Shown one piece after another: positions 1 to 64,000 of a stretch of 64,000 nucleotides of DNA. Under the pieces are notes generated by a model. That model was not told the DNA's origin, ran no database searches, and saw only the letters and a list, made by a program, of their open reading frames with translations. The stretch comes from Ostreococcus lucimarinus. Taxonomy: Eukaryota. Both the position numbers and the translations under genes were made by a program. The stretch lies in NCBI GenBank assembly GCA_000092065.1, contig CP000592.1; one strand, given 5' to 3'. Within the stretch, counting starts at the first letter, position 1. Each line of letters starts with the position of its first letter.

Positions 1-470
1 CTCGAGGTTGAAGTCCATGACGGCGCGAGCGCGCGCGCGGGCGTCGAGGAATGACGCGGAATTCGCCCAGAAGCGAGAAGCGCCGGCGACACTTCGACAC
101 GCGCGACGCGCGCGATCGTCGACGCGCGGTCGCGTCGACGCGCGACGACGCGCTCGGGACGCGCGACGATCGCGCGCGCGCGCGAACGCGCGACGCGAGC
201 GAACGACGCGGCGGCGTGCGCGTTTGAGAGATGCGTTTGACTGCGCAACTGTCGGGACATTCGGTGTCGCGCGCGCGCGCGAAATGCGGCGCGCGTGATG
301 CGCGCGAGCGCGCGAGCGCGCGGTGCGTCGGCGCGGGAAGCGGGAGCGCGCGTCTTGGACGCGGGCGAGGCGCTCGATCGACGTCGATGGTCGTCGAGGC
401 GCGAGGGAAGGCGACGGGGCGCGAGGGCGACGCGCCTCGGACGCGCGAACGAGCGCGGAAGGGCTCGCGG

Positions 471-1730
471 ATGGTCATCGCGCGCGCCGCGGGCGAAGGC
501 GTGAAGGTGGAGTCGGTGAAAAAACCGCGATTGCCCGCGCTGGACAGCGTGCGGTTCTTTTTGATCACGTACATCTCGGTCGGGCACTTTATCGCGTGCG
601 CGACGAAGAACGCGCTCGCGCTCGCGGCGTTTTCGCAAGTCAACGTCGTCGTCGGAGCGTTTTTCGTGCTCAGTGGGTACGTCGCGGCGTACACGACGAC
701 GGAGCTGGGCAAGTACGAAGCGCAGACGGGGCGATTACGCCCGACTCCAAAGTATTTCGTCAGTCGCGTGATGGGGTTTTATCCGCTGTACTTTGTCGTC
801 AACTGCGTCTTCGCGCCGATGTTTTTTTATGCGGATTCGTTTTACAACGGGCCGTTGACGGCCGCTGTGCACGGTTTCATGACGTTTACTCTCACCCAAG
901 CGTGGTTCCCCATGCACGCCGAGCTTTGGAACGCGCCGACGTGGTTTTTGAGCGCGTTCACGTTTGCCTTGGCGGCGATGCCGTTCGCGTTGCCGAGCGT
1001 GGCGCGCTTCAAGCGCGAGCACTTGCATTCGGTGTTCAAGGTGCTGATAATCGTGTCTCTCTTGGCGAAGATCGCGTACTCCTACGATCTCAACGCATGG
1101 GGCTTCATGGAAGGCATGATGTCCGCGAAGACGCACCCAAACTGGCTGTACTTTAACTCGGTGCGATTTTCACCCTTCAACGCTTTGATCGACGTCTTAC
1201 TCGGCGCCGTCGCCGCGCGAACCGTCATGGTGGACAGCGCCGAGGGCGAGTCCGTGCCGAAGCAAAACAAACTTTTGGCGTGCTCGGCGACGCCGTTGGT
1301 GGCCATGGTGGCGTTTCTAGCCGCTCGCGCGCTCGGCGTCGTCGCAGTCAACGACGCGTTATCGAGGACAATTTTCACCGTTTTGTTCTCCGCGTTCGCC
1401 GTCAACGTACACCGAGAGACGGTGCGCGAGGGCGGTGAGGGGTCTTTGGTCTCGAAGATTCTTTCGCTAAAACCTTTGGTGTACCTCGGAACGATTTCGT
1501 TCCCGATTTACATCTTACACGGTCCCATCGGTCAGGTGTTTTACAAGCGCGTCGTGGCGACGAAACTCTTCGGCAAGGTTTTCACCCAGTACCCGCAATT
1601 TTTCCCAATCTACCTCCTCATCGTTCTCGTCGCCGCCATGCTGACGCACGAGTTTTTCATTAAGAATAAAAAAGTGCAAGAGCTCAGTAAAGCGGTGAGC
1701 GACAAAGCCACGGCGGCGTTGACGGATTAA
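471..1730 (+). CDS. Acyltransferase family 3 (OafA-like) integral membrane protein
   Basis: ORF 231..1730. The motif LDSVRFFLITYISVGHF matches the N-terminal Acyltransferase_3 signature (LDGLRG..A..V...H). At least 8 hydrophobic helices follow. The first ~80 codons of the ORF are Arg/Ala low-complexity read-through of the CG-rich spacer, so the start is placed at Met471; Met387 and Met231 are alternatives. Confidence 0.6.
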   Translation: MVIARAAGEGVKVESVKKPRLPALDSVRFFLITYISVGHFIACATKNALALAAFSQVNVVVGAFFVLSGYVAAYTTTELGKYEAQTGRLRPTPKYFVSRVMGFYPLYFVVNCVFAPMFFYADSFYNGPLTAAVHGFMTFTLTQAWFPMHAELWNAPTWFLSAFTFALAAMPFALPSVARFKREHLHSVFKVLIIVSLLAKIAYSYDLNAWGFMEGMMSAKTHPNWLYFNSVRFSPFNALIDVLLGAVAARTVMVDSAEGESVPKQNKLLACSATPLVAMVAFLAARALGVVAVNDALSRTIFTVLFSAFAVNVHRETVREGGEGSLVSKILSLKPLVYLGTISFPIYILHGPIGQVFYKRVVATKLFGKVFTQYPQFFPIYLLIVLVAAMLTHEFFIKNKKVQELSKAVSDKATAALTD

Positions 1731-1931
1731 CGGCGAAAATCGTGTAAAACAATTTATCGAGACGACTTTTGTCTTTCATAAAAACGCTATCACCTCTTTT
1801 TTATATGCCTAGAGTGTTTCTTATCGGTTTCAAGCGAACGCGATCTAACGCGAACGCTCCCCCGGGTCTCACGACGCCCTCAAAGAGCGCGCTGACCAGC
1901 ACCCACGTCAACTTCGTCGCGAGGACGAAAT

Positions 1932-2477
1932 TTATTCTTCCTCGTTGTCGTCCGCGATGTTGAAGTATCTCAACTCGTACACGTTGCGTTCCTTGTTGGA
2001 CGCAATCACGCGCAACCAATCACGAACGTTGTGCTTCTTGAGGTACTTCTTCGTGAGGTACTTCATGTAGCGCTTGCTCATCGCGACTTCGCTCGTCACC
2101 GTCACCTTCGTCTTGTCGCTCGACACGCTCACCGCCTCGCCGAGCGCGCCCGCCTTACCACCAACCTTGATACGATCGGTGAGGAACGCGGTGAACGAAC
2201 CAATCTCCATAATCTTGTCCTCGACCTATTCGCATCAAAGAATATCGCATCGTCAGTCATCGTCCCTCGTCGTCGTCTCGAGTCGCGCGTTCGCCGCTCG
2301 CCCTGTATTTTAGGGTTTCACACGCACCGGCTTCGCGCAGTCGATGACAAAGGTGGAAACCTTCTTCTTCGTGTCTACGCCCGCGAAAACATCCCACGCA
2401 TCGTCAGTCGTCTCTCCAACTCGCTTCACTCGCGCGCATCCGCGTTCCCACGACGCGCGGCGGCGACGACGATCCAT
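1932..2477 (-). CDS. RPL22: 60S ribosomal protein L22e, two exons: exon 2 at 1932..2225, exon 1 ending at 2328, intron 2226..2327 (GTGCGT...AATAG); 5' end uncertain
   Basis: The ORF 1932..2210 product (...[16 protein letters not shown]...[43 protein letters not shown]) is a near-textbook eL22 C-terminus. The upstream minus-strand frame encodes [15 protein letters not shown], and splicing CCG|GTGCGT to aatag|GTCGAGGAC restores the conserved ...LDC..PVEDxIMD... junction. Exon 1 may begin at Met2477, or a further upstream exon may exist. Confidence 0.8.
2310..2318 (-). promoter_or_regulatory. Telo-box-like element (AAACCCTAA on the minus strand) just inside the RPL22 first intron
   Basis: Plus-strand TTAGGGTTT at 2310..2318 is AAACCCTAA on the gene strand, 9-10 nt downstream of the proposed GT donor. 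Telo-boxes are characteristic cis-elements of plant ribosomal-protein and translation genes (established knowledge); function here is inferred. Confidence 0.35.
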
Positions 2478-2808
2478 CCCGCCGATCGACCCATCGCGCG
2501 TCGGTCGCGCCCGCGCGCCGTTTCTCGACGCCGCGCCGCGCCGTCGTCGCGTTCGACGCGCCGTCGTCGCGGCGAGAATATCGTTCGCACCTTTCGGGGC
2601 CATGATGTCGTCGACGGGCGCTGTCGCGCGCTTCAAAGAGGCGTCGCGCGACGGCGCGGTCGCCGCGGTCGATGCGTCTGTCGTCCGTGTGTGACTCGAG
2701 ACCGCACCGGACCAATCAACCACCGCGCGCGCCTCGGCGCCGCGCGCGTTCCCTCACACGACGACGCCGACGCGCGCGCGATGGACGCGGCGACGGACGC
2801 GGACGCGG

Positions 2809-3099
2809 GTGCGATCGATCGACGCGACGCGCGCGCGCGGGCGAACGCGCGAACGCGCGAACGAACGACTGACGGCTGACACGTCGTCGACGACAGAGCG
2901 CCCGCCGCCGAGCCAAGACGCGCAGGACGCGCGCGATGAGGCCTCGGCGAAGGTGTACCTCGAAACTCACGTCACGAGCGTCCTGCACGACGCCCTGGTG
3001 GCGCTCAACGCCGCGCGCCCGGCGGACCCGCTCGCGTGGCTCGGCGAGTACCTCTTAAAAGAATCCGCCGCGCGAAAGGCGAAAGCCGACGCCGCGTGA
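2809..3099 (+). CDS. Small Dpy-30 motif protein (RIIa-like dimerisation/docking domain)
   Basis: ORF 96 aa. C-terminal YLETHVTSVLHDALVALNAARPADPLAWLGEYLLKES fits the Dpy-30 motif (..L.....RP.DPi.fLa.yLl). N-terminus is low complexity; start uncertain. Confidence 0.5.
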   Translation: MRSIDATRARGRTRERANERLTADTSSTTERPPPSQDAQDARDEASAKVYLETHVTSVLHDALVALNAARPADPLAWLGEYLLKESAARKAKADAA

Positions 3100-3341
3100 G
3101 CGCGCGTAGTGAGTGTAACGCACATCGCATCGAATTGAATGGCAAAATGGAAAAATGGAAACCTGTCCACGACGGGGCGTCCATACTACCGGGACGGGGC
3201 GTCCCGCATGCGCGGCGAAAAAAAGTGCGCTCGGACTCGCGAGCGCGCGCGAGCGTCGTCAGCGCGCGGACGTACCGCTTCGGCGCGATGTCAACGACAA
3301 CCGTTCGCCCAAAAAAAAGATGCGTTTAGATGTCCACTAGA

Positions 3342-3442
3342 TGTCCACGACGGGGCTCGAACCCGCGGCCTTTTGATGACTCGCGCGTCGCTCGCGCGCT
3401 TCGCGTAGAAGTCAAACTATCTTCCAACTGATATACGTGGAC
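3342..3442 (-). tRNA. tRNA-Arg (anticodon TCT) with a ~28-nt intron 3' of position 37
   Basis: Minus-strand read folds as acceptor GTCCACG / D-arm TATC-AGTTGGAA-GATA / anticodon stem TTTGA / loop CTTCTA / [intron CGCGAAGCGCGCGAGCGACGCGCGAGTC] / A-TCAAA / AGGCC / T-arm GCGGG-TTCGAGC-CCCGT / CGTGGAC-A. All stems pair; U33 and purine-37 are present; the T-loop matches the B-box GGTTCGANNCC. Confidence 0.65.
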
Positions 3443-3445
3443 CGA

Positions 3446-3530
3446 CCTGGGGATTGAACCCGTATCAAACAGAACGTCGACCTAGGTAATTTTACCCAAA
3501 GCCGAGTCGCGATAACCGACGCGGGGCGTT
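3446..3530 (-). pseudogene. tRNA-like remnant (T-arm/B-box-like GGGTTCAATCCCC) immediately upstream of tRNA-Arg; no complete cloverleaf
   Basis: Minus strand contains ...GATACGGGTTCAATCCCCAGGTCGG... resembling a T-arm, but its T-stem makes only 3 bp and I could not find a matching acceptor or D-arm. A further copy of the tRNA 3' end (TGTCCACGACGGGG) lies at 3163..3176. Confidence 0.3.
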
Positions 3531-3731
3531 TTCGGTTTATGTACGACGGCGTCGGCGCGCGTCGCGCGCGCGACGCGCGCGCGCGCTCGACACCCGTCGA
3601 CGCGCGGTCGACGCGCGCGCGCGCGACCGAAGCGACGCGTCGCGCGCGAGACAGAAGCGACGACTCGCGCGCGCGGTCGATCTCGAAACCGTCGAAGCGC
3701 GTCGAATCGAATCGAATCGAACGAGACAACG

Positions 3732-5024
3732 ATGGGTGTTGACGCGTCCGACGACGCGACGTCGCGCGCGCGACGCGTCTCGACGACGTCGACGAGCGAG
3801 CGACGCGGGACGGTGATGATGTCCATCGCGGTGATGGCGGTGTCGAGCCTGATGACGCTCGGGATCAAACGAGGGGTCGAGGGACGGGGATCTTCCGCGT
3901 TCGCGACGCCGTTCAAAGCCGCGCTCGGGCAGCGGATGAAGCACTCGACGTGGGACGAAAGTAATCAGCACGACGGTGGGAACGCCGCGGACGATGGATT
4001 TGTGTCGTACGAGCAACAGCGAGATTTCGAAGGACGCGAGTGGGCGTGGGAAAAGAGGATATCTTGCGATGGTCACGAGGCGTTGGATTTCGACGTCGAC
4101 GCCGTCGAGGAGGGGCGCAAGGCGCTTTGGCGGAACGCGTCGTTTTCGTTCCAGTTTTGGCGCACGCCTCGCTCGCGACACTTTCAGCTGTACGAGCAAG
4201 AAAACATACGCAATGCATTTTGCAAGGCGGGACAGTATCAGGTGAACATCGTGACGATGATGGACCACGCGGATTCGTGCGAGTTCGCGCGCGCGCACTA
4301 CGACAAGGGCGCCGAACAGTTTCCCAAGGATGCAAGTCAACATCTCGGGCGGGGCGCGTTTTATTGCGCCACTCGATCGATTTCGAATTTCCCTTACAAA
4401 CTCATGGCGGTATGCGGCGCTCGATCGATGATAGAGTTCAATCGCGTGGAGAACCTTGCCGCCGCCGTAAGGGGTGGCCAGTCCAACGCCGATTACAGCT
4501 TTCTGAACGCCTACTACGCCGACCCCGAGGATTTCGAAATCTCTTTGATTAATCATCGCATTTTCGACCCACAATTGAATCGCGCGTATCCTACGCAATT
4601 CCGTATGGGTTGTTACAAAGATGGCGCGGTCCGGCGTGCCAATAATTGTCAAGACGGAACGGCGTTTGAGCCGCGGCGCGTCATCTCAACGCGTCTGATG
4701 GGCGGCACGGTGGCTGCCGTTGTGAAGATTGGCTACGGTTATAGTCATTTGACCCGTCGCTGGGTTCCTCTTCAAGGTCAAGGCGAGCGTTGGTCGCTCG
4801 ATGACGATGGACTGGTGGTGGAGAGAAGGAGAAAGAGGGCGAAAGGGTGCGTATGCCCGAGCGACGAGGAAGCCATGACGCAAATGGCGCACCACGATGC
4901 TTTCAAGCATTTTCTCGCTTTTGAGGAAAACGCTGACCGAACCATAGGCACAACGAAAATGCACGAGTACGGCTCGTGTCATTGGGTAGACTTCGGACGA
5001 ACGAAGAGGAAACTCGTGGATTGA
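3732..5024 (+). CDS. Hypothetical type II membrane protein: short N-terminus, one TM (SIAVMAVSSLMTLGI), ~380-aa lumenal/extracellular domain; possibly glycosyltransferase-like
   Basis: Clean 430-aa ORF with no convincing antisense alternative. Body composition is visibly lower GC than the neighbouring genes. No family recognised by eye. Confidence 0.45.
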   Translation: MGVDASDDATSRARRVSTTSTSERRGTVMMSIAVMAVSSLMTLGIKRGVEGRGSSAFATPFKAALGQRMKHSTWDESNQHDGGNAADDGFVSYEQQRDFEGREWAWEKRISCDGHEALDFDVDAVEEGRKALWRNASFSFQFWRTPRSRHFQLYEQENIRNAFCKAGQYQVNIVTMMDHADSCEFARAHYDKGAEQFPKDASQHLGRGAFYCATRSISNFPYKLMAVCGARSMIEFNRVENLAAAVRGGQSNADYSFLNAYYADPEDFEISLINHRIFDPQLNRAYPTQFRMGCYKDGAVRRANNCQDGTAFEPRRVISTRLMGGTVAAVVKIGYGYSHLTRRWVPLQGQGERWSLDDDGLVVERRRKRAKGCVCPSDEEAMTQMAHHDAFKHFLAFEENADRTIGTTKMHEYGSCHWVDFGRTKRKLVD

Positions 5025-5062
5025 TTTTAGCCGTAGGTAGTATTAATGAAATTTCGATGTTG

Positions 5063-8000
5063 TCACCCAGTGTTTTGCATCCCGGCTGCGATGCCCTTCA
5101 TCGTGATTTTTAAAACGTCGTTCACCGCGCCCTTGTAATTGTAATCTTGGAACGGGTAACCCTCGAGCAAGGTGATCTTGACTTTTTGCATGCTTAGCTT
5201 ATCGCCATCTTCTTCATTTTCAAGCGCGCGAGCGGCGATGAGATATCGCACTTGACACACGTTGAGCGGCGTGATGTACAGCGACCGCTTGTGAAGTTTG
5301 TGAGCGAGCTTTTTATGCACCTGAACCGCCTCGTTCGCCTCGACTTTTTCTGGTTTGGCGAGCAAACCGATATGCTCGGAGACGGCGAGGATGCAATCGA
5401 TGCTTTCTTGAAGCTCGCCGCGCAGACTGGCGCCGAAGTCGTGCAATTTTGGATCGACAAGGGCTCTTTCGTAATACGCCACGACGACGGGATCCGCCTT
5501 GGCGAGCACCATCTCCACTAAATCGATCGTCACCTCAAAGAAAGGCCAACTTTTGTACATGTCCCTCAGCGTTTCCAGTTCGCCTTCGTCGATCAAGCGT
5601 CTGAATGATGTGGAAATTCCGAGCCAGACTGGCAAGTGGAATCGCGACTGCGTCCACGCGAAAATCCACGGAATTGCTCGAAGAGCGGTGACGCCCGCAC
5701 TCGGTTTACGCTTGGCCGGTCGAGAACCGATGTTGAGCGATCCAAGCTCGGCTCCAGGCGTGGCCTGTGCAAAGTATCCGACGAAATCAGGGGTTTCGAA
5801 CACAGTCTTACGATAATGCGCGCATGAGTATTCGCTCATTCTATCCATGACTCGGCGCCATTCATCGCGAGGATGCGCCGGCGGCTTCAACGTGTGCTCC
5901 AGAACGGACGCCGTGTACAAATCCAGAGTGTGAAAACAGTTTTCTTTTTCACCGAAGTCGGTTTCGATCACTTCTCCTTGCACGGTGACTCTGATGCTAC
6001 CATTCACAGTGCCTGGAGGCTGAGACAACATGGCAATGTGCGCTGGACCTCCCCCGCGACCTACGGTGCCTCCGCGACCGTGAAACAGGGTGAGCGCAAC
6101 GTCAAACTCCTTCCCTGCCGCCACGACGCGTTCTTGACCATCGTACAGCGCCCATGCTGCAGCCATGCGACCAGCGTCTTTTCCACTATCCGAATACCCG
6201 ATCATAACCTCTTGGAATCCCGCGATGTGGTCGTGATACCACTTCACGGAGAAGAGCTGGCGCAACACGCGCGGGGCGTCGTTCAGATCGTCGAGTCGCT
6301 CAAAGAGCGGTGCAACGCGAAGAAGATCCTGTTTGCGACAGCCACACTCGCGCTGTAATAATACAACTGCCAAAACATCGCTGGCACTTGTCGCCATGGA
6401 TATAACGTACGTTCCGAGGGCACCCGGGCACGTTTGTTGCAAGTGCGCAATCATCTTACACGTGTCCAGGACTTCTCGAACGTCGTCCGAGCATTCGAGG
6501 TCGGAAGGTAAAAGTGGCCGCTTGCTCTCAAGCTCGCGTGTCAGGAACTCAATTTTCTGTTCCTCACTCCATTCGAGGTACGATCCGAGGCCGATGTACC
6601 TGGTCACCGCGTCCAAAGCCTCGGCGTGGCGATCAGATTCTTGCCGGATATCGAGTTTGACCAGCCCCAACCCAAAGCACTGCACTTGGCGAATGACGTC
6701 GAGAAGATAGGCGTTGGCAATTTGAGCGTCACCGACTTCGATGAGAGACTCGTAGCACACCACCAAGGGTGCGAACAGTTCGTCCTTGGAACGAATGATA
6801 GTCTCGTCGTTCATGTCGATGTTGACGTCGTTGTCCGCGATGCAACGCTGCAACGCCTCTCGCGTGTTGTAAAGCTTGTCTCGAAGTTCAGCCAAGATGA
6901 CGCGGTAAGGCTCGTGCTCGGGAATGGCCTTCCAAAAGTCATCGTAGTTTCGCTTCTTGCGCTCTTCGAAGATCGTAAAGTTGTCCGTTTCCGAGTTCTC
7001 CAAGATGTCCTTTGCCAACGCCTTGACGGCGTCGTTGCATCGCCACATGGACAAATCGAAAATCAGACGCTGAATCGCTCGGAAGAGTAGGTTAACCCCT
7101 TGCACACGGGCCAAGAGAACGACGTCGCGCGTACATGATGCCGTGACGTATGGGTTGCCGTCACGATCACCACCCATCCACGACCCGAACGTAACGATGG
7201 ATCTGTCGAGCGGCAAACGAGGGCATCCGTTTGCCAAGAGCGACGTGTCCACGCGACGCATGAAAGTTGGGATGCCATCCCAGATGGTTTGCTGAAAGTA
7301 CGTCAGACCCGCGCGCATTTCGTCTTGAGGCTTCGGTGGCGTGCGGCGGATCTCATCTGTGCGCCACGCCGAGGCGACCTTCGATCGAATCTCGTCCAAA
7401 ACTTCTGCACGCTCGTATCGCGAAAGGCGAAATCGTTGCAGCTGCAACAGCTTTTCACGAATTATTCCGAAAGATTTCAACATCGACCGTCTCAAGGCTT
7501 GCGTGGGGTGGGCGGTGAGCACTAAATCAACGTGCTGCACCGCTAAAGCGCTGTAGATTTCCTCCGTCGACTTCCCGGCTCGAAGCAAACCTTTAATCGC
7601 GCCGTTCGTCGTCTTTGCCGGCCCTCGCGGAATATCGTCCAAACGTCTGTGTCTTTCCTCCATCGCGTTCGCCACTTGCTCGGAAATATTGTGCAGATTC
7701 AACAGATTCGAGTACGCCGACGCGAACTGCAACGATTCATCCACTTCCATCGTCTCCAACATCGCCTGCATCGCGTCGAAATCCTTCGGGTCGTGCGAGC
7801 TGCCAAACTTTTCGCTCGCCTCGTACACGCTCTTCAACTGCCCCAAAAACTTATCTCCCGCCGTCTCCCTCACCACGGCGAAGAAGATCGTCCGAAGCAG
7901 TTCATCACACTCCTCAATCACGTCGTGCGCGTTGAACTCCTTCGTCTCTCCCCTACCGCTCAGATAACTCGACGACCGCGCCAGGGCGTCCAGCGCCTCG

Positions 8001-8086
8001 CCCTCCTCGCTCGCGAACAACGACCCCGTCCGTTTATGCGACGTTATCTTCGCCTTATCCTTCCCACTGAACACCGCCTTCAACAT
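5063..8086 (-). CDS. PPC: Phosphoenolpyruvate carboxylase
   Basis: Contains PEPC signatures VLTAHPTQ, GYSDSGKDAGR and FHGRGGTVGRGGGP, and the canonical C-terminus ...GIAAGMQNTG. ORF 5063..8374; the first 96 codons are Arg-rich spacer read-through, so the start is set at Met8086 (MLKAVFSG...). Confidence 0.9.
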   Translation of the reverse strand: MLKAVFSGKDKAKITSHKRTGSLFASEEGEALDALARSSSYLSGRGETKEFNAHDVIEECDELLRTIFFAVVRETAGDKFLGQLKSVYEASEKFGSSHDPKDFDAMQAMLETMEVDESLQFASAYSNLLNLHNISEQVANAMEERHRRLDDIPRGPAKTTNGAIKGLLRAGKSTEEIYSALAVQHVDLVLTAHPTQALRRSMLKSFGIIREKLLQLQRFRLSRYERAEVLDEIRSKVASAWRTDEIRRTPPKPQDEMRAGLTYFQQTIWDGIPTFMRRVDTSLLANGCPRLPLDRSIVTFGSWMGGDRDGNPYVTASCTRDVVLLARVQGVNLLFRAIQRLIFDLSMWRCNDAVKALAKDILENSETDNFTIFEERKKRNYDDFWKAIPEHEPYRVILAELRDKLYNTREALQRCIADNDVNIDMNDETIIRSKDELFAPLVVCYESLIEVGDAQIANAYLLDVIRQVQCFGLGLVKLDIRQESDRHAEALDAVTRYIGLGSYLEWSEEQKIEFLTRELESKRPLLPSDLECSDDVREVLDTCKMIAHLQQTCPGALGTYVISMATSASDVLAVVLLQRECGCRKQDLLRVAPLFERLDDLNDAPRVLRQLFSVKWYHDHIAGFQEVMIGYSDSGKDAGRMAAAWALYDGQERVVAAGKEFDVALTLFHGRGGTVGRGGGPAHIAMLSQPPGTVNGSIRVTVQGEVIETDFGEKENCFHTLDLYTASVLEHTLKPPAHPRDEWRRVMDRMSEYSCAHYRKTVFETPDFVGYFAQATPGAELGSLNIGSRPAKRKPSAGVTALRAIPWIFAWTQSRFHLPVWLGISTSFRRLIDEGELETLRDMYKSWPFFEVTIDLVEMVLAKADPVVVAYYERALVDPKLHDFGASLRGELQESIDCILAVSEHIGLLAKPEKVEANEAVQVHKKLAHKLHKRSLYITPLNVCQVRYLIAARALENEEDGDKLSMQKVKITLLEGYPFQDYNYKGAVNDVLKITMKGIAAGMQNTG

Positions 8087-8490
8087 CGCGCGTTTCTTTA
8101 TCGCCTCCCTCGTCTCCGGTATCGCTCGCGCGTCGTCCCTCGCGCTCGGCGCGTCGTCCCTCGCCGTCCGAAGTCCCGCCTTCGCGTCGTTCGGTCCCTC
8201 GCGTTCGCGTCTCTTTCCTTTCCTTCGCCCGTCGCTTTCTCGCTCGTTCGGTCGTCCGTCGTTCGGTGCGTCGCGCGCGTCCGTCACCGGTCGCGCGTCG
8301 CGTCGAAGCGCGTCGCCGCGCCGTCGTGTGCGCGCGATCGTCGGCGGTTGGCGTCGGCGGGCGCGCTCGCACACGCGGGTGTTTTCTAGGGTCTAGGGCA
8401 TCGCGCTGGGCGTCCCGCCGCGGCGCGCGTGGACGACGCGGCGGAGCGCGACGCGACGACGACGACGACGACGCGACGACGACGACGGTG
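8087..8490. promoter_or_regulatory. Putative bidirectional promoter between PEPC (-) and argininosuccinate lyase (+)
   Basis: Head-to-head genes about 400 bp apart. Spacer is CG-rich with (GACGAC)n and GCGCGACG motifs. Inference only. Confidence 0.35.
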
Positions 8491-10008
8491 ATGTCGCTCT
8501 CGACGCGCGCGACGCCGACGCCGACGCGCGCGAACGCGAACGCGAACGCGAACGCGAACGCGCGACGAAAAAGCGACGCGCGAGGACGAGGACGAAGGCG
8601 CGACGTCGCGCGCGGCGCGGCGAGCGATGAACCGAAAAAGCTGTGGGGCGGACGATTCAGCGAGGCGCAGGACCCGCTGATGGAGAAGTTTAACGAATCG
8701 CTGTCGTTCGATCGACGGATGTGGCGAGAGGACGTGGAGGGTTCGGTCGGGTACGCGCGGGCGCTGGCGAGGGCGAGGGTGATCACGAACGACGAGAGGG
8801 ACGCGCTGATCGATGGATTGGGCGAGGTGGGAAAGGAGTGGGAGCGCGGGGCGTTCGCGGCGAAGGCTGGGGACGAGGACATACACACCGCGAATGAACG
8901 GCGGTTGACGGAACTCATCGGAGACGTCGCGGGGAAGTTGCACACCGGACGGTCGAGAAACGATCAAGTGGCGACGGATACGCGCATGTGGTTGCGCGGG
9001 GAGTTGCTTAGGATTCGAGCGCACCTGAGGACGTTGATTGAGATCGCGGTCGATCGCGCCGAGCGCGAGGTGGACGTGGTCATGCCCGGGTTTACGCACT
9101 TGCAGAGCGCGCAGACGGTGCGATGGTCGCATTGGTTGCTTTCGCACGCCGCGGCTTGGCAGCGAGACGATCAGAGGTTGGGAGACATGATTAAACGCGT
9201 GAACGTCATGCCTCTCGGTTCGGGGGCGTTGGCGGGGAACCCGTTCGGCATCGATCGTCAACTGTTGGCCAAGGATTTGGGTTTCGACGGCGTGTGCCCG
9301 AATTCCATGGACGCCGTGAGCGATCGCGATTACATCGCCGAGGCGAGCTTTTGGGCGTCGATGACGGCCACGCACCTGTCTCGATGGAGTGAAGATTTGA
9401 TCGTGTACTGCTCGCAGCAGTTTGGTATGGTGAAGTGTTCGGACGCGTACTCCACCGGCTCCTCCCTGATGCCGCAAAAGAAGAACCCGGACGCGTTGGA
9501 GCTCTTGCGCGGCAAGAGCGGCACGCAAATTGGTTCGCTCATGGCAGTCTTAGCCACCATCAAGGGCACGCCCACGACGTACAACAAAGATCTTCAAGAG
9601 GTCTGGCACGCCATGTACTACACCGTGGATAATATGAGCGATTCGTTACAAATCGCCGCCGGCTGCTTGGCGACGCTCAAAATTTACCCCGACGCTATGG
9701 AACGCGGTTTGTGCGCGGAAATGCTCGCCACCGATCTCGCCGAGTATCTCGTTCGCAAGGGTGTACCATTTCGCGAGACTCATCACATCTCCGGCGCCGC
9801 CGTCAAGCTCAGCGAAGACCGCGGCGTACCGCTTTCCTCATTAACCGTCGACGACTTGAAGCCCCTCTGCGCCGCCTTCGACGCCGACGTCGCCGAGGTT
9901 TGGTCGTACGAGAAATCCGCCGAGTCCCGCGACACCGAGGGCGGCACCTCGCGTCGCAGCGTTCTCGAGCAGTGCGCCAAGCTTCGCGCGTACCTCGCCG
10001 CCAACTAA
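8491..10008 (+). CDS. ASL: Argininosuccinate lyase (fumarate-lyase family) with N-terminal presequence
   Basis: Fumarate-lyase signature GSSLMPQKKNPD, plus KLWGGRFSE...DRRMW and HTGRSRNDQV blocks. Start placed at Met8491 (MSLSTRATPTPTRANANANANA...). A (CGAACG)5 microsatellite at 8531..8560 encodes the AN-repeat. Confidence 0.9.
   Translation: MSLSTRATPTPTRANANANANANARRKSDARGRGRRRDVARGAASDEPKKLWGGRFSEAQDPLMEKFNESLSFDRRMWREDVEGSVGYARALARARVITNDERDALIDGLGEVGKEWERGAFAAKAGDEDIHTANERRLTELIGDVAGKLHTGRSRNDQVATDTRMWLRGELLRIRAHLRTLIEIAVDRAEREVDVVMPGFTHLQSAQTVRWSHWLLSHAAAWQRDDQRLGDMIKRVNVMPLGSGALAGNPFGIDRQLLAKDLGFDGVCPNSMDAVSDRDYIAEASFWASMTATHLSRWSEDLIVYCSQQFGMVKCSDAYSTGSSLMPQKKNPDALELLRGKSGTQIGSLMAVLATIKGTPTTYNKDLQEVWHAMYYTVDNMSDSLQIAAGCLATLKIYPDAMERGLCAEMLATDLAEYLVRKGVPFRETHHISGAAVKLSEDRGVPLSSLTVDDLKPLCAAFDADVAEVWSYEKSAESRDTEGGTSRRSVLEQCAKLRAYLAAN
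8531..8560 (+). repeat. (CGAACG)5 hexanucleotide microsatellite inside the ASL presequence (encodes ANANANANAN)
   Basis: Seen directly. Confidence 0.9.
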
Positions 10009-10089
10009 TGCGTTGTCATTCAATCCGAGCGCCTTCGTTCGAGCGTCGCCGACGCCGCGCCAACCACCCGCCGCACTGCGCGCCGCGCC

Positions 10090-11097
10090 ATGCCTCGCGA
10101 TCGCCTCCGTTCGCCCCGCGCGCTCGCCGCGCTCGCGTGCGTCATCGCGCTCGCGCGCGCGCGCGCCCGCGCCGACGCGAAAGTGCTCAACGACGACGCA
10201 TTCGTCGGCGACGACGCGCCTCGTTACGTCGTGCGCGTCCCGAAAGATCCACTCGACGTCAGCCCCATCGCGCCGCATCGACGCGTGCCCATGACGGCGC
10301 ACGACGGGAAGAAGTACGTGTGCACGATACCGCTCGGCGCGACCGGTGACGGCGAGGACGACGGCGAGGACGATGGTGCGCTCGAGACGGCGCTGGGCGG
10401 GACGCGCGAAGACGCGGAGACGCCAAAGGCGACGCGGTTGGAGGACATCGAACGCGCGCGCACGGTGGACGAACACCTGCGACCGCTCGAGGGACGATGC
10501 TTTTATTATGGCAATGGCGATTGGTGGACGTACGAGCTGTGTTATAAGACGCGAGTCGAACAGTTCCATCGAGAGGGGACGACGAGGGTGAATTCGTACT
10601 CGCTTGGAAAGTTTGACGAGGCGGCGACGATGGAGTTGGGGAGCGAAAGAGCGGCGACGATGGGCGATGGTGCGGAAGCAGGCGTAGATAGTGGGAAGTT
10701 GGCGCTGGAGAATCAGCGCTATCACGCGCACGCGTTCACAGATGGGACGAAATGTGAAGATGTCGGCGCGGCGTACAGCGAGACGCGGCGCACGAGCGAG
10801 GTGCGCTTCGTGTGCGCCGAGGACGGTAGCGAAGGATTGAGTGGAGTGGAAGAGCCGGCGACGTGTAGATATGTGTTGACTTTTAGAACGCCTCTGGCGT
10901 GCAAAGCGAAAGATTTAAGGCCGAAGCGGCCGGACGTGGAACAAATCACGTGCGCGCTCGTCGAGGACGACGCCGCCGACGAAACGGCGGCGCGCAACGG
11001 TGGAGAAAACCCCGAGCCCGCGACGAACGCCGCCGAGAGCGCCGGGGCTGACGCGCAAACGTCCACCGCGAGCGCGCAATCGCGCGAAGAGCTTTAG
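10090..11097 (+). CDS. OS9: OS-9/Yos9-like ER lectin with MRH (mannose-6-phosphate receptor homology) domain and signal peptide
   Basis: N-terminal signal peptide (ALAALACVIALARARA). MRH-domain block GRCFYYGNGDWWTYELCYKTRVEQFHRE closely resembles the OS-9 WWTYEFCYG...QYH motif; conserved Cys pattern present. Confidence 0.7.
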   Translation: MPRDRLRSPRALAALACVIALARARARADAKVLNDDAFVGDDAPRYVVRVPKDPLDVSPIAPHRRVPMTAHDGKKYVCTIPLGATGDGEDDGEDDGALETALGGTREDAETPKATRLEDIERARTVDEHLRPLEGRCFYYGNGDWWTYELCYKTRVEQFHREGTTRVNSYSLGKFDEAATMELGSERAATMGDGAEAGVDSGKLALENQRYHAHAFTDGTKCEDVGAAYSETRRTSEVRFVCAEDGSEGLSGVEEPATCRYVLTFRTPLACKAKDLRPKRPDVEQITCALVEDDAADETAARNGGENPEPATNAAESAGADAQTSTASAQSREEL

Positions 11098-11280
11098 CGC
11101 GTAGAATCTGTTGTAACTTCTGCGTTCCACATCGACGAAAGCGACGTCGGCCGCGCGCATCACAGCGAGCCGCGGGGCTGACGGAAGAGCGTTGGCGCGG
11201 CTGCCGGAAAACCGCGTCGCGCGCGACGAAATCGCGAAAACGAACACGACTCGCGAGGCGCGACGCGTTCGCGCGTCGAG

Positions 11281-14151
11281 ATGTCCGACGACGCGCGTGC
11301 GACGGCGCAAGATGTCGACTCGGAACGATCTGGCGGCGACCGCGCCGACCGCGCGTTCTCGCGCGTTTCTAGCGTGCAGAGCGTGGAATCGTGCGATGAG
11401 ACACACGCGTGTCGCCCCGAGAGCTCGGGCGCGGGCGCGCCGGCGGTGAGAGCGCATTTGGATGTTGGCGCTCGCGGCGGCGCGGTTTTGAAACGTCGCG
11501 GCGGCGTCGTGGAAACGATTCGCTCACTCATGCGCGTCCGACGATTCGCGGACGCGCTTGAATTGATAAATCGCTCACAGTGTTCGGCGCTGGGCGGAGA
11601 GGCGGGAGCGCTGGCGCTGAGAGGCGAGTGTTACGAGGGTATCGGCGCGGCGCCGGATGCGTTTCGTGCGTACGACTCTTCGCGCGGATTAGACATCGGG
11701 AATCCTGACGCGTGGTGCGGCTTGGCGCGCCTGGCGCACGCCTCGGGGGCGTATACGGACGCGGTGAATTGCTTCCGCGCTGCGCGCGATGCGTACGCAC
11801 GAATCGGTATGACGAAAGAAGCAGAGGAGGCAGAGAAAAAGTTAGCCGCGGCTTGGACGGATCTGGGGACGACGTACAAGGCGAACGGAGAATCTAAGCG
11901 CGCGATGGAGACGTACGCGGAGATCATAGCGGCCGTACCGCATCACGCTGCGGCGGCGTATTACAATATGGGCGTGTCTCTCGTGGAGTGTGGACGATTG
12001 GTCGAGGCGGAGAGCGCTTATCGAAGCTCCATCGCGCTCGATTCGTCAAGAGCTGAGGCGTACTGCAACATCGGCGTCGTCTTCAAGATGACGAATCGCA
12101 TAGATGACGCGCTTGACGCGTGTGAAAAATGTCTGCGCATATCGCCCGATTTCGACCTTGGGAAGAAGAACTTGTCGCTCGTCCTCACGGATCAAGGGAC
12201 GGAGCTAAAGAAGAAGAATTTGCTCGCCGATGCCATTGCGACATACGAGCGAGCGCTTTCATACGACACGACCAACGTTGAGGCGTACTACAACCTCGGT
12301 GTGGCGTGCGCGGAAGCTGAAGAGTACGATCGTGCTATCATTGCGTACGAAAACGCGGGACGTTTAAGGCCGCAGTGCGCGGAAATTTGGAACAACGCCG
12401 GGGTCTTGTACAAGGAAAGAGGTAATGACGCTCGCGCTATGGACTACTACCGCCGCGCCGTCGCGTGCAATCCCAACTTTGCTCAACCTCTCAATAACCT
12501 GGGCGTATTACACACGATGACTGGCGAGGCGCAGCAAGCTTTGGAGACGCTCCAGCGCGCAGTGACGGTGGATCCATCGTATGCGGTGGCGCACAACAAT
12601 TTAGGCGTCTTGTTGCGGGACACGGGAGACATCGAGCACGCGTGTGAGTCGTACAGAGAATGCATTCGAAACTCTCCGAACGATCGTCATGCCGAACAGA
12701 ACTACTTGCTCGCGCTCAATTACGTGCGCCAAGGCGAAGAACCAGACGTTTGTGAGGCGCACGCGACGTGGGGGACGCGGTTTGTGAAACTCGCAGGCCC
12801 GCCGCTTAAGGCTCGAAGGGCAGTTCGTTCGGACAGTGGTGCTGGAACGCCAGGGCGAAGAAAGCTCGTCGTCGGCTACGTCTCTCCTGATATGTACACG
12901 CACTCGGTGAGTTATTTCGCAGCTGCGCCTTTTCGTTCGCACGATAAGGAGAGCGTCAAGCTTGTGGTGTACAACGTGTCGAAATTTTGCGATGCGCAGA
13001 CCGAGCGCCTTCGGAAGTTCACGTTGGAATCCGGAGGCGAGTGGCGCGATTGCGCGTCTCTTGATGAGCGTGAACTCGCCGAGTGCATTCGAGGTGACTG
13101 TGTGGACGTTCTCGTTGAGCTTACCGGGCACACGGCGAACAATCGCCTCGGCACGCTCGCGCTCGAGCCGGCGCCAGTTCAGATCACGTGGATTGGCTAT
13201 CCGAACAGCACGGGAATGCGATCGATCCACTATCGCATCACCGACAAAGTCTGTGATCCGCTGGACACTAAACAGACGTTCACGGAACAGCTCGTTCGTA
13301 TACCGTCACCGCATTCGTTCCTTTGCTACACCCCGAATCCCGAGGCACCACAGCAAGTTTCGGACGCGCCGTGCGCAAGTCAGGGCTTTGTCACGTTTGG
13401 GTGCTTCAATACCATGGCCAAAGTCACCGCCGACGTCCGAGTGGCTTGGAGTCAGATCTTGCTCGCCACTCCCGGAAGTCGCTTGTACTTCAAGTCGAAA
13501 GCTTTCGCGTGCGAAGTTATTCGCCAACGCTTTTTGTCGCAAATGTCTGCGTTGGGAGTAGACAACTGGCGAATCGACTGCGTTCCGCTCGAGCGCGAGA
13601 CATCCTCGCACCTCGCCATGTACGATCGCGTCGATATCGCTCTAGACACCTTCCCATACGCTGGCACGACGACGACATGCGAGTCCCTCCACATGGGCGT
13701 GCCCGTTCTGACGCTCGCCGGCGCGTGTCACGCGCACAACGTGGGCAAGTCGTTGATGACCGCTGTTGGTCTCGAAAGGTTCGTTGCGAAAGATGTGATT
13801 GAGTACGTGCGAATTGCTTCGTCGTATGGCAATAAGATGGATGAGATTCGTGAGCTTCGACGGGGTTTGCGAGAGAAATTGCTGCGCTCGCCCCTGTGTG
13901 ACGCCGCCGGTTTCACACAATCTCTCGAGGTCATCTATCGCAACTTGTGGCAACGATGGTGTGATGAAAAAGCGAGAGAGAGCGATGATGATGAAGACGA
14001 ACGAAGCGATGAAGATGACGACGATAACGGCCAGTGCGGTTCAGTCGACGACTCGAAGGGCGATTCGAATCAGGACACGGCGGAACAATACGAAGGAGAC
14101 GAGAGCGCCGGAGAGTTTTCCTCGAAACTCATAGATACATTAGAGATTTGA
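11281..14151 (+). CDS. SPY: TPR-repeat glycosyltransferase of family GT41 (SPINDLY/O-GlcNAc-transferase-like)
   Basis: About 10 TPR repeats (AYYNMGV, AYCNIGVV, AYYNLGVA, AHNNLGVL...). The C-terminal catalytic region carries SPY/OGT blocks VGYVSPDMYTHSVSYF, ITWIGYPNSTG, IHYRITDKVCDP and LVRIPSPHSFLCYTP. Confidence 0.8.
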   Translation: MSDDARATAQDVDSERSGGDRADRAFSRVSSVQSVESCDETHACRPESSGAGAPAVRAHLDVGARGGAVLKRRGGVVETIRSLMRVRRFADALELINRSQCSALGGEAGALALRGECYEGIGAAPDAFRAYDSSRGLDIGNPDAWCGLARLAHASGAYTDAVNCFRAARDAYARIGMTKEAEEAEKKLAAAWTDLGTTYKANGESKRAMETYAEIIAAVPHHAAAAYYNMGVSLVECGRLVEAESAYRSSIALDSSRAEAYCNIGVVFKMTNRIDDALDACEKCLRISPDFDLGKKNLSLVLTDQGTELKKKNLLADAIATYERALSYDTTNVEAYYNLGVACAEAEEYDRAIIAYENAGRLRPQCAEIWNNAGVLYKERGNDARAMDYYRRAVACNPNFAQPLNNLGVLHTMTGEAQQALETLQRAVTVDPSYAVAHNNLGVLLRDTGDIEHACESYRECIRNSPNDRHAEQNYLLALNYVRQGEEPDVCEAHATWGTRFVKLAGPPLKARRAVRSDSGAGTPGRRKLVVGYVSPDMYTHSVSYFAAAPFRSHDKESVKLVVYNVSKFCDAQTERLRKFTLESGGEWRDCASLDERELAECIRGDCVDVLVELTGHTANNRLGTLALEPAPVQITWIGYPNSTGMRSIHYRITDKVCDPLDTKQTFTEQLVRIPSPHSFLCYTPNPEAPQQVSDAPCASQGFVTFGCFNTMAKVTADVRVAWSQILLATPGSRLYFKSKAFACEVIRQRFLSQMSALGVDNWRIDCVPLERETSSHLAMYDRVDIALDTFPYAGTTTTCESLHMGVPVLTLAGACHAHNVGKSLMTAVGLERFVAKDVIEYVRIASSYGNKMDEIRELRRGLREKLLRSPLCDAAGFTQSLEVIYRNLWQRWCDEKARESDDDEDERSDEDDDDNGQCGSVDDSKGDSNQDTAEQYEGDESAGEFSSKLIDTLEI

Positions 14152-14277
14152 GCGACACATTGTCGCTAGTTGTCAATTTAAAGAAACACGTGTTGATTGA
14201 ATGAGTGTGAAAATAATGTTGTCGCTTATTAAGAAGCTTCTACTGCTCTAATGTTTTGTGTTCGCGCGCAACGCTTC

Positions 14278-15933
14278 TTACAAGGAGAACGCTTCGGGAT
14301 CGGGCGCGGCCGCGCCGCCGGCAGCCTTCGTCTTCTTCTTAGGGATTTCAGTGATGACCGCTTGCGTCGTGAGCACCATACCCGCGATGGAACAAGAGTT
14401 TTGCACGCCAGAGCGGGTGACCTTCTTCGGGTCGAGAACGCCCTTATCAATCAAGTCACCGTACTCGCCAGTCATGGCGTCGTAACCAAAGTTGAATTCG
14501 CCATCCATGACGTGTTGCACAATCACATCACCTTCCGCGCCAGCGTTGTTGCCGATGAGTCTGCACGGAGCCAGAAGCGCCTTTTGAACGATTTCCGCGC
14601 CCAAGCGTTCCTCGGCGTTAGTGAGGGTCGGCTTGAATTCGTCGATCATCTTGCTCAAGTGCACCAAAGCGGCGCCACCACCCGGGACGATGCCTTCCTC
14701 GACCGCGGCAAAAGTGGCGTTCTTGGCATCTTCAATACGAAGCTTGCGTTCTTCTAATTCAGTTTCGGTCGCGGCGCCAACCTTAATGACGGCAACACCA
14801 CCGGCGAGCTTGGCGATGCGTTCGGAAAGCTTTTGGGTATCGTACACGGAATCCGTCTCCGCGAGCTCTTGCTTGAGTTGAGCCACGCGAAGGTCGATGT
14901 CTTCCTTGGACGCACCATCAGCAATCATGGTGGTCGTCGTTTGCGCGATGGAAACCTTACGGGCGTAGCCGAGGCAGTCCATGTTCGCGCGCGCGACGCT
15001 GAGACCGAGATCCTTGGCGATGTATTGAGCGCCAGTGACGATGGCGATGTCTTGCAACAAGGCCTTACGACGCTCACCGAAACCCGGCGCCTTGATGGCG
15101 GCCACCTTAAGCACGCCGCGCATCTTGTTGACCACCAAAGTGGCGAGCGCTTCGCCCGTGATGTCTTCGGCGATGATCAAGAGCGGCGGGGACCCCGCTT
15201 GGGACACCTCTTCCAAAAGTGGCACGAGCACTTGAACTTGTTCAATCTTCTCGTCCGTGATCAAAACGCGACAGCCTTCAAATTCAACCATCAAGCGTTC
15301 GTCGTCGTTGACGAATTGCGGAGAAATGTAACCGCGATCGATTTCCATGCCCTCCTCGACTTCGACAACGGTTTCCAAACCGGTGCCGTTTTCGATGGAC
15401 AAGACGCCATCCGGGCCAACCTTTTCGATGGCTTCGGCAATCATGTCACCGATGGAGACATCGTTACCCGCGGAGATGGAAGCGACGGCACGGATATCTT
15501 GCTGGTTGCGCACCGGAATCGTGAGCTCGTCGAGCTTTTGACGGCAGAATTCAGACGTCTTGTCGATGCCGCGCTTCACCGTCACCGGGTTGGCGCCCGC
15601 GGCGACAGATTGCAAGCCGTACTTGATCATCTCACGCGCGAGCACGGACGCAGTCGTCGTGCCATCGCCTGCAGAGTCATTCGTTCGCCCTGCGACTTCC
15701 TTGATGAGCTGCGCACCGGCGTTCTCCACCGGATCCGGTAATTCGATGGCGCGCGCAATGGTCACTCCGTCGTTAATCACTTGCGGCATCCCAAACTTTT
15801 CCTCGAGCACCACGTTTCTCCCGCGAGGACCGAGCGTCACCCCGACCGCATCCGCCAATTTATCGATTCCAGCTTGAATCTTGCGTCGAGAACTCATGTC
15901 AAACGTGATATCCTTCGCCTCGGCGCGAACCAT
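14278..15933 (-). CDS. CPN60: Chaperonin Cpn60 (GroEL family, plastid-type); main exon only, the N-terminal transit peptide likely lies in an upstream exon
   Basis: A 551-aa ORF of full GroEL length; AKDITFD...[21 protein letters not shown] is plastid Cpn60-like and the Gly-rich segment [16 protein letters not shown] is equatorial-domain-like. The frame stays open 5' of Met15933 through ...[22 protein letters not shown] with no Met up to a TGATGA stop, and a CAG acceptor sits at about 15990. This argues for a 5' intron. Confidence 0.85.
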
Positions 15934-16733
15934 CGCGACGCGGCGGCGGCCGCCACCGCGTCGACTCTGCTTCGCCGTTAGCGCCGACGTCTGCGCGCGT
16001 CATCAATCATCAATCATCATCGTCAGTCGGCGTCATCGCTCGCGCACTATTCTTCACCACCACGCTCGACGCCGTTCGCGCCCGTCGCGCCCTTCGCGCG
16101 CCGTCGCGTCGACGGCTTCGCACCCCAGCCGTCCGACGGCGGCGAGGCGCCCCTCGCGCGCGCCTCCTCCCGCGCCCACGCACGCGCGTCCTCGCGCGTC
16201 GCCGTCACCGCGCCGTCGCGCGATCCAACGCGCGAAAATTTTCTCATCCAGACGCCGCGTCGCGCGCGCGTCGCGCGCGTCGCGTCCCCCCGTCGTCGTC
16301 GTCGTCGCGCGCGATGCCGGACGACCCTGGAAGAATCTTCCGAAGCGCGTCGTCATCGTCGCGCGGCGTCGCGCATCACCGTCGCGCGGCGTCGCAGTCG
16401 CGCGTCGACGATGGGGGCTATATTCACACGCACCGTGAGCGATCGCGAGGTGAGAGACATCATCTTGTGCGCGCGAGAGCGGGCGCGGACGCGTCTCGGA
16501 ATGCGGCTTCGCGCGCGCCTTCGGGGCGAAAACCTGAAAAATTCCGCGCCTTTACGTACGTAGAACGCGCGAGATTCGCCCATTTATCATGACCGCGCGA
16601 GCGACGTACACGACGAGTCTTAAGACCGTGTAGGCGAGCGCTGCACGCGGTGCGATTTCGCGCCGACGGCCGGCGCCGACGCGGCGACGCGACGACGCGG
16701 GGACGCGACGACGCGACGCGACGCGCGCGCGAC

Positions 16734-17696
16734 ATGGCGCGCGGACGCCAGGGCGCGGGACGCGGGCGCGGCGCGCGCGGGCGCGGGCGCGGGCGCGGCG
16801 ACGCGAAGAGCGTCTTGCCCGATTGGGCGCGCGGTGGGAAAGGATTCTGTTCGTGCGTCGACGCCGGGTGCGCGCGACGCCACGAAGACGACGACGACGA
16901 CGACGACGACGCGTCGAGCGCGCCGACGCGGTTCCCGGTGCCGCTGGCGATGTGGGACCTGGCGCAGTGCGATCCGAAGCGGTGCAGCGGAAGGAAGCTG
17001 GCGAGGCTCGGGTGCCTGCGCGAGCTGCGCGTGCAGCAGCGGTGGGCGGGCGTGGCGCTGACGCCGAACGCGACGGAGACGATCTCGCCGAAAGATTACG
17101 AGGTTTTGAACGCAAACGGGTTGGCGGTCGTGGATTGTTCGTGGAATCGATTGGATGACGTGCCGTTTCAGCGATTGCACAGCGCGGCGCCGAGACTGTT
17201 GCCTTGGTTGGTGGCGGCGAATCCGGTGAATTACGGCAAGCCGTGTAAGCTGACGTGCGCCGAGGCGCTGGCGGGCGGACTGTACATCGCGGGGTATCGC
17301 GATGCCGCGGAAGCGCTGATGAATAAGTTCAAATGGGGACACGGATTCATTTCTCTCAATCGCGAGCTGTTGGAGTCGTACATGCAGTGCCGCACGAGCG
17401 AGGAAGTCATCGAGACGCAAAACAAGTGGTTAACGCTCGGGGGACCGGAGGCGGCGCCGAGACGGGACATGATGCCACCGAGCGAGAGTGAGAGCGATGG
17501 TGAGGACGACGATGAGAGCGAAGACGATTTACCACCGCTCGAAAGGAATTTCAATCGGTCCAGAAACGCGATCGAGCGCTCGGGAAACAACTTTCGCAAT
17601 AAACTCGCCGAAGAAGAGGATGAATCATCCGAAGAATCTGAAGACAGCGATGACGAGGAAACGGAAGAGTTGACGAAACGAGTGGCTGAGTTGTAG
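16734..17696 (+). CDS. TSR3: 18S rRNA aminocarboxypropyltransferase TSR3
   Basis: Hallmark LAMWDLAQCDPKRCSGRKL block and the downstream DUF367/RLI-like core (ANPVNYGKPCKLTCAEALAG). Acidic Ser/Glu C-tail. Start at Met16734 (MARGRQGAGRGRG...). Confidence 0.85.
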   Translation: MARGRQGAGRGRGARGRGRGRGDAKSVLPDWARGGKGFCSCVDAGCARRHEDDDDDDDDASSAPTRFPVPLAMWDLAQCDPKRCSGRKLARLGCLRELRVQQRWAGVALTPNATETISPKDYEVLNANGLAVVDCSWNRLDDVPFQRLHSAAPRLLPWLVAANPVNYGKPCKLTCAEALAGGLYIAGYRDAAEALMNKFKWGHGFISLNRELLESYMQCRTSEEVIETQNKWLTLGGPEAAPRRDMMPPSESESDGEDDDESEDDLPPLERNFNRSRNAIERSGNNFRNKLAEEEDESSEESEDSDDEETEELTKRVAEL

Positions 17697-17771
17697 ATTA
17701 ACGTAGTAGTCGGTAGCGTGCCAGTAGTGTTTGTACAGTTCGTATTTCACATAGTTCAGTATTCGGGCGAT

Positions 17772-18407
17772 TCAGCATTCAGGCGACTCGGTCATTCGGC
17801 ATTCGGGCGACAGGACGATAATAGGCAACGAGAGCGTAATTTGGTCGCCTGCGAGTCGCCGAGTGTCCTCAAGAATGTCAATTGTGTCCTCAAGAATGTC
17901 AATTGTGTTAGCATGTCGTGCTCGTGCTTCTTCTTGTTCTTGTTGTTCTTCTCGTCGTTCGTGTTGTTCCGACGCCGCCTCGTCGGGCGAGGGCGTCGGC
18001 GTCGGCTCGTCCTCGTGTCGGCGGCGGCATGCGCGAAGATGATTCGCGAATCCGGCGGCACGCTTCCCGATAAAACCACAATGCGGGCACACCAACGATT
18101 GCGATTTCTTGTGCGTCGACGCGAGGGGCTGATTTGCCGACAACGTCTTCAACTTTTTCATCTTTCGTGCTCTGTAAATTCGACTGTATTCATTCTTTTT
18201 CAACCGCTTTCGCTCTTTTCGTTCTGTATCGTCGCTTCCCTCCGTCGTGCTCGCGCTCTCGTAATATTTCACGTCTGCGCGACTACGGCGACGTTCGTCG
18301 ATCTCTGGCGGAGGATACCCAGGTTCCAAGGCTTCGAGAATGGTGTCGATCTGAACGATGTCGTCGTCGACATCCTTGGGACTCAGGCACAAATCAAATC
18401 GTGGCAC
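17772..18407 (-). CDS. Hypothetical basic protein with one C2HC/C2H2-like zinc-finger motif (CPHCGF...HLRAC) and an in-frame 7-aa duplication
   Basis: ORF 211 aa. Lys/Arg-rich block RKERKRLKKNEYSRIYRARK. TIDILEDTIDILEDT is encoded by a perfect 21-bp x2 tandem duplication at 17865..17906. Family unknown; could be part of a spliced gene. Confidence 0.3.
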   Translation of the reverse strand: MPRFDLCLSPKDVDDDIVQIDTILEALEPGYPPPEIDERRRSRADVKYYESASTTEGSDDTERKERKRLKKNEYSRIYRARKMKKLKTLSANQPLASTHKKSQSLVCPHCGFIGKRAAGFANHLRACRRRHEDEPTPTPSPDEAASEQHERREEQQEQEEARARHANTIDILEDTIDILEDTRRLAGDQITLSLPIIVLSPECRMTESPEC

Positions 18408-18725
18408 GCGTGCGGTAACGCTGTAGAGAGCGTTTTGTTTTTTGATCGATCCTACGGCACCGCAGTACTGTGGTTGGTCAGTTCCTGAACGTTTGTGTGT
18501 GCGCGCGCACTACCTTGCCAGCACCCTGTTGTATCGAGCCGTCCTCTTTAAACACCGTCAATTGCGAGCGAATGAAACCGGGATAGATGGTTCTATCGAT
18601 CAAGCGCTCGAGCTCGCGGCCGACGGTGCGACGGCGGGTCGCCATGAAGAGATGAAGAGAAAGAGAGAGAGTCGAAGTATGAAGATTGCGCGGTTTGGAC
18701 GATTCTCGTTACACGTGGGTTTCTT

Positions 18726-19940
18726 CTAAATCAAGTCGGCCACGTTCATGGGCATTTCGTCGATTTGCGTGGAATAGTACTGTTCGATATCTCTGAGCGC
18801 ACGCACGTCGTCTGCCTTGACGAAGTTGATAGCGACGCCCTTGCGTCCGTATCGCCCCGAGCGACCGATGCGATGGATGTAGTTTTCACGGTTGCCCGGA
18901 AGATCATAGTTGATGACTAAAGACACTTGTTGAACGTCGATACCGCGCGCCCAGACGTCGGTTGTGATCAATACGCGCGTCGTACCGCCTCGGAACTCGT
19001 TCATGATTTCCTCGCGCTCCTTTTGAGGCATGTCGCCGTGCATGGCGGAGACTGTGAAGTTGTTCTGTCGCATTTTCTCCGTGAGCCAATCCACCTTCTT
19101 CTTCGTGTTGCAAAAGATCACCGCTTGCGTGATCGTCAGCGTGTCGTACAAATCGCAAAGCGTGTCGAACTTCCATTCCTCGCGTTCGACGGCGACGAAG
19201 AACTGCTTAATACCTTCAAGCGTTAATTCGTCGCGCTTGACCAAGATGCGCATCGGATCCGTCATAAACTTGCTCGTCATCTCCAACACTTCGTTCGGCA
19301 GCGTGGCGCTCACCAACACCACCTGCGTTTCCGGCGGCAAGTATCTATACACATCGTAAATCTGTTCCTTGAACCCTTTATTCAACATTTCATCCGCCTC
19401 GTCGAGGACCAAAATCTTAATCCCGCGCGTGCGTAAATTCCGCCGCTTTATCATATCGAACACCCGTCCCGGCGTCCCACTGACGATGTGACAGCCGTAA
19501 TCTAATTTACGAATGTCATCCCCGATCGACCGTCCCCCGATGCACGCGTGCACTTGCACGTTCATAAAATTCCCCAGCGACAGCGCCGTCTTCTCCGTCT
19601 GCACCGCCAACTCTCGCGTCGGCGACAGCACCAATCCCTGCACCTCCCTCGATGTCGTGTCCAACATCTGACACAGCGCCAGCGATATCATCGACGTCTT
19701 CCCCGTCCCGCTCTGCGCCTGCGCGATCACGTCCCGTCCGGATATTATCGGCACCACCGCTCGCTGTTGAATCGCGCTCGGCTTTTCGAACCCGTACGAG
19801 TACAGCCCGCGCAGCAAATCCTCACGAATTCCCATCGCGTCGAACGTCGCGCGCGGTTCGATCCCTTCCGACGTCTCGAACGATATCTTTTCATCCGCGT
19901 CGTAGCTCGTCGCGGTTCGCTTGCCCGCGTCTTTCGCCAT
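18726..19940 (-). CDS. EIF4A: Eukaryotic initiation factor 4A (DEAD-box RNA helicase)
   Basis: Contains the Q-motif, [18 protein letters not shown] (VLDEADEM), SAT and [13 protein letters not shown] motifs, and the typical eIF4A N-terminus MAKDAGKRT...[32 protein letters not shown] runs to 20474 through a (CGA)n spacer; start trimmed to Met19940. Confidence 0.9.
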
Positions 19941-20036
19941 CGCGCGCGCTCGCCGCCGTCGATTCGCCGCCGCCGACGCCGCCGTCGACGGAACGATTCG
20001 CGCGCGGTCCGACCGCGCGCGCGCGACGGTGACGAC

Positions 20037-20037
<1 letters not shown>

Positions 20038-20069
<32 letters not shown>
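20038..20069. repeat. (CGA)10 microsatellite in the eIF4A 5' spacer
   Basis: Seen directly. Confidence 0.9.
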
Positions 20070-20070
<1 letters not shown>

Positions 20071-20250
20071 CTCGCGTCGGTCGCGACGCTCGAGCACGCG
20101 AGCGCGAATGCGGCGCGCGATGCGCGCGAATGCGCGACCTCGAGGTCTTCGGCGATGTCGACGCATTGAGACGCGCGCGCGAGTCGGTGCGCGACGCGCT
20201 CGAGCGGCGCGCGCGCCGTCGACGCGCGCGCGCAGCGCCTATCGGTCGTC

Positions 20251-23200
20251 ATGGCGCCCGCGTGGCACGGGCCGTACTGCGTGAGCGTCGTCGCCGTCAT
20301 GTTCATCGCGCTGCTGAAAAATGTCGCGGGGCCGGACGTGTTGATGCTCGGCGCGCTCGCGCTCGAGCTCGCGGCTTCGATCGTGGACCTGGGCGAGGGA
20401 TTGAAGGGGTTCAGCAATAAAGGCTTGCTCACCGTCGCGTGCTTGTTCGTCGTGGCGGCGGGGATATCGAACACGGGCGCGCTGGACTATTACATGAGCA
20501 AAGCCTTGGGGACGCCGAAGAGCGCGGCGGACGCGCAGCTGCGGTTGATGGTGCCGATCGCGGTGGTGAGCGCGTTTTTGAATAATACGCCGGTGGTGGC
20601 GATCATGATACCGATCGTGCAGAAGTGGTCGCGGAAGTGTAAGATTTCGTCGGCGCAGTTGTTCATACCGCTGTCGTTTAGCTCGATTTTAGGCGGCACG
20701 TGCACGCTGATCGGGACGTCGACGAATTTGGTCGTCGATGGCATGCGACGGGAGCGATATCCCAATGAACGCGCGCTCGGGTTGTTTGAGCTGTCGAAGT
20801 TTGGCGTGCCGGTGTTGCTGAGCGGGTTGGCGTACATGCTCATCGCGGCGCCGGCATTGCTGCCGGGCGGCGCGCGAGACGGCAATCGCGCGGGGGGGCA
20901 AGACATGGATATGGACGATTTAACCGTAGGTGCAGTCGTTCCGCGTGGTTCACCCGTCGTGGACGCCGAAGTCGCTGTCTTGCGCGGGTTGAATGGGTTG
21001 TATCTCGTCAGCGTGCAGCGAGGCGACATGCTGATGCGCGCAGTACAACCAGATTTCATTCTCGAGGTTGGTGACATCTTGATCTTCACCGGTCTCGTCG
21101 ATCGCATAGGGGAAGTGTGTAAAACACACGGCTTGGTGCCGCTCACGCACGAAGTGGAGGAGAAAATGTTAGAAGAGAAGAGGAATTCGTTCGACGATTA
21201 TCGCAAGACCAATGAACGCTCAGGTGAAAACGCCGAAAGCACGGTGACGTTTCCTCCGCGCGCGAGGACGCCCTCGCTCACTGGTCAGTCGCAGGACGAC
21301 AGTGGTATTCGAGGCGTTGCGTGGATGCATCGGGAGTCGAGAAAAGATGGGCGAGCGAGTATAGAGTTGCACACGTACGAAAAGATGCTTCGCAAGTTCA
21401 AGTCGAGCGGCAACGACGAAGACGCCGACGGGAGCGCGAGCGATAAAGCCGCCACATCACCGCCGAGCGAGCAGAGAACGCAAAGTGGACGCGCAAGTTT
21501 AGATTACAACTTCAAGCACGGTGAGCGTCGACGACAATTAAGCGACGATATGCGTGAGCATGACTATTTCACTCAGTCGGTTGAGGTCATTCGCGCTCGC
21601 ATACTCGAAAACTCTCCGCTCGTCGGCACAACGCCATCGGAGTGCAAGTTTAGGCACAAATTTAAAGCGTCCATAATGGCGGTGCAGAGTATGGGCGAGA
21701 AATCAGGGACAGGGAACGACGTCCGCCGAGGGCATCTCGGGACGACGATTTTCCGAGCCAACGATATTCTTATGCTTCATGTCTCTCAAGAGAGCCCACT
21801 TCTGGTGCAAAAGCAAGAACGTGAAGCTGCGTCAGCGGAAAACTCGCGACGTGGACTTCCTTCGCCAGGTTCGCGACGGAATTTGTCCTTGGATGCCATC
21901 GAGGCGTCGACGTACACGTGCGGGAACGATTTGGAGGTTTTGCTCACCGACGCGAAGACCGAACTTAACTTTAACGAGTTTGCCATTCCCATGCGCGTCG
22001 TGAGTGGAGGGGCGTTGGATGGCAAAACCATCAGAGGCGTTGATCTGGCGAACGTGCCGGGTTTATTTTGCACGGCAATTCAATCGAACGCGAGCAGCGA
22101 AATGCGCATACCGGACGCCGAGACAATTCTTAATGGTGAAGATATTTTGTGGTTTGCGGGCGATATGAACGGTATGCAGACGCTTCGACGCATTCCTGGG
22201 TTAGTTTCGCAAGAAAATCAAGTGGAAAAGCTCAAGCACGTCCGTAAAACTGATCGAAGATTAGTGCAAGCCGTGATATCACAAGGGAGCTCGCTCGTGG
22301 GGAGATGCGTCCGTGACACGCACTTCAGAACGCGTTACGACGCCGTCATCATCGCTGTCCAACGCAGTGGAGGGCGTATACAGGCGAGAATCGGCGATAT
22401 CGTACTCGAAGCGGGCGACGTTTTGCTCCTGGACACGTCGACGAGTTTTTTGCTTGATCATAAGTCGGATCCGACGTTTGCGCTCATCTCTGAAATCGAA
22501 GACTCCGCTCCGCCGCAATTCGACAAGCTTCTTCCTTCTCTCGGCACAGCAGTAGTGATGATAGCTGTTTTTGTCGCCGGTGCGCTCGATCTCTTCGTCG
22601 CCGCGTTACTGGCTTCGGGCGTCATGCTCGCCACGGGATGTCTGACACAGGAGCAGGCGCGCGCGGCGGTCAAATGGGACGTCATTGTCACGATAGCTGC
22701 CGCGTTCGGAATTTCCGCGGCGATGGAGCAAAGTGGTGTCGCTGCCGGGATTGCATCGACGCTCGTGAGCGCCGGCAACGGCATGGGTACTGGGAAGCCG
22801 GGAATTCTCGTCGCCGTCTACCTCGCCACAGTTGTGTTGTGCAACATCGTCGGTAACAACGCCGCCGCCGCGCTCATGTACCCCATCGCCGCTGGCGCTG
22901 CGGAAAAGCAAGGGATTGATAACGTTCAGATGAGCTACTTGCTCATGCTTGCCGCTTCGGCATCGTTCATGTCTCCATTTGGTTACCAAACCAACTTGAT
23001 GGTGTACGGTCCAGGCGGCTACGTTTTCGCCAATTTCCTCAAGTTCGGCGCACCGATGCAAGTAGTTCAGCTGATCGTCTCTGTTTCTGTTGTTCTACTC
23101 GACAGCAAGTGGTGGATCGGGTGGATCGTGGGTTTCGGCGCCATCCTCACGATTTACCTAACGCGTCTCGTCGTGCCAATTATACGCAAACGGCGAGACG

Positions 23201-23256
23201 CCGCGCGCGGCGGCTCGACCGATTCGCGGCTCGACCCCATTCAGGAAGTTCTGTGA
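20251..23256 (+). CDS. SLT: SLC13/DASS-family anion permease with two central TrkA-C (RCK_C) domains; architecture of the algal SLT Na+/sulfate cotransporters
   Basis: N-terminal permease half ([22 protein letters not shown]...[15 protein letters not shown]). Two TrkA-C-like modules ([19 protein letters not shown]...[12 protein letters not shown] and [21 protein letters not shown]...[10 protein letters not shown]). C-terminal permease half ([14 protein letters not shown]...). A long low-complexity insert lies between the TrkA-C modules. Confidence 0.8.
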
Positions 23257-23476
23257 CCGACGCGAACAGCGACACCACCCACTCGTAGAGCGTCCGTCGC
23301 GATATTTAAGAACGATAAACGACTGTACAATAACCACATCCGCACGCTCTTTCTACCGACGAATCGCATCCGCGCATCGTTTCGCGAGCGTCACGGGCGA
23401 CGCGCGTCTCCGTCCTCACCCACCGCACCTCGAGGCCTCACTCACCCTCGCGCGTTTCTCGCAGCGGATTCCCGCC

Positions 23477-25138
23477 ATGACGGATAGCGCAGTCATTCTC
23501 CATCGCGTCGCTCTGAACGCGGCGTTCATCGCCGTCGGCTACGCGCTGCGCGCGCTGAAAATACTTACCCTCGAAGATGGCAAAACCGTCTTTCGCTTTG
23601 CCACGAACGTGACGCTTCCAGCGCTGTTACTGTACGTCATGACGCGCGCGAGCGCGGTGGGCGCGTCCAGTGGATTGAGTGCGACCGTATCCACGGTGAG
23701 CGCGATCATTCCCGCGTGCTCGTTGCTCGTGGGCGTGGGATGTTCGTTCGGGGCGTACCTCGCGTATCGCAAGTCGCCGGCGCGCGCGAGAGGGTTAGCC
23801 GTCGGGAGCGCGACGGGGGTGAATTTAGGAATGTTTGCGTACCCGTTCGTGGAAGCGATATGGGGGGTGCCTGGTCTGGCGCTATGCGCGATGTGGGACG
23901 CTCCGAACGCGGTGGTGGTGTTCGGCGCGGCGAAGGCTATTTTCGCCGCCGAGCAAAAGCACGGCGACGCGTCTCGAGCCGTGCACGACGACGGCGGGAT
24001 TTACGACGGGGAGTGGTTAGATAAGAAAAAGCACGGGTACGGGTGTTACAAGTACCCGAGCGGGGCGACGTACGAAGGGCAGTGGAAGAATAACGTCAAG
24101 GATGGCTTGGGGGTGTACACGTACGGCAAGGGCGGTTCGTACGCCGGCGAGTTCAAGCGCGGTCGGTTCGACGGGACGGGGATTCGCGTGCTGCGCACGG
24201 GCGCTGTCAAGGCGGGATTATGGGAAGACAACGAGTTTGTCGAGGCTACGACGGTAAAGGATTGCGAAGGGACGATTGCGGCGACGAACGCGGCGGTATC
24301 GACGGCTCGCAAAGCCGCCGAGGCGAGCAACCTCACGATGAAGGATTTATTTTGGAAGGTGGCGAAATTTCCACCGGTGATCGCGGTGACATTGGCCAGT
24401 ATGATGAACTTCACTGGTATTGCACTCCCTCAGACTGCTTCGCAGCTCGTCGTGCCGCTGGCGAACGCGAATAACCCGATCGTGTTGCTCACGCTCGGCG
24501 TCCTTTTCAAGCCAGCGATGGACCGAATGCAAGTGCAAGCGGTGGCTAAATTTATCGGCGTGAAATACGGTCTTGGGTTGCTATCGGCGGCGGTATGTAC
24601 ATTATTCATTCCACAAAGTTTCGCGCTCGCGCGAGGCGTCATAGCCGCGCTGTGCGTGATGCCTGTGCCGTCCATCGTCATGCAATACTCGGCCGAGCAC
24701 GAAAACGACGGCCAACTTGCGGCGGCGATTGTCTTGAGCTCGCAAGCCATGACGCTCGTTTTGATCTGTTGTTTCGCCGTCGTCGCGCCGTACATCGTGA
24801 GTATTGATAAATTCGTGTTTTCGGGCGCCCTTCTTGCTGGCGCCGTTGCCGTGGGCGTAGCGAGCGCCGTCGGCGTCCTGGCGTTGAAGCCGTCTCGGGT
24901 AGACAAGGCGAAGAGTCCGGGCGTGGCGGTGGCACCGACGGCGAGCATGCGATCGACATCCCCACGAAACATCGCTCATCGGCGACAACGGCGCGATGTT
25001 ACGGTAAACATCGCCGTTAATGCCCCTCTTCGTGCGCTGACTGCTCGAGGTTCTTCCTTTACGTCGGCGAAGCGGTCGGCGCCGCAAGCGCCTTTGCGAG
25101 CGGCTCTGAGCGGCGGTGTAAAATTAGTAGGATTGTGA
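23477..25138 (+). CDS. Mem_trans (auxin-efflux-carrier / PIN-LIKES-type) membrane protein with MORN repeats in the central loop
   Basis: N-terminal TM block MTDSAVILHRVALNAAFIAVGYALRALKILTLEDGKTVFRFATNVTLPALLLYV is Mem_trans-like; a C-terminal TM block follows. The central loop holds at least 4 MORN-type repeats (YDGEWLDKKKHGYG, YEGQWKNNVKDGLG, YAGEFKRGRFDGTG...). Confidence 0.55.
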   Translation: MTDSAVILHRVALNAAFIAVGYALRALKILTLEDGKTVFRFATNVTLPALLLYVMTRASAVGASSGLSATVSTVSAIIPACSLLVGVGCSFGAYLAYRKSPARARGLAVGSATGVNLGMFAYPFVEAIWGVPGLALCAMWDAPNAVVVFGAAKAIFAAEQKHGDASRAVHDDGGIYDGEWLDKKKHGYGCYKYPSGATYEGQWKNNVKDGLGVYTYGKGGSYAGEFKRGRFDGTGIRVLRTGAVKAGLWEDNEFVEATTVKDCEGTIAATNAAVSTARKAAEASNLTMKDLFWKVAKFPPVIAVTLASMMNFTGIALPQTASQLVVPLANANNPIVLLTLGVLFKPAMDRMQVQAVAKFIGVKYGLGLLSAAVCTLFIPQSFALARGVIAALCVMPVPSIVMQYSAEHENDGQLAAAIVLSSQAMTLVLICCFAVVAPYIVSIDKFVFSGALLAGAVAVGVASAVGVLALKPSRVDKAKSPGVAVAPTASMRSTSPRNIAHRRQRRDVTVNIAVNAPLRALTARGSSFTSAKRSAPQAPLRAALSGGVKLVGL

Positions 25139-25247
25139 TCGCGCACTCGAAGTATAAATAGATTGATAGTGCTTTTTATTGACATCACACGTTACGTAAG
25201 TTCGTGGGATTTTCAAAACTGCTATTGGAAAACTCGCGCGCCTTTAC

Positions 25248-26268
25248 TCAACTTTCTGCAGTCATGGTTTCGGCTTCCTCGCGAATCGTGCTGTACAGCG
25301 CGGAAGACAAGTAACGCTCGCCAAAGGACGGGAACACCGTCGTGATGAGCTTACCAGCGTTCTCCGGGCGCTTGGCGAGCTGAATCGCCGCCGCGGCCGC
25401 GGCACCGGAGGAGATACCGACCATCAAACCTTCTTGCAACGCGAGCTCCTTGGCCATCGATATGGCGTCGTCGCTCGCGATTTGCACAACTTCGTCGATG
25501 ACGTCCATGTCCAAAATACCCGGGATAAAGCCCGCACCGATGCCTTGAATCTTATGCGGACCCGGTCCACCGCCCGAGAGCACGGGAGACTCCGTCGGCT
25601 CGACGGCGACAATCTTAATGTTCGGGTTCTTGCTCTTCAAGTAGCGACCGGTGCCGGTGATGGTGCCGCCAGTCCCGACGCCCGCGACAAAGATATCGAT
25701 CTGTCCCGCGGTGTCTTCCCAAATCTCCGGTCCCGTGGTTTCAAAATGTACCTTCGGGTTAGCCGGGTTTTCAAACTGTTGCAGCACGTACGAGTTCGGC
25801 GTCTTGGCGGCGATTTCCTCCGCCTTTTGCACCGCTCCCTTCATCCCTTTCGCCGGGTCCGTCAACACCAAATTCGCCCCAAACGCCTTCAACAGAATCC
25901 GTCGCTCGAGGCTCATCGATGCCGGCATCGTAAGCGTAAGCTTATACCCCTTCGCCGCCGCGATGAAGGCCAATCCGATGCCGGTGTTCCCGCTCGTCGG
26001 TTCCACGAGCGTCGTCTTCCCCGGCGTAATCTTCCCCTCTTCCTCCGCCGCCGCGATCATGCTCCATCCGATGCGATCCTTCACGCTGCAGCACGGTTCC
26101 ATTATCTCGAGTTTCGCCGCAATCTCCGCCCCGCATCCCTCCGACGTCTTATTCAAGTACACCATCGGCGTGCATCCCACGAGTTGCGTCACGTTGTCCG
26201 CGATGTTTACGTTTCCCGCTCGCGTCGTCGTTCGCGTTCGCGTCTTCCGCGTCGTCCGCGTCGTCTTC

Positions 26269-26305
<37 letters not shown>

Positions 26306-26336
26306 TCGTCATCGCGCGCACCATCGAGATGGCCAT
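25248..26336 (-). CDS. OASTL: Cysteine synthase / O-acetylserine (thiol) lyase with poly-Thr N-terminal presequence
   Basis: PLP-enzyme blocks CSVKDR (Lys Schiff base), [10 protein letters not shown] and [10 protein letters not shown], with full-length collinearity to plant OASTL. N-terminus [24 protein letters not shown] is encoded by (ACG)n. Confidence 0.9.
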
Positions 26337-26655
26337 CGCGGCGTTCGATCCGTGTCGAGGTCCTGCGAGACGATCGCCGAATCGTCGCGGCTTTCGTCAG
26401 TCGTCGCTCGCTCGGTGCTCCGCGGTGCGTCGTACGCGTCGTCCGCGTCGACGATCCGATCGACGTCGCGCACGCACCGTCGCGCGTCGGCGTGTGCGAA
26501 CGACGGAATCGTCGCGCGAGAGACGCCGACCCGGCGGCGACCGCGCGCGAGGACGCGCTCAACCCTAGTCTAAGGTTTTCCTTGGAAGGTTTTCTTGCGA
26601 ATGCGCGGCGGCGCGAAGGGCGCGGCGACCGAGGCGCGTGACGATGAAAACGGAC

Positions 26656-29600
26656 CTACGAGCGCGGACGCGCGGCGGTGCGAACGCAGATGCGGGTGTG
26701 GTCGTCGTACGCGATGACGCGATGGGCGTGGTCGGGGAGGGGTGGCGAGGCGCGGACGGCGAACTCGGCGACGCGACGACGACGCTCGAGGCGAAGCGCC
26801 AAGTACGCGCGCTCGGCGGGGGATTGGCAGTCGGTGTACACGACGTGGAGGGATGAGGCCGGGATATCGCGAGCGCGGATGGTTTCGCACGCGTCGGCGG
26901 CGGTGAGGAGGCGGGAAATGAGATCCGGGGGGGCGTCGGGAAGCCTGGCGCGCGCGGACGCCGCGCGAAACGTCGCGCGCTCGGCGACTTGGAGCGAGGC
27001 GAAGACGAAATCGTACTCGTCCAGCGTCAACGGCTCGGTGCGCGCGAAAAAGTGCGAGCACGTGTCGATTGCTGTTTTGATCGATTCGTGCGTCTCCGCC
27101 GGTGCTCGCGCTGATGCTTCCTCCGACGACGTGAGCCACCACGACGACAAAATAGCCGCCGTCGCCGCGCACGCGCATCGCGCGGCGACGTCGAAGAGCG
27201 CGGTGGCTGGGATCGTCTCGAGATAATGCATCGCTTTCTCGCCCTCAACGATCGGATCAAACAGAGGGTGCTGTTTATGCGCCGGCACGCGCGGCGCGCG
27301 CGTCCATAGCTCGAGCCACGTGTTTCCGTCGCGGCGCATTCTGTCGCTCAAGCGTCCGCTCGATTCGTCTGTTTGTTCTTCTCCGGCGCCGGAGACGATC
27401 CAATCTTTGGGAGAGTGCCAACGCACGAAATCTTCAAACACCGCGCGTGGATTCGCGGCTTTGAACGCGGACATATCGGACACGAGCGAATCGCTTTGAA
27501 TGCGTTGTCGCGCGGCGCGACCCTCGTCGTCGTCTCCGAACGCTCGAAGCGCCGCTTCGCGCTCCGCCAACGCGTCCTCCGTCATGCACGGTGCTTCTTG
27601 CGTGATCGGCGCGCGAATGAACGCATGCGGTGCGTTCAACAAACGAATTTTCAGTGTCTCTGAGACCCCTTCCGCGCGGCTGTCGTCGCCGTCTTCGGGC
27701 GACAAATCTTCCTCGGCGCTCGCGTACTCGTCCGACTTCGCCGTCGTCGCGCTCTCGCTCCCGCTCATCGCTCTCTCGAGCGCTGCGCTCGAAAGCTCAA
27801 CGTCGCCACTCAACAGCGCGTTTAAATCTAATTCATCGTCCACGGGATGACGCATTCTCGTCGACGTCGAGCTCGTGGTTTTGAGCAAACGATCGAACTC
27901 GTCACCACGTGGCGAGTCGGCGGATCTCGGCTGCGCGCCGTCGCTCGCTCGCGTCGACGCGTGCAACTCGGCGTCGCTCTTCGCGTTCCTTCGCGCGATG
28001 CATTGATTAAGCATCTGCAATTTTTGGTAAACTATGCATGCGCCGTGATCGATGCCTAGAATTTCATCGCGCACGACGCCTGGAACGAGTCGTCCCCGTT
28101 CCCAGTATTCGCGTCGCAACTCGCGAGCGAAAGCGTTCCACGAATGCGCCACCGCGCGCGGATTTTTCAACGAGCAGCACGCGTGAAGGGCGAAACGGGC
28201 AAGGATAGAATTGGCAGGCGCCGTTTTGTACGGTTCACGAAACGACTCTTGCGTCACCAACGCCGTCGTCGCGAAGGACGTAAAGATATCACGCGTCACC
28301 CCTCGAGCCGTTTCGTCGTTCGGTATGTGAGGCGTCTGGTATCCGCGCTCGACCCAAAACTCCGCGCTCGCCAAAGTCATCGTGTCCAATGCCCCCGTCA
28401 CATCTTCGACATCTTCTCCACGAATGATCTCCGCGCTCTCGATGAGCGAGAATATCGCCTCGCTCATCGATGACGTGTCGCTCGAAATGACGGCGTCGTC
28501 CTCCTCGCCTCGATCTCGCGCCGCTTGCGTGAGGTCGCCCCGCAAACGCCAAATCGGCGCGTCTTCGACGTCGAGATCGGAGAATGTGACGCAATCTAAG
28601 CGCACATCGAGCCAGAGCGCGTCCACCTCTAACGTCCGCCACGGATCCTCCGCGTGTACCCATGCAGCCCAAGGACAATCGTCGTCCCACTCGTCGACGC
28701 GCAAACCGAAATCGTCGTCGTCGCTCTCGTCTTCAATTTCAGACGTCATCGGCGATGTCGTAGCCTTTGCGCGCGTGAACTCGCGCGTGATGCGCGCTGA
28801 AACAATCGAACTTTCCAAGGCTTTCGTTTCCGCGTCGATATCTGCCGTAGATGGGTTCGAGCGACGCGTCTCGCGAACGCTTCTGTAAAACGCGTTCACG
28901 CACCCCGCGAAAGTTCGCGCCGTTACCTCCTCGCGCGAACTAAAACGCGTGAACCTTGTGACGTCGGTTTCACAAACCGCATCGTCGTTATCATCACCCG
29001 CGCACACGTCCGCGGAAAAATCGCGCTCGTAAAAACCTCGCGGGGTCGCCACCGCCACGGCGCCGCCGACGCGAAGCGCCGACATCGCCAACGCGAACGC
29101 GGATCGCACCGTCAGGGCCTCGTCCTCGTCCACGAACTGCCCCGCCCCGCTCGCGCTCATCGGACGGACTAAAATCACGCACGCACAATCGAAAAACGTG
29201 ACGTAATCGAACCCATCCACCGTTCGTTTCCTCGCGTCGTACTCGGACGAAGCGCGCGCTCCGTCGCGTCCGGCGTCGCGCGCGAGCTCGAGCAAACTCT
29301 TCCCTCGCAGCGTCTCCCACGCGCGTCCGCGTCTGAGCCGTTCGACATCAACGTACATCTCGCACCCGTACGCCTCTTTCCGCCAGTGCAAGCCGTGTTC
29401 GCGAAACTCGCGTCGAAACGCCGCCGCCGCGCTCGCGCGCGTCGAAACCGTCGCCGCGTCCTCGTCCAACCACTCCCGCAGCGTCGTCTCCGCGTCCCGC
29501 GCCAGCGTCTCGAACGGCGTCGCGCACGAGTAATCCTCGTGCGCGACGACGCGACCGTCGTCCGAGCCATCGTCGTCGTCGCGCGGCGCGTCGTCGTCGT

Positions 29601-29718
29601 CGCGCGCGCGTCCCTCGCGCAAAGTCTCGCGCGCATCCTTCGAGCGTCGCGTCGCGTCGTCGACGTTCGCGCGTCGCGCGTCGACGTCGACGCCGGTCGC
29701 GCGCGCGTCGCTCGCCAT
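26656..29718 (-). CDS. Large conserved protein, Rab3-GAP catalytic-subunit-like (tentative)
   Basis: 1020-aa ORF with low antisense coding potential. Blocks such as ILARFALHACCSLKNP...WNAFARELRREYWERGRLVPGV and IVYQKLQMLNQCIARR recall the Rab3GAP1 C-terminal domain. This rests on my memory of the family, not verified. Confidence 0.35.
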   Translation of the reverse strand: MASDARATGVDVDARRANVDDATRRSKDARETLREGRARDDDDAPRDDDDGSDDGRVVAHEDYSCATPFETLARDAETTLREWLDEDAATVSTRASAAAAFRREFREHGLHWRKEAYGCEMYVDVERLRRGRAWETLRGKSLLELARDAGRDGARASSEYDARKRTVDGFDYVTFFDCACVILVRPMSASGAGQFVDEDEALTVRSAFALAMSALRVGGAVAVATPRGFYERDFSADVCAGDDNDDAVCETDVTRFTRFSSREEVTARTFAGCVNAFYRSVRETRRSNPSTADIDAETKALESSIVSARITREFTRAKATTSPMTSEIEDESDDDDFGLRVDEWDDDCPWAAWVHAEDPWRTLEVDALWLDVRLDCVTFSDLDVEDAPIWRLRGDLTQAARDRGEEDDAVISSDTSSMSEAIFSLIESAEIIRGEDVEDVTGALDTMTLASAEFWVERGYQTPHIPNDETARGVTRDIFTSFATTALVTQESFREPYKTAPANSILARFALHACCSLKNPRAVAHSWNAFARELRREYWERGRLVPGVVRDEILGIDHGACIVYQKLQMLNQCIARRNAKSDAELHASTRASDGAQPRSADSPRGDEFDRLLKTTSSTSTRMRHPVDDELDLNALLSGDVELSSAALERAMSGSESATTAKSDEYASAEEDLSPEDGDDSRAEGVSETLKIRLLNAPHAFIRAPITQEAPCMTEDALAEREAALRAFGDDDEGRAARQRIQSDSLVSDMSAFKAANPRAVFEDFVRWHSPKDWIVSGAGEEQTDESSGRLSDRMRRDGNTWLELWTRAPRVPAHKQHPLFDPIVEGEKAMHYLETIPATALFDVAARCACAATAAILSSWWLTSSEEASARAPAETHESIKTAIDTCSHFFARTEPLTLDEYDFVFASLQVAERATFRAASARARLPDAPPDLISRLLTAADACETIRARDIPASSLHVVYTDCQSPAERAYLALRLERRRRVAEFAVRASPPLPDHAHRVIAYDDHTRICVRTAARPRS

Positions 29719-29780
29719 CGCGCGCCGCGCCGCGCGCGCGGACGCGCGACGCGACGTCGCGCGCGACGGCGTGACGATTT

Positions 29781-30305
29781 GTGTCGCGTCACTCGCCGTC
29801 GCGCATGCGCGGCGTCGTCGCCGCCCTCCTGGACCGCGTCCCGGACCGCGTCCCGCGAACGCACGCGCGCTTTTTCGACGTCGCGAACGCGTGCGCGTGC
29901 GCGGCGTGGATCGTCCTCGCGCGCGACGCGCTGCGCGAGAAGAGATCGGCGCGCGCGAGACGTTTCGTCGTCGACGGCGCGGTCGCGACGCTGTGCGCGG
30001 CGTACGCGTGGTTGCTCGTCGCGTGCGTCGCGAAGGGAGTCGACGCGCGCGCGTCGTTCGGCTCGCTCGCGGGCGTGCGCGCGCTGTTCGAGCGCGACGA
30101 CGCGTTGCTCGCGGGGTGGTTGCACTTTTTAGCCTTTGACGCGCGCGTGGCGGATTGGTTGATTGACGAAGAACGCGCGCGGGGGGTGCCGCGAATGTGC
30201 ACGGCGTGCGTCACGCTGCCGTTGACGTTCGCGTGCGGGCCCGTGGGGTACGCGTGGAGCGCGTGCGCGCGAAAAGTGTTGGCGCGCGAAACGCGAAGAC
30301 GATGA
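29781..30305 (+). CDS. DUF4281 / ABA4-like (neoxanthin-synthesis-associated) small membrane protein
   Basis: GWLHFLAFDARVADWLIDEERARGVPR...TLPLTFACGPVGYAWSA matches the conserved W.HLL..DLF.AR....D...P...L...CP.G motif of the ABA4/DUF4281 family. Start could be Met29805 (MRGVV...). Confidence 0.5.
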   Translation: MSRHSPSRMRGVVAALLDRVPDRVPRTHARFFDVANACACAAWIVLARDALREKRSARARRFVVDGAVATLCAAYAWLLVACVAKGVDARASFGSLAGVRALFERDDALLAGWLHFLAFDARVADWLIDEERARGVPRMCTACVTLPLTFACGPVGYAWSACARKVLARETRRR

Positions 30306-31105
30306 CGGCGCGCGCGAGCGCGCTCGGCGCGGCGTACGCGTGCGCGGCGGCGCTTTGCGGGATGATGATCGTGTGGATCGCGCGCGCGCCGGGGAGCTGC
30401 GCGCCGGCGTACCTGAGCGCGATGAAGGATGCGTCGTTTCGCGAGGCGAGCGACCGCGCGGTGCCGAGAACGTTGTTGACAAAGTATCAGACGAATTTCG
30501 CGGTGTGCGCGACGCACGTGCTGCCGGCGAGCGCGTGGTGCGCGATCGCGCCGTTTCAAATTCACCCGACGGCGCGAAAGCGGTTTCCGAAGGCACACCG
30601 AATCGCGGGGCGAGTGTTCTTCGCGTTGTCGGCGGCGATGACGTACGGGTACGGCGTCATTCACGCGCGAGATTTACACTTTCACGCGAACGATTTCCCA
30701 TCGCTCAAACGCGAGGAATGCGTGTCATTTTGGTTTGATTACGGCAAGATTCCAGGATTGTCGTTCGTGCGCATCGAGCATCTCGGTGCGGCGTGGTTCG
30801 CGTTCACCGCGTGCGCGGCGTACGCCGCCGTCGCGTTTCCGCCGCGAAATTTCGCCGCGCACCGCGCGTGGACGTGGCGTCACGTCGCCGCCGGTCTCTC
30901 CGTCGCCCTCCAGCGCGTCTTCATCGCGCTCCACCACGTCTACTTCAACGCCGCGCACGGATTCGGCCACGCCCACGGCGTGCCAGAGCTCCAGAAGCCC
31001 ATCTTCGCGGACTCTTTAATCTTCGGCGTCGTCGTCGCCGTCGTCGCGTGCGAATCGTGCGTCGCGCTCGCGCGTCCGCCGCGCGACCGGGCGAAAAAGT
31101 CTTGA
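30302..31105 (+). CDS. Hypothetical multi-pass membrane protein
   Basis: ORF 30197..31105, trimmed to Met30302 (MTARASALGAAYACAAALCGMMIVWIA...). Has 5-6 hydrophobic helices and several His-rich motifs. Its ATG overlaps the stop of the upstream ABA4-like ORF (ATGA). Family not recognised. Confidence 0.4.
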   Translation: MTARASALGAAYACAAALCGMMIVWIARAPGSCAPAYLSAMKDASFREASDRAVPRTLLTKYQTNFAVCATHVLPASAWCAIAPFQIHPTARKRFPKAHRIAGRVFFALSAAMTYGYGVIHARDLHFHANDFPSLKREECVSFWFDYGKIPGLSFVRIEHLGAAWFAFTACAAYAAVAFPPRNFAAHRAWTWRHVAAGLSVALQRVFIALHHVYFNAAHGFGHAHGVPELQKPIFADSLIFGVVVAVVACESCVALARPPRDRAKKS

Positions 31106-31215
31106 CGCGTGTATCACGATTACGAAAAAGTCTTGACGCGTAAACATTACGATGACGATGACGATACGATTACGAAAAAGTCTTGACGCGTAAACATTAC
31201 GATGACGATTACGAT
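31091..31215. repeat. Tandem repeat (about 50-bp unit x2.5) containing ACGATTACGAAAAAGTCTTGACGCGTAAACATTACGATGACGAT
   Basis: GAAAAAGTCTTGACGCGT recurs at 31093, 31124 and 31174. It sits between two convergent gene ends. Confidence 0.8.
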
Positions 31216-31305
31216 GACGTTCGCGACGCGCGCGCGTCCGCGCGTCCGCGCTCGAACTCGAATCCGAGGCGGACGTCCAACCTCCGCGGTGCCCGGTGCC
31301 CGGTT

Positions 31306-31590
31306 TCACGTCCCCGACGATTTCCCGACGCACCAGCACGCCGACGCCGCGACCGCCATCGCCGCGCTTTTGAGCGCCGAGACCGCCGACATCGTCGCCC
31401 CCCACGACTGCAACAGCGCGAACGCGCCGCCCGCCGGTACGAGGCCGCCGTAGAACGCGGACTGCGCCGTCGCCGCGAGCGATCCCGCGGCGACGCCCGC
31501 CTGCGTGAATCCCACGAGCGCGAGCGCGGATTTCAACGCCGCGCCGGCGCTCGCGGCACCGACGGCGACGGCGATGAGCGCGTGTAACAT
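31306..31590 (-). CDS. Ifi-6-16 / ISG12 (IFI27-like) family small hydrophobic protein
   Basis: MLHALIAVAVGAASAGAALKSALALVGFTQAGVAAGSLAATAQSAFYGGLVPAGGAFALLQSWGA aligns well with the IFI27/IFI6 core (GFTGAGIAA.S.AA...S......GG.V.AGSLVATLQS.GA). ORF extends to 31728; start trimmed to Met31590. Confidence 0.6.
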   Translation of the reverse strand: MLHALIAVAVGAASAGAALKSALALVGFTQAGVAAGSLAATAQSAFYGGLVPAGGAFALLQSWGATMSAVSALKSAAMAVAASACWCVGKSSGT

Positions 31591-31741
31591 CGAGCGATCG
31601 CACGCGAGGCGCGCCTTCCGTGAAATCGTCGCGCGCGCGCGTCTTCCGTAAAACCGTCGTCGCTCGCGTCGCGCGCGCCGATCTCGCGACGCGGGCGACA
31701 AAAATTCACCCCCGATTGGCGACATCAAAAATCACCCCCGA

Positions 31742-32116
31742 TTGGCGACATCGCGACGGCCCCGCGCGGTGCTCGACCTCGCCCGCGCACTCGTCGACGC
31801 TCGGCCCATGCCCGTGCGCATACGCCTCGCGCGCGTCGGCGCGAGGAACGCGCCGCGCTACCGCGTCTTCGTCGCGGACTCGCGCGCGCCCAGAGACGGG
31901 AAACACATCGAAATCGTCGGACACTACGACCCGATCGCGCAGAGGGATGGACACAAGCACGTCGGGTTGAACATTGAACGCATCAAGTATTGGTTGTCCG
32001 TCGGCGCGCAGCCGAGCGAGACGGTGGCGAGGTTGTTAGGGCAAGCGGGCGTGATTCCAGCGCTGCCGAGGCGAGGCAGCGCGGCGTCGAGAGGGTTCGC
32101 GGCGAGCGGAGGGTGA
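31742..32116 (+). CDS. RPS16: Organellar-type ribosomal protein S16 (bS16), nuclear-encoded with presequence
   Basis: [40 protein letters not shown]...[24 protein letters not shown] is a canonical bS16 sequence; the N-terminal 22 aa look like a targeting peptide. Confidence 0.85.
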
Positions 32117-32257
32117 CGCGCGAACCGCGGAGAGACGCGAAGACGAGACGTAGCTCGGTAGACGGAGTAGAATCATAGACGCTAGAGAAGTGACGAAACA
32201 TGAAAATATCTTCACAAAATCATCAGCGAGCGCTAGGGGTGTGCGCGCGTTCGCTCG

Positions 32258-34537
32258 CTACGACGGCGGCGCGCCGCCGGTGTCGTGCGCGACGCGAAGG
32301 CGAGTCTCGAGTCGCTCGGCGTCCTCGCCGCACGTGTCGAGCAAAGCGTCGCCGTTGAACACCTTGGTGGTGGCGACGACGAAATTGCATCCGCATTCCT
32401 TGGTCTTGGCTAAGTGACGCAGGCACGCGATCTCGGCGTGGGTGACGCCGCCGATGAAGAAAACGAGAACGGTGGGTTTAGGCCAGAGCTCATCCTTGCC
32501 GTCGAGCGGGGCGGCTTTCTCGCGACGCTTGTTGAACTCGCGATAACTCGCCTTGGTGTTCGTCGCGCGTCCATAGTCGTTCTCCGTCTGCGTGTACTCG
32601 AACGTGTCTCCGGGTAAATGCTTCAGCACGTCCTCTCCGGTGTTGTTCGGGGCGATGGTCTTCCACGGCCCTCGCGTCGCCGCCTCGGCGATGCGACAGC
32701 TGAGCGGCGCGTAGCCCGACGAAGAGTAGGCAAACGTGATGTCTTTCGGCTCTTCGGAGCCATCGACACCGTCGGCGACGAGTTTGAGTGGCTTTCGCAC
32801 CTGAGCGAAACCTCTCGGCCGTTTCTTCGCCGCTTCACGATCGACAAACAAAGCCGCGGTTTCGAGCGCGAGGAGCTTGAGCATAATCTCCGGTCCAAAC
32901 GCGTTGAACATGTCGGAGAATAGCTTTTCGTGTACTTTCGGCGGAAATCCGTTGAAACATATGCACGCGAGCACGATCATGCGTAAACACGGCACGGCTT
33001 CGTCGCCGCGGTAAATCATCGTCTCGATGTGCTCGATGACTTTCTTCAAATCTTCCCCTTCCACGCACAAACGCTCGCACTCGAGGCGGTCTTGGAACCA
33101 AATCTTCTTCGTGCAGTCGATCAAGTACTTGGCGAGCGTGGCGTGCAAATCTAAGCCCGTGCCCCCGATGTTGGCTTTAATCTTCTTCACGAAATCGCCG
33201 ATTTCGCTCACGTGTTGATCCTCGACGTTGGACCCCTTAATCGCGGCGTAATCCTCCTTAATCGCCGTCGCGAGGTCGCGAATGACGTTGCACGCTCGCC
33301 CAAAGTTCAAATCGCGAATTTCATCAAACAACTTGTCGGTGTTGTTGAGTTTTGGCCGCATCGCGATCTCGCCAGCCTTGTGCGCTCGCGCGCGAACGGG
33401 CATCTTGCCTCGTTGCTCCTCCGGCAGATTCGCTTCCGCCTCTCTCGCCTTTCTTTCCCTCGTCTCCTCGTCTTCAAACGCGCGTTTGGGAATCGCTACC
33501 GCGCCTTTTTCGATGCCTAAAATCTCATCGATCAACCCCTCGTACGTGAGCTGCGTGCACAGCGGGGTCACCATGTCCACGTCTCGATCGATCAAAACTA
33601 TCATATCTATCAGAGAATCTCCATCAACGCCCGGTTCGACGTGCTCGGGTTCGTCGTCCGCCTGTCCGCCGAGACGAAGCTCGAGCATCAACTGCGCGAC
33701 TTTGTGCGCGATTTCGCCCTTTCCCTTGACGACGTGCGCGAGGCCGGTGACGTCGCGCTGAAGCTTGTGCAACGCCGCGGCGACGTAATACGTGCACGCG
33801 TGCCACTCCTCGGTGACGATTTCGCTGTAGCACTCCGGATACTCGAGCGTGAAAACGTCCGGTTCCACGGGAATCAAGTGCGCGTCGCACGACGTCATCT
33901 CCACGTATTCGAGCGCGTGCAACTCTCGCAGCGCGTCTTCGCACATCGCCGTCGCGCGCGGCACGCACACGACGCACATCTTCGGCAGCGGCGGCACTTC
34001 TGAAAACGCATCCATCGCCGCGTCACCGCTCGCCCGGTCCCTACTCGCGCTCTCGCTCTTCCCCATCGCCCCGCTCGCGACGCGCGTCAACAGACTCGCC
34101 GCCGCGTCTCTCGCGCTCGTTTTCGTTCGGTTCGCGTTCGCCGCTCTTCGCGCGCGCTCGCGCAGCGCGCGCTCCCGGCGATCTCGCACCCCCCGGACGT
34201 GCTCCGCGATCGTCACCATCGCGCTCAACTGCGGACGCACCGCGAACGCGACCGCGTCCGCGTCGTCCTCCGCCGGCAGCTCGCCCCGCGGCTCCAACGC
34301 GTAAAACCTCCGCACGCGCGCCTCGTCTCGCAATCGCCGCGCGACGTCCCGCGTGCACCGCACGAGTCCATTCGCGACGGCGCCGTCCATCGCCAGCGCG
34401 ACGGCGCCGTCGCCGCCGCGCCTCGACAGCGACGCGATCGCCGTCACCAGGGCGTCGCGATTGCGCGCGTCGAGCGTCGACGCGATGGCGCTCGCGGAGA
34501 GCTCGGACAGCACGCGCGTCGACGCGTGAGACGTCAT
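32258..34537 (-). CDS. VPS33: Sec1/Munc18-family protein, VPS33-like
   Basis: Sec1-family blocks (KMCVVCVPRATAMCEDALREL..., DSLIDMIVLIDRDVDMVTPLCTQLTYEGLIDEILGI, LVFFIGGVTHAEIACLRHL). ORF runs to 35251 through about 240 codons of poly-Ser/Pro/Arg spacer read-through; start trimmed to Met34537. Confidence 0.7.
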   Translation of the reverse strand: MTSHASTRVLSELSASAIASTLDARNRDALVTAIASLSRRGGDGAVALAMDGAVANGLVRCTRDVARRLRDEARVRRFYALEPRGELPAEDDADAVAFAVRPQLSAMVTIAEHVRGVRDRRERALRERARRAANANRTKTSARDAAASLLTRVASGAMGKSESASRDRASGDAAMDAFSEVPPLPKMCVVCVPRATAMCEDALRELHALEYVEMTSCDAHLIPVEPDVFTLEYPECYSEIVTEEWHACTYYVAAALHKLQRDVTGLAHVVKGKGEIAHKVAQLMLELRLGGQADDEPEHVEPGVDGDSLIDMIVLIDRDVDMVTPLCTQLTYEGLIDEILGIEKGAVAIPKRAFEDEETRERKAREAEANLPEEQRGKMPVRARAHKAGEIAMRPKLNNTDKLFDEIRDLNFGRACNVIRDLATAIKEDYAAIKGSNVEDQHVSEIGDFVKKIKANIGGTGLDLHATLAKYLIDCTKKIWFQDRLECERLCVEGEDLKKVIEHIETMIYRGDEAVPCLRMIVLACICFNGFPPKVHEKLFSDMFNAFGPEIMLKLLALETAALFVDREAAKKRPRGFAQVRKPLKLVADGVDGSEEPKDITFAYSSSGYAPLSCRIAEAATRGPWKTIAPNNTGEDVLKHLPGDTFEYTQTENDYGRATNTKASYREFNKRREKAAPLDGKDELWPKPTVLVFFIGGVTHAEIACLRHLAKTKECGCNFVVATTKVFNGDALLDTCGEDAERLETRLRVAHDTGGAPPS

Positions 34538-34886
34538 CGCGCGCGCGCTCGACGACGGTCCGCGCGCGCGCGCGTCGCGATGCCGTCGCGAGTGATGACG
34601 GGCGGCGGCGCGCGGTCGCGCGACGGCACTCGTCGCCGCGCGCGCGCGTCGATCGCGTCGATCGCGGCGACGCGCGCGACGATCGATCCGCGTCCCGAAC
34701 GCGCGCGCGTCGCGGCCGCCGATGGACGGCGCGCGCGCCGGCGGCGGCGGCGGCGGCGGCGCCGAGGTCGTCGAGCGATTGCGACGCGCCGTCGAGGCGA
34801 GCGCGCGCGCGCGTCGACAGGGCGAGGGCGGATCGCGCGCGCTGACGGAATCGAGCGCGGCGCGCCTGCGCGCGGTGCGGAGGAAG
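34538..34886. promoter_or_regulatory. Putative bidirectional promoter between VPS33 (-) and RRP6 (+), containing (GGC)n and (GAA)9 microsatellites
   Basis: Head-to-head gene pair. The spacer is almost pure CG with GGCGGCGGC (34738..34760) and GAAGAAGAA (34954..34980) runs. Inference only. Confidence 0.3.
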
Positions 34887-37118
34887 ATGGCGCGCGCGAC
34901 GGCGGCGCTCGTCGGCGGCGGCTGGGACGCGCGCGCGCGAGACGACGACGGCGAAGAAGAAGAAGAAGAAGAAGAAGAAGCGTCGGATTCGGCGTCGGAT
35001 GCGGCGGCGGACGCGGAGGAGAGGTTTCGCGACGTGCGAGACGCGATCGACGCGCGGTGCGATGCGATCGACGCGGCGGTGATGGAGGCGCGAGGGGACG
35101 GGGACGGCGACGGCGACGGCGACTGGGACGAAGGCGCGGCGACGACGACGGCGACGAAGAGACGAACGACGCGACACGACGCCACGCTCGCGAGACCGCA
35201 GGAATCGTTCGAAGACGCGGTGGATAATCGAAGGGAAAACGTCGCGCACAATGGTTCGCGGAAACCGGTCGGGTACGAGAGTTACGAGGCGTTCGCGACG
35301 TTCGCGAAGCGGCGCGACGAGTATCCGGAATTTATTCTCCGAAGCGGACCGGCGACGCTGCCGACGCCCATGGACGAAGACCACGCGCTCCAAGTCGTGG
35401 AGACGGTGGATGCGTTGGAAGAGCTCGCGGCGCACTTGGAAGAGTGCAAAGAGTTCGCGGTCGATCTCGAGCATCACTCGTATCGGTCGTTTAAGGGATT
35501 TACGTGTTTGATGCAAATAAGCACGCGCGAGAGAGATTTCGTCGTCGACGTCTTGGCGCTTCGCTCGCACGTGCGCGACGCGCTCGGGAAGGCGTTCGCG
35601 GACGCTGATAAGCTCAAAGTGATGCACGGCGCCGATAACGACGTGCAGTGGCTTCAAAAAGATTTCGGAATGTTCGTCTCGTGCTTGTTCGACACCGGTC
35701 AAGCCGCTCGCGTGCTCGAGTTGCCGAGCAAAGGTTTGGCGTACCTGCTGCACCACTACTGCGGTATCAAGGCAAACAAGCGGTTTCAGCTCGCTGATTG
35801 GCGTCTGCGTCCGCTGACGAAAGAGATGGTGGAGTACGCGCGCGGAGACACCCATCACTTGTTGTACGTGCACGACAGGTTGAAGGAGGCGCTTCGCGCG
35901 CGCTCGGAAGATTCAATCGCCGAGACGCTCGCGCGCAGTCGCGACGTGTGCTTTAAACGATACGTCCCGCCCTCGTTTGACGACGGCGCGTATTACGAAG
36001 ATTTGCTCAAGACGGATAACTTGAAGGAGCTGAGCGAGCCGCAGTTGGCCGTGTACGCGGCGTTGTTCGACTGGCGCGATCGCGCGGCGCGAGACGCGGA
36101 CGAAAGTTTGGGGTACGTCTTGCCCCGCGCGCTCATGCTTCGCTTGGCGCTCACGGTGCCGTCTACAACGCGCGCACTTTTGGCGGAATGTCGCGGCGAA
36201 GCACCGCTCGTGGCGAAACATGCCGCGCAAGTGGCGGATTTGATTTCTCGCGCGCACGCCGTCGGCGCGCCGAGTTTCAAGCCAAACGGCGCGGAGGCGC
36301 CGGAGGGCGCCGTCCCTGAAGTCGTCGTCGCCGCGCGACCCGCTGTCGAACGCGACGCGCTCACGAACGAGCTCACGTCGACCGCGGCGGCGCTCCCAGC
36401 GCAAGAGCGCGTCTTGGCACCCGTATCCGCGGCGGCGACGACGACGAAGCGCAAGCGCGGATCGATGGCGTCGCTCATGGGAGGCGCGAAGTCATCCCAC
36501 GCGAGCGCGTCGACGATGATTCCGATGGCGCAAATATTCGACGTGTGGGGCAACGATGCGGAACCCGCAGTCGCGCCGCCGGTGAACGACTCGACGATCG
36601 CCGTGGATGCGGCGACGACGAACGCCGCGTCCAAGGCGTCTGAACGCGTCGTCGAACGTCGCGCGGCTCGAGAGGAAATCGAGCTTCCGGGAGGCGTTCG
36701 CGTTCCGGCACCCTTGCGTAAGGTGGACAAACACTTGCCATTTGTCATACCCACCAACGAGATGTCGCGCGCGGATGAAGCCGCGAGCGCGCGCGCCGAA
36801 CTTGCAGCGCGGCGCGCCGAGACGATGCGCGGTTACGAAAGCACCGATAGCGACGACGATGAAGACGAAATCACAGAGGAGATGAAGAGAGATGCGCAAG
36901 ATTTTGATTTGGACGCATCACGTAAAACGTTCGCGTCGCTCGCGAAGGAAAAGTTTGGCATGACCGGCACAGATTTGCTCTTTAAACCGATCGAAGTCGA
37001 AAAGAAGCGGGGCTTCAATCAGCGCTTCAAGGCGGCGTACGACGAACCGTTCAAAGCGGGACCGAAGAGTAAATCGTTCCCTCGTTCGGGCAATCGAAAC
37101 ACAACGTTTCAAAATTAG
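34722..37118 (+). CDS. RRP6: Exosome 3'-5' exoribonuclease RRP6 (DEDDy exonuclease + HRDC domain)
   Basis: Exonuclease motifs FAVDLEHHSYRSFKGFTCLMQIST, MHGADNDVQWLQKDFG and YARGDTHHLLYVHDRL. HRDC block LSEPQLAVYAALFDWRDRAARDADESLGYVLPRALMLRLA. True start may be Met34887 or later; the N-terminus is low complexity. Confidence 0.8.
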   Translation: MDGARAGGGGGGGAEVVERLRRAVEASARARRQGEGGSRALTESSAARLRAVRRKMARATAALVGGGWDARARDDDGEEEEEEEEEASDSASDAAADAEERFRDVRDAIDARCDAIDAAVMEARGDGDGDGDGDWDEGAATTTATKRRTTRHDATLARPQESFEDAVDNRRENVAHNGSRKPVGYESYEAFATFAKRRDEYPEFILRSGPATLPTPMDEDHALQVVETVDALEELAAHLEECKEFAVDLEHHSYRSFKGFTCLMQISTRERDFVVDVLALRSHVRDALGKAFADADKLKVMHGADNDVQWLQKDFGMFVSCLFDTGQAARVLELPSKGLAYLLHHYCGIKANKRFQLADWRLRPLTKEMVEYARGDTHHLLYVHDRLKEALRARSEDSIAETLARSRDVCFKRYVPPSFDDGAYYEDLLKTDNLKELSEPQLAVYAALFDWRDRAARDADESLGYVLPRALMLRLALTVPSTTRALLAECRGEAPLVAKHAAQVADLISRAHAVGAPSFKPNGAEAPEGAVPEVVVAARPAVERDALTNELTSTAAALPAQERVLAPVSAAATTTKRKRGSMASLMGGAKSSHASASTMIPMAQIFDVWGNDAEPAVAPPVNDSTIAVDAATTNAASKASERVVERRAAREEIELPGGVRVPAPLRKVDKHLPFVIPTNEMSRADEAASARAELAARRAETMRGYESTDSDDDEDEITEEMKRDAQDFDLDASRKTFASLAKEKFGMTGTDLLFKPIEVEKKRGFNQRFKAAYDEPFKAGPKSKSFPRSGNRNTTFQN

Positions 37119-37183
37119 CGCGCGCTTGGGCGACGGCGGCTGTATTCTTTTAGAATTTGTATATTTTACACTTTGAGATGGCA

Positions 37184-40100
37184 TCAGTACAACTGCACGG
37201 AGTCGCGCGTATTCGACGAGCTAAACGCTTGAAGCTTGGCCACGGACGAAGGTGGTTCTACGTCCTTGTCCTGCACGTCGTGCACGAGGAACTCACGAAT
37301 AATATCCTGAATTTTATCGCTCACGATATCCACGGCGGCACTCGCCAGCACGCGCTTGTGCCATGTGGAATTCGTCCGCAAATCCTCCTCGTAAAACGCC
37401 AAGCACTCGGCGCCGATGGAGTCCCACAATCCTCGAAGAACACCCACCATGGCGCGTCGCTGCGGCAGCTTCTTGTCCAGTGAAACCTTGATACCATCGA
37501 TGTACGCGAGCACCGGAGCGACGACGGGTTCGACCTCTTGCTTCGGCTTCGCCTTGCACAGCTTCTCCCGCAACGACGGGCCGCAGCTGTACACGCCGTG
37601 TACCGCGCGTCGCAAGTAGCCGTTGTAGTGCGCGCGCAACTCGCCGAGCGTTTCCGTCAAGCCGTGCCCGAGCTCATCTGCACCGGCACTACCGCCGTTC
37701 ACCGCCCAAGTCATCAAACGCTGCCCGACTTTTTCTTCGTCGGCTCTACGAATCTCCATCGACTTGAGCGCGTTGAGCGCCGCGGCGAGCGCCGGAGGAA
37801 TGCCATTGTGCGCGGCGTCTCCTCGACTCAGACGTTTCGACACTTGCTGCGACACTTGCTGCGTTCGTTTAGCGACAGACGCCACACCGTCCTTCATGCT
37901 CCCGAACTTGTTCATCCAGTTGCCCTTGGCGCGCAAAGTCGGCTTCGACGACTTTCCGTCGCCGTCTTCCTTGTTCGCGATGCCGACGTGCAAGTGTTCG
38001 ACCGACTCGGCGATTTGCTTGATGAGCAAGCGCTCGGCGCTGACGAGAACCCTTTCAAGTGCGAGCGCTTGATCGGGCCAACGCGTGACTATGCGCTCGA
38101 AACCGTGCAAAGCATCGTTCATGGCGATGTAAGCCTCCTCGATGGCTGGGCCGACGATGCCCTTCGTGGTGAGCACCGCGACGCATCGCACCTCGAGACG
38201 CCTCTGTGCCGCCGTGATCCAGCCATCGATGTGCGGCTGGAAGATTTTACGCGTGTCGAGCTTGGGTGCACCCATTCTTTGACCATCCTTTTCCTCTATA
38301 GACGCCGAAGCTTGAAGATTGCACGATCTCTCGATGCAGTCCAACACATCCGTCGACGGCGGTCCGGAGGGAGGGCACGCGTCCAACGCGTCCTTGAACG
38401 TCGCCGCAACTTCCGTGCAATACATATCCGCCGAAAGAGCGGGCAAGGAGAATCCACCTGGAAACTCGGAAGCGCTCTGAATCACTCTGTCCGTCTCCAA
38501 CTCGTTCTTGAGCGCCACGCACAATTCTCCGATGGCGACGTACAGCTGCGTGACGAGATCCTTGTTGTTCACCGCCAATTTTCGCTTTTCGTTCACGAGA
38601 ACCGCCTTATTCTTCTTGAAGCATGCTCGCGCGGCGCTGGTGATGTTTTCTGTGAGGATCTCGAGCGCTCCACTCGAGCTCGGATCGCGCTGAAGCGCCT
38701 TGAACAACTCCAAGGAGACGTCGAGCGCGGGCGCGGGGACGATGGGCGGTATGCTTTCGGTGATGCCTCTAAACTCGCTCTCGTCCAATGACTTGTAGTT
38801 TGCGAGACACACGCACACGAGAGTCATGACGGCGGAGCGAATGCCGTTGAGCATCTGCCCTTCCGTAGAACCGAGCGAACCATCGGCTTGACGCCGCAAC
38901 GCCAACTTCAAGTGATCTCTAATCAGCGATAAACAATCCGCCGTCGGCGTGGCCACGGCTAACAAGTGCTGGATGTATCGCAACGATGTGTACGTTTCCG
39001 ACACACCGTGCCCTTTCGCGAGTTCGTCGAGCAAAGTTTGCCATTGACCGTGAATTGTCAATCGACGTCGCGTGAAACCGAGCGCGCGCAGCGCGGCGCC
39101 GAGGGCGAAATCGTACGCCGCCTGAGGCGTGAGCACGTGACTCGCCTCGGCCCAACCCTGCATCGAGCGGTCAGGCGCCGTGCCTGCGCCCGGCGGTGCC
39201 GACATCAGACCCGCACCGACCGCAGCTTCGAACACGGCGCTTAAACTCACCGTCCCTTTCTCGTACTTGTGCGTGTACGCGGCGGCTTGTTCCGTCGCCG
39301 GCATCTCCACCTCGAGCTCCAACGGCAGTTCGACGACTCCAGCTTCGGCTCTCTTGCAGAGCTGATCCAACGCGATTTGCGCCGTGGCGACTTTTGAGCC
39401 ATCAGATTTGAGCGGCACTTCGATGATAAACTCTTTGTCCCCTGGTCCCAGAGCCAAGCGCACCGCAGGTTGCTTGACGGCGATTTCCGCGCACACCTCG
39501 GCGCTGCCCGGGCCACCCTCCGTGCGAACAATCATGTGCTGACCACGCGCTTCAGTCGGGCGTTGCCAACCGTGCTCGCGCGGATCCCAACCTTTGGTGA
39601 ACTTTTTCAAACCACGATCGATGATTTCAACGTCCATGACGGCGATGGTGATGGCGGCCCAGCGCACGCCGCCCGCGCCCGGGCCGACGCCTCGCGTCGA
39701 TTCCGCTCGGCGCATCTTCTCCGGCGTCACGCGAGTTTTCGGTTCAGGCGACCTTCCCTCGTCCGAGTGCACGCCAACTAGAACATTGTCCAAACCGAAC
39801 GCCCGACGAAGCTCAGCGCAGCGTTCATTGAGGAAAAACAAACACGTATCCATGTCGAATCGTCGCTGCGCCGTGAACGATCCGAGCGAGCCTTCGAGAC
39901 AGCTTTGCACGCACGCTTCGTACGCGAGAAGCCGCGCGCGCTCTTCACCGCGCCACATGCCGAGATAACACTCGCCTTTCGGGGGAAGCTCGGGTCCGGG
40001 GCACACGTACGCTCGACCTTCATCGGTATCCGCTCGCAGCGGTCCGTTTGTTGCCGATAAAATCGCCGTCGGCGAACCAAACGCGACGTTCGCCGCCGTC

Positions 40101-40843
40101 AACTGTCGCACCGGTGAACGCGCTTCTTTCGACCGTTTCGTCGCGGTAACCACGCGCGGATTCACGCTTTCGTATCGACTCGGACTCATCGGCACCTCTT
40201 CCTGCGCGCGTTTCTTCCTCGCAGTCGTCATCGAGTCGCGCGGCCCCGAAGACACCTGGCGACTTTTGCGCTCCACGGCGACGACCAGAGGCGCGCCCCA
40301 CGGATCGATCGAGGCTGTGGCGAACGACTCATTCGAACTGTTCACCGCGCTTGATTCACCCTCACGCATGCCCTTCTCGTTTGTCCTCGCCTTTAACGGC
40401 TTATTCGTCGCGCGCGCGTTGATTTTCTCCACCTCCTCGTGCACGACGACCTTCCCCGGCGGCGTCGTCGCCGCGCTCGCGGATTTTTTCGCCATCGCCG
40501 TCAACGACGCGTTCTCTGCCTCGGCTTTGAATTTCACGTTCCCTCGCGTCGTCCGTCGCGTCGTCGTTAACGTCATCGCTTCTTCCTCTCCCTCACTGCA
40601 CGTTCCCGCCGCGTCTTCCTCCGACGCGCTCGCGTCGTTTCGCCGCGTTCGCGCGTTCGCGCGCTTCGTCGTCCCCAATTTCCGTCTCCGTCGCGTCGTG
40701 AGCGGTGAGTCCCGCATCCCGTCGCCATCGTCGTCACCATCGCCTAACGCCCGTCCGCGCGTCGTCTGCACCGCCTCCGTCGTCATTCGCATCGACGCCC
40801 ACGGGTCATCTCTCGCCGCGCCGTTTCGTTGAAACGTCTCCAT
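37184..40843 (-). CDS. Large conserved hypothetical protein (about 1200 aa), possibly Munc13-homology (MUN/DUF810)-like
   Basis: A 1498-aa ORF; the first ~280 codons are low-complexity spacer, so the start is trimmed to Met40843, which remains uncertain. The C-terminal ~900 aa have real protein-like composition with long predicted helical segments. The MUN assignment is a weak guess. Confidence 0.45.
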   Translation of the reverse strand: METFQRNGAARDDPWASMRMTTEAVQTTRGRALGDGDDDGDGMRDSPLTTRRRRKLGTTKRANARTRRNDASASEEDAAGTCSEGEEEAMTLTTTRRTTRGNVKFKAEAENASLTAMAKKSASAATTPPGKVVVHEEVEKINARATNKPLKARTNEKGMREGESSAVNSSNESFATASIDPWGAPLVVAVERKSRQVSSGPRDSMTTARKKRAQEEVPMSPSRYESVNPRVVTATKRSKEARSPVRQLTAANVAFGSPTAILSATNGPLRADTDEGRAYVCPGPELPPKGECYLGMWRGEERARLLAYEACVQSCLEGSLGSFTAQRRFDMDTCLFFLNERCAELRRAFGLDNVLVGVHSDEGRSPEPKTRVTPEKMRRAESTRGVGPGAGGVRWAAITIAVMDVEIIDRGLKKFTKGWDPREHGWQRPTEARGQHMIVRTEGGPGSAEVCAEIAVKQPAVRLALGPGDKEFIIEVPLKSDGSKVATAQIALDQLCKRAEAGVVELPLELEVEMPATEQAAAYTHKYEKGTVSLSAVFEAAVGAGLMSAPPGAGTAPDRSMQGWAEASHVLTPQAAYDFALGAALRALGFTRRRLTIHGQWQTLLDELAKGHGVSETYTSLRYIQHLLAVATPTADCLSLIRDHLKLALRRQADGSLGSTEGQMLNGIRSAVMTLVCVCLANYKSLDESEFRGITESIPPIVPAPALDVSLELFKALQRDPSSSGALEILTENITSAARACFKKNKAVLVNEKRKLAVNNKDLVTQLYVAIGELCVALKNELETDRVIQSASEFPGGFSLPALSADMYCTEVAATFKDALDACPPSGPPSTDVLDCIERSCNLQASASIEEKDGQRMGAPKLDTRKIFQPHIDGWITAAQRRLEVRCVAVLTTKGIVGPAIEEAYIAMNDALHGFERIVTRWPDQALALERVLVSAERLLIKQIAESVEHLHVGIANKEDGDGKSSKPTLRAKGNWMNKFGSMKDGVASVAKRTQQVSQQVSKRLSRGDAAHNGIPPALAAALNALKSMEIRRADEEKVGQRLMTWAVNGGSAGADELGHGLTETLGELRAHYNGYLRRAVHGVYSCGPSLREKLCKAKPKQEVEPVVAPVLAYIDGIKVSLDKKLPQRRAMVGVLRGLWDSIGAECLAFYEEDLRTNSTWHKRVLASAAVDIVSDKIQDIIREFLVHDVQDKDVEPPSSVAKLQAFSSSNTRDSVQLY

Positions 40844-41339
40844 TCGTTCGTTCGTCGTTCGTTCGTTCGCGCGTTCGGCGTTCGTCGTTCGTTCGCGCGA
40901 CGACGCGTCGTCGACGCGCGTCGACGACGGTCGACGACGGACTCCCTCGGTCGGCTCGAGCGCCGCGATCGGTGCGTTCGAGTGTGCGGCGCGCGCGTCG
41001 GTCGCGCATCGCGGCATCTGCGCATTTCGACGGTTTTGTTCCCCTCGCGCGCGCGTCCGTCGGCGCGCGCCGTCGACGTCGTCGGTCGGTCGCCGCGTCC
41101 GCGCGCGATGGGGCGTCGCGACGCCAGCGCGGCGCGCGATGGGGCGTCGAGACGGTGCGGCGTCGACGTCCGCGTCGACGTCCGCGCCGTCGTCCGCGTC
41201 GACGCGCGCGTCGACGCGCGCGACGGCGTCGCGCGTCGCGAACGCGAATCGCCGCCGCCGAGGGTTGGCGCGCGGCGACGACGCGACGGATGGCGCGCGG
41301 TGCGACGCGCGCGGAAGCGCGAAGGGCGCGGTGACGCCG

Positions 41340-43181
41340 ATGCGCGCGCGCGTGACGCGGGCGATCGCGATGATCGGCGAAAGACTCGGAACGACGACGA
41401 CGACGACGACGACGAAGGCGGAGACGACGCGGACGACGCCGCGGCGGGTGGTGTACGACGACGACGGAAACGTGTTGAGCGATTTCGTCGGGCAGACGAC
41501 GTGTGCGATCGAATCAGACGGTGAGAGTGGGATGACGCGCGTGAAGCTGACGACGTACGATCGCGTGGGATTGATGGCGGATTTAGGAAACGCGTTCAAC
41601 TCGATGGCGCTGAGCATTCGGAGCGCGCACTTGACTTCGACGAACGAGGGGCTGGTGGAGTGTACGTTCGTCGCGTCCACGTTTGCGCTTCGAGCGATGG
41701 CGGCGAATGATTACGAAGAGTTGAAAACGCGCTTGGTGACGAGCGCGTTGCGTCGAGGCAAGTCGCCGAAGTGGATCGAACGTCAGGCGCGCCTGAAGCA
41801 ACTCTTCAAGCGCATCGACACCTTGGACAGCGGATACATTTCGCAGCGCGAGGTGGACACGTACGCGAAATCTTTGAAGATGCCGGCATCGTTCGTGCAC
41901 GACTTTGTGGCCGAAGGGGATTCGAACGGGAACGGGTGGATGAACTTTGAAGAGTTTGCCGCGTACGCGCGCTCCAAAGATATCGCTTTGCGCGACGCGT
42001 TTGACTCGTTGGAACCGGACGATAAGGGCGTCATCACGGGAAAACAACTCAAGAGCGGCTTGCGTGATTTAGAGTTGCGCTCGGGGCGATATAACACGCG
42101 TAAAAAACTGCGACAGAAAAATTTAGACGCCGTGCTGCAGTCCGTGTCGGATAACGCTTTGCTCAACGCGGATGATTTCCGCGATTTGCTCGTCTTCATG
42201 CCCGTGGACGCGTTTAGAACGGTGCAGCCGTACTACATGAAGGTTGGTTTAGATATTGGACCTCGCCGTCTCGCGATTCCAGACAAACGTAAAGACGGTT
42301 CACCGTGGGGGCACTTTGTCGCCGGCGGCGTCGCCGGCATCGTCGCCAAGACGATGTCGTCGCCGCTCAACGTCGTCGCGATTCGCACCACCGTGGGTGG
42401 CGACGGCACCGTCGGATTATCGCGAATGTTTCAAAAGATCATGCGCGAGGAAGGAACCAAGGGATTCTTCAAGGGCAATTTAGCGAATTCGGTCTCGAGC
42501 GCGCCTGGCAAGGCGTTTGACTTTTTCGCGTACTCGACGTACAAGAATATGCTCACTCGAGGCGAGCCGCGCGAGCCGACGAATGTTGAACGGCTCTTGG
42601 CGGGCTCGCTCGCTGGTATGACGTCGGACACACTGCTATACCCACTCGAAGTCATCTCCACGAGACTGTCGATCAACACAAAGGCGTACGCGAATTCGCT
42701 CGCCGCCGCCGCCGCGGTGGTTCGTCAGACTGGATTGCGAGGGTTGTACTCTGGCTGGGGGTGTGCGATGCTCGGAACGATTCCTTACACCGGTTTGAGT
42801 TTCGGCACGTACGACATTCTTTCATCAGCGTACAAAAGGGCGACGAAGCAAGAATCCGCGGGCGCCTTACCGACGCTGCTGTGCGGAGTGACTTCGGGGT
42901 TCATCGCGTCCACGGCGTCCTATCCGATTTATCGCGTCACGGTGAGAATGCAAACTGGCCTCGCGCCGAGCTCGTCCATCGCCAATTGCTTGAAGCTCAC
43001 GCTGAAGGAAGGAGGTGCCAAGGCGTTGTTCCGCGGTTGGGTACCGAGCTCGTTGAAAATCGTGCCTCAGGCGGGATTCTCTTTCCTGACGTACGAGCTC
43101 GTGCGCACGCTTTTGAAGGAGAAGGAAGAAAAAGATCGCGCCGCCGCGAGCGCCGCGAAGCAGTCGCCGGGGAAAAGTTGA
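41340..43181 (+). CDS. Calcium-binding mitochondrial carrier (SCaMC/APC-like): ACT-like N-domain, EF-hands, then three mitochondrial-carrier repeats
   Basis: EF-hand loops (DTLDSGYISQREV, DSNGNGWMNFEEF, DDKGVITGKQL). Carrier signatures PLNVVAIRTTV, PLEVISTRLS and PIYRVTVRMQ. An ACT-like fold lies upstream (MTRVKLTTYDRVGLMADLGNAFNSMALSIRSAHL). Start is Met41340 or the ORF start at 41139. Confidence 0.8.
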   Translation: MRARVTRAIAMIGERLGTTTTTTTTKAETTRTTPRRVVYDDDGNVLSDFVGQTTCAIESDGESGMTRVKLTTYDRVGLMADLGNAFNSMALSIRSAHLTSTNEGLVECTFVASTFALRAMAANDYEELKTRLVTSALRRGKSPKWIERQARLKQLFKRIDTLDSGYISQREVDTYAKSLKMPASFVHDFVAEGDSNGNGWMNFEEFAAYARSKDIALRDAFDSLEPDDKGVITGKQLKSGLRDLELRSGRYNTRKKLRQKNLDAVLQSVSDNALLNADDFRDLLVFMPVDAFRTVQPYYMKVGLDIGPRRLAIPDKRKDGSPWGHFVAGGVAGIVAKTMSSPLNVVAIRTTVGGDGTVGLSRMFQKIMREEGTKGFFKGNLANSVSSAPGKAFDFFAYSTYKNMLTRGEPREPTNVERLLAGSLAGMTSDTLLYPLEVISTRLSINTKAYANSLAAAAAVVRQTGLRGLYSGWGCAMLGTIPYTGLSFGTYDILSSAYKRATKQESAGALPTLLCGVTSGFIASTASYPIYRVTVRMQTGLAPSSSIANCLKLTLKEGGAKALFRGWVPSSLKIVPQAGFSFLTYELVRTLLKEKEEKDRAAASAAKQSPGKS

Positions 43182-43245
43182 GCTCGGACAAGAGGAGGTG
43201 TTGTAATTGCATGGTACTATTAATGAGTAGAGCCCTACACGGCGC

Positions 43246-44337
43246 TTACATTTTCTTCGACCCGCACACGGTGCGGTGACGCGGATCCGTTTGTTCTTGA
43301 TGCACGTTTTCGAAACCGGCGTTTGTCAACATTTGCTGCACGTCGATGGTGTAATATTCGTTCGAGTGCGGCTCCGTAGACTTCATGAGCGTGAACAACG
43401 CCGGTGGAAGCTTTTGAATTACCGGACTCTGCGGGTTGTTATCCGTCATCACAAACGTACCGCCCGGTTTCAACACGCGATGCGCCTCCTTCATGAGCGC
43501 CGCCGTCGCGTTCTCGGGACACTCGTGAATCACAAAGGCGAGCGAAACGATGTCAAATGTCGCATCGGAGTACTTGGTGTCTTCGCCTTTACCGTGAACC
43601 CACGTGCGTCGCTCGCTTCCTTCCACGCCTTGATCACTCACGCTCGCCACGGCGAGCATGTACGGCGACAAATCGAGTCCCACGATTTCGGCTTGCGGAA
43701 ACGCCTCGCTCAAGTAGCGCGTCGACATCCCCACCGAACACCCAACGTCGAGAATTTTCTTCGGCTCGACGTCAGTGGCCTCGTTATACTTTTCTCGATG
43801 CGCGCGCACGGTGTCGGTGTACGAGTCTCTCAACCTTTGCTGCGCCGTCTCCGCCGTGATTCTATCCTTGGGCCAAACGCGGAGCGCCATGGAATACGTC
43901 GCGCTTCTCGCCTCCGTAGCGGCGAGCCAGCATAAATTCCCTTCGCTGTACGCGTGAAACGGTTTCAAGTAATACTCCGGGTATTCGATCGAATCGTCCT
44001 TGATCGCCTCGAACGCTTCGTACACCCTCGAGTCGCCCTCCAGGCGCTTCGCCTCGTCGCGCCACTGAATGCCATTCTTCTCCGCCGTCTGAATCAGCGT
44101 CCTTCGTGCCATCGGTTTCATGATGTTTTCGTACAGCAACTCGTTGGAGATCGCGGCGTCGACGAGCTTGGACAGCGCGTCGTCACCGGCCCAATCCGGT
44201 TTCGCCTTCTCGCTCGTCGCGCGCGCGACGGCGCGATGACGCGAACGATATCCACTTCTCGTCGACCTCGTGCGGGACGACGACGACGCGCTCGAGGGTG
44301 ACGCGCGGGCGCTCGCGCGCGATGCGACTGACAACAT
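43246..44337 (-). CDS. Class I SAM-dependent methyltransferase with Ser-rich presequence (plastid-type)
   Basis: Motif I ILDVGCSVGMSTRYL, motif post-I VGLDLSPYML, motif II/III FDIVSLAFVIHEC...VLKPGGTFVM. Resembles plant plastoglobule-type methyltransferases. Confidence 0.75.
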   Translation of the reverse strand: MLSVASRASARASPSSASSSSRTRSTRSGYRSRHRAVARATSEKAKPDWAGDDALSKLVDAAISNELLYENIMKPMARRTLIQTAEKNGIQWRDEAKRLEGDSRVYEAFEAIKDDSIEYPEYYLKPFHAYSEGNLCWLAATEARSATYSMALRVWPKDRITAETAQQRLRDSYTDTVRAHREKYNEATDVEPKKILDVGCSVGMSTRYLSEAFPQAEIVGLDLSPYMLAVASVSDQGVEGSERRTWVHGKGEDTKYSDATFDIVSLAFVIHECPENATAALMKEAHRVLKPGGTFVMTDNNPQSPVIQKLPPALFTLMKSTEPHSNEYYTIDVQQMLTNAGFENVHQEQTDPRHRTVCGSKKM

Positions 44338-44502
44338 ACTCGCGAGAGCGACGGTGGCGGTGCGAACGTCCGCGGCGCGCGTCGTCGAGTGGCGGCGTAG
44401 GTTTTGTCCAACGCGCGATGGCGCGCCTCTACGTTGAAGTTTAAGCGGTACAATGTTCCGATGTTTACACTAAAACTCAAGCTCTAAGTAAATTTAGATG
44501 CC

Positions 44503-45600
44503 TCACAGCGGCTTGACAAGGAGCGTGTTCGGTGCTTTCATCGACATCGCGAGCCCCCCTCTGCGGTAATCGGCGACGAGCGATCTGAAAGCTCGCTGTG
44601 TGGCGTCGATCGTTGCGCGCTCGAGGCGAAAACAGTTTGCTTGCGTGAAGACGTCGATTTTCATTTCCGTGAATTCGCCGGTATCGTTCAACGTGGGAAA
44701 GTACGCGTATCGCAAATCGGCGTTGTATGTTTTCGATGGAAAGCCTGCGTGATCGCCTATGCCTTCGTAATCGTTGAGAAGTTCTCCGCACCCAAAGAGT
44801 ATGAGTCGACGTTTGTAGAGCTCGGCGCTACGCGCGTGATGGCTCGAGTGTCCATGTACGAAGTGCGCACCAGCGTCAATCAGTCGGCGACAGACCATTC
44901 GCGTCTCCGGCTCAATCGAATACCCCCAATTGCCGCCGGCGTGCAGCGAGACGATTTTGATCGGCACGTCTGTGCGTTCGATTTCACGAGCGACTCGATT
45001 CAAGTCGTGTTCGTCTAGAATGAGAGCCAAACCCGCGGCGTTCCTTCGAGCCTGCCACGAAACCGGTACTCCTGAGTTTTCAAGACACAATCCAAATACC
45101 GCGGTGTCGGCAACAATCTTCGGTTCGAACGCCTGAAGGTCGTTTCGTCCTGCGCCCACTCGAGACGCTGAATCAATCGCGTCGAGTGTATCGATCAGTC
45201 CTTTGATGCCAAAGTCCAGTGTGTGATTGTTTGCCAGCGTCAGCACATCGACGCGCAAAGTTGCCAAGACATCGAGACAGTTTTCCTTCGACGCGCGATA
45301 ACACACTCCTTTACGCGGCCAAAACTCATCGTTCGTTGTCACTGACGTTTCCAAGTTTACGACGCTTAAGTCGATGGGCTCTCGCGAACGAAGAGCAGGA
45401 AGCAGGTCGCCGAGCAGTTCCTTCGCCGTCCAGGTTGGTTTACGCTGTATCGCGCACTTCTTCATCGCGAGGCGTACGTAGTCGTTGGCGTGCGTACAAC
45501 AAGATTCGCGTAGCGAGGCGTTTCGCAGCGGATTCGGAAGAACTTGATCCACGCCGCGCGCTAGCATGAGATCCCCGGCGAAAAAGAATTGCTTGGTCAT
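44503..45600 (-). CDS. CapA / PGA_cap family protein (bacterial poly-gamma-glutamate capsule-synthesis-type metallophosphatase)
   Basis: Typical CapA start FFFAGDLMLARG, and metallophosphatase blocks VNLETSV, LANNHTLDFG, VSLHAGGNWG and GHSSHH, with collinearity across about 350 aa. Lower GC than neighbours. Confidence 0.75.
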   Translation of the reverse strand: MTKQFFFAGDLMLARGVDQVLPNPLRNASLRESCCTHANDYVRLAMKKCAIQRKPTWTAKELLGDLLPALRSREPIDLSVVNLETSVTTNDEFWPRKGVCYRASKENCLDVLATLRVDVLTLANNHTLDFGIKGLIDTLDAIDSASRVGAGRNDLQAFEPKIVADTAVFGLCLENSGVPVSWQARRNAAGLALILDEHDLNRVAREIERTDVPIKIVSLHAGGNWGYSIEPETRMVCRRLIDAGAHFVHGHSSHHARSAELYKRRLILFGCGELLNDYEGIGDHAGFPSKTYNADLRYAYFPTLNDTGEFTEMKIDVFTQANCFRLERATIDATQRAFRSLVADYRRGGLAMSMKAPNTLLVKPL

Positions 45601-45670
45601 ACGTCGCGTTCTGAAGCATCGGCTGTTCTCTTAATACATGTCTCTGCGAACGACGCGAACTCACGCGAAA

Positions 45671-48514
45671 TCACGATTCGCCCGCAAACATGTTGAAGGC
45701 TCCTTTTGACAGCAGGTCGCTCTTGTAAGCCCCTTGCGCCAACACCTTCTTCGGTTTTCCGCTCGCCGTGTACTTTTTGAGCCACTGAGGAACTGAATCG
45801 ACGACTATCAAAACGTCCGTATACCCCGCCGACAGCGCGTGCTGCGCGGCGATCTCCGAGCGCTCGTCCGGCGACTCGTCGCCGACGAAAATCAGCGACT
45901 GTGCCTTATCGGCTGCGATGGATGCCAAAGCTTGCGCGAACGCGTCTTTGCCGACAATCGCGTACGTCGGCGAGAGCTTTGATCCTTCCGCTCGACGTAA
46001 AGGGACGTTAATGACGCCGTTGACCGATTCCATATTGAAAGCGTATGGGTTACGCACGTCGATCACCATCGATGATTTGGAAAGTAAACGCTGCACGGCG
46101 TCGTCGACGGAAATTGCCGTCAACGCGATGGCGCCTGAATCGCTCATCGGCGCCGAGAGCAACCAAATCTGATTCGTGACATCATACGCCGATGGATCCG
46201 CCCACTGACTCTTCTCGCTTTCGACGTTGTAAAAGTAAAGCCGATCGAACCTATCAAACGCCACTTTCCACGCGCTATTCGCGTTTGAATTCACCAGATG
46301 CTCCTCGAGTGCTTTCAAGTGGGCAATTTGCGCCGCTTTTCGCTCTTCCGCAAGACCTCCAACGACGGGAAGCTCGGCACCGACGCACGACGTACCAGAT
46401 GCACCGACCACCACGTCCAATTTCCATTCTTGTAAACGCTTTTTGCCGCCAGGTGTATACTCCTTCACCCAGCCATCGTACCCCCCATCGACAACAACGA
46501 CGTTTTCGTACCCGCGATCGATCAGCGCGTCCATGCAGCCGCACCGTTCGGGGTCATCCAACCCATTCGCTTCAATTTGACGCCCCCCGAGAAGCACTAC
46601 TGCAGCGTCTTTGTTTGGAAACTTTGAGGTGAAAACTTCAAGGAACTCTTGCGCATTTGTCGTGTACGTGTACGCAAGTGGTTTTCCTTCGATATTTACG
46701 AGAGGAATGTTCAAAGCGCCCGAAATGCTCTCGCGCCGAAACGATTTGACGTCACGAACGTCGATGACCGAGCACACGCCGGCTTTGAACGCGTCGAAAG
46801 CTTCTTCCACCGAAACCGTCATCCAGCGCTTGGACGATGGAGACTCTGGAATCGATTTTGACTGGATGCCTTCACTAGTCACCGTGAGTCGTCTTTCGGT
46901 CGATTCAAGTTCACGCTTCTCTCTGGCGCGCTTCATCGTCGCTTCGAGAAGCAATCTCCGCGCCTCTATGCTCTCTGGGCTCGCCTTGTTGATACGCATT
47001 TCTGCCGCGCGCGCGCGTCTCACTTCCTCGCGTTTCTTCATCGTCTTGCGCCAGTTATCCTTCGCCTCCATCGCCTCGCGCTCTTCATCCGTCAAGTCTT
47101 CCGGATTCTTTTGCCACTTCATGTACTCGATGGAGAGCTTTTGCGTCATCATGTACTGCTGCTGCTGTGCCAACTCCGTTGCCGCGTCAAACACACTTTG
47201 TGGGGAAATTGAAGCCCCTCGCACGACTTCTTTTGGCGTGTGATAGCGCCAGAGCGAGGAGTCATCGCCGACGTTTCCGAACAAGTCCTCCTCGCCCCCC
47301 AACGACATCTTTCGAATCAAAAACTCGCAACGCTCCCTGACGTCGACCTCGCACATCCAACGTGATACGGCGTCGTCGTATACTTTGGCCCGCGCGGCAC
47401 CAAAAAAGTCTAACGGCTGACCCGGGAACGCATTGACTAGACGCGCTGTGGCGTCTGGAGACCAGTCCACTTCGTCCTTGAAAAGTGCGTGCACGATGTC
47501 ACAGATATCGTCTCGACTAGGATTCCAGTACCACTTATCCATTCTTCCATCGCGCAACAATGGCGCGTAGACCGTTGATAAGTCGTTTCCTGTAACGATG
47601 ATCGGCACGCGCGCAGTTTGCAAATTTTTGCCATCTTCGCCGCGATCTTCGCCAAGACTGACGAGTTCTGGGTGATCACACAAATTCATTAGCGTGCCAC
47701 ACACGGTTTGGTTATTCACCGTGTGCTGCGTGTCCTTGAACCATCCAATACCAGCATCGACGTCGTTGATGATTAAACAGCTCATCACCCCCGTGCGTCG
47801 CAAAATTTCTCCTGCGCGCTTGTATCGCTCGCGAATCAACCGCCCTGGCGCGCCGGCGTTTTCGTCCTCCAACTCACCAGCGCTCGTGATGATCGGCGTC
47901 ACACCCATGGCTTTACACGCAAGTTCCAAATTAAACGATTTCCCGCAACCCTTGCCGCCCCAAACACCCAAAATCAGCGGGGTGTTAGGCGGTTGAACCA
48001 CGACTCCGGCTTCGTTTGTCATCTCTCGCACGTGTCGCAAGCCGCCGCCAAATAAAAAGTTCTTCACCAAGTGCCCGCTCACCTTCTCCATGAAAGCCGG
48101 TGGACAGTGGTAATCGCCGACTAAATTTTTAAACTTTCTAGCCTCTTGATACCGGTACCGAAGCTCGCCGCTCGCGATGTCGGAATCAGCGCCGAGTTGA
48201 AACTCGCCAGTGGCGTTGCGCGTGAAGACGTCGTCCACTACACCTTGTCGGGCGCCGACGTTTGTATTCGTGTTCCCGGTGTCGTTCTTCCCGAGCTCCA
48301 CGAGATAATCGCGCCCAATATTCTTCTGCGTCTTTTCACGCGCCGTCCAAGACGATGGACGGCGCGGACGACCACTCGACGACGTCCCGGAAGATGACGC
48401 CACGAGCGTCGACGAGCGTCGACGACGGACGCTCGACGGACGACAGGGACGACACGAGCGATCGACGTCCGGGGTTGATATCGCTCGTCCCACGGCGCAG
48501 ACTTTGCACGCCAT
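45671..48514 (-). CDS. Rubisco-activase-like AAA+ ATPase fused to rhodanese - WW - rhodanese modules
   Basis: RCA N-domain (CPPAFMEKVSGHLVKNFL). AAA+ core PLILGVWGGKGCGKSFNLELACKAMGV...LIINDVDAG...TVNNQ...VPIIVTGNDLSTVYAPLLRDGRMDKWYW is almost identical to the plant Rca core. Two rhodanese-like domains follow (VIDVRDVKSFRRESI..., MVIDVRNPYAFNMESV...) with a WW motif between them (WKVAFDRFDRLYFYNVESEKSQWADP). ORF runs to 48757; start trimmed to Met48514. Confidence 0.8.
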   Translation of the reverse strand: MACKVCAVGRAISTPDVDRSCRPCRPSSVRRRRSSTLVASSSGTSSSGRPRRPSSWTAREKTQKNIGRDYLVELGKNDTGNTNTNVGARQGVVDDVFTRNATGEFQLGADSDIASGELRYRYQEARKFKNLVGDYHCPPAFMEKVSGHLVKNFLFGGGLRHVREMTNEAGVVVQPPNTPLILGVWGGKGCGKSFNLELACKAMGVTPIITSAGELEDENAGAPGRLIRERYKRAGEILRRTGVMSCLIINDVDAGIGWFKDTQHTVNNQTVCGTLMNLCDHPELVSLGEDRGEDGKNLQTARVPIIVTGNDLSTVYAPLLRDGRMDKWYWNPSRDDICDIVHALFKDEVDWSPDATARLVNAFPGQPLDFFGAARAKVYDDAVSRWMCEVDVRERCEFLIRKMSLGGEEDLFGNVGDDSSLWRYHTPKEVVRGASISPQSVFDAATELAQQQQYMMTQKLSIEYMKWQKNPEDLTDEEREAMEAKDNWRKTMKKREEVRRARAAEMRINKASPESIEARRLLLEATMKRAREKRELESTERRLTVTSEGIQSKSIPESPSSKRWMTVSVEEAFDAFKAGVCSVIDVRDVKSFRRESISGALNIPLVNIEGKPLAYTYTTNAQEFLEVFTSKFPNKDAAVVLLGGRQIEANGLDDPERCGCMDALIDRGYENVVVVDGGYDGWVKEYTPGGKKRLQEWKLDVVVGASGTSCVGAELPVVGGLAEERKAAQIAHLKALEEHLVNSNANSAWKVAFDRFDRLYFYNVESEKSQWADPSAYDVTNQIWLLSAPMSDSGAIALTAISVDDAVQRLLSKSSMVIDVRNPYAFNMESVNGVINVPLRRAEGSKLSPTYAIVGKDAFAQALASIAADKAQSLIFVGDESPDERSEIAAQHALSAGYTDVLIVVDSVPQWLKKYTASGKPKKVLAQGAYKSDLLSKGAFNMFAGES

Positions 48515-48689
48515 CGCGGCCTGCGCGTCGGAGACTGACGCGACGCTTGACGACGCTTTATCCAGAGAGCCAACACCGGGAACGCGGCAGCCAGGCTTTC
48601 GGCGCGTCGGTCGCGCGAGGAGCAGGACTGGAGACGAGGAAGAGGCGACGAGTATACATTTAGCGTTCTTTAATTCGCAGCGTCTACGT

Positions 48690-50948
48690 CTACGATCTCG
48701 AGACGTAGCGGTTGCCCTCGAGCGTGAAGGTGGGTTTGGTGACGATGATGGTCTCATCGGTGTCGTCGTCGATCAAGGCAAAGTACGTCGATACCAATTC
48801 CGCCAAGCAACGGTGGAAGAGGTCGTTGGCGCGCCAGTCGCGCGCGGCGCCGAAACACGACACGCAGTCTTCGTGCGCCGCTTTCAAAGCATCACGCCAT
48901 TCGCGTTGAAACGCGACGAGTGCGTCACGAATGACGAGTGCATCAATGCTCGCGCCTTCACCGCTCCGACGGCGTCGCGAAATCGTCGTAATTCTCGGGA
49001 AGCGCTCCGCCAACGCGTGCGACACAAACGCTTTGGACTCTTCGATGAGTTTTTCTTCAAAGAAGTGCAGACTCGCGAGTTCTGTGGCGAGTTCGTCATC
49101 CTCAGCGCATCTCTCGACACCGTCATCATCGTTGAGATTCGTCAAAGAGCTTAACGTCGAGCAGATGTGATCGTACGACTTTACCAAATACGCGCTTCGC
49201 GAGCGAGGCGACGCCTTGAGCGAAGCGCACAGCTTACTCGTAACACAGTCGTACATCGACCGTCGCAAACGATCGAGAAACAAATCAACCTGATTCGTAA
49301 CGTTAAGTTCATCCGCAGAAGATGCGCCCATGCGCGAATGTGCCACTGTGGTGAGCGCGAGGACAAAGTTTGCGTATCGCTTCACGATGAAACTCGGCGA
49401 CTCTGGATTGGGCTCGAACGACTCTCGCGTGTCCTCGAGCGACTTGACGTGCGCATCACACGCGTGCTTGAACTTCGGCCAAAGTATCATGTTCAAGTTG
49501 TCGATGTACGCGTCCAGCGCGGGCACTCGGCGACGATTCATCACGCGTCTGTGGGCGTTGTTCACGCGGATGGCAATCAACAGCCCGACGGCGTCGTGCC
49601 CAGACTGCGCAACGCCTTGGGCGACGAAATCGTTGTACGCCATCAGTGGACCGGTGAAAACGATTTCAAACATTTCGCGCTCGCCTTTCCAAAATACTTC
49701 GCAAAACGCATACTCGAACGTCGCGGTGTCTATGAGCAGGCGATGCGCGCTTCGGAACAACTCCTCGTAGGCGTGCGCTTCTTGCCTCACCTTGTCCGAT
49801 TGCCGATGCACCACCAACGGAGGCTCTGTCTCTGCCGCATACATGGCACGCGCGCGATTACCAAGATCAAACAAGCTGTCGCCATTCGTCTCATCAGTCT
49901 TGGACGCACTAGAAGACGCCGGCGACGACGTGATGCCCGCGAACATTCCAGCCAAGGCGTTCGCCGCCGCCGACGCGACGTCGGTCGTCGCCGACGTTGT
50001 TGCCGTCGTCGAGGAAGTCGTGCGCGTCCTGGATGCGAGCAAAACTCGAGATCTAGGCGCTTTTGTGACGCGCTTGAGCGAATCCAAATACGAAGTCATC
50101 GCCGTTTTCAACACTTTTCCCACGACATCCGCGTAAGTGCTCTTCACCTCCCAATACACCTCTGGTCCTCGCTTACGTAGGAACTCGATCAGAGGCGCGT
50201 GTCTCGCGAGTGAATTTTCTTGAATTAACTGTACGTTCGCGCGTGGCTTCTTCAACGCCGCGAATTCACCGTACAAGAAGGCCCAAGCGCGGTCGACCGC
50301 CTTGACGCGCAGTCGCTCGAGTTCTGGCGCGACGTCGTTTACAGCGCGACCCGCGCCTTTCGATGCGGACACACTGAGATGATCCAACTTCACCTCGAGT
50401 TCGCGAACGCCTTCGACAAATCCCCCGTCACCGCCGACGAAGTCGCCGTTAAACACGGCGTTAATCAGCGACGGCGGTACCGAAAGCGCCTCCACCGCGT
50501 CGCCTAATTTTCGCTCAGCTCGCGCGCGGTTTGCACTTCGCACGCGTAAATCTTCGCTCGAACGCTGTAACTCCCTAATTTCCATCGATATACGCCCTAA
50601 ATCGTCCTGAAACGTCTTCAACGTTTGTTCCATGTCGCTCAATATCCCGTCGCACGCGTGCACTTCGCCTTGCAGTTGCAGTAAATTCTCGCACTCATCC
50701 GCGTGAGCGTCGATCGAGCGACGCTCGACGTCCACGAGTTTCATTTCGATCTCCCTCGCGCGTCGATCGAGGGATTCGAAATCACCATCATCGTCATCCT
50801 CGCCGTGCTCGTCGTCGTTTTCTCGTCGCAACAGCGCTCGAATGACTTCGTGATTGGCGTACCGCAGTAACGATGCCGACGTGGGAGTCAGCGTCGACGT
50901 GTCGTTGACGCCGCGCTCGGGTGCTCGCATCACGCTCGTACGATCCAT
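48690..50948 (-). CDS. VPS52: VPS52 (GARP complex subunit, Sac2 family)
   Basis: N-terminal coiled-coil block LQLQGEVHACDGILSDMEQTLKTFQDDLGRISMEIRELQRSSEDLRVRSANRARAERKL is typical of Vps52 (LQ..S..M..RL.NR). Full length about 750 aa is consistent. Confidence 0.7.
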   Translation of the reverse strand: MDRTSVMRAPERGVNDTSTLTPTSASLLRYANHEVIRALLRRENDDEHGEDDDDGDFESLDRRAREIEMKLVDVERRSIDAHADECENLLQLQGEVHACDGILSDMEQTLKTFQDDLGRISMEIRELQRSSEDLRVRSANRARAERKLGDAVEALSVPPSLINAVFNGDFVGGDGGFVEGVRELEVKLDHLSVSASKGAGRAVNDVAPELERLRVKAVDRAWAFLYGEFAALKKPRANVQLIQENSLARHAPLIEFLRKRGPEVYWEVKSTYADVVGKVLKTAMTSYLDSLKRVTKAPRSRVLLASRTRTTSSTTATTSATTDVASAAANALAGMFAGITSSPASSSASKTDETNGDSLFDLGNRARAMYAAETEPPLVVHRQSDKVRQEAHAYEELFRSAHRLLIDTATFEYAFCEVFWKGEREMFEIVFTGPLMAYNDFVAQGVAQSGHDAVGLLIAIRVNNAHRRVMNRRRVPALDAYIDNLNMILWPKFKHACDAHVKSLEDTRESFEPNPESPSFIVKRYANFVLALTTVAHSRMGASSADELNVTNQVDLFLDRLRRSMYDCVTSKLCASLKASPRSRSAYLVKSYDHICSTLSSLTNLNDDDGVERCAEDDELATELASLHFFEEKLIEESKAFVSHALAERFPRITTISRRRRSGEGASIDALVIRDALVAFQREWRDALKAAHEDCVSCFGAARDWRANDLFHRCLAELVSTYFALIDDDTDETIIVTKPTFTLEGNRYVSRS

Positions 50949-51068
50949 AGCGATATACGCGCACTCGCGTCGTGCGAGACGCTCGAACCAGAACGCGCGC
51001 CCTGTTTTGAGGCGTCGATGCAGATGTCTAATACTTTACACTTTCGGGCTACTACGTGAGAAGTTTCC

Positions 51069-51737
51069 TTACTCTTTTTCTACGGGCGCGGGCGCGACTT
51101 TCTTCTTCGCCTTCCCCGATGGCTTTGAATTCTTCGCCGCCGCCGCGTTCGTCGGTTTGCCCTTTGAAGAAGTCTTCTTCGCCTTGCCTTTCCTCTTACC
51201 TTTCGCCGGCGGCGCCTCGCCTCGCGCCTGGCTCAGGCGAAAGCGACGAATCTTTGCCGCCACCCCGTCCAACTCTTCGACTTCATCGTGAAAGTCATCC
51301 AACGTATCGCGATCCGCTTGTCTGGCGATTCGTTCGTTCAAGAGGGAAGGAATGTAGCCAAAGTTGCGGTTTCTCAGCAAGTCCTTGAAAGGTTTTTCGC
51401 CGTGCACCATGCGATGCCAGTTTATGTTGCGTCCAATCTCGCCCCCCGCGCCCGCACACCTGCGGCAGTTCACCGCTCCCTTGCCTTGACAAAACATGCA
51501 CTGAAATGTCTCAATCTTCGCGTTCAACGTCGCGAAATCACCTCGATCCTCCGGCTTTTGCAACTTGCCAGTGGCTTTGCAGTGCTCGCAGCGCATCGTC
51601 TTCGCGCCGCCGCAGAGCGTGCACGTTCGGTGTAACCAGTGCGCGCCGGACTCGCGCGCGGCTGCGATGACGGTGCCGACGAAGCATACCTGCGCGCACA
51701 CGCCCAGGATGCCCTTGATGTCGTCTTCACCACCCAT
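51069..51737 (-). CDS. DnaJ-type zinc-finger (4x CxxC) protein with N-terminal TM anchor and Lys-rich tail (BSD2/LQY1/CYO1-like)
   Basis: CTLCGGAKTMRCEHCKATGK...FQCMFCQGKGAVNCRRCAGAGG gives four CxxCxGxG-type motifs. One TM (ILGVCAQVCFVGTVIAAA). C-terminal KGKRKGKAKK low complexity. Confidence 0.5.
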   Translation of the reverse strand: MGGEDDIKGILGVCAQVCFVGTVIAAARESGAHWLHRTCTLCGGAKTMRCEHCKATGKLQKPEDRGDFATLNAKIETFQCMFCQGKGAVNCRRCAGAGGEIGRNINWHRMVHGEKPFKDLLRNRNFGYIPSLLNERIARQADRDTLDDFHDEVEELDGVAAKIRRFRLSQARGEAPPAKGKRKGKAKKTSSKGKPTNAAAAKNSKPSGKAKKKVAPAPVEKE

Positions 51738-51779
51738 CGATGTCGGCGTCGGGCGTCAGGTTATGCGGTGTAGTGAGGG
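51738..51779. promoter_or_regulatory. Very short (about 40-100 bp) shared 5' region of the divergent DnaJ-ZnF and PWI genes
   Basis: Start codons at 51737 (-) and 51780/51840 (+). Inference. Confidence 0.3.
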
Positions 51780-52469
51780 TTGAGATTTTCTCCGCACTTC
51801 CGCACTCGCGCGCGCTCGAGTCTTTACGCGACGAGCCGCATGAGCACGTACAGACAACCGTTCAGCCGCGGTGCCGCGGCGTTCGGGAAACGACCGAGCA
51901 GCTCATCGAGCGCCAACGCCAAGCTCGCCGAGGCGCTCAAGGTGAAAATTGACATCGACAAGGTTGATTTAGAAGTCATCAAACCGTGGATCTCGCGCGA
52001 GATCACCGCGCTGTTGGGGGTGGAGGACGAAGTTTTGATCGGCATGATCGAGGTGTTGCTAGAAGAGTGCAAGATTCACAAGAATGGCGCACACATGTAC
52101 GCGCAGTTGGAGTCGTTTCTCGAAAAGCAAACCGAAACGTTTTGCGTGCAACTGTGGGAGCTCTTGGCGAGCGCACAGGCGAACGCGGGCAAACACGGAG
52201 AGAAAGGCGTGCCATCGAAATTCATGAAGGATACCGAGGCGCAGCGCAAGCGCGAGGACGAGGCGTACGAGCGCATGAAGAAAAATCAGGAACGCGGTCG
52301 CGACGGTCGACGTTCGCAGCAGAAACCGTATGACCGGCCGCCGCGACGACATAGCAGAGATAGGGTAGGACGCGGCCAAGAGAGGCGACGGGATTCTAGA
52401 AGTCCGCCGCGGCGACGGTCGCGGTGGGGCGCCGACGGTGAGCGGAGCGACGGCAGCGACGACGCGTGA
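51780..52469 (+). CDS. SRRM1: PWI-domain protein, SRRM1/SRm160-like
   Basis: KVKIDIDKVDLEVIKPWISREITALLGVEDEVLIGMIEVLLEE...FCVQLWELLASAQ aligns closely with the SRRM1 PWI domain (VNLEVIKPWITKRVTEILGFEDDVVIEFI...ELWPLLLSAQ). RS/RD-rich tail. Start may be Met51840. Confidence 0.8.
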   Translation: MRFSPHFRTRARSSLYATSRMSTYRQPFSRGAAAFGKRPSSSSSANAKLAEALKVKIDIDKVDLEVIKPWISREITALLGVEDEVLIGMIEVLLEECKIHKNGAHMYAQLESFLEKQTETFCVQLWELLASAQANAGKHGEKGVPSKFMKDTEAQRKREDEAYERMKKNQERGRDGRRSQQKPYDRPPRRHSRDRVGRGQERRRDSRSPPRRRSRWGADGERSDGSDDA

Positions 52470-52578
52470 AGGAGGCGAGACACTCATCGAGGTTGAACCG
52501 CGGCAAAACTCAAGATGGAGAAAATTTGTAAAATGTTGAATTCATTATTTCATCAAGTTCATCGCGCACGAGTACAAT

Positions 52579-54597
52579 CTACGCTGCCACGGTTTTCGGC
52601 CACTTGTCGTGAATCCAGCTCTTGAACTTTGCACACGCCGGCAAGAAACCTCCGTTTTCGGCACTATCGGCGATGACCTCGTCGCCATGGACGAATAGCA
52701 TGCGCATGTCCAAATCAACATCGCTCGTAGATGTGGCTTCGGCTAGAGATTTTTCATAAGCCTCACGTTCACTCTTGACAAGTTCTTCGACGTCTTCGCC
52801 GAGTTCTTTGACCCAAGCGTCGTGCGACAAAGGCTTGCCAGTGAGATTATTCACCAACCCGAGGAAGCCCGGCTTGCCGCTGCCGGCACGCCAGTACTCG
52901 GCTTCGAGCGTTGGACCGACTTTTGGGTTATCGACAATGTATCCCTCGGTGCGGAAGAAATGCTCTCGAGTTTGGTGCACGGCCATCTCTGCGAACACGT
53001 ATCCGTGGTAGTATGCGGACGACTCGTCGGCCAAGATGTGCGGCACGCTCATCAACGGACGACCGCTGAAACCTCCTTGAATCTTTTCTTCAATCTCATC
53101 AGCGACGCGGCAAATGTTTTCCGTCGTCAATTGATCTTCCGAAAGCTCGTACAAAGCCTTCTCAAAGTACGGCACGGCGATCATCCCGCGCAGCGCCATG
53201 ACCTTATAAGGGTGCTTTTGTCGAATATTTCGTTCAATCAACTCCCAAGGAATGACGTTGCCCTTGCGATCCTTCGCGTATCGCGCTTGCCACGCAGCGT
53301 CTTCGCACAAGGCGTCGAGAAACATTGATTGTGTCTCCGCCAAGGCGACAGAGAACGGCGCCCGCTCTTGCGCAAACACCGGAGAACCTTGAACGATGTT
53401 GGCAAAGTGCGCGGCGTGTCCGCCTTCGTGCATCAGCGTCGTCAAGGCGGTGTTACCGCTACCAATTTCATCAGGCGTGGCGAGCGAGGTAAAGTTCGAC
53501 TCAGACGGCACCCACGTGCCATCAGTTTTCTTGAACGGCGGCGTCGGCCAGTGGCAAAAACCGTTGGGATACTTGCCGACGCGATCGCATAAATCCAGTC
53601 GCATAGTCGTGCCTTTGTAACCAATCTTCATCGCCCCGAACGAGCGTCCCCAGACCTCGGGAGCGTTTTCAAATGGATAATACGGATCAATCAACTGCGT
53701 CAACTCTCCGCTGAGCGCGTACGCTGTGTTCCATCCCTTGGTCGCGTCTTCGCCCTTTTCCGCCTTGAGCCTGTCGCGCGCGGCGTGCATGAGCGGTCGC
53801 GTAGCTTCCTCCAAGCCATCGAGCATCTCGAAGCACTTCTTCTTGTTGAAGCCTTCCGCTTGCGTCACCTTCATGTCGTAAAAATCCTCGAAACCGAGCG
53901 CGCGCGCGAAGCGGTTGCGCTCGGCGATGATGGCTGGGAAGCCGTTGTCGCACAAAAAGGGACCGTTCGCGCGAAGCGTCTCCCAGCAACTCTTGCGCAC
54001 GCACTCCTCATCGCTCGAGCGAATTTTCGTGCGCAACACCGTGGGCGTGGCCGAGACGAACTTGCCGTCCACATCGGTGTACCCGAGCTCTTGTTTATTG
54101 CGCGCCGCTTGCAACGCGTTCTCCTTCGCGATGGCGGATTCGCGCAACGCCACGGCTTCTTTGGACTCGACGATGTAGCACTTGAGCGTTTTTTCGATTT
54201 GCTCCAGCACAATCCTTTGGTCATCCGTGACGTCTTTGGACGCCAACAACTCGCGCGTCTTCGCCAACGTCTCAGCGTCGCCCATGAACGTCTCCAGCGC
54301 GTTGAACGACTTCGTCAGCGCCTCCACGTCGTTCCCTCGCAGGTTCATCTTCGTCGCCCAAAAGTTATCCTCGAACGTCTTGTGCTTGGCCAGGTATTCA
54401 TCGTTGAAAGCGTCGATGAAGGACGCCGGCGTCGTCGTCGCCGAGTTCGCCATGACGTGACGTCCTCGTCCTCTCGCGGCGACGTTTCCGACGACGGCGC
54501 GCTCGCGAGCGCGTCGAGCGAGCGTCGAGGCCGAGCGCGTCGAGGTCGAGTTCAACGCCGATCCGCGATGCGTGATCACTCGAGCGATGACGCGCAT
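52579..54597 (-). CDS. Zinc metallopeptidase, M3-like (neurolysin/oligopeptidase-fold gluzincin) with presequence
   Basis: HEGGHAAHF...(about 25 aa)...ALAETQSMFLD matches the M3 HExGHxxH...E.PSQ.xEN arrangement; about 600-aa mature length. ORF runs to 55002; start trimmed to Met54597 (the 48 aa before MANSATT look like a targeting peptide). M2/M32 relatives not excluded. Confidence 0.55.
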   Translation of the reverse strand: MRVIARVITHRGSALNSTSTRSASTLARRARERAVVGNVAARGRGRHVMANSATTTPASFIDAFNDEYLAKHKTFEDNFWATKMNLRGNDVEALTKSFNALETFMGDAETLAKTRELLASKDVTDDQRIVLEQIEKTLKCYIVESKEAVALRESAIAKENALQAARNKQELGYTDVDGKFVSATPTVLRTKIRSSDEECVRKSCWETLRANGPFLCDNGFPAIIAERNRFARALGFEDFYDMKVTQAEGFNKKKCFEMLDGLEEATRPLMHAARDRLKAEKGEDATKGWNTAYALSGELTQLIDPYYPFENAPEVWGRSFGAMKIGYKGTTMRLDLCDRVGKYPNGFCHWPTPPFKKTDGTWVPSESNFTSLATPDEIGSGNTALTTLMHEGGHAAHFANIVQGSPVFAQERAPFSVALAETQSMFLDALCEDAAWQARYAKDRKGNVIPWELIERNIRQKHPYKVMALRGMIAVPYFEKALYELSEDQLTTENICRVADEIEEKIQGGFSGRPLMSVPHILADESSAYYHGYVFAEMAVHQTREHFFRTEGYIVDNPKVGPTLEAEYWRAGSGKPGFLGLVNNLTGKPLSHDAWVKELGEDVEELVKSEREAYEKSLAEATSTSDVDLDMRMLFVHGDEVIADSAENGGFLPACAKFKSWIHDKWPKTVAA

Positions 54598-55394
54598 GCG
54601 ACACGAGGCGGTGTGTGACGATCTCGATGACGACGGGACGACGCGCCTCTCATCCAGCGAGACCCCGCAGACGTCGTCGCCGACGCTGGCGCGGGCACCG
54701 CGCGCGCGATGACGCCGCCGGCGTCCGTCGATGGCGACGACGTGCGCCAAGACACCGACGACGTCGTCATCGCGCGTGCGCTGCGCGCGACGCTCGTGCA
54801 CGTCTGCACCGCGCGCGGGTCGTTGAAGTCGTGCTGACCGAGCGAAGTTCCGAGACGCGTGTTCGGGGGTAAATCGGCGCCCGCAGGCGACGACTCGCGC
54901 TTGAGACGGGCGATTCGAGGGAAATCGTGGCGCGATTACATGGAGCTCACGCGACGGATCGCGATCGAGGAAGCGGAGCGCGGGAAGATTGAAATCACTC
55001 AAAAGGGCGAGGCGGTGTCGCCGCCGAGCACGTTCAGGGGACCGATTCGATTGCGATTGCGACGGACGGCAACGGTGAACATTGGTGACGGCGAAGTTAA
55101 AGTCGAAGGTGCAGCGTCGCAGCCGTCGTCGAAGAGGCGTAAACGAAACGTTTCGCCAAACTAACGGTCGCTCGTGAAGGCTCGAGCGGAAACGGCGACG
55201 CTCCGTCGCGCGCGCTCGACGCCCGATACGCCGTTAGAGTTCACCGATGCGGTCGGCAAATAGAATTGTAATACCGATTTTCATGATACATCGCTTGAAC
55301 AAGTTCAGCCTTAGCGACCTCGGACGCGGTCAAAGACGTGTGCGATTGTACAATAGACAAAGATTATATCCGATTGCTTGACGTTCGAAGTACT

Positions 55395-56165
55395 CTAAAC
55401 ATAATTCGTTGTTTCATAGGAAGGAGTAGGAAAATCATAGCAGCGGGCCATCCAGTTTGCAGGCGGTGACCAGCCTGTCACCACCGCATGGTGATCTCTC
55501 CAGTCTCTAGGTTCCCAGCCGGGGGAGAGCTTCAAAGAACGAATATATTCCAGTGTGTCCAGTGCTTCCACATTGCGAAGCTTTTCGTCATCTCTTTTTT
55601 CCACCAACACGCAGAATTCATTTACTTCCGCTACGCCCTCGCCGGCTTTTCTTTCTATTTTGTACATGCCGGCTCTGCATTGGAGGCCCATATTGAAAAG
55701 CTTAGCCTCGTTGACTTGCTGACAAACTTTCTTAAATGCCTCTACCATTTGCGGCGGTGTGTTTCGCACCGGGCCGCTTACAGAGCAGCACAAGCATCGG
55801 ATCGTTTCACAAATGGGCCACCCCCCCATGTCCTGTAGTGCGCCGTTCAAGATATCTACAAGCTCGTTCGCCACGGGTGAGTTTCTCGACCAATCTGGGT
55901 CCCGGGGACGCTTGGAAGGCACTTCAGCCAATTGTGCAACGTGCCTTTGGTACAAAGGCACGTCGCACGCGACTGAATCCGTCATCACGGAGTGCGAAGC
56001 GGGACGGTGGGGCGCCTTTATGTGGGTATGGGTTTCCAGCAGGGGAGCGATGTGCCAGGATGGTACATCGCGCGACACGAAGTCGATCGGGATTTTCTTC
56101 TGACATTGAAGAACTGCGAGCAGGTCGGGGTGATAGAATGCTGGCGCGCTTAGCGAACCACCCAT
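55395..56165 (-). CDS. Hypothetical protein with a putative N-myristoylation signal (MGGSLSA); Cys-rich; lower GC
   Basis: Clean 256-aa ORF divergent from the giant ORF; no family recognised. Confidence 0.4.
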   Translation of the reverse strand: MGGSLSAPAFYHPDLLAVLQCQKKIPIDFVSRDVPSWHIAPLLETHTHIKAPHRPASHSVMTDSVACDVPLYQRHVAQLAEVPSKRPRDPDWSRNSPVANELVDILNGALQDMGGWPICETIRCLCCSVSGPVRNTPPQMVEAFKKVCQQVNEAKLFNMGLQCRAGMYKIERKAGEGVAEVNEFCVLVEKRDDEKLRNVEALDTLEYIRSLKLSPGWEPRDWRDHHAVVTGWSPPANWMARCYDFPTPSYETTNYV

Positions 56166-56405
56166 GACGCGCTGAGATTTCTTTTCTCGTGCACGCGCGC
56201 GTTTTGTTTCATTCGTGCCTGTGCGTCGCTCGCGTCGCGGAGTGATGCTCGTGTCGTCCGTCTTTCGACGGGTCTAGGGTTTCAGTGCTTCGTCGAATCT
56301 GGGGAAAAACCATTTTGCTTGAGCACGGCGAGACTTTCAAGACGCACCTGACAGAGCGGTGCGCGCAGGCCACGCAGCTCGCAGTGGGGGCGCGTCTCGT
56401 CGTGA

Positions 56406-59400
56406 GTGACGATGTCGGAGGCGGTGCTCACGGCGAGTGAACCCGTCGGGCCGGTGCAGGCGCCGGCGGACGCGGCGGCGGCGCCGGCGAGGGAGACGAT
56501 TGGGGCTTTTTCGCTCGCGCGGGCGAAGAGTTCGGTGCGGAGACTGAGCCAGTCGAAGCGGGAGCGGCGCGGGGAGACGACGAAGACGCGGTTCACGGAG
56601 GTGACGACGGTGGTGGGCGCGCGGGAACGCGGGAGCGATGGTGCGGCGGATGAGGACGTCGGTGGGTCGGCGCGGGAGAGAGACGACGCGAGACGTTTGC
56701 GAAAAAGAGAATCGGTCAAGGTGAACATGCTTCGCGCGAGGACGTTCAAGGCGATGAATGGGGGCGGCGGCGCGAGCGGGCGCGGCAACGGTAGGGTGTT
56801 CGTGGACGTGGAGACCGGGGATAGTTTCGTGTCCACGGGGGATCTCACGAGCGTGGATGAGAAACGGTTCCGCGAACTCGACGCCGAGGGCGTGTTGGAG
56901 GTGGTGAAACTCGTCGAGGGAGGCGAGCAGGTGCTGATGAGTTCGGTGCAACCGTCGCTGTTGGAGAATTTGTCCACTCTTCCAGTGCAGGTGGAAGTCG
57001 GATGGGCGGGTGATTCCTGGCGCGCGGTGCTTCGAATGTTGATGATCGCGTCGTACGACGACGTCAATCGACTTCGATTTACTCGAGGTTTGGACGCCGC
57101 GATGCACTTTCTCAGCGGCGCCGAATCCTTCTTGCTCGGATCCGTCATCTCGGCGTACGAGTCTGGAAACACCAGTGATCTCAAGCGATTGCTTCGTCAT
57201 GCCTTTTTGAATCGCAACGTCAGTCGAGTGCTCGTGCAGCAAATGTCTCGTTACGACATTTTCTGGCACACGCACTGGTCGGTGAAATTTAACAGAATGA
57301 TGGACGCGTTCGGCACCGTTCCCGTGATCGGATTCACCGGTTTCCCATCCTCTGAAAACTTCCAAAACACGCGAAACTTTGTCGTTGGCTCCTTCTTCCG
57401 CGTGTTCCTCGGTCAAGGCAACTGGATCACTCGTGTTCTCACCGGACGCGAGGCGCTCATCACCGACGATCCGAACGTCGTCGCGCAAAATCTCGCCGCG
57501 GAGACGAACAGTTTCGAGGCATCCAACCTCGCACAACACGGTGCGTTTGTCGGACGCATGAAGACGAACGAATTCCGCGCCAATCATCGGTTACCGACGG
57601 ATGAGAGCGTCGTTCGTACCTTTGCCGTGTCGCCGTCGAGCACGCTTGTGAACAACGGCGTCGTGCACGTGGTGTCGCAGTTGGCGAGACATTGGCACAG
57701 CATGCTCGACCAACCGTACGGTAACTTTGCGCATCAACGCCAAGAGCAGCTGAATCCGTTGGAGACGCTTCGATTCCACATGCCCGTCGTCTTGTTTACT
57801 CTCGCCAATTTGCGAGGCTTGAATGCGTGGGACTCCACCGTGTTGGCGCCCGTGCTCAAAAAGTTGCAAAACATCCCGCCGGTGGCCAACGCGGTCATGA
57901 TCAAGCCCATCGTTCGTATGATTTCTAAGGAGCTCGCCGCGAACGTGTGCGGCGGAAGTAAGATAATTTACGATCCCTTTAAGAGTTGGTTGAAAGCCAT
58001 CGAGAGGAGTCTCACGCGGTTGGACGAGGAAGCGCAACAAGTCGCGTTGATCTGCAGCGCGGTTCAGAATGGCGTCGCAATTGGACACAGCGCGATCGCG
58101 CAAAGTAATTTCATCGCGCCGACCGAAGCGCAAATGAAGCAGGCTGTGCACTCTGTGTGTCTCGGCGAGCCCGTCAGTACGAAGTGCGGCGTCACTGAGG
58201 TGCAAGTCAAATCGGCTCTCAATTTGCTCGCGCCGAGAGACAAGCGCATGCTCATTCAACTCGTAAAGAGCGGTTACACAAATTCTAAAGCTGTCGTGTT
58301 ACTCACATCGAGAGCTTGCACACTCCTCAGCCGCAACATCAGACGGGAAGCGCTGTCCAAGACAATCGTCAAGATGTCAAAGGGTGACGAAGTTGCGAAC
58401 TTTGACACGAAAAAGGCGTACTGGGTCAAGGATCAGTACGGCGTCGGCCGCGTGTATATTTTTGAACGCGAGAATACGGACGGAACCTGCACGTTTACGG
58501 ATCGCGCCACGCGCGCAGAGCACTGCTTCGACTTTTCAAAGTCCACACTCAGCGCGTACAAGTATGTCGAAGTTGGCGAGTCGATCGTTCGCGCGCAAAA
58601 GGCGTTCATGACGATCGAATTAGACCACGGCTCGGTTTTCTCTTACGCTTCATTCATGGAGTTGTCCTTTTTGCGTTCGCCACTTCGACAACTGCTGGTA
58701 TTGTCACAATTCCACTGCGAAGAAATCGACGATGCTCGTCTCAATATCTTATCAGCCATCAAGCACTCTGCGACGCGAACCGAAGTGACCGTGAAAGAGC
58801 TGAAACTTGGTCAGCGATACTTTGTCTACGAGGAGAAATCGTACACGCCTTTCTTGTTCGACGAAGCTTTGCAAAGTGATAAGGCGCGCTTGTCGGCGCT
58901 CAAGATGAAGAAGATTGTCACCGTGCCGCCGCAGTCGATGATTGTCATCGGAGGCGGTCCGACTGGTTTGCTCACAACCCTTCACTGCCTCGAAAACGTC
59001 TTGTTAAGCGATGGCGTCATGCGCATCTATGAATCGCGCGATGCTTTCACTCAGGCTGGCGCAACTTTCGAAAGAGCGCAGATTGTTCGACTGGACGCGC
59101 GCTGGATCGCATGTCTTCGTTTCCATCTCGGTACAATTTACGAGGATGTTTTCATTCCAACCCCGGGTGATACGAGCTCACACTACGGCAACGTGCTTCC
59201 GTCGCAAGGCTTCATCGAGATCACCATCAAGGATTTGGAGAATATGATGAACGTGGGCGTTTCGCAACGTCTCTCTCGTGGATTGCTGACGCAAGATACG
59301 AATAGCGGCGCGCAGTACGACGTACGACAAAACAAGCTGATCAAAACGGGCAAGGCGCTCAAGATTACTGACTTGATTCTGCGTAAAGTCGATAACGAAG

Positions 59401-62400
59401 GATCTCCATCCGACGAACCCTTCTCTTGGAAGGTGGTCGACGTCGTGTACAACAAATCTTACTTGGCGACGGATCTCAAACTCGGTGAAGTTTATTCCGT
59501 GTACATCTTGGATCAACAGCAATGCTTACCGTATCGACTTGTCGGTGTCAATATCGACAAGGAATTCTATGAATTCAAGTCAATTCATTCCGCGTACGAC
59601 GACTTTGCGTGCTTTGCAAATAAGCTGCCGTCCGTCTATCACAAGGATACAAAGGCACACTCTTTGGTGGAAAGTTTGGTCATCGAATCCGTCATTCGCG
59701 GAAGCGACGGAAAGTATGTGCAAGAGGTGCTGCCTTACAACGAGATTGCCTCACAGAAGTTTGAGCTGGACATCGAGCACTACCACGTCGTCGAGGCCAT
59801 CGGTAAGCCCGCTGGCAGTCCGGTGCACTTTGCAATCACGCAGACCGAGCCGTACGGCGTGGCTTGTCTCGCGGGACTCAAGGTGAGCCAAGGCATGCAC
59901 AACTTTGGTAACTCGAGATGGCGCAGCAGAGTGGTCGATGACATTCGCAGTCACACGGATCAGAACACTCGCATCGTCGGTGACTTTACCAAGGTTGTCA
60001 ACTCTCAGAAAATCACGAAGAAGATGCTCAAATTCATCACCAAGGATGTCGATTGGCGTCTCCACTTTGAGCGTCTCGTCGGGGATTGTGGATTTTCTGC
60101 AGAAATGCCAGAAATTTGGCAGACGATGTGCACGCTCGTCAAACAACACACAAAGCAAGCTCCCTACGTCCGACGTCATCTGCAGACGCGCTTCTTCGAG
60201 ACTGGCGACAACTTCTACCTCGGTATGGAGTTGACGAGAGAATACGACGAATGGAAAACGAAGACAGTTGATTCATTGGTCAAGTCTACGCTCACGTGGA
60301 ACTCCAAGCCGAAGAACGCACAAGATATTAAGAAGAAAGAGGACAAGTTACGAAACCTGAAGGGCGCTCTCACCAGATCGATCGACCGTCTCTGGTACGA
60401 CGCAACTCTCGAGACAATTCGCTTCGGCGACGTGTACAACCCAGGTGGACAGCAGTTCATTCCTCGTCTTTATTTCATCGATTCGTTGACTCCGGTCACT
60501 CTTGGGTCTTTGCCTGGATTCGAGAGCTTTAGAGTCGTCGACCAACCGAACGACCGTTACGATGTCATCATGACTGGTGTGTCGGGCGCCGTCGTGCGCA
60601 ACGTCGAAGGTTACGTTTCCAAGATGTCCAACTCCACCATGGTGTATCGAGGAAGTAACCTCACTCGAGCGCCGAACGGAAACACCGAATCAAAGGTTTC
60701 GATGGCGACGTTCCCCGTGGCGCACTACGTCAATCACCGCACGATGCGCGTGCGCTCGGACAGCAAAGATAAGGGATACGTCTTCGCTTTCTGCGGCGAT
60801 GAACAGAGCACCCCGCACTTTATGCGTTACTCTGGTCTTACCGGTGCGTGCATCAACAGTATGCTCTTCAACAACTTTATCGGCGACGCGATTATCGGCG
60901 TAGCGTTCCAAGATCGCTTCCGCACGTACTCGAGCTCGACCAACTGGTCGAACGGTGAAGTCGTCACGCGCGGTACCGGCGCCAACTACGGCGTCGATGG
61001 TTTCCTTCGACCGTCGTTTCCGTACAAGGAGGGCGTCCGCTATCTGTATTCGAAGTACATCGAGTGTCGCGAGAGCGATAATGACGTCGCTCAACTGCTG
61101 ACGGATGACTGGAAGGTGAAGTTCTGTTCGGCTCTCATCCCCAGAGGCCTCGAAGACAATCAATCGTACCTCTCCGCGCTGAGCGAGCAAATGTCTCACG
61201 TCATTTACGAAGTCTTCATGGAGGAGGTTGGCAAGGATCCCAGCTTCACCGCCATGGACTTGTGCGATCGTCTCGCCGAGGCGAACGACAAGGTCGGCGA
61301 GAGCGACGAACCGTGGCGAGAACTTCTCGAACGCGCAAATATTTCCGACGACACGAAAAAGATGCTCACGGAAAAACACGTGTGGATCGCGAACAGCTTG
61401 GATGCATTGACGCAAGAGCTCATCGAGTACGCCTCATTCTTGCGAGAAAATGGATTCCGTTTCACGAGTTACGCGGAAAAACAGCCGAATCCGGTCGACT
61501 CCGTCATCGATAGCACCTCTGTCGAAACGCAAGCTTTCGCCGAAGGTCTCACCATGAGCGCGGCGCTCGCCGCCGCGGCGCTCGTCTTGTCGACTTCGAA
61601 TCCGCTTAGTGCCGCCGCGCTGTCCGCGTTCACGCCGATCGTCGCCTTCGGTACCATCACCGGGGCGAGTCGATACAAGAACAGAAACGAAGAGTGGCTC
61701 GTCGCGTACAAGGACAATTTGTTCAAGCAGGCTGAACGAGGCGCGTACGACGTCATGTCGCGCGATGCTCAAAAACAGTCTCTGCACGCGAGTCCGTACG
61801 TGAACGACTTGCGATCCATGATGGATGCGTTCGTCAAGATGTGCGCGTATTACAACTTCCCCGAGCCCAAAGAATTGTTTCACCACTTCGAAGCCTTCGT
61901 GGAAGACGTGCACGGCGACAGAGCGTGCTCTGAATTCGACGAGTATCTCGTGTCGGTGGCCATAGCGGAGACGTTTTACAAGAGCGCGTATCTTCAAGAT
62001 CACCTCGTGAAGATGCACGAAGTCGTGGGAGACATGATGTACTGGCGGTCTCAGAGCAGTGAACCCGGAACGGCTGTTGATATGCAGGCGCAGTGCTTAT
62101 TCGAGCGCGTCGTCGTGCTTCGTCGCGTGCTCGAAAAGTCTATTCGTCGCGGTCACATCAGATTTGGCTTCATCAGAACGGGCAATTACTCCAAGTCTCA
62201 CGTCGGTGACCTCGTCAAGTTCTGGATAAACATCCTGATGTACCCAATCTTGCTCTTTCGTCGTGATGACTTGTCGCCCTCAAACGCTCGCGCCTCGGCC
62301 AAGGCGTGGTACAAGCCGGCGAACATCGCCATCACGGAGACGGCGAGGGACGCGCGAGCGCTCGCGGAGCGCGCGAGTCACGCGAAATTGGCTCGCGCAG

Positions 62401-63215
62401 CCTTTGATCTGGAGAGCTTCACCATCGCGTCGAACGAGAGTTACACCGCGAGTTTCATCATTTTTTCGGCGCTTCTCTCATTCTGCACGGGTATCGTCTT
62501 CACGATCGGTAACATCGCCGCTCGCGTCAAGGTGCAAAAGTGGTCCACCGACTTGACCTCGGCGGGTTCGTACTCGTTCGGTCTCGTCACCCCGCTCTCC
62601 GCCATCTTGGCCCTGTTCTGGTTATCTCGAGTCCAGTTCCACATCATTCGACTCGCGTTGCTCCTCAACACGAAGATGAAACCGTTATCCGACGAACCGC
62701 GCGGCAAGTTGAAGAGTTGCATCAAAATGGCGCTCGCCCAGGGTCTGTTGACGCAAGTGAGAATGTGCATCGCTCTCGCGACCGCCGTCGCCCTTCCGTG
62801 GGCGCTCTGCGTGCGTGAAGCCTCTACTTTCGGTCTCAACTTCACCGACCGATCTGAGAACGTTCCCTTCTACATCGCCTCTGTCGCCGTCATCGCCTCC
62901 GTCGTCTCCTGGTTCGTCTTCTTTTGGAAGGAGTACGTCGTTCGCTACAACCTCCCGTCCAAGCTCGGGCAACACGTCTGCGCCGCCTTTCTGGACGACA
63001 TCGAACACAACCGACAAACCGTCGACATCCCTCACTCTTCCACCCTCGATCACCACCGTCTCGAACGCACGACGTGGGAATACGCCGCTCGGGTCTTCAT
63101 TCGCAAGTATCGATTCGACGCCGTCTTCGGCGCCGACCGCTTTGGAAGTCTCCTCCAGTACGTCCAATCCGGGTGCGTCGTCTCCGCCCGCGGCGAATCG
63201 CCGATGTCCGTCTGA
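56406..63215 (+). CDS. Giant (2269 aa) single-exon hypothetical protein: central flavoprotein-monooxygenase-like core with dinucleotide-binding GxGxxG motif and C-terminal multi-TM anchor
   Basis: Uninterrupted 6.8-kb ORF, lower GC than genome-typical genes. A Rossmann FAD/NAD site MIVIGGGPTGLLTTLHCLE is followed by MRIYESRD. About 650 aa downstream lies a GD...G.TG.(C)IN motif (FCGDEQSTPHFMRYSGLTGACINSMLF) like the PHBH-type GDAAH...GxGxN block. Four to five predicted TM helices span aa 1900-2150. No family recognised for the other ~1500 aa. Confidence 0.6.
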   Translation: MTMSEAVLTASEPVGPVQAPADAAAAPARETIGAFSLARAKSSVRRLSQSKRERRGETTKTRFTEVTTVVGARERGSDGAADEDVGGSARERDDARRLRKRESVKVNMLRARTFKAMNGGGGASGRGNGRVFVDVETGDSFVSTGDLTSVDEKRFRELDAEGVLEVVKLVEGGEQVLMSSVQPSLLENLSTLPVQVEVGWAGDSWRAVLRMLMIASYDDVNRLRFTRGLDAAMHFLSGAESFLLGSVISAYESGNTSDLKRLLRHAFLNRNVSRVLVQQMSRYDIFWHTHWSVKFNRMMDAFGTVPVIGFTGFPSSENFQNTRNFVVGSFFRVFLGQGNWITRVLTGREALITDDPNVVAQNLAAETNSFEASNLAQHGAFVGRMKTNEFRANHRLPTDESVVRTFAVSPSSTLVNNGVVHVVSQLARHWHSMLDQPYGNFAHQRQEQLNPLETLRFHMPVVLFTLANLRGLNAWDSTVLAPVLKKLQNIPPVANAVMIKPIVRMISKELAANVCGGSKIIYDPFKSWLKAIERSLTRLDEEAQQVALICSAVQNGVAIGHSAIAQSNFIAPTEAQMKQAVHSVCLGEPVSTKCGVTEVQVKSALNLLAPRDKRMLIQLVKSGYTNSKAVVLLTSRACTLLSRNIRREALSKTIVKMSKGDEVANFDTKKAYWVKDQYGVGRVYIFERENTDGTCTFTDRATRAEHCFDFSKSTLSAYKYVEVGESIVRAQKAFMTIELDHGSVFSYASFMELSFLRSPLRQLLVLSQFHCEEIDDARLNILSAIKHSATRTEVTVKELKLGQRYFVYEEKSYTPFLFDEALQSDKARLSALKMKKIVTVPPQSMIVIGGGPTGLLTTLHCLENVLLSDGVMRIYESRDAFTQAGATFERAQIVRLDARWIACLRFHLGTIYEDVFIPTPGDTSSHYGNVLPSQGFIEITIKDLENMMNVGVSQRLSRGLLTQDTNSGAQYDVRQNKLIKTGKALKITDLILRKVDNEGSPSDEPFSWKVVDVVYNKSYLATDLKLGEVYSVYILDQQQCLPYRLVGVNIDKEFYEFKSIHSAYDDFACFANKLPSVYHKDTKAHSLVESLVIESVIRGSDGKYVQEVLPYNEIASQKFELDIEHYHVVEAIGKPAGSPVHFAITQTEPYGVACLAGLKVSQGMHNFGNSRWRSRVVDDIRSHTDQNTRIVGDFTKVVNSQKITKKMLKFITKDVDWRLHFERLVGDCGFSAEMPEIWQTMCTLVKQHTKQAPYVRRHLQTRFFETGDNFYLGMELTREYDEWKTKTVDSLVKSTLTWNSKPKNAQDIKKKEDKLRNLKGALTRSIDRLWYDATLETIRFGDVYNPGGQQFIPRLYFIDSLTPVTLGSLPGFESFRVVDQPNDRYDVIMTGVSGAVVRNVEGYVSKMSNSTMVYRGSNLTRAPNGNTESKVSMATFPVAHYVNHRTMRVRSDSKDKGYVFAFCGDEQSTPHFMRYSGLTGACINSMLFNNFIGDAIIGVAFQDRFRTYSSSTNWSNGEVVTRGTGANYGVDGFLRPSFPYKEGVRYLYSKYIECRESDNDVAQLLTDDWKVKFCSALIPRGLEDNQSYLSALSEQMSHVIYEVFMEEVGKDPSFTAMDLCDRLAEANDKVGESDEPWRELLERANISDDTKKMLTEKHVWIANSLDALTQELIEYASFLRENGFRFTSYAEKQPNPVDSVIDSTSVETQAFAEGLTMSAALAAAALVLSTSNPLSAAALSAFTPIVAFGTITGASRYKNRNEEWLVAYKDNLFKQAERGAYDVMSRDAQKQSLHASPYVNDLRSMMDAFVKMCAYYNFPEPKELFHHFEAFVEDVHGDRACSEFDEYLVSVAIAETFYKSAYLQDHLVKMHEVVGDMMYWRSQSSEPGTAVDMQAQCLFERVVVLRRVLEKSIRRGHIRFGFIRTGNYSKSHVGDLVKFWINILMYPILLFRRDDLSPSNARASAKAWYKPANIAITETARDARALAERASHAKLARAAFDLESFTIASNESYTASFIIFSALLSFCTGIVFTIGNIAARVKVQKWSTDLTSAGSYSFGLVTPLSAILALFWLSRVQFHIIRLALLLNTKMKPLSDEPRGKLKSCIKMALAQGLLTQVRMCIALATAVALPWALCVREASTFGLNFTDRSENVPFYIASVAVIASVVSWFVFFWKEYVVRYNLPSKLGQHVCAAFLDDIEHNRQTVDIPHSSTLDHHRLERTTWEYAARVFIRKYRFDAVFGADRFGSLLQYVQSGCVVSARGESPMSV

Positions 63216-63814
63216 CGGCCGCGCGCGCGTCCTCCACCGGCCGGCGTCGTCACGTACACTATTCATTGATACTCATAATACTCATAATAATCATCGTTGG
63301 TATACTTTCGCGTTCGCGTCCATCCTTCGCGTCGTCTCTCTCTCGTCTCTCGCGTTTGGATAAAACGCCACGGATTCATAATAATCTCCGCACACGCATC
63401 CGCATCCGCACACGCCGACGCCCCGCCCGTCGATCGGTCCGTCCATGCATAAAGGATCCTCCGCAGGCTTTCCACTCAAATCGACTGTGTGTCACGCAAG
63501 AGGAGTGCTTGGGGTTCCATTATTTTCACAGAGGACAAACTACGACTGGTCGTTTGTCGTCCAACACGAACACTGCAGAAGGAACTTTGACGCAAGAGTC
63601 CGGAGCCGTCCGGAGCGTCGAGGGGGAAGTCTGCGGTGCCGTGCTGGGCGATGAGTGATGGCCGTAGGGTGTCGTGAAGGTGCACAGGAAGGATGCGAAT
63701 GCTAGTGACTTTTCGGGTTTAGTACGACCCAGAGAACCTAGGGTAGGGTGTAATAAGTATTAGCTAGTCGGTCGGTTACGGCACTTCTCCCGAAGCGCCT
63801 CCCTCCCTCATGCG

Positions 63815-64000
63815 TAGGGTTTAGGGCTTTGGTTTAGGGTTTAGGGTTTAGGGTTTAGGGTTTAGGGTTTAGGGTTTAGGGTTTAGGGTTTAGGGTTTAG
63901 GGTTTAGGGTTTAGGGTTTAGGGTTTAGGGTTTAGGGTTTAGGGTTTAGGGTTTAGGGTTTAGGGTTTAGGGTTTAGGGTTTAGGGTTTAGGGTTTAGGG
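63815..64000 (+). repeat. Telomere: (TTTAGGG)n array, G-strand 5'->3' toward the window end (right chromosome end), preceded by about 600 bp of subtelomere
   Basis: From 63832 perfect TTTAGGG units run to the end of the window (at least 24 units); degenerate units TAGGGTTTAGGGCTTTGG lie at 63815..63831. Confidence 0.95.

What the first reader, a model, noticed from the sequence alone, without database searches (positions are those of the whole stretch)
3160..3535. Intron-containing tRNA-Arg(TCT) embedded in a cluster of tRNA-derived fragments
The tRNA at 3342..3442 (minus) only folds if about 28 nt between positions 37 and 38 are removed; Arg-TCT tRNAs carry introns in several eukaryotes. Immediately 5' of it is a T-arm/B-box-like remnant (3446..3470). 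About 170 bp 3' of it the tRNA 3' end TGTCCACGACGGGG is repeated (3163..3176). AGATGTCCAC is also duplicated at 3328..3349. This looks like decayed tandem tRNA copies or a tRNA-derived repeat.
Basis: seen in the sequence. Interest (0 to 1): 0.5.

Follow-up and report, generated by a model that had tools for sequence, protein, structure and literature searches.

The report
Formerly permuted tRNA-Arg gene with relic half
This is the single tRNA-Arg(UCU) gene of the green picoalga Ostreococcus lucimarinus: a normal intron-containing gene with the fossil of an older 3' half just upstream, at the locus where sister species (including O. tauri) carry the same tRNA as a circularly permuted gene, so it records a switch between the two gene layouts.

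Summary
Rfam and ARAGORN -i call a tRNA-Arg(UCU) at 3342..3442 (-) with a 28-nt intron at position 37/38. The window is Ostreococcus lucimarinus CCE9901 nuclear DNA.

The upstream 'T-arm remnant' is a 42-nt block (3449..3490). It aligns to positions 38-65 of the Arg 3' half, carries a 15-nt insertion and has lost the acceptor strand. It is nearly invariant in three close lineages and moves with the tRNA in a local inversion.

At the orthologous Dpy-30/PEPC locus, O. tauri, two other Ostreococcus lineages, and a Micromonas-like and a Bathycoccus-like contig all carry a circularly permuted tRNA-Arg(UCU). The non-permuted lineages form a nested clade (81% bootstrap). The best reading is that a permuted gene was re-linearised: a new 3' half arose downstream and the old one became the relic.

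The 15-nt and 11-nt copies of the tRNA 3' end are not decayed tRNAs. They are polymorphic repair or duplication scars in a hypervariable 3' flank, with at least 8 structural haplotypes in 14 sequences that are otherwise about 99.5% identical.

The tRNA gene is known. I found no published description of the relic, the inferred direction of change or the hotspot.

The parts
3342..3442 (-). tRNA-Arg(UCU) gene. Exon 1 is 3406..3442 (positions 1-37), the 28-nt intron is 3378..3405 (between 37 and 38) and exon 2 is 3342..3377 (positions 38-73).
   Evidence: Rfam RF00005 scores 53.4 bits. ARAGORN -i calls tRNA-Arg(tct) with a 28-nt intron. The spliced sequence gives a canonical cloverleaf. The anticodon-intron pair C32:G(-3) appears in the MFE fold and is kept in all intron-containing orthologues by inspection.
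3449..3490 (-). Relic of an upstream tRNA-Arg 3' half. ATTACCTAGGTCG (3478..3490) corresponds to positions 38-49. A 15-nt insertion, ACGTTCTGTTTGATA, follows at 3463..3477. CGGGTTCAATCCCC (3449..3462) corresponds to positions 50-63 and includes the B-box-like GGTTCAATCCC. The acceptor 3' strand is missing.
   Evidence: Local alignment to Arg 3' halves of five lineages: 0-19 of 2000 shuffles reach the score, and 0-4 for the best pairs. The block is nearly invariant in the window, L007 and L009, while the intron and flanks diverge. It travels with the tRNA in the L009 inversion. ARAGORN finds no tRNA when it is joined to the 5' half.
3443..3448 (-). Variable 6-nt spacer (AGGTCG) between the relic and tRNA position +1. 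Its GTCG may be the stump of the relic's T-stem and acceptor strand.
   Evidence: The spacer differs in L007 (GGGGCG) and L009 (GAAAAACATC).
3499..3506 (-). Conserved leader motif CTCGGCTT, predicted to pair with the relic's AGGTCGA(C)G in a long hairpin.
   Evidence: The motif is invariant in three lineages. The consensus fold has 18 pairs but no covariation. A similar CGGCT lies upstream of the functional 3' halves in L019 and O. tauri, by inspection only.
3536..3543 (-). TATA-like box (TACATAAA), about 30-35 nt upstream of CTCGGCTT. It is the candidate Pol III upstream promoter inherited from the permuted layout.
   Evidence: It is conserved as TATATAAA in L007 and TATATGAT in L009. Its function is inferred. 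The review PMC3978253 describes upstream TATA-like elements for algal and permuted tRNA genes.
3311..3318 (-). T8 run: the Pol III terminator of the tRNA in this haplotype.
   Evidence: Read from the sequence. Homologous trailer and T-runs occur in L007 and L009.
3165..3341 (.). Hypervariable tRNA 3' flank, with at least 8 structural haplotypes in natural populations. In this haplotype it holds the 11-nt tandem duplication (3327-3348), a second T7 run (3218-3224 on the minus strand) and the 36-nt insertion listed below.
   Evidence: Haplotype alignments and extraction. It is the only large structural break in 12-15 kb of contigs that are 99.2-99.9% identical.
3165..3200 (-). A 36-nt segment, GCCCCGTCCCGGTAGTATGGACGCCCCGTCGTGGAC. 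It contains one full and one partial copy of the tRNA 3' end and is flanked by GGAC microhomology. Haplotype L001 lacks it (GCATGCGGGAC|AGG). It reads as a templated insertion.
   Evidence: Comparison of the window and L015 with L001, L002 and L013. The 15-nt and 12-nt repeats are listed.
3327..3348 (.). An 11-nt tandem duplication, TAGATGTCCAC x2. It covers the last 7 nt of the tRNA plus 4 nt of trailer.
   Evidence: Listed. Haplotypes L002 and L013 lack it and have ...GTGGACATCTAGCTGAGACGCATC... instead.

Best explanation
The window is nuclear DNA of Ostreococcus lucimarinus CCE9901. The locus holds its tRNA-Arg(UCU) gene, an ordinary Pol III gene with a 28-nt intron at the canonical 37/38 position. 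The splicing endonuclease and ligase remove that intron. This part is shown.

The 'T-arm remnant' just upstream is the leftover of a second, older 3' half of the same tRNA. In the ancestor the gene was circularly permuted: 3' half, short spacer, 5' half, T-run. That is still the layout at this orthologous locus in O. tauri, two other Ostreococcus lineages, and Micromonas-like and Bathycoccus-like relatives.

In the common ancestor of the O. lucimarinus group and the L010/L033 lineage, a new copy of the 3' half was placed downstream of the 5' half. This could have happened by tandem duplication of the unit or by a template-switch copy. The former trailer and leader sequences already paired as a bulge-helix-bulge substrate, so they could become a canonical intron. 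The gene was in effect 'de-permuted'. This step is inferred from phylogeny and anatomy.

The old upstream 3' half lost its acceptor strand and gained a 15-nt insertion, so it can no longer make a tRNA. It still sits between the conserved upstream TATA-like box and tRNA position +1. It is therefore probably transcribed as part of a roughly 65-nt 5' leader that RNase P removes. Alternatively it serves as the -10 to -50 promoter region: TTTGATA lies at -27 to -21 and CAA at -14 to -12. Either role would explain its conservation in the O. lucimarinus group. This is inferred.

The short copies of the tRNA 3' end downstream are a separate matter. They are recent, polymorphic scars of break repair or replication slippage (templated insertions, a tandem duplication, microhomology deletions). 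They lie in a 3' flank that is a local hotspot of structural mutation, and its junctions fall within the last few nucleotides of the tRNA gene.
For: Identity and organism:
- The neighbouring 430-aa protein is identical to XP_001420705.1 of O. lucimarinus CCE9901.

Orthology:
- The same gene neighbourhood (Acyl_transf_3, L22e, Dpy-30, tRNA, 430-aa homologue, PEPC, ASL, PRKCSH) appears in all Ostreococcus loci.
- A looser version (PEPC, ASL, RH_dom, DEAD_2) appears in L029 and L030.

Permuted orthologues:
- O. tauri reference CAID01000012.2 and L022 have an 11-nt spacer. This matches the published O. tauri Arg(TCT) entry in Table 1 of PMC3978253.
- L019 has a 42-nt spacer and L028 has 8 nt.
- L029 (GC 69%) and L030 (GC 39%) are also permuted.
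- All joined halves give tRNA-Arg(tct) in ARAGORN.

Relic homology:
- The relic aligns to 3' halves significantly, including TAGGTCG, which is identical to L019.
- It cannot form a tRNA with the 5' half.
- It is conserved at 41 of 43 positions between the window and L009. Identity at four-fold sites is 79%, and the adjacent intron and trailer are unalignable.

Direction of change:
- In the PEPC+ASL NJ tree the non-permuted lineages (O. lucimarinus, L007, L010) form a clade with 81% bootstrap. That clade is nested inside permuted Ostreococcus lineages (73%) with permuted outgroups.
- L033, a relative of L010, keeps a more decayed version of the leader and relic: 5 of 3000 shuffles reach the alignment score.

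3' flank:
- There are at least 8 structural haplotypes among 14 sequences, and the same haplotypes recur in independent assemblies.
- This is the only large break in 12-15 kb.
- The 36-nt insertion copies the tRNA 3' end and has GGAC microhomology.
- 'Empty' alleles join the tRNA end directly to GGTTTCC (L012, L014). Others have altered junctions that change position 72 (L011, L018, L005).
Against: Direction of change:
- It rests on an NJ tree of two proteins with moderate support (81%, 73%, 53%). PEPC alone did not resolve it.
- Published tables list no permuted Arg(TCT) for the two sequenced Micromonas strains. The L029 state may therefore not be general, and permutation at 37/38 is known to arise convergently.
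- No lineage with two intact 3' halves was found.

L010:
- It shows no statistically detectable relic.

Relic conservation:
- Only three fairly close lineages support it, at about p=0.003 against the four-fold-site rate, and the block was chosen post hoc.
- The predicted leader hairpin has no covarying pairs.
- Its fold energy is not better than shuffles (z about -1).

Other gaps:
- No RNA data were available, so the transcription start, the leader and any function are inferred.
- The repair mechanism for the 3' scars is inferred from junction sequences alone.
- The haplotypes come from metagenome assemblies.
Confidence: 0.68

Rival explanations
1. The direction is reversed. The ancestor had a plain intron-containing gene that was tandemly or partly duplicated to give [3' half][5' half-intron-3' half]. 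O. lucimarinus keeps this intermediate on the way towards permutation. Each permuted lineage then lost the downstream 3' half independently. This is the 'duplication and loss of outer segments' model.
For: This is the published model for the origin of permuted tRNA genes (PMC3978253, section 10). The anatomy of the window locus is exactly the predicted intermediate. Basal branching within Ostreococcus is poorly resolved. The review treats permuted genes as arising convergently.
Against: Permuted Arg(UCU) occurs in five lineages, including two outgroup genera, in the same gene neighbourhood. The non-permuted lineages form one nested clade. The model therefore needs either at least 3-5 independent losses or a redundant intermediate that persisted across genus-level splits.
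Confidence: 0.2
2. The upstream block is not tRNA-derived. It is an independent functional element, such as an extra TFIIIC B-box or promoter module, or a small leader-encoded ncRNA like the O. tauri mncR67-tRNA-Glu dicistron. Its resemblance to a T-arm would then be convergent.
For: The block is strongly conserved. It holds a consensus-like B box. TATA-like and CAA motifs lie at promoter-like distances, by inspection. ncRNA-tRNA dicistrons exist in O. tauri (bioRxiv 10.64898/2026.07.10.737489).
Against: The similarity extends beyond the B box into the variable-loop segment TAGGTCG, which is specific to this tRNA. The block lies exactly where the functional 3' half lies in orthologous permuted genes. 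No Rfam family matches it. It is absent from the O. tauri mncRNA supplementary tables. Exaptation of a relic is compatible with the main explanation and is not a true alternative to it.
Confidence: 0.07
3. The 15-nt direct repeats mark a mobile or integrative element that inserted into the 3' end of the tRNA gene. This would be an att-site or target-site duplication, with the 163 bp between the repeats being the element or its remnant.
For: Perfect 15-nt direct repeats of the tRNA 3' end flank a 163-bp segment. 'Empty' alleles exist that look like precise excision or unoccupied sites (L012, L014).
Against: The proximal part of the 'insert' (trailer plus T-run) is homologous to the trailer of the sister lineage L007, so it is ancestral and not inserted. 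Other filled haplotypes lack the 15-nt repeat and end with only GGACA. The segment has no ORF, terminal inverted repeats or poly(A) tail. It does not occur elsewhere in the window.
Confidence: 0.05

Closest known systems
Circularly permuted tRNA genes of Mamiellophyceae and Cyanidioschyzon (Soma et al. 2007; Maruyama et al. 2010), specifically O. tauri tRNA-Arg(TCT), type II (37/38), 11-bp intervening sequence
   Same: It is the same tRNA species at the same chromosomal locus. A 3'-half sequence lies upstream of the 5' half, preceded by a TATA-like element. The break point is 37/38.
   Different: In the window the upstream 3' half is dead: it has no acceptor strand and carries a 15-nt insertion. 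The 5' half is followed by an intron and a functional 3' half instead of a T-run. The gene is therefore expressed as a normal cis-spliced tRNA and needs no circular intermediate.
Proposed evolutionary intermediates of permutation: tandem intron-containing tRNA repeats, and the extra 5' half next to permuted tRNA-Cys(GCA) in O. lucimarinus (review PMC3978253, section 10)
   Same: A partial extra tRNA half lies next to a functional gene in the same genome. It is read as a trace of duplication linking the permuted and non-permuted layouts.
   Different: Here the extra piece is a 3' half upstream of a non-permuted gene. Orthologues in sister species are permuted, and the phylogeny points from permuted to non-permuted. 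This locus is not mentioned in the review. I could not read Maruyama et al. 2010.
Canonical intron-containing eukaryotic nuclear tRNA genes (for example tRNA-Arg(UCU), Tyr, Ile(UAU), Leu(CAA) families)
   Same: It has a 37/38 intron, an anticodon-intron pair at 32:-3, internal A/B boxes and a downstream T-run.
   Different: Nothing differs in the gene body. The unusual features are the relic in the 5' leader and the inferred origin of the intron.
Dicistronic ncRNA-tRNA units of O. tauri (mncR67-tRNA-Glu; bioRxiv 10.64898/2026.07.10.737489) and plant tRNA-snoRNA dicistrons
   Same: Conserved non-tRNA sequence lies directly upstream of a tRNA and could be co-transcribed and released by RNase P.
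   Different: There is no expression evidence here. The block has no snoRNA boxes, is tRNA-derived, and does not match the published probe or the supplementary sequences.
Elevated mutation and fragility at tRNA gene flanks, and polymerase-theta or MMEJ-type templated insertions (from my own knowledge; not checked in the paper library)
   Same: Structural variants concentrate immediately next to a highly transcribed Pol III gene. The junctions show 4-15 nt microhomology and carry copies of nearby sequence.
   Different: The known flank hypermutation is mostly point substitutions. Here the variants are 30-200 bp indels whose junctions reach into the last nucleotides of the tRNA. The mechanism was not tested.

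Membership tests
Eukaryotic nuclear intron-containing tRNA gene (tRNA-Arg(UCU)) | Cloverleaf recognised by a tRNA covariance model above threshold | tested here: met
   RF00005 scores 53.4 bits against a gathering score of 29. ARAGORN calls a cloverleaf on the spliced sequence.
Eukaryotic nuclear intron-containing tRNA gene (tRNA-Arg(UCU)) | Anticodon UCU, with the intron between positions 37 and 38 and an anticodon-intron pair (32 with intron -3) | tested here: met
   The Rfam alignment places the 30-nt insert after UCU. ARAGORN reports a 28-nt intron, drawn one base to the 3' side, which is an equivalent alignment. C32 pairs with G(-3) in the MFE fold.
Eukaryotic nuclear intron-containing tRNA gene (tRNA-Arg(UCU)) | Pol III signals: an internal B box and a downstream T-run | tested here: met
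   GGTTCGAGCCC lies at 3353-3363. A T8 run lies at 3311-3318, 24-31 nt past the 3' end.
Eukaryotic nuclear intron-containing tRNA gene (tRNA-Arg(UCU)) | Expression, splicing and aminoacylation | not testable with these tools
   No RNA data were available. Indirect support comes from conservation with a compensatory 2:71 change (U-A to A-U) in L009.
Circularly permuted tRNA gene | The 3' half lies upstream of the 5' half on the same strand, separated by a short intervening sequence | tested here: inconclusive
   A 3'-half-like block lies 6 nt upstream of the 5' half, but it is truncated and interrupted.
Circularly permuted tRNA gene | The two halves, joined in silico, form a canonical cloverleaf | tested here: not met
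   ARAGORN finds no tRNA for the 5' half plus the relic with the insertion removed. It does find one for L019, L022, L028, L029, L030 and O. tauri.
Circularly permuted tRNA gene | A T-run terminator directly after position 37 of the 5' half | tested here: not met
   In the window, position 37 is followed by the intron and the 3' half. In the permuted orthologues a T-run follows within about 15 nt.
tRNA-derived dispersed repeat / SINE | Many dispersed copies in the genome | tested here: not met
   The relic occurs once in the 64-kb window, allowing up to 3 mismatches. In the metagenome scan the 21-mer core hit 8 contigs, all at this orthologous locus. There were no hits in viral contigs.
Tandem / dicistronic tRNA-tRNA gene pair | Two complete tRNA genes separated by a short spacer | tested here: not met
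   Only one tRNA is reported in 2900..3800, even at E<=10. The upstream piece lacks an acceptor stem, a D arm and an anticodon arm.
Integrative element at a tRNA 3' end (att duplication) | Direct repeats of the tRNA 3' end bracketing an element with recombinase or mobility genes | tested here: not met
   The repeats are 178 bp apart with no ORF of note. The proximal segment is homologous to the ancestral trailer.

The most novel reading that the evidence does not exclude
A circularly permuted tRNA gene reverted to a contiguous gene, and in doing so created a canonical-position (37/38) tRNA intron from its former trailer and leader. The displaced old 3' half was then kept and exapted as part of the promoter or 5' leader. 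If so, permutation and de-permutation can be a cycle, that cycle is one route by which eukaryotic tRNA introns are gained, and this locus preserves successive stages: permuted, then relic plus intron, then decayed relic, then plain gene.
Probability: 0.5. Interest if true: 0.8.

Novelty: new variant of a known kind. Interest (0 to 1): 0.62.

Why it matters
Permuted tRNA genes are a long-standing curiosity, and their origin has so far been discussed only through models. This locus offers a directly comparable orthologous series within one genus and its relatives:
- a permuted gene in O. tauri and others;
- an intron-containing gene with a recognisable fossil 3' half in O. lucimarinus;
- further decay of that fossil in L033 and L010.

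The series makes the direction and mechanism of the transition testable. It also suggests a concrete way in which a canonical tRNA intron can be born.

Practically, tRNA annotation in Mamiellophyceae has to consider both layouts for the same gene. The immediate 3' flank of this single-copy essential tRNA is also a natural hotspot of structural variation, and that variation even alters position 72 of the tRNA in some wild haplotypes.

Tried and rejected
- The default ARAGORN tool found no tRNA because it has no intron mode. ARAGORN -i also gave two GC-rich false positives with 187-nt and 2111-nt 'introns' at 29.5-31.7 kb, which I rejected on structure.
- An Rfam E-value scan of 2900..3800 gave only chance-level hits besides the tRNA.
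- The third B-box match, at 19855, lies in ordinary GC-rich sequence with nothing tRNA-like around it (by eye; no ORF or tRNA check was run there), and I dismissed it.
- A viral-contig scan for the relic core found nothing.
- The supplementary tables of the O. tauri mncRNA paper do not contain the relic sequence. No supplement is held for Michely et al. 2013, and Maruyama et al. 2010 is not held.
- I tried to read the upstream block as a snoRNA (no C/D or H/ACA boxes), as a complete odd tRNA, and as an alternative 3' half for the same 5' half. All failed because there is no acceptor complement.
- I rejected the idea of an integrated element or SINE between the 15-nt repeats (see rival explanations).
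- L010's upstream region shows no significant similarity to the relic. Only its relative L033 does.
- PEPC alone did not resolve the branching. Adding ASL improved it.
- Folding energies of the pre-tRNA and the leader are not better than shuffles, so thermodynamics gives no support.
- L003's divergent left flank is probably an assembly chimera, and I did not use it as evidence.
Full report
**Observation.**
- Rfam's tRNA model matches 3342..3442 on the minus strand at 53.4 bits (gathering score 29), with a 30-nt insert after the anticodon.
The default tool has no intron mode and reports nothing.
- With the canonical 37/38 splice position, exon 1 is 3406..3442, the intron is 3378..3405 (CGCGAAGCGCGCGAGCGACGCGCGAGTC) and exon 2 is 3342..3377.
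- The mature anticodon loop is CUUCUAA. C32 can pair with the intron base at -3, which is the anticodon-intron pair.
- A T8 run follows at 3311-3318.
- The repeats are real:
  - an 11-nt tandem duplication, TAGATGTCCAC, at 3327-3348;
  - a 12-nt repeat, GACGGGGCGTCC, at 3171-3182 and 3193-3204.
- The B-box-like GGTTCAATCCC lies at 3450-3460.
- Shuffling shows the 14-mer pattern is not a chance match.

**Organism and context.**
- The adjacent 430-aa ORF (3732..5024) is identical to XP_001420705.1 of Ostreococcus lucimarinus CCE9901.
- The tRNA lies between a Dpy-30-domain gene (ends at 3099, + strand) and that ORF, next to PEP carboxylase.
- O. lucimarinus has about 44 nuclear tRNA genes, four of them permuted. 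Arg(TCT) is not among the four (PMC3673656; PMC3978253 Table 1). This is therefore very probably its only Arg(UCU) gene, and tRNAscan-type surveys will already have found it.

**The upstream 'remnant'.**
- I fetched orthologous loci through the flanking proteins.
- Two close relatives have the same intron-containing tRNA. They are L007/L008/L017 (PEPC 98% identical) and L009 (acyltransferase 88% identical).
- Their introns are 26 and 35 nt, and L009 has a compensatory 2:71 change.
- In L009 the whole unit is inverted relative to the flanking gene.
- In all three lineages a block upstream of the tRNA is almost invariant: CTCGGCTT ... ATTA(C/T)CTAGGTCGACGTTCTGTTTGATACGGGTTC(A/G)ATCCCC.
- The intron, the spacer and the trailer, by contrast, are diverged or unalignable.
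- A TATA-like box (window 3536-3543) is conserved about 30-35 nt upstream of CTCGGCTT.
- The block maps onto the 3' half of tRNA-Arg as follows:
  - ATTACC-TAGGTCG corresponds to positions 38-49;
  - a 15-nt insertion, ACGTTCTGTTTGATA, follows;
  - CGGGTTCAATCCCC corresponds to positions 50-63;
  - the acceptor 3' strand is missing.
- Local alignments to Arg 3' halves are reached by only 0-4 of 2000 shuffles for the best pairs. TAGGTCG is identical to the L019 variable-loop region.
- Joined to the 5' half, the relic gives no tRNA.
- The 21-mer core is single-copy in the window. In the metagenome collection it occurs only at this locus.

**Permuted orthologues.**
- In the O. tauri reference genome (CAID01000012.2) the same Dpy-30/430-aa-homologue/PEPC interval holds this arrangement: ATCTGGTGGTCGCGGGTTCGAACCCCGTCACGGACA, then 11 nt, then GTCCGTGTATATCAGTGGAAGATTCCCAGACTTCTA, then a T-run.
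- That is the published permuted tRNA-Arg(TCT) with an 11-bp intervening sequence.
- Two further Ostreococcus lineages are also permuted at this locus: L019-21 with a 42-nt spacer and L028 with an 8-nt spacer.
- A GC-rich Micromonas-like contig (L029) and a low-GC Bathycoccus-like contig (L030) carry permuted Arg(UCU) genes in the same PEPC/ASL/RH_dom/DEAD_2 neighbourhood.
- All joined halves fold as tRNA-Arg(tct), with compensatory stem changes.
- L010 and its relative L033 carry plain intron-containing genes with 51-nt and 52-nt introns.

**Direction of change.**
- A neighbour-joining tree of PEPC+ASL (1399 ungapped columns, 1000 bootstraps) gives these supports:
  - Ostreococcus is monophyletic at 100%;
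  - the non-permuted lineages (O. lucimarinus, L007, L010) group at 81%;
  - that clade joins L028 at 73%;
  - O. tauri/L022 and L019 are more basal, and both outgroups are permuted.
- The simplest reading is that the permuted layout is ancestral. A single 'de-permutation' then occurred in the ancestor of the O. lucimarinus group plus L010/L033.
- The mechanism would work as follows:
  - a new 3' half appeared downstream of the 5' half;
  - the former trailer and leader, which already form the endonuclease substrate in a permuted precursor, became the 37/38 intron;
  - the old upstream 3' half became redundant.
- Relic decay fits this order:
  - the O. lucimarinus group keeps the T-arm;
  - L033 keeps a recognisable leader plus the insertion segment but has lost the T-loop (5 of 3000 shuffles);
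  - L010 has no detectable relic.
- The opposite polarity, with the window as an intermediate on the way to permutation, is the published model. It cannot be excluded because tree support is moderate. I give it about 0.2.

**Is the relic functional?**
- Between the window and L009, four-fold degenerate sites are 79% identical, whereas the relic block is 41/43 identical. That is roughly p=0.003, and the neighbouring non-coding sequence is far more diverged.
- The evidence for constraint is therefore moderate and rests on three lineages.
- The relic lies between the conserved TATA-like box and position +1, so it is probably transcribed as a 5' leader. This resembles the ncRNA-tRNA dicistron reported in O. 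tauri.
- Alternatively it supplies promoter-proximal motifs: TTTGATA at -27 to -21 and CAA at -14 to -12.
- A leader hairpin pairing CTCGGCTT with AGGTCGA(C)G is predicted, but it has no covariation and no energetic excess.
- Function remains inferred.

**The downstream fragments.**
- Thirteen metagenome contigs are 99.2-99.9% identical to the window over 12-15 kb. Their only large structural difference is at 3165-3341.
- At least eight haplotypes exist, and several recur in independent assemblies:
  - the reference type (window, L015);
  - L001, which lacks the 36-nt segment GCCCCGTCCCGGTAGTATGGACGCCCCGTCGTGGAC (3165-3200) that holds the copies of the tRNA 3' end and is bounded by GGAC;
  - L002/L013, which lack the 11-nt tandem duplication and have a different middle segment;
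  - L004 and L016, with other fillers;
  - 'empty' alleles that join the tRNA end directly to GGTTTCC (L012, L014);
  - alleles with altered junctions that turn C72 into U (L011, L018, L005).
- The proximal trailer and T-run of the filled alleles are homologous to the trailer in L007. The empty alleles are therefore derived deletions.
- These features fit repeated break repair or template switching at the tRNA 3' end. They do not fit decayed tRNA copies or a mobile element. The mechanism itself is inferred.

**Verdict.**
- The tRNA gene is ordinary and already known as a kind.
- I found no description of the relic, of its orthology to the 3' half of permuted genes in sister species, of the inferred de-permutation that creates a canonical intron, or of the hypervariable 3' flank in the literature I could search. 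Maruyama et al. 2010 could not be read.

Noticed in passing
L019 10740-10756 and 11006-11022: A 17-nt direct repeat, ACCCGTAACTTTTGACA, brackets the whole permuted tRNA-Arg unit (promoter, 3' half, 42-nt spacer, 5' half, terminator). It may be a footprint of a segmental duplication or insertion of the unit.
   Followed up: no
L003 1-9493 (junction at window-equivalent 3217): This contig matches the window at 99.9% from 3217 onward. To the left it continues into unrelated genes (ribosomal S13/S15, MAD, PsbP-like), with local GC up to 0.77 and no match in the window. It is either a chimeric assembly or a translocation with its breakpoint in the tRNA 3' flank.
   Followed up: partly
L011, L018, L005 (window-equivalent 3342-3344): Natural haplotypes in which the rearranged 3' junction changes tRNA position 72 from C to U (giving G1.U72) and alters the discriminator context. 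The single-copy tRNA-Arg(UCU) is therefore polymorphic at its acceptor end in wild populations.
   Followed up: partly
L013 (window-equivalent about 3357) and L006 (intron): L013 carries a T-loop G-to-A change (TTCGAAC), which is the state seen in O. tauri and L028. L006 carries a single SNP in the intron.
   Followed up: no
L033 2590-2700 (minus strand): The tRNA-Arg(UCU) of this L010 relative has an unusual T-loop, AUCGAAA (A at position 54), and a U6.U67 mismatch, with a 52-nt intron. It may be a degenerating or atypical gene.
   Followed up: no
window 130-182: A second, small indel polymorphism relative to haplotypes L001 and L002, upstream of the acyltransferase gene.
   Followed up: no
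window 29494-31695 and 29649-29931: ARAGORN -i reports tRNA-Ala(cgc) with a 2111-nt intron and tRNA-Lys(ttt) with a 187-nt intron in very GC-rich sequence. Both have poor structures and Rfam does not support them, so I judged them false positives.
   Followed up: partly
window 3544-3725: Dense GC-rich palindromic CGCGCG-type repeats (3544-3700) and a short run of TCGAA repeats (about 4 units; position roughly 3706-3725, read by eye) lie between the tRNA promoter region and the start of the 430-aa gene.
   Followed up: no
L009, L022/L031, L028 versus window, L007, L010, L019: The small tRNA unit has opposite orientation relative to the flanking genes in three lineages. This implies at least two or three independent local inversions of a unit of roughly 250 bp.
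   Followed up: partly

What the first reader, a model, noticed from the sequence alone, without database searches (positions are those of the whole stretch)
44503..45600. Bacterial-type CapA (poly-gamma-glutamate capsule synthesis) homolog in an algal nuclear chromosome, with lower GC
FFFAGDLMLARG... plus the metallophosphatase motifs are diagnostic of the PGA_cap/CapA family, which is overwhelmingly bacterial. This intron-less 365-aa gene has roughly 47-50% GC in a >60% GC context, which points to comparatively recent horizontal acquisition. Its substrate in a wall-less picoalga is not obvious.
Basis: partly seen in the sequence, partly recalled or inferred. Interest (0 to 1): 0.7.

Follow-up and report, generated by a model that had tools for sequence, protein, structure and literature searches.

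The report
Old bacterial-type CapA gene in Ostreococcus
The gene is real and is a bacterial-type CapA-family enzyme in the Ostreococcus lucimarinus nuclear genome, but it is an old, host-adapted gene shared with other tiny green algae, not a recent import, and public databases already give it this name.

Summary
The 365-aa ORF at 44503-45600 (-) is real and matches Pfam PGA_cap over the full model (E 7e-59). It is O. lucimarinus CCE9901 XP_001420872 / UniProt A4S630, already annotated as a CapA-domain protein.

The GC claim is wrong. The ORF is 54.8% GC (GC3 60.9%) in a 59.3% window. That is the low tail of host genes (z -1.4 and -2.0), not an outlier.

"Recent HGT" is not supported:
- The protein sits in a 100%-bootstrap clade of 12 sequences. 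Every clade contig I examined is a compact green-algal one, with ORC2, ELYS, TOR, Pex14 or plant-type VSR as neighbours.
- The clade shares unique motifs (YRAS, GCGE).
- Each homologue's GC3 tracks its own host genome.
- A 78%-identical orthologue lies in the same neighbourhood in a sister Ostreococcus lineage (dN/dS 0.21).

Bacterial origin is likely, but it predates the split of these algal lineages and the donor is unresolved.

The protein has no membrane anchor or targeting peptide, and no PgsB/PgsC lies within the window. The closest solved structure is the peptide epimerase MslH, and both of its His/Asp dyads are conserved here. Most likely it is a soluble metal-dependent enzyme, possibly an epimerase, rather than capsule machinery.

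One natural haplotype cleanly lacks a 4.2-kb segment that carries this gene and its neighbour.

The parts
44503..45600 (-). CapA-family (PGA_cap) gene: 365 aa, no intron. It is O. lucimarinus XP_001420872.1 / A4S630.
   Evidence: ORF. Pfam PF09587 E 6.8e-59. Exact database match. AF2 model pLDDT 95.4.
44767..45588 (-). Calcineurin-like catalytic core, residues 5-278. It carries D10, E84, N125, H126, D129, H220, H251 and H254.
   Evidence: Pfam stretch 5-278. Conserved columns. Residue mapping to MslH. Residues read out.
44506..44766 (-). C-terminal beta-rich subdomain, residues 279-365. It lies beyond the Pfam model but is shared with the roughly 370-aa bacterial homologues.
   Evidence: Query coverage of 83-100%, mostly 89-99%, in bacterial hits. 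Strands E296-364 and helix 331-347 in the model.
45601..45670 (-). 70-bp spacer to the upstream gene. An in-frame stop lies 30 nt before the ATG, so there is no room for an N-terminal extension or an upstream exon.
44434..48629 (.). 4,196-bp segment holding the CapA gene and the Rubisco-activase-like/rhodanese gene. It is exactly absent from one otherwise 99.5%-identical natural haplotype (L017). The junction shares 1 bp and has no flanking repeats.
   Evidence: blastn of L017 against the window. Junction sequence. Repeat scan.
45671..48514 (-). Upstream neighbour: AAA (Rubisco-activase-like) plus two rhodanese domains plus a weak WW hit (below Pfam's cut-off). It is called as 947 aa in metagenome gene calls. 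The open frame runs on to 48757 and overlaps the end of Vps52. It is co-deleted with the CapA gene in L017.
   Evidence: Pfam. 947-aa calls. Orthologues at 55-73% identity (best tblastn segment) in other Ostreococcus-like loci.
43246..44337 (-). Downstream neighbour: class I SAM methyltransferase (Methyltransf_11/UbiE-like). I used it as the synteny anchor.
   Evidence: Pfam. 80 related loci. Synteny table.

Best explanation
This is a nuclear gene for a soluble, probably cytosolic, single-domain enzyme of the PGA_cap/CapA family, which has the calcineurin-like metallophosphoesterase fold.

Origin (inferred). The family is bacterial. The gene most likely entered a green-algal ancestor by horizontal transfer before the Mamiellophyceae lineages that now carry it diverged. 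It has since evolved as an ordinary host gene. Its base composition follows each host, it is under purifying selection, it has moved between chromosomal neighbourhoods, and it has been lost or is variably present in many lineages.

Mechanism (inferred from homology, not shown).
- The two studied relatives I could find papers for, MslH and Bacillus PgsA, are reported to be peptide epimerases, not ligases. MslH is shown by crystal structure and mutagenesis. For PgsA I have only a secondary citation.
- The algal protein keeps both His/Asp proton-transfer dyads of MslH (H126/D129 and H254/D10) and three of its four metal ligands.
- It most likely binds a divalent metal and carries out acid/base chemistry on an amino-acid or peptide substrate. 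Epimerisation of a glutamyl or other peptide residue is the leading guess. Hydrolysis of a phosphoester or amide is the main alternative.

It is not a capsule-synthesis machine. It lacks the membrane anchor of Bacillus PgsA, and no PgsB/PgsC-type partner lies within 64 kb.

It appears dispensable. One natural haplotype lacks it, and the other Ostreococcus-like lineages sampled have no copy at this locus.
For: Identity and fold:
- Pfam full-length match.
- AF2 model at pLDDT 95.4, pTM 0.93.
- The Foldseek PDB top hit is MslH (E 4e-21, TMq 0.73), followed by YmdB-like, CD73 and purple acid phosphatase.
- MslH is also the only sequence-detectable solved relative.

Catalytic residues, MslH to this protein: D11 to D10, N87 to N125, H88 to H126, D91 to D129, H259 to H220, H295 to H254. 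Residue roles come from PMC10406935. PgsA's reported epimerase role is cited in PMC7168211.

Old and host-adapted:
- In an NJ tree of 203 sequences and 359 columns, the protein groups with P0002-P0010, P0013 and P0215 at 100/100 bootstraps, on a stem of 0.24.
- All 12 share YRAS and GCGE. Bacterial and fungal sequences have YRM(H/N)P and GCGD/GAGD instead.
- Clade members sit beside eukaryotic genes: ORC2 and ELYS, plant-type VSR, Pex14, TOR and proteasome, and a cNMP-gated channel.
- The IPMS gene on one such contig is closest to Mamiellaceae sp. RCC2288 (74%) and Bathycoccus (69%).
- Homologue GC3 runs from 0.59 in a 49%-GC host to 0.81 in a 68%-GC host.
- A 78%-identical fragment (P0214/L010) lies next to the orthologue of window gene 51840-52469.
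- dN/dS is 0.21, and the CDS is invariant in 12 assemblies apart from one synonymous change.

Soluble: maximum Kyte-Doolittle(19) is 1.23, the domain starts at residue 5, and there is an in-frame stop upstream.

No PgsB/PgsC: none in the window, and none beside the Rhodococcus ruber homologue.

Dispensable: L017 lacks 44434-48629, and no CapA gene was found in the fetched stretch (up to 6 kb either side of the methyltransferase) of the other Ostreococcus-, Micromonas- and Bathycoccus-like loci.
Against: - No biochemical or expression data exist for this protein.
- MslH's fourth Ca ligand, H261, is Gly222 here and in the whole subfamily. The metal site, and so the chemistry, may differ.
- The E44 to E84 equivalence was not aligned by HMMER and is my inference.
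- The tree is neighbour-joining with a simple distance correction. It is unrooted, and the bacterial sister group is unresolved: no candidate appears in more than 8% of replicates. Direction and donor of transfer therefore rest on parsimony of distribution.
- None of the algal contigs carries an organism name. Genus assignments rest on GC content and one marker gene.
- A fungal homologue at 41% identity exists, so an older eukaryotic history cannot be excluded.
- PgsB/PgsC could lie elsewhere in the genome.
- The deletion haplotype rests on one metagenome contig.
- GC3 is at the low tail (z = -2.0), which is weakly compatible with incomplete adaptation to the host, or equally with low expression.
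Confidence: 0.6

Rival explanations
1. Recent horizontal acquisition by O. lucimarinus from a bacterium, still visible as low GC.
For: - GC3 is the second lowest of 27 window ORFs, z = -2.0.
- No named O. tauri, Micromonas or Bathycoccus protein appears among the close hits.
- The gene is absent from the equivalent locus in all other Ostreococcus-like lineages sampled.
- It lies in a 4.2-kb segment that is present or absent among natural haplotypes.
Against: - The best bacterial identity is only about 40-44%. A recent donor should be far closer.
- The algal clade has 100% bootstrap support and shared unique motifs.
- Homologue GC3 tracks each host.
- A 78% orthologue lies in the same neighbourhood in a sister lineage, with dS 0.60.
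- The co-deleted neighbour has equally low GC3 (0.633), yet other Ostreococcus-like lineages keep it at this locus. The indel is therefore better read as a deletion.
- The real GC is 54.8%, not 47-50%.
Confidence: 0.04
2. An ancestral eukaryotic or green-lineage gene that was inherited vertically and lost almost everywhere, with no bacterial transfer.
For: - Homologues exist in several algal lineages, in a fungus (Calcarisporiella) and, by report, in cnidarians (PgsAA, PMC5375639).
- The tree is unrooted and the sister group is unresolved.
Against: - Apart from the 12 algal sequences and the one fungal sequence, every named hit among the top 120 or among the ten nearest tree neighbours I looked up is bacterial. 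11,287 representative clusters match.
- The fungal sequence does not join the algal clade and lacks its motifs.
- The cnidarian gene is itself described as a bacterial transfer.
- This reading would need very many independent losses.
Confidence: 0.08
3. A true PgsA/CapA-type subunit that makes poly-gamma-glutamate together with PgsB/PgsC-like partners encoded elsewhere in the genome.
For: - The family name and JGI's automatic annotation say so.
- Cnidarians use a bacterial-derived PgsAA to make poly-gamma-glutamate.
- PgsA's reported epimerase role in PGA is compatible with the conserved dyads.
Against: - There is no membrane anchor or signal sequence.
- No Mur-ligase-like PgsB or CapC gene lies within 64 kb, or beside the bacterial homologue I examined.
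- The closest bacterial relatives are roughly 370-aa proteins, most of which also start directly with the catalytic domain.
Confidence: 0.08
4. The same evolutionary history as the best explanation, but the enzyme is a hydrolase (phosphoesterase or amidase) like most calcineurin-fold proteins, not an epimerase.
For: - The fold is shared with YmdB-like phosphodiesterases, 5'-nucleotidase and purple acid phosphatase.
- H251 occupies the canonical GHxH metal-ligand position, and the MslH-specific ligand H261 is missing. A different and possibly binuclear metal site is therefore plausible.
Against: - The canonical motif-I histidine (DxH) is absent, with GD-L-M here. The bridging Asp of motif II is replaced by Glu (NLE), as in MslH.
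- Structural similarity to MslH is far stronger (E 4e-21) than to any hydrolase (E 4e-6 or weaker).
Confidence: 0.2

Closest known systems
MslH, lasso-peptide C-terminal Trp epimerase of Streptomyces (PDB 8GQ9; PMC10406935)
   Same: - It belongs to the same Pfam family (PGA_cap), and its PDB entries carry the same 'capsule biosynthesis protein' name.
- It is the best structural match (E 4e-21, TMq 0.73).
- Both His/Asp dyads and the ligands E, N and H are conserved.
- It is a soluble protein.
   Different: - Only about 16% identity in the structural alignment.
- MslH is 440 aa, with extra C- and G-domains that form the peptide cleft and an octamer.
- Its Ca ligand H261 is Gly here.
- MslH works inside a lasso-peptide gene cluster with a leader-peptide partner. 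Nothing of that kind lies near the algal gene.
Bacillus PgsA/CapA (YwtB) of the PgsBCA(E) poly-gamma-glutamate synthetase
   Same: - It is the founding member of the same Pfam family.
- It is reported to epimerise L-Glu to D-Glu in the growing chain (Ogasawara et al. 2019, as cited in PMC7168211).
   Different: - From general knowledge of the system, PgsA is membrane-anchored and encoded in an operon with PgsB and PgsC.
- The algal protein has no hydrophobic segment and no such neighbours.
- I did not have a PgsA sequence to align directly.
Uncharacterised roughly 370-aa bacterial 'CapA family proteins' (Streptomyces, Dactylosporangium, Rhodococcus ruber, Burkholderia, Nitrospirales and others)
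   Same: - Full-length homology at 38-44% identity, including the C-terminal subdomain and all motif residues.
- Most of those I read also begin directly with the catalytic domain, with no signal peptide.
- They are not in pgs operons in the one case examined.
   Different: - They are bacterial.
- They carry YRM(H/N)P and GCGD where the algal clade has YRAS and GCGE.
- None has a tested function that I could find.
- M. tuberculosis Rv0574c is reported to modulate cell-wall poly-alpha-L-glutamine (PMC5309233). I recall it being a CapA-like protein, but I did not verify that here.
Cnidarian PgsAA (poly-gamma-glutamate synthase of nematocysts)
   Same: It is the textbook case of a bacterial PGA-synthesis gene fixed in a eukaryotic nuclear genome by lateral transfer (Denker et al. 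2008, via PMC5375639).
   Different: - It has a known product and cell biology: an osmotic propellant in a secretory organelle.
- No sequence was compared here, and it did not appear among the close hits. It is probably an independent acquisition.

Membership tests
Pfam PF09587 PGA_cap / NCBI 'CapA family protein' | Whole-protein score above the curated gathering threshold, with full-length coverage of the model | tested here: met
   199.9 bits against a cut-off of 27. Profile positions 2-255 of 255, residues 5-278.
Pfam PF09587 PGA_cap / NCBI 'CapA family protein' | Calcineurin-like alpha-beta-beta-alpha metallophosphoesterase fold | tested here: met
   AF2 model at pLDDT 95.4. The best Foldseek PDB hits (E <= 0.001, ranks 1-8) are all calcineurin-fold proteins: MslH, 2cv9, CD73 and purple acid phosphatase.
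Pfam PF09587 PGA_cap / NCBI 'CapA family protein' | Family motif residues: GD, NxE, NNHxxD, H, GHxxH(H) | tested here: met
   G9, D10, N82, E84, N124, N125, H126, H220, H251, H254 and H255 are invariant in 43 sequences. D129 is at least 90% conserved.
PgsA/CapA subunit of the PgsBCA(E) poly-gamma-glutamate synthetase | N-terminal membrane anchor (from general knowledge of Bacillus PgsA) | tested here: not met
   Maximum Kyte-Doolittle 19-residue mean is 1.23. The catalytic domain starts at residue 5. An in-frame stop lies 30 nt upstream, and the next gene is only 70 bp away.
PgsA/CapA subunit of the PgsBCA(E) poly-gamma-glutamate synthetase | Partner genes PgsB (Mur-ligase-like amide ligase) and PgsC nearby or elsewhere in the genome | tested here: not met
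   No such domain occurs in any of the 27 long ORFs of the 64-kb window. The rest of the genome could not be searched with these tools.
PgsA/CapA subunit of the PgsBCA(E) poly-gamma-glutamate synthetase | Cells produce poly-gamma-glutamate | not testable with these tools
   This needs chemistry on O. lucimarinus cells. No paper held both 'poly-gamma-glutamate' and 'Ostreococcus'.
MslH-type metal-dependent peptide epimerase | Two His/Asp catalytic dyads (MslH H88/D91 and H295/D11) | tested here: met
   They align to H126/D129 and H254/D10. Roles come from PMC10406935.
MslH-type metal-dependent peptide epimerase | Mononuclear Ca(II) site formed by E44, N87, H259 and H261 | tested here: inconclusive
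   N125 and H220 align. E84 is inferred from the NLE motif. H261 aligns to Gly222, which is invariant in this subfamily. H251 and N224 are invariant and could substitute.
MslH-type metal-dependent peptide epimerase | Lasso-peptide gene-cluster context: precursor peptide, leader-binding protein, cyclase | tested here: not met
   The neighbours are a methyltransferase, an RCA-like/rhodanese protein, Vps52 and a mitochondrial carrier.
MslH-type metal-dependent peptide epimerase | Epimerase activity on a peptide substrate | not testable with these tools
   This needs recombinant enzyme and D2O-exchange or chiral analysis.
Recently transferred foreign gene (compositional island) | Base composition and codon use outside the host range | tested here: not met
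   GC z = -1.4, GC3 z = -2.0, codon fit z = -1.6. Second lowest of 27 ORFs. A neighbour that other Ostreococcus-like lineages also keep, and another ORF, are similar or lower.
Recently transferred foreign gene (compositional island) | Close donor-like sequence in bacteria, and no orthologues in related hosts | tested here: not met
   The best bacterial identity is 40-44%. The closest relatives, at 38-78%, lie on green-algal contigs wherever I checked and form a 100%-bootstrap clade.

The most novel reading that the evidence does not exclude
Several marine picoalgae (Mamiellophyceae-type) keep a private, anciently acquired clade of cytosolic CapA-like enzymes that work as metal-dependent peptide or polyglutamate epimerases. 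If so, these wall-less green algae would make D-amino-acid-containing peptides or polymers by a bacterial-type route. In wild O. lucimarinus-like populations the gene would be an accessory element, present in some haplotypes and absent in others.
Probability: 0.15. Interest if true: 0.6.

Novelty: new member of a known kind. Interest (0 to 1): 0.3.

Why it matters
In itself this is a modest result. NCBI, UniProt and JGI already label this protein as a CapA-domain / poly-gamma-glutamate synthesis protein. Bacterial-origin genes in algal nuclei are a familiar class.

Three things are useful:
- **A correction.** The gene is not a fresh transfer marked by low GC. It is a long-resident gene shared by several Mamiellophyceae-type lineages, so it should not be used as an example of recent HGT.
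- **A caution about the name.** The family name 'capsule synthesis' probably misleads. The two studied relatives I found are reported to be peptide epimerases. The algal protein keeps their catalytic dyads but lacks the membrane anchor, and no ligase partner lies within the window. If epimerase activity were shown, it would point to unrecognised D-amino-acid or polyglutamate chemistry in abundant marine picophytoplankton.
- **A small population-genomic observation.** The locus is a hotspot of structural variation in natural O. lucimarinus-like populations. There is a clean 4.2-kb presence/absence segment and an adjacent inversion that share a breakpoint within about 20 bp. I did not find this described in the literature searches I ran.

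Tried and rejected
- **Literature.** Searches for the protein accessions, for 'PGA_cap' with eukaryotes, and for 'poly-gamma-glutamate' with Ostreococcus found nothing. 'CapA' as a word-start term matched 'capable' and was useless. Rv0574c with CapA found nothing, and the primary paper PMC4288862 is not held.
- **Naming the algal contigs.** Two cluster look-ups of the CapA homologues and their neighbours returned no organism names. A search with a vacuolar-sorting-receptor neighbour gave only land-plant names at about 40% identity. That shows green lineage, not genus. Only the IPMS neighbour gave a Mamiellophyceae anchor.
- **Bacterial donor.** The sister group is unresolved in NJ bootstraps. 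P0082 shares the YRAS motif but sits on a 73.5%-GC contig of unestablished origin, with mixed bacterial-type and eukaryote-type domains among its neighbours. It is not close in the tree.
- **Viral vector.** IMG/VR gave one hit, inside a 1.9-Mb record, at 40% identity. BFVD gave only distant giant-virus 'capsule synthesis proteins' at 20-23% identity, and no prasinovirus. Rejected.
- **Repeats at the indel and inversion breakpoints.** Only short, low-identity GC-rich matches turned up, so repeat-mediated assembly collapse is not supported.
- **AFDB fold search.** It would have named UniProt orthologues, but the library was unavailable.
- **P0360, an apparent 66% homologue.** It is a C-to-T-converted (bisulfite-like) copy of the same gene, with 30 of 32 differences explained that way. 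I excluded it.
- **Contamination or misassembly of the window.** Rejected, because the identical gene order appears in 12 independent assemblies.
Full report
**1. What is in the sequence**

An uninterrupted ORF runs from 45600 (ATG) to 44503 (TGA) on the minus strand and encodes 365 aa starting MTKQFFFAGDLMLARG. It matches Pfam PF09587 (PGA_cap) over the whole model: E 6.8e-59, 199.9 bits against a cut-off of 27, profile positions 2-255 of 255, residues 5-278.

An exact-sequence look-up identifies it as Ostreococcus lucimarinus CCE9901 XP_001420872.1 / ABO99165.1 / UniProt A4S630. NCBI calls it 'predicted protein', UniProt 'Capsule synthesis protein CapA domain-containing protein', and JGI 'poly-gamma-glutamate synthesis protein'. 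The same sequence was seen on 526 contigs.

The rest of the window encodes ordinary eukaryotic genes: PEP carboxylase, argininosuccinate lyase, an OGT-like TPR glycosyltransferase, TCP-1, a DEAD helicase, Sec1, Rab3GAP, an Rrp6-like exonuclease, Vps52, an EF-hand mitochondrial carrier and a PWI protein. The same local gene order recurs in at least 12 independent metagenome assemblies. The gene is therefore genuinely nuclear and is not a contaminant.

**2. The composition claim**

The ORF is 54.8% GC, with GC1 60.1, GC2 43.4 and GC3 60.9. The window is 59.3%. The 1-kb bins that hold the gene are 58.4% and 55.2%, and the whole right-hand third of the window runs at 51-59%, apart from two bins at 63-64%.

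I compared the gene with 26 other non-overlapping ORFs of at least 200 aa:

| Measure | z-score |
|---|---|
| GC | -1.4 |
| GC3 | -2.0 |
| Synonymous-codon log-likelihood | -1.6 |

It is second lowest of 27 on each measure. The adjacent gene, which other Ostreococcus-like lineages also keep at this locus, has GC3 0.633, and ORF 55395-56165 has 0.576.

The gene sits at the low tail of host genes but is not outside their range.

**3. Relatives**

A word-indexed search of 5.8 billion proteins and an exhaustive HMMER scan of 1.84 billion representatives agree. After the identical cluster, identity falls in steps:

| Sequences | Identity to the query |
|---|---|
| 178-aa fragment P0214 | 78% |
| P0002-P0006 | 47-51% |
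| P0007 / P0215 | 42-46% |
| P0008-P0010, P0013 | 38-42% |
| Thousands of bacterial CapA-family proteins (Streptomyces, Dactylosporangium, Rhodococcus, Phytoactinopolyspora, Burkholderia, Nitrospirales, Trueperaceae, Binatia) | 37-44% |

P0360, an apparent 66% hit, is a C-to-T-converted copy of the same gene (30 of 32 differences), and I ignored it.

**4. The nearest relatives are algal**

The contigs that carry them are compact and eukaryotic:

| Homologue | Contig GC | Neighbouring genes |
|---|---|---|
| P0009 | 49% | ORC2, ELYS nucleoporin |
| P0005 | 56% | Plant-type vacuolar sorting receptor; its best named relatives are land-plant VSRs |
| P0215 | 57%, on a 263-kb contig | Pex14, TOR kinase, a proteasome subunit, isopropylmalate synthase |
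| P0004 | 61% | Its neighbour also occurs on an 886-kb contig |
| P0003 group | 67% | A cyclic-nucleotide-gated channel |

The isopropylmalate synthase beside P0215 has Mamiellaceae sp. RCC2288 (74%), Bathycoccus prasinos (69%) and Cymbomonas (66%) as its best named relatives. The cluster of P0008 includes an MMETSP transcript.

None of these contigs carries an organism name. 'Bathycoccus-like' and 'Micromonas-like' are therefore inferences from GC content and that one marker gene.

**5. Phylogeny**

I built a neighbour-joining tree from 203 full-length sequences (359 trimmed columns, Kimura distance, 100 bootstraps).

- The O. lucimarinus protein groups with P0002-P0010, P0013 and P0215 in a clade found in 100 of 100 replicates, on a stem of 0.24 substitutions per site.
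- An inner group, the query plus P0002-P0006, has 92% support.
- All 12 sequences share YRAS and GCGE. Bacterial and fungal sequences have YRM(H/N)P and GCGD/GAGD instead.
- The sister group is unresolved. No candidate appears in more than 8% of replicates.
- A fungal homologue (Calcarisporiella, 41%) and a Thermoanaerobaculia sequence lie nearby without support.

**6. Signs of long residence**

The homologues' GC3 follows their hosts:

| Host contig GC | Homologue GC3 |
|---|---|
| 68% | 0.81 |
| 62% | 0.69 |
| 56% | 0.64 |
| 49% | 0.59 |

The 78% fragment (L010) lies tail to tail with the orthologue (80% identity) of the PWI gene found at window 51840-52469. A sister Ostreococcus-like lineage therefore has the gene in the same, though rearranged, neighbourhood. 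Between these two orthologues dN = 0.124 and dS = 0.60, giving dN/dS = 0.21 over 175 codons. Across 12 population contigs the CDS shows a single synonymous change.

A recently imported gene would be expected to show none of these features.

**7. Synteny and structural variation**

I used the downstream methyltransferase to fetch 80 related loci and screened them by tblastn.

- Two loci reproduce the window's order: Vps52, RCA-like/rhodanese, CapA, methyltransferase, carrier.
- Other Ostreococcus-like lineages (methyltransferase 73-83% identical, GC 54-63%) keep Vps52 and, in most, the RCA-like gene and/or the carrier nearby, in various orders and orientations. None has a CapA gene there.
- The Micromonas-like and Bathycoccus-like loci have none either.
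- One contig (L017, Ga0257114_1000287) is 99.5% identical to the window on both sides but lacks window 44434-48629 exactly. The junction is ...CTCTACG|GAGACGAGG..., with 1 bp of shared sequence and no flanking repeats.
- That 4,196-bp segment holds the CapA gene and the RCA-like/rhodanese gene. Because other lineages also keep the RCA-like gene in this neighbourhood, I read L017 as a deletion. It rests on a single contig.
- Two further contigs (L101, L105) join window 48610 to 55273 in inverted orientation. That places a second rearrangement breakpoint within 20 bp of the first.

**8. The protein**

- **Localisation.** There is no hydrophobic segment (maximum Kyte-Doolittle 19-mer 1.23). The catalytic domain starts at residue 5. 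An in-frame stop lies 30 nt upstream, and only 70 bp separate the ATG from the preceding gene. A signal, transit or anchor peptide is therefore excluded unless the gene model is radically different. I infer a cytosolic location.
- **Structure.** An AlphaFold2 model built on a 43-sequence alignment is very confident (pLDDT 95.4, pTM 0.93). Its best PDB match by far is the lasso-peptide epimerase MslH (8GQ9, E 4e-21, TMq 0.73). A YmdB-like protein, CD73 and purple acid phosphatase follow at E 4e-6 or weaker. MslH is also the only solved structure detectable by sequence.
- **Active site.** MslH uses one Ca(II), bound by E44, N87, H259 and H261, and two His/Asp dyads, H88/D91 and H295/D11, for reversible C-alpha proton transfer (PMC10406935). 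Here the dyads correspond to H126/D129 and H254/D10. N87 corresponds to N125 and H259 to H220. E44 probably corresponds to E84 of the NLE motif. H261 aligns to Gly222, which is invariant in this subfamily.
- **Bacillus PgsA.** The founding member of the family is reported to epimerise L-Glu to D-Glu in growing poly-gamma-glutamate (Ogasawara et al. 2019, cited in PMC7168211).
- **Partners.** No PgsB- or PgsC-type gene lies in the window, or beside the Rhodococcus ruber homologue.

**9. Interpretation**

Shown here:
- family membership and fold;
- nuclear location;
- a private algal clade;
- host-tracking composition;
- purifying selection;
- lack of an anchor;
- the structural polymorphism.

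Inferred:
- bacterial origin by transfer before these algal lineages split, based on parsimony of distribution, with an unrooted tree and no identified donor;
- cytosolic location;
- a metal-dependent acid/base mechanism, most likely epimerisation of a peptide or glutamyl substrate, with hydrolysis as the main alternative.

The capsule-synthesis reading is unlikely but not excluded, because the rest of the genome could not be searched.

**10. Comparison with what is known, and verdict**

This is a plain member of a known protein family and is already annotated as such. It is one more example of a known phenomenon, a bacterial-derived gene fixed in a eukaryote. Cnidarian PgsAA is the classic precedent within this pathway (PMC5375639). 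I found no paper that discusses this gene.

Interest is low to moderate. The open points worth following are the enzyme's real chemistry and the presence/absence polymorphism.

Noticed in passing
window 44434-48629; L017 5905: A 4,196-bp segment holding the CapA gene and the RCA-like/rhodanese gene is cleanly absent from one metagenome contig (Ga0257114_1000287) that is 99.5% identical on both flanks. The junction has 1 bp of microhomology and no flanking repeats. It looks like a natural deletion haplotype.
   Followed up: partly
window 48610/48611 and 55273/55274; L101 and L105, positions 1-2728: Two contigs, one of them 672,823 bp long, join window 48610 to 55273 in inverted orientation. This is consistent with an inversion of about 6.7 kb covering Vps52, a zinc-finger gene, the PWI gene and the M3 peptidase. 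Its breakpoint lies within 20 bp of the deletion breakpoint. Only one side of the inversion was seen.
   Followed up: partly
window 45671-48757 (-): An unusual fusion protein: a Rubisco-activase-like AAA module, two rhodanese domains and a weak WW hit (below Pfam's cut-off). It is conserved at 55-73% identity (best tblastn segment) in other Ostreococcus-like lineages. It was not found next to the methyltransferase in Micromonas- or Bathycoccus-like loci. Its open frame overlaps the 3' end of Vps52 by 68 bp, so the real start is probably the 947-aa one at 48514.
   Followed up: no
loci L020-L044 compared with window 41139-50948: Vps52, the RCA-like gene, the methyltransferase and the EF-hand carrier recur, in varying subsets, near one another across Ostreococcus-like lineages. 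Their order and orientation differ in almost every lineage, which points to a local rearrangement hotspot.
   Followed up: partly
protein P0360 (database entry, not in the window): A 98-aa 'homologue' at 66% identity is the same gene read from C-to-T-converted DNA. 30 of 32 amino-acid differences are explained by C-to-T changes in the O. lucimarinus codons. It is probably a bisulfite-sequencing run assembled as ordinary DNA, and is a trap for diversity estimates.
   Followed up: yes
window 55395-56165 (-) and 56412-63215 (+): Two ORFs with no Pfam match: a 256-aa ORF with the lowest GC3 in the window (0.576) and a 2,267-aa ORF.
   Followed up: no
proteins P0226 and BFVD A0A481YZD1 and others (not in the window): The same CapA subfamily occurs in a mucoromycote fungus (Calcarisporiella thermophila, 41% identity). 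Distant 'capsule synthesis proteins' (20-23% identity) occur in giant-virus metagenome bins: Mimivirus LCMiAC01, Marseillevirus LCMAC101 and Pithovirus LCDPAC01.
   Followed up: no

What the first reader, a model, noticed from the sequence alone, without database searches (positions are those of the whole stretch)
45671..48514. Rubisco-activase-like AAA+ core fused to rhodanese-WW-rhodanese
The N-terminal ~400 aa are near-identical in motif content to plant Rubisco activase (RCA N-domain plus AAA+ core). The protein then continues for ~500 aa with two rhodanese folds separated by a WW domain. Canonical Rca has no such extension. This suggests an Rca paralog coupling AAA+ remodelling to a sulfurtransferase/phosphatase-like or redox-sensing module.
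Basis: partly seen in the sequence, partly recalled or inferred. Interest (0 to 1): 0.65.

Follow-up and report, generated by a model that had tools for sequence, protein, structure and literature searches.

The report
Rubisco-activase paralogue with dead rhodanese domains
This Ostreococcus gene encodes a second, divergent copy of the Rubisco-repair motor (Rubisco activase) that carries two catalytically dead rhodanese domains and a WW domain on its tail, an uncharacterised architecture that is shared in simpler form by many early-branching green algae and may link rhodanese domains to Rubisco regulation.

Summary
Window 45671-48514 (minus strand) is one uninterrupted 947-codon ORF of Ostreococcus lucimarinus. 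It encodes an S/R-rich presequence, a complete Rubisco-activase (Rca) body, a charged helical linker, a rhodanese domain, a WW domain and a second rhodanese domain. HMM scores, two AlphaFold models and a fold search all support these domains. The public NCBI model covers only residues 49-390.

- Both rhodanese domains lack the catalytic cysteine, as does almost the whole family, so they are adaptors and not sulfurtransferases or phosphatases.
- The ATPase motifs are intact. However, the residues canonical Rca uses to grip Rubisco have changed: pore-loop-2 Tyr188, the alpha4-beta4 loop Pro/Tyr and the helix H9 Asn.
- The protein lies outside the canonical Rca clade, which has 100% bootstrap support.
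- A true canonical Rca exists separately in Ostreococcus, and so does a third paralogue (Rca plus one rhodanese).
- Rca with a single dead rhodanese is widespread in prasinophytes. The WW-rhodanese duplication was seen only in Ostreococcus-type and Bathycoccus-type sequences.
- Two disordered tails are as conserved as the ATPase core.

Best reading: an ATP-driven Rca-like remodeller whose targeting or regulation is delegated to C-terminal adaptor modules. This resembles the SSUL domain of cyanobacterial Rca. The client is probably Rubisco-related but is unproven. I found no paper describing this architecture.

The parts
45671..48514 (-). Complete intron-less CDS, 947 codons plus stop (stop at 45671-45673)
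   Evidence: ORF list. The start is fixed by the upstream stop at 48690 and the first in-frame ATG. Identical to P0001. Collinear with 10 orthologue clusters.
48350..48514 (-). Residues 1-55: S/R-rich, net +10 presequence, probably a plastid transit peptide
   Evidence: Composition. Not conserved among orthologues, 0% invariant columns. pLDDT about 30. Plastid targeting is inferred and was not predicted with a dedicated tool.
48125..48349 (-). Residues 56-130: Rca-type N-domain (SSWTAREK...DYLVELGKNDTGNTNTNVGA...)
   Evidence: Aligns to Arabidopsis Rca chain positions 20-66. 47% of columns are invariant across Ostreococcus and Bathycoccus types. Predicted flexible, pLDDT below 50.
47330..48124 (-). 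Residues 131-395: AAA+ module (alpha/beta plus helical subdomain). It contains Walker A GVWGGKGCGKS (47936-47968), Walker B (47750-47779), pore loop 2 with His264 in place of Tyr188 (47708-47752), Arg fingers RDGRM (47534-47554) and sensor 2 (47372-47401).
   Evidence: Pfam, PDB alignments, motif map, pLDDT 80-95.
47105..47329 (-). Residues 396-470: H9-equivalent helix followed by an insertion, then the Rca C-terminal helix (QQQQYMMTQKLSIEYMKWQ, equivalent to plant EQENVKRVQLADKYL)
   Evidence: Family alignment. Helices 392-402 and 438-468 in the model.
46835..47104 (-). Residues 471-560: charged (46% KRDE) helical linker of two long helices, ending in the conserved IPxPPSxKRW motif
   Evidence: Composition. 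Helices 476-508 and 513-545. Consensus.
46430..46834 (-). Residues 561-695: rhodanese-fold domain 1. The catalytic Cys is replaced (VVLLGG, Leu642) and the active-site loop is lengthened by an acidic insertion (GLDDPER).
   Evidence: Pfam, model, fold search. Closest solved sequence is Arabidopsis At5g66040 (1tq1), E 8.8e-5, with its Cys falling in a gap. Family alignment.
46355..46429 (-). Residues 696-720: tail 1, EWKLDVVVGASGTSCVGAELPVVGG. A conserved, predicted-disordered linear motif with invariant Cys710.
   Evidence: 64% invariant columns. pLDDT below 50 in both models. The same motif ends the single-rhodanese relatives from the short clade, Cymbomonas, Pycnococcus and Prasinoderma.
46187..46354 (-). 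Residues 721-776: connecting helix (721-745) and WW domain (746-776; Trp749, Tyr760/Phe761, Trp771, Pro774)
   Evidence: Pfam WW in 11 of 11 orthologues. Three-stranded sheet in both models. The second Trp is not conserved in three of the four Bathycoccus-type sequences.
45755..46123 (-). Residues 798-920: rhodanese-fold domain 2, an internal duplicate of domain 1. The catalytic position is Val877 (LIFVGDES).
   Evidence: blastp of domain 1 against domain 2: 29% identity, E 7e-16. Model. Alignment.
45674..45754 (-). Residues 921-947: tail 2, ...KKVLAQGAYKSDLLSKGAFNMFAGES, a highly conserved C-terminal motif
   Evidence: 67% invariant columns. Low pLDDT at the end.

Best explanation
SHOWN. The locus is one nuclear, intron-less gene of Ostreococcus lucimarinus. 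It encodes a divergent paralogue of green-type Rubisco activase. The protein has a complete Rca body: a flexible N-domain, an AAA+ module with every ATP-binding and hydrolysis residue intact, and the Rca C-terminal helix. A roughly 90-residue charged helical linker joins this body to an adaptor array. The array is a rhodanese-fold domain, a conserved disordered tail, a helix, a WW domain, a second rhodanese-fold domain and a second conserved tail. Both rhodanese domains have lost the catalytic cysteine. The protein is not the cell's canonical activase, which is encoded elsewhere. It has changed the residues canonical Rca uses to hold Rubisco.

INFERRED. It is imported into the plastid and assembles into an ATP-hydrolysing ring, alone or mixed with its paralogues. 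It acts as a remodeller whose client recognition, localisation or on/off control is supplied by the C-terminal modules. This would parallel the linker-attached SSUL domain of cyanobacterial Rca. The two invariant tails would be docking peptides for a partner or for the ring itself. The most likely client is Rubisco or a Rubisco-associated complex. The Cys in the P-loop (GKGCGKS; canonical Rca has Gln there) could add redox control of ATP binding.
For: Single gene:
- Continuous ORF and fixed start.
- The whole architecture is collinear in 11 aligned cluster representatives (the query and ten others) of Ostreococcus and Bathycoccus type.

Motor intact:
- Walker A and B, the TVNNQ motif, the RDGRM arginine fingers and sensor 2 are all conserved.

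Divergence from canonical Rca:
- Outside the canonical clade, which has 100% bootstrap support and includes Ostreococcus-like L034.
- Core identity to canonical Rca is 42-46%.
- Tyr188 is replaced by His or Gln, and the loop is one residue shorter.
- The alpha4-beta4 loop LPGMYNK has become LGEDRGED.
- The H9 Asn is lost and an insertion follows it. Contact residues are taken from Flecken et al. 2020, read.

Dead rhodaneses:
-; folds confirmed.

Constraint on the extension:
- Tails 1 and 2 have 64% and 67% invariant columns, against 61% for the AAA+ alpha/beta core. Both tails are predicted disordered, even in the full-length model.

Ancient fusion:
- Single-rhodanese relatives occur in Cymbomonas, Pycnococcus, the Micromonas-like 'short' clade and O. 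tauri P0042.

Expression:
- The syntenic O. tauri gene ostta12g03180 lies between a Methyltransferase type 11 gene and, one gene further on, Vps52. It is listed among rhythmic transcripts peaking at ZT0 in long days.

Context:
- Four Chlamydomonas pyrenoid proteins carry rhodanese domains of unknown role (PMC10473226).
- The closest solved sequence to domain 1 is the Arabidopsis protein At5g66040. I recall this as AtSTR16, the family named for the pyrenoid-matrix rhodanese.
Against: - No direct evidence names the client.
- The loss of Tyr188 (essential in plant Rca according to Stotz 2011, as cited) and of the alpha4-beta4 and H9 contacts argues that it does not repair Rubisco in the canonical way.
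- Ostreococcus is, to my knowledge, pyrenoid-less, which weakens a condensate-tethering role.
- AlphaFold gave no sign that the tails dock on the monomer. Hexamers and partners were not modelled.
- Plastid targeting rests on composition only.
- Orthology to ostta12g03180 rests on synteny only.
- The second Trp of the WW domain is not conserved in three of the four Bathycoccus-type sequences, so proline-ligand binding may not be a general property of the clade.
- Cys658 and Cys660, near the end of the lengthened loop of domain 1, are conserved within Ostreococcus types. A lineage-specific non-canonical thiol site cannot be fully excluded.
Confidence: 0.5

Rival explanations
1. It is still a classical Rubisco activase isoform. 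It would remove inhibitory sugar phosphates from form IB Rubisco, and the C-terminal array would serve only as a regulatory extension. This would parallel the redox-sensitive C-terminal extension of the plant alpha isoform.
For: - Full Rca body including the N-domain, which is 47% invariant.
- Intact motor.
- A basic residue is kept at the alpha3-beta3 contact (RRTG against plant RK-G).
- Conserved Cys190 in the P-loop and Cys710 in tail 1.
- Dawn-phased transcript of the probable O. tauri orthologue.
Against: - A canonical, highly abundant Rca already exists: ostta04g02510, log2 abundance about 24.8, and L034, 72.8% identical to Arabidopsis.
- Tyr188, the alpha4-beta4 Pro/Tyr and the H9 Asn are all changed.
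- It lies outside the canonical clade.
Confidence: 0.2
2. It is a neofunctionalised AAA+ remodeller with a non-Rubisco plastid client. The rhodanese, WW and tail modules would recruit that client.
For: - Rubisco-contact residues are lost while the motor is kept.
- It belongs to a broad assemblage of functionally uncharacterised Rca-like paralogues, including land-plant and Chlamydomonas RCA2-type proteins.
- Many relatives have gained a Trp in pore loop 1 (DEWAGE), typical of promiscuous AAA+ translocases.
Against: - The query clade itself lacks that pore-loop Trp.
- The N-domain, which in plant Rca serves Rubisco recognition, is strongly conserved.
- No alternative client is suggested by any data here.
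Confidence: 0.22
3. This is the first reader's reading: an AAA+ motor coupled to an active sulfurtransferase or phosphatase-like module, or to an active-site-based redox-sensing rhodanese module.
For: - Rhodanese folds are real.
- JGI pipelines label the protein 'rhodanese-related sulfurtransferase'.
- Cys658 and Cys660 lie near the loop in Ostreococcus types.
Against: - The catalytic Cys is absent from both domains and from 40 of 41 family domains aligned.
- The active-site loop is lengthened by an acidic insertion in domain 1.
- Cys658 and Cys660 are not conserved in Bathycoccus types.
Confidence: 0.04
4. It is a gene-model artefact: two adjacent genes (an Rca-like gene and a rhodanese gene) read as one ORF.
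For: The NCBI model XP_001420873.1 stops at residue 390.
Against: - There is no stop in 2841 nt.
- The region between the domains is itself conserved (Rca C-terminal helix, KWQKNPEDLT, helical linker).
- The fusion is kept across Ostreococcus and Bathycoccus types and in distant prasinophytes.
- The NCBI entry is labelled 'partial' and spans only the part of the protein that resembles Rca.
Confidence: 0.03

Closest known systems
Green-type Rubisco activase of plants and green algae (tobacco 3T15, Arabidopsis 4W5W; Ostreococcus-type canonical copy on L034)
   Same: - N-domain, AAA+ alpha/beta and helical subdomains, and C-terminal helix.
- Walker A and B, the TVNNQ motif, the RDGRM arginine fingers and sensor 2.
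- PDB E-values of 1e-68 to 1e-70.
   Different: - 42-46% core identity.
- Outside the canonical clade.
- Tyr188 replaced by His.
- Pore loop 2 one residue shorter.
- alpha4-beta4 loop Pro/Tyr lost.
- H9 Asn lost, followed by an insertion.
- P-loop Gln replaced by Cys.
- About 480 extra C-terminal residues.
Cyanobacterial Rca-like protein (Nostoc NosRca, 6Z1D) with a C-terminal SSUL domain
   Same: The architectural logic is the same: an Rca AAA+ core, a flexible linker and a small globular C-terminal domain. In Nostoc that domain binds Rubisco and recruits the activase into the carboxysome (Flecken et al. 2020). The core aligns at E 1e-57.
   Different: - The accessory domain is a rhodanese fold (two copies, plus WW), not a Rubisco small-subunit-like fold.
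- The query has an N-domain, which NosRca lacks.
- Rubisco binding by the accessory domains is untested.
Single-rhodanese Rca-like proteins of prasinophytes (O. tauri CEF97602.1 / P0042; O. lucimarinus XP_001417523.1; Cymbomonas CYMTET_36667 and CYMTET_55056; Pycnococcus PPROV_000171300; the 'short' 671-759 aa clade)
   Same: - Rca-like core, charged linker and a Cys-less rhodanese domain.
- The [YF]TPxGK[KR]R motif at the end of the rhodanese domain.
- In the short clade, Cymbomonas P0028, Pycnococcus and Prasinoderma, the same tail-1 motif (GxxGTxCVGxE).
   Different: - They have only one rhodanese domain and no WW.
- The P0042 type ends in ...WTASN instead of tail 1.
- The WW-rhodanese-tail 2 addition was seen only in Ostreococcus-type and Bathycoccus-type sequences.
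Land-plant and Chlamydomonas 'Rca-like' paralogues (e.g. Glycine max P0059, Physcomitrium XP_024374400.1, Chlamydomonas schloesseri HYH02_005378; from memory, Arabidopsis At1g73110 and Chlamydomonas RCA2)
   Same: - Non-canonical Rca-like assemblage lacking Tyr188 (Met, Cys or Val instead).
- Same shortened pore loop 2.
- No functional study was found in the library.
   Different: - They carry no rhodanese domain.
- They keep Gln in the P-loop.
- The backbone of the tree is unresolved, so orthology is not established.
Single-domain plant sulfurtransferase At5g66040 (PDB 1TQ1; I recall this as AtSTR16), and rhodanese-domain pyrenoid proteins of Chlamydomonas (STR16, STR18, RBMP2, CAS)
   Same: - Rhodanese fold.
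- At5g66040 is the best solved-sequence match to domain 1 (E 8.8e-5).
- Rhodanese domains are recurrently associated with the Rubisco compartment, with unknown role.
   Different: - At5g66040 has the catalytic CQSGGRS loop. The query has neither the Cys nor a loop of normal length.
- Localisation of the query is unknown.
Plant Rca alpha-isoform C-terminal extension
   Same: A conserved, flexible C-terminal peptide with Cys that regulates the motor. It is seen here in the Quercus and Vicia representatives...DPTARSDDGSCxY.
   Different: There is no sequence similarity. The query's tails follow folded domains and contain a single invariant Cys (Cys710).

Membership tests
AAA+ ATPase (classic clade) | Walker A GxxGxGK[ST] and Walker B hhhhD[DE]-type motif | tested here: met
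   GVWGGKGCGKS (183-193) and CLIINDVDAG (246-255). Pfam AAA E 3.5e-11.
AAA+ ATPase (classic clade) | Arginine fingers, sensor 1 and sensor 2 | tested here: met
   RDGRM (R321, R324) aligns with NosRca R169/R172. IIVTGND is present. GAARAKVYDD carries R375. All are invariant in 53 relatives.
Green-type Rubisco activase (functional Rca) | Rca-specific helical subdomain and overall homology to solved Rca structures | tested here: met
   PF21228 at 46 bits (cut-off 27), although only profile positions 1-61 of 96 match. 3T15 E 9e-70.
Green-type Rubisco activase (functional Rca) | Pore-loop-2 aromatic residue (Tyr188 in tobacco, Tyr116 in Nostoc), essential for activase function | tested here: not met
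   His264 in the query; His or Gln in all 14 long-form clusters. The loop is one residue shorter. Essentiality comes from Flecken et al., citing Stotz 2011.
Green-type Rubisco activase (functional Rca) | Rubisco interface residues: alpha4-beta4 loop Pro/Tyr and helix H9 Asn | tested here: not met
   LPGMYNK has become LGEDRGED. ..LLNS has become ..LIRKM, followed by an insertion.
Green-type Rubisco activase (functional Rca) | Placement inside the canonical Rca clade | tested here: not met
   NJ tree on 284 core columns. The canonical clade (plants plus Mamiellales-like L034, L043, L011) has 100% bootstrap support and excludes the query. The method is simple NJ and deep nodes are unsupported.
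Green-type Rubisco activase (functional Rca) | N-domain with the conserved aromatic residue needed for Rubisco recognition (Trp16 in tobacco, from memory) | tested here: inconclusive
   The N-domain is homologous and conserved. By spacing, the plant Trp falls near Tyr70 of DYLVELG. A Trp (SSW, residue 56) lies further upstream. The alignment there is not reliable.
Green-type Rubisco activase (functional Rca) | ATP-dependent reactivation of inhibited Rubisco | not testable with these tools
   This needs a biochemical assay.
Rhodanese / sulfurtransferase / Cdc25-type phosphatase | Rhodanese alpha/beta fold | tested here: met
   Pfam E 7.7e-18, two stretches. Model pLDDT about 90 in both domains. 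Foldseek hits to tandem rhodaneses.
Rhodanese / sulfurtransferase / Cdc25-type phosphatase | Catalytic Cys at the start of the active-site loop (CX4-5[RT]) | tested here: not met
   Leu642 in domain 1 and Val877 in domain 2. The Cys of At5g66040 (IVGCQSGGRS) falls in a gap. Only 1 of 41 family domains has Cys at this column.
WW domain | Three-stranded sheet with two signature Trp residues and a C-terminal Pro | tested here: met
   Trp749, Trp771 and Pro774. Three strands in both models. Pfam WW matches 11 of 11 orthologues, best E 6.6e-7. Caveats: the query's own score of 20 bits is below the cut-off of 26.9, and the second Trp is replaced in three of the four Bathycoccus-type sequences.

The most novel reading that the evidence does not exclude
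The dead rhodanese domains and their invariant tails are Rubisco-directed (or Rubisco-compartment-directed) binding modules. Under this reading the family is a eukaryotic counterpart of the cyanobacterial Rca-SSUL design. The gene fusion would then act as a 'Rosetta stone', explaining why rhodanese domains recur in pyrenoid proteins (STR16, STR18, RBMP2, CAS). A hexamer of the long form would present twelve rhodanese domains and could tether, cluster or gate Rubisco, possibly under redox control through the P-loop Cys190 and tail Cys710.
Probability: 0.2. Interest if true: 0.8.

Novelty: new variant of a known kind. Interest (0 to 1): 0.55.

Why it matters
Rubisco activase limits photosynthesis under fluctuating light and heat, and its accessory domains determine how it is regulated and localised. 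Two such designs are understood: the redox tail of the plant alpha isoform and the SSUL domain of cyanobacterial Rca.

This locus, and the wider family it reveals, is a third design. It has an intact Rca-type motor, altered Rubisco-contact residues and a C-terminal array of catalytically dead rhodanese domains with invariant peptide tails.

It is present in ecologically dominant marine picoalgae (Ostreococcus and Bathycoccus types), alongside a canonical Rca. That makes it a natural system for asking what Rca-like paralogues do. Land plants and Chlamydomonas also keep such paralogues, and I found no study of their function in the library.

It also offers a concrete, testable lead on the unexplained rhodanese domains of pyrenoid proteins.

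On a practical level, the public gene models for both O. lucimarinus Rca-like genes are truncated to the part that resembles Rca, so the architecture is hidden from routine annotation.

Tried and rejected
1. A database search with rhodanese domain 1 plus its tail returned a single fragment and did not even recover the parent protein. The origin of the domain therefore had to be judged from PDB sequences only.
2. The AlphaFold database fold library (afdb50) was unavailable.
3. I first inferred that O. tauri P0042 (594 aa, Rca plus rhodanese) was the gene the literature calls RuBisCO activase (ostta04g02510), and hence that Ostreococcus might lack a canonical Rca. The inference rested on matching annotation names, chromosome 4 and accession arithmetic. 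It was wrong. The P0042 locus lies between Dof/ion-channel genes and HMA/ATG2/SecY genes, not next to PsbP and Snf7. A motif scan of metagenome contigs found a canonical Rca flanked by Snf7 and a Na/sulfate symporter, as at ostta04g02510.
4. Synteny between the window and loci of the 'short' clade (P0021) was absent, so orthology of the short and long forms rests on the tree only (66% bootstrap).
5. The full-length AlphaFold model was run to see whether the conserved tails become ordered next to the AAA+ module. They did not.
6. A resemblance between tail 2 and the RbcL N-terminus (pseudo-substrate idea) was compared by eye, using an RbcL sequence from memory. It was too weak to use.
8. Literature searches for 'Rubisco activase' with 'rhodanese', for Rca-like, for At1g73110 and for RCA2 found no description of this architecture and no functional study of Rca-like paralogues.

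Full report
**Source and gene model**

The window is nuclear DNA of Ostreococcus lucimarinus CCE9901. The 947-aa product is identical to cluster P0001. One member of that cluster is NCBI XP_001420873.1 (ABO99166.1), 'predicted protein, partial', on a 538,963-bp chromosome.

The mechanical ORF runs from 48757 to 45671 on the minus strand. The same-strand upstream gene is a Vps52 homologue (Pfam Vps52_C E 9e-42) and ends at 48690. The first in-frame ATG after that stop is 48514.

The NCBI model covers only residues 49-390, the part that resembles plant Rca. There is no stop codon in 2841 nt.

Eleven aligned cluster representatives (the query and ten others) of Ostreococcus and Bathycoccus type are collinear over the whole length. 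Members of the Bathycoccus-type cluster P0011 are annotated as Bathycoccus prasinos, for example CAL6286276.1. Two merged genes are therefore very unlikely.

**Check of the observation**

All the claimed domains are present.
- Pfam finds AAA (residues 184-329), the Rca-specific helical subdomain (334-395) and two rhodanese stretches at E 7.7e-18.
- Pfam also finds a WW domain at 748-774. It scores below the curated threshold in this sequence (20 against 26.9 bits) but matches all 11 orthologues, best E 6.6e-7.
- Tobacco and Arabidopsis Rca structures match at E 1e-68 to 1e-70. The Arabidopsis alignment begins at residue 78, so the N-domain is homologous too.
- An AlphaFold2 model of residues 545-947, built on a 40-sequence alignment, has mean pLDDT 83. 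It shows two alpha/beta domains, a long connecting helix and a three-stranded sheet at the WW position.
- Foldseek against the PDB returns tandem-rhodanese enzymes first.
- The two rhodanese domains are duplicates of each other: 29% identity, E 7e-16.

**Anatomy of the protein**

A full-length model (53-sequence alignment, mean pLDDT 75) was combined with composition and conservation data. It gives the following layout.

| Residues | Feature | Notes |
|---|---|---|
| 1-55 | Presequence | S/R-rich, net +10, not conserved |
| 56-130 | N-domain | Predicted flexible, 47% invariant columns |
| 131-395 | AAA+ module | pLDDT 80-95 |
| 396-470 | H9-equivalent helix, a roughly 40-residue insertion, then the Rca C-terminal helix | QQQQYMMTQKLSIEYMKWQ, equivalent to plant EQENVKRVQLADKYL |
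| 471-560 | Linker | 46% charged, two long helices |
| 561-695 | Rhodanese domain 1 | |
| 696-720 | Tail 1 | EWKLDVVVGASGTSCVGAELPVVGG |
| 721-745 | Helix | |
| 746-776 | WW domain | |
| 798-920 | Rhodanese domain 2 | |
| 921-947 | Tail 2 | ...KKVLAQGAYKSDLLSKGAFNMFAGES |

No transmembrane-like segment is present.

The two tails stand out. Each has pLDDT below 50 over all or most of its length in both models, yet 64% and 67% of their columns are invariant across Ostreococcus and Bathycoccus types. The AAA+ alpha/beta core has 61%, and the rhodanese domains have 36% and 18%. That pattern is what one expects of peptides that fold on a partner.

**The rhodanese domains are catalytically dead**

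The best solved-sequence match to domain 1 is Arabidopsis At5g66040 (PDB 1TQ1, E 8.8e-5). The catalytic Cys of its loop IVGCQSGGRS falls in a two-residue gap of the query (VV--LLGGRQ).

I aligned 41 rhodanese-type domains from 33 family proteins against that reference. The catalytic column is Leu642 in domain 1 and Val877 in domain 2, and it is Cys in only one sequence, P0039. Domain 1 also carries an acidic insertion (GLDDPER) in the loop.

A sulfurtransferase, phosphatase or active-site redox role is therefore not supported. One residual doubt remains: Cys658 and Cys660 at the end of that insertion are conserved among Ostreococcus types but not Bathycoccus types.

**The Rca part: motor kept, Rubisco grip changed**

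I mapped the functional residues of Nostoc and plant Rca onto the family. The residue list comes from Flecken et al. 2020 (bioRxiv 10.1101/2020.05.16.099382). The PDB sequences come, and the mapping is.

Conserved:
- Walker A and Walker B.
- The TVNNQ motif, including the Gln that pairs with the pore-loop Tyr.
- Pore loop 3.
- The arginine fingers RDGRM, and sensor 2.

Changed:
- Tyr188 (tobacco numbering) is described as essential in plant Rca. It is His here, and His or Gln in all long-form clusters. The loop is one residue shorter.
- The alpha4-beta4 loop LPGMYNK is LGEDRGED. The Pro and Tyr that contact RbcL and RbcS are gone.
- Helix H9 ends ..LIRKM instead of ..LLNS and is followed by an insertion.
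- The P-loop reads GKGCGKS where canonical Rca has GKGQGKS. From memory, a Cys at this position in the D2 Walker A of p97/VCP (Cys522) makes that ATPase oxidant-sensitive. This is a lead, not a result.

**Paralogues in Ostreococcus**

The genus has at least three Rca-family genes.

(i) *A canonical Rca.* The O. tauri gene the literature calls RuBisCO activase is ostta04g02510. Its protein abundance is about log2 24.8, and it is flanked by PsbP-like and Snf7 genes with a Na/sulfate symporter beyond (PMC12216367 supplements).

I scanned metagenome contigs for the canonical motif QYTVNNQMVN. This recovered intron-less canonical Rca genes at GC contents typical of Bathycoccus, Ostreococcus and Micromonas. 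Contig L034 (GC 0.57) has the order Snf7, Rca, an unassigned 279-aa ORF, Na/sulfate symporter, which matches O. tauri. Its Rca core is 72.8% identical to Arabidopsis. Flecken et al. also list UniProt A4RW20 as the O. lucimarinus Rca. I could not retrieve that sequence.

(ii) *The P0042 type.* These are the O. tauri 594-aa protein at CAID01000004.2:485-503 kb and O. lucimarinus XP_001417523.1, again a partial model of 381 aa. The architecture is Rca-like core, linker and one Cys-less rhodanese, ending in ...WTASN.

(iii) *The present gene.*

A neighbour-joining tree on 284 core columns puts plant and Mamiellales-like canonical Rca in one clade with 100% bootstrap support. The query lies outside it, in a 100%-supported long-form clade. 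That clade is sister (66%) to a 'short' 671-759 aa clade with one rhodanese. Deeper nodes are unresolved.

Core identity of the query is 42% to the Ostreococcus-type canonical copy, 49% to the P0042 type and 50% to a soybean Rca-like protein.

**Distribution**

An exhaustive HMMER search of 1.84 billion representatives found 1399 relatives at E <= 1e-3, of which 136 were at E <= 1e-30.

Rca-like proteins with one C-terminal rhodanese occur in Cymbomonas, Pycnococcus, the short clade and many unnamed marine sequences. A Prasinoderma sequence lacks a precomputed Pfam rhodanese hit but is matched by the family's own rhodanese HMM. Many other relatives share the WTASN terminus.

These counts include redundant cluster members and fragments.

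The tail-1 motif (GxxGTxCVGxE) forms the C-terminus of the single-rhodanese forms from several classes. The ancestral unit was therefore Rca-like core, linker, rhodanese and tail. The long form added helix, WW, rhodanese and tail 2 by duplication. That addition was seen only in Ostreococcus-type and Bathycoccus-type sequences.

Land-plant and Chlamydomonas Rca-like paralogues fall in the same non-canonical assemblage but have no rhodanese. I found no functional study of them.

**Expression**

By synteny, ostta12g03180 is the probable orthologue of the query. The O. tauri gene order is Methyltransferase type 11 (ostta12g03170), P-loop NTPase (ostta12g03180), a mitochondrial carrier, then Vps52 (ostta12g03200). 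The window has Methyltransf_11, PGA_cap, this gene, then Vps52.

ostta12g03180 appears in the list of rhythmic transcripts peaking at ZT0 under long days. Proteomic values for chromosome 12 were cut from the stored file.

**Mechanism**

*Shown:*
- One gene.
- An intact AAA+ motor of Rca ancestry.
- Dead rhodanese folds.
- A WW fold.
- Two invariant disordered tails.
- Co-existence with a canonical Rca.

*Inferred:*
- Plastid import.
- Ring assembly.
- ATP-driven remodelling, with recognition or control delegated to the C-terminal array. The closest working analogy is cyanobacterial Rca, whose linker-attached SSUL domain binds Rubisco and adds valency.

I think a Rubisco-related client is the most likely, for four reasons:
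- The protein's ancestry.
- The strongly conserved N-domain.
- The dawn phase of the probable orthologue.
- The recurrent and unexplained presence of rhodanese domains in pyrenoid proteins (PMC10473226; preprint 10.64898/2026.07.16.738900).

The lost contact residues argue against canonical repair. Nothing here identifies the client.

**Novelty and verdict**

The sequences are public and are auto-labelled 'rhodanese-related sulfurtransferase' or 'P-loop NTPase'. No paper in the searched library describes an Rca fused to rhodanese.

I rate it a new variant of a known kind. Its enzymatic reading of the rhodanese modules is rejected.

Interest is 0.55. It is a concrete lead for Rubisco-regulation biology in abundant marine algae, but the function is still inferred.

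Noticed in passing
window 44503-45600 (-): The gene immediately downstream encodes a PGA_cap/CapA-like protein (Pfam E 7e-59). This family is known from bacterial poly-gamma-glutamate capsule synthesis and is unexpected in a green alga. No such annotation turned up in the O. tauri gene lists I searched. In O. tauri the methyltransferase (ostta12g03170) and P-loop (ostta12g03180) genes carry consecutive identifiers, and a mitochondrial carrier lies between the P-loop gene and Vps52.
   Followed up: partly
window 48515-48757 (-): The mechanical ORF extends 81 codons upstream of the real start and overlaps the last 68 nt of the Vps52 gene in another frame. The extension is not coding. The true intergenic spacer is about 175 bp.
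   Followed up: yes
L004 8001-9785 (O. tauri CAID01000004.2:485183-502967); O. lucimarinus XP_001417523.1: Ostreococcus has a second Rca-like paralogue with one Cys-less rhodanese domain. It ends in ...EETFWTASN. This C-terminal 'WTASN' motif recurs in many otherwise divergent relatives. The O. lucimarinus NCBI model is again truncated, to 381 aa.
   Followed up: partly
L034 1629-7710: An Ostreococcus-type metagenome contig (GC 0.57) carries a canonical Rca (ORF 3523-4768, ATG at 3647). It has the QYTVNNQ motif and is 72.8% identical to Arabidopsis. It lies between Snf7 and a Na/sulfate symporter, the same order as ostta04g02520-02490. Similar intron-less canonical genes occur on contigs of GC 0.47-0.49 and 0.64-0.73, probably Bathycoccus and Micromonas types.
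   Followed up: yes
relatives P0015, P0021, P0024, P0028, P0047, P0200, P0201, P0203 (pore loop 1): Many Rca-like proteins have a Trp in pore loop 1 (DEWAGE). This is the position of the substrate-gripping aromatic residue in classical AAA+ translocases. Canonical Rca (SGNAGE) and the query (DENAGA) lack it.
   Followed up: no
P0255 (573 aa, unnamed GC-rich green-alga-like sequence): A canonical Rca (MGGTTQYTVNNQ) carries a different C-terminal extension: two copies of a SAP-like motif, SLGELRALARQRGVRGDTKAELI. C-terminal add-ons to Rca therefore seem to have arisen more than once in green algae.
   Followed up: no
window 48440-48514 (-), residues 1-25: The presequence contains two CxxC motifs (C3/C6 and C21/C24). 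They are not conserved in orthologues and are probably incidental.
   Followed up: no
window 46823-46852 (-), residues 555-564: A conserved proline motif (IPxPPSxKRW) sits just before rhodanese domain 1 in the long forms. The single-rhodanese relatives have polyproline or PE-rich stretches at the same place. These could be ligands for the WW domain, in cis or between subunits. This was not tested.
   Followed up: no
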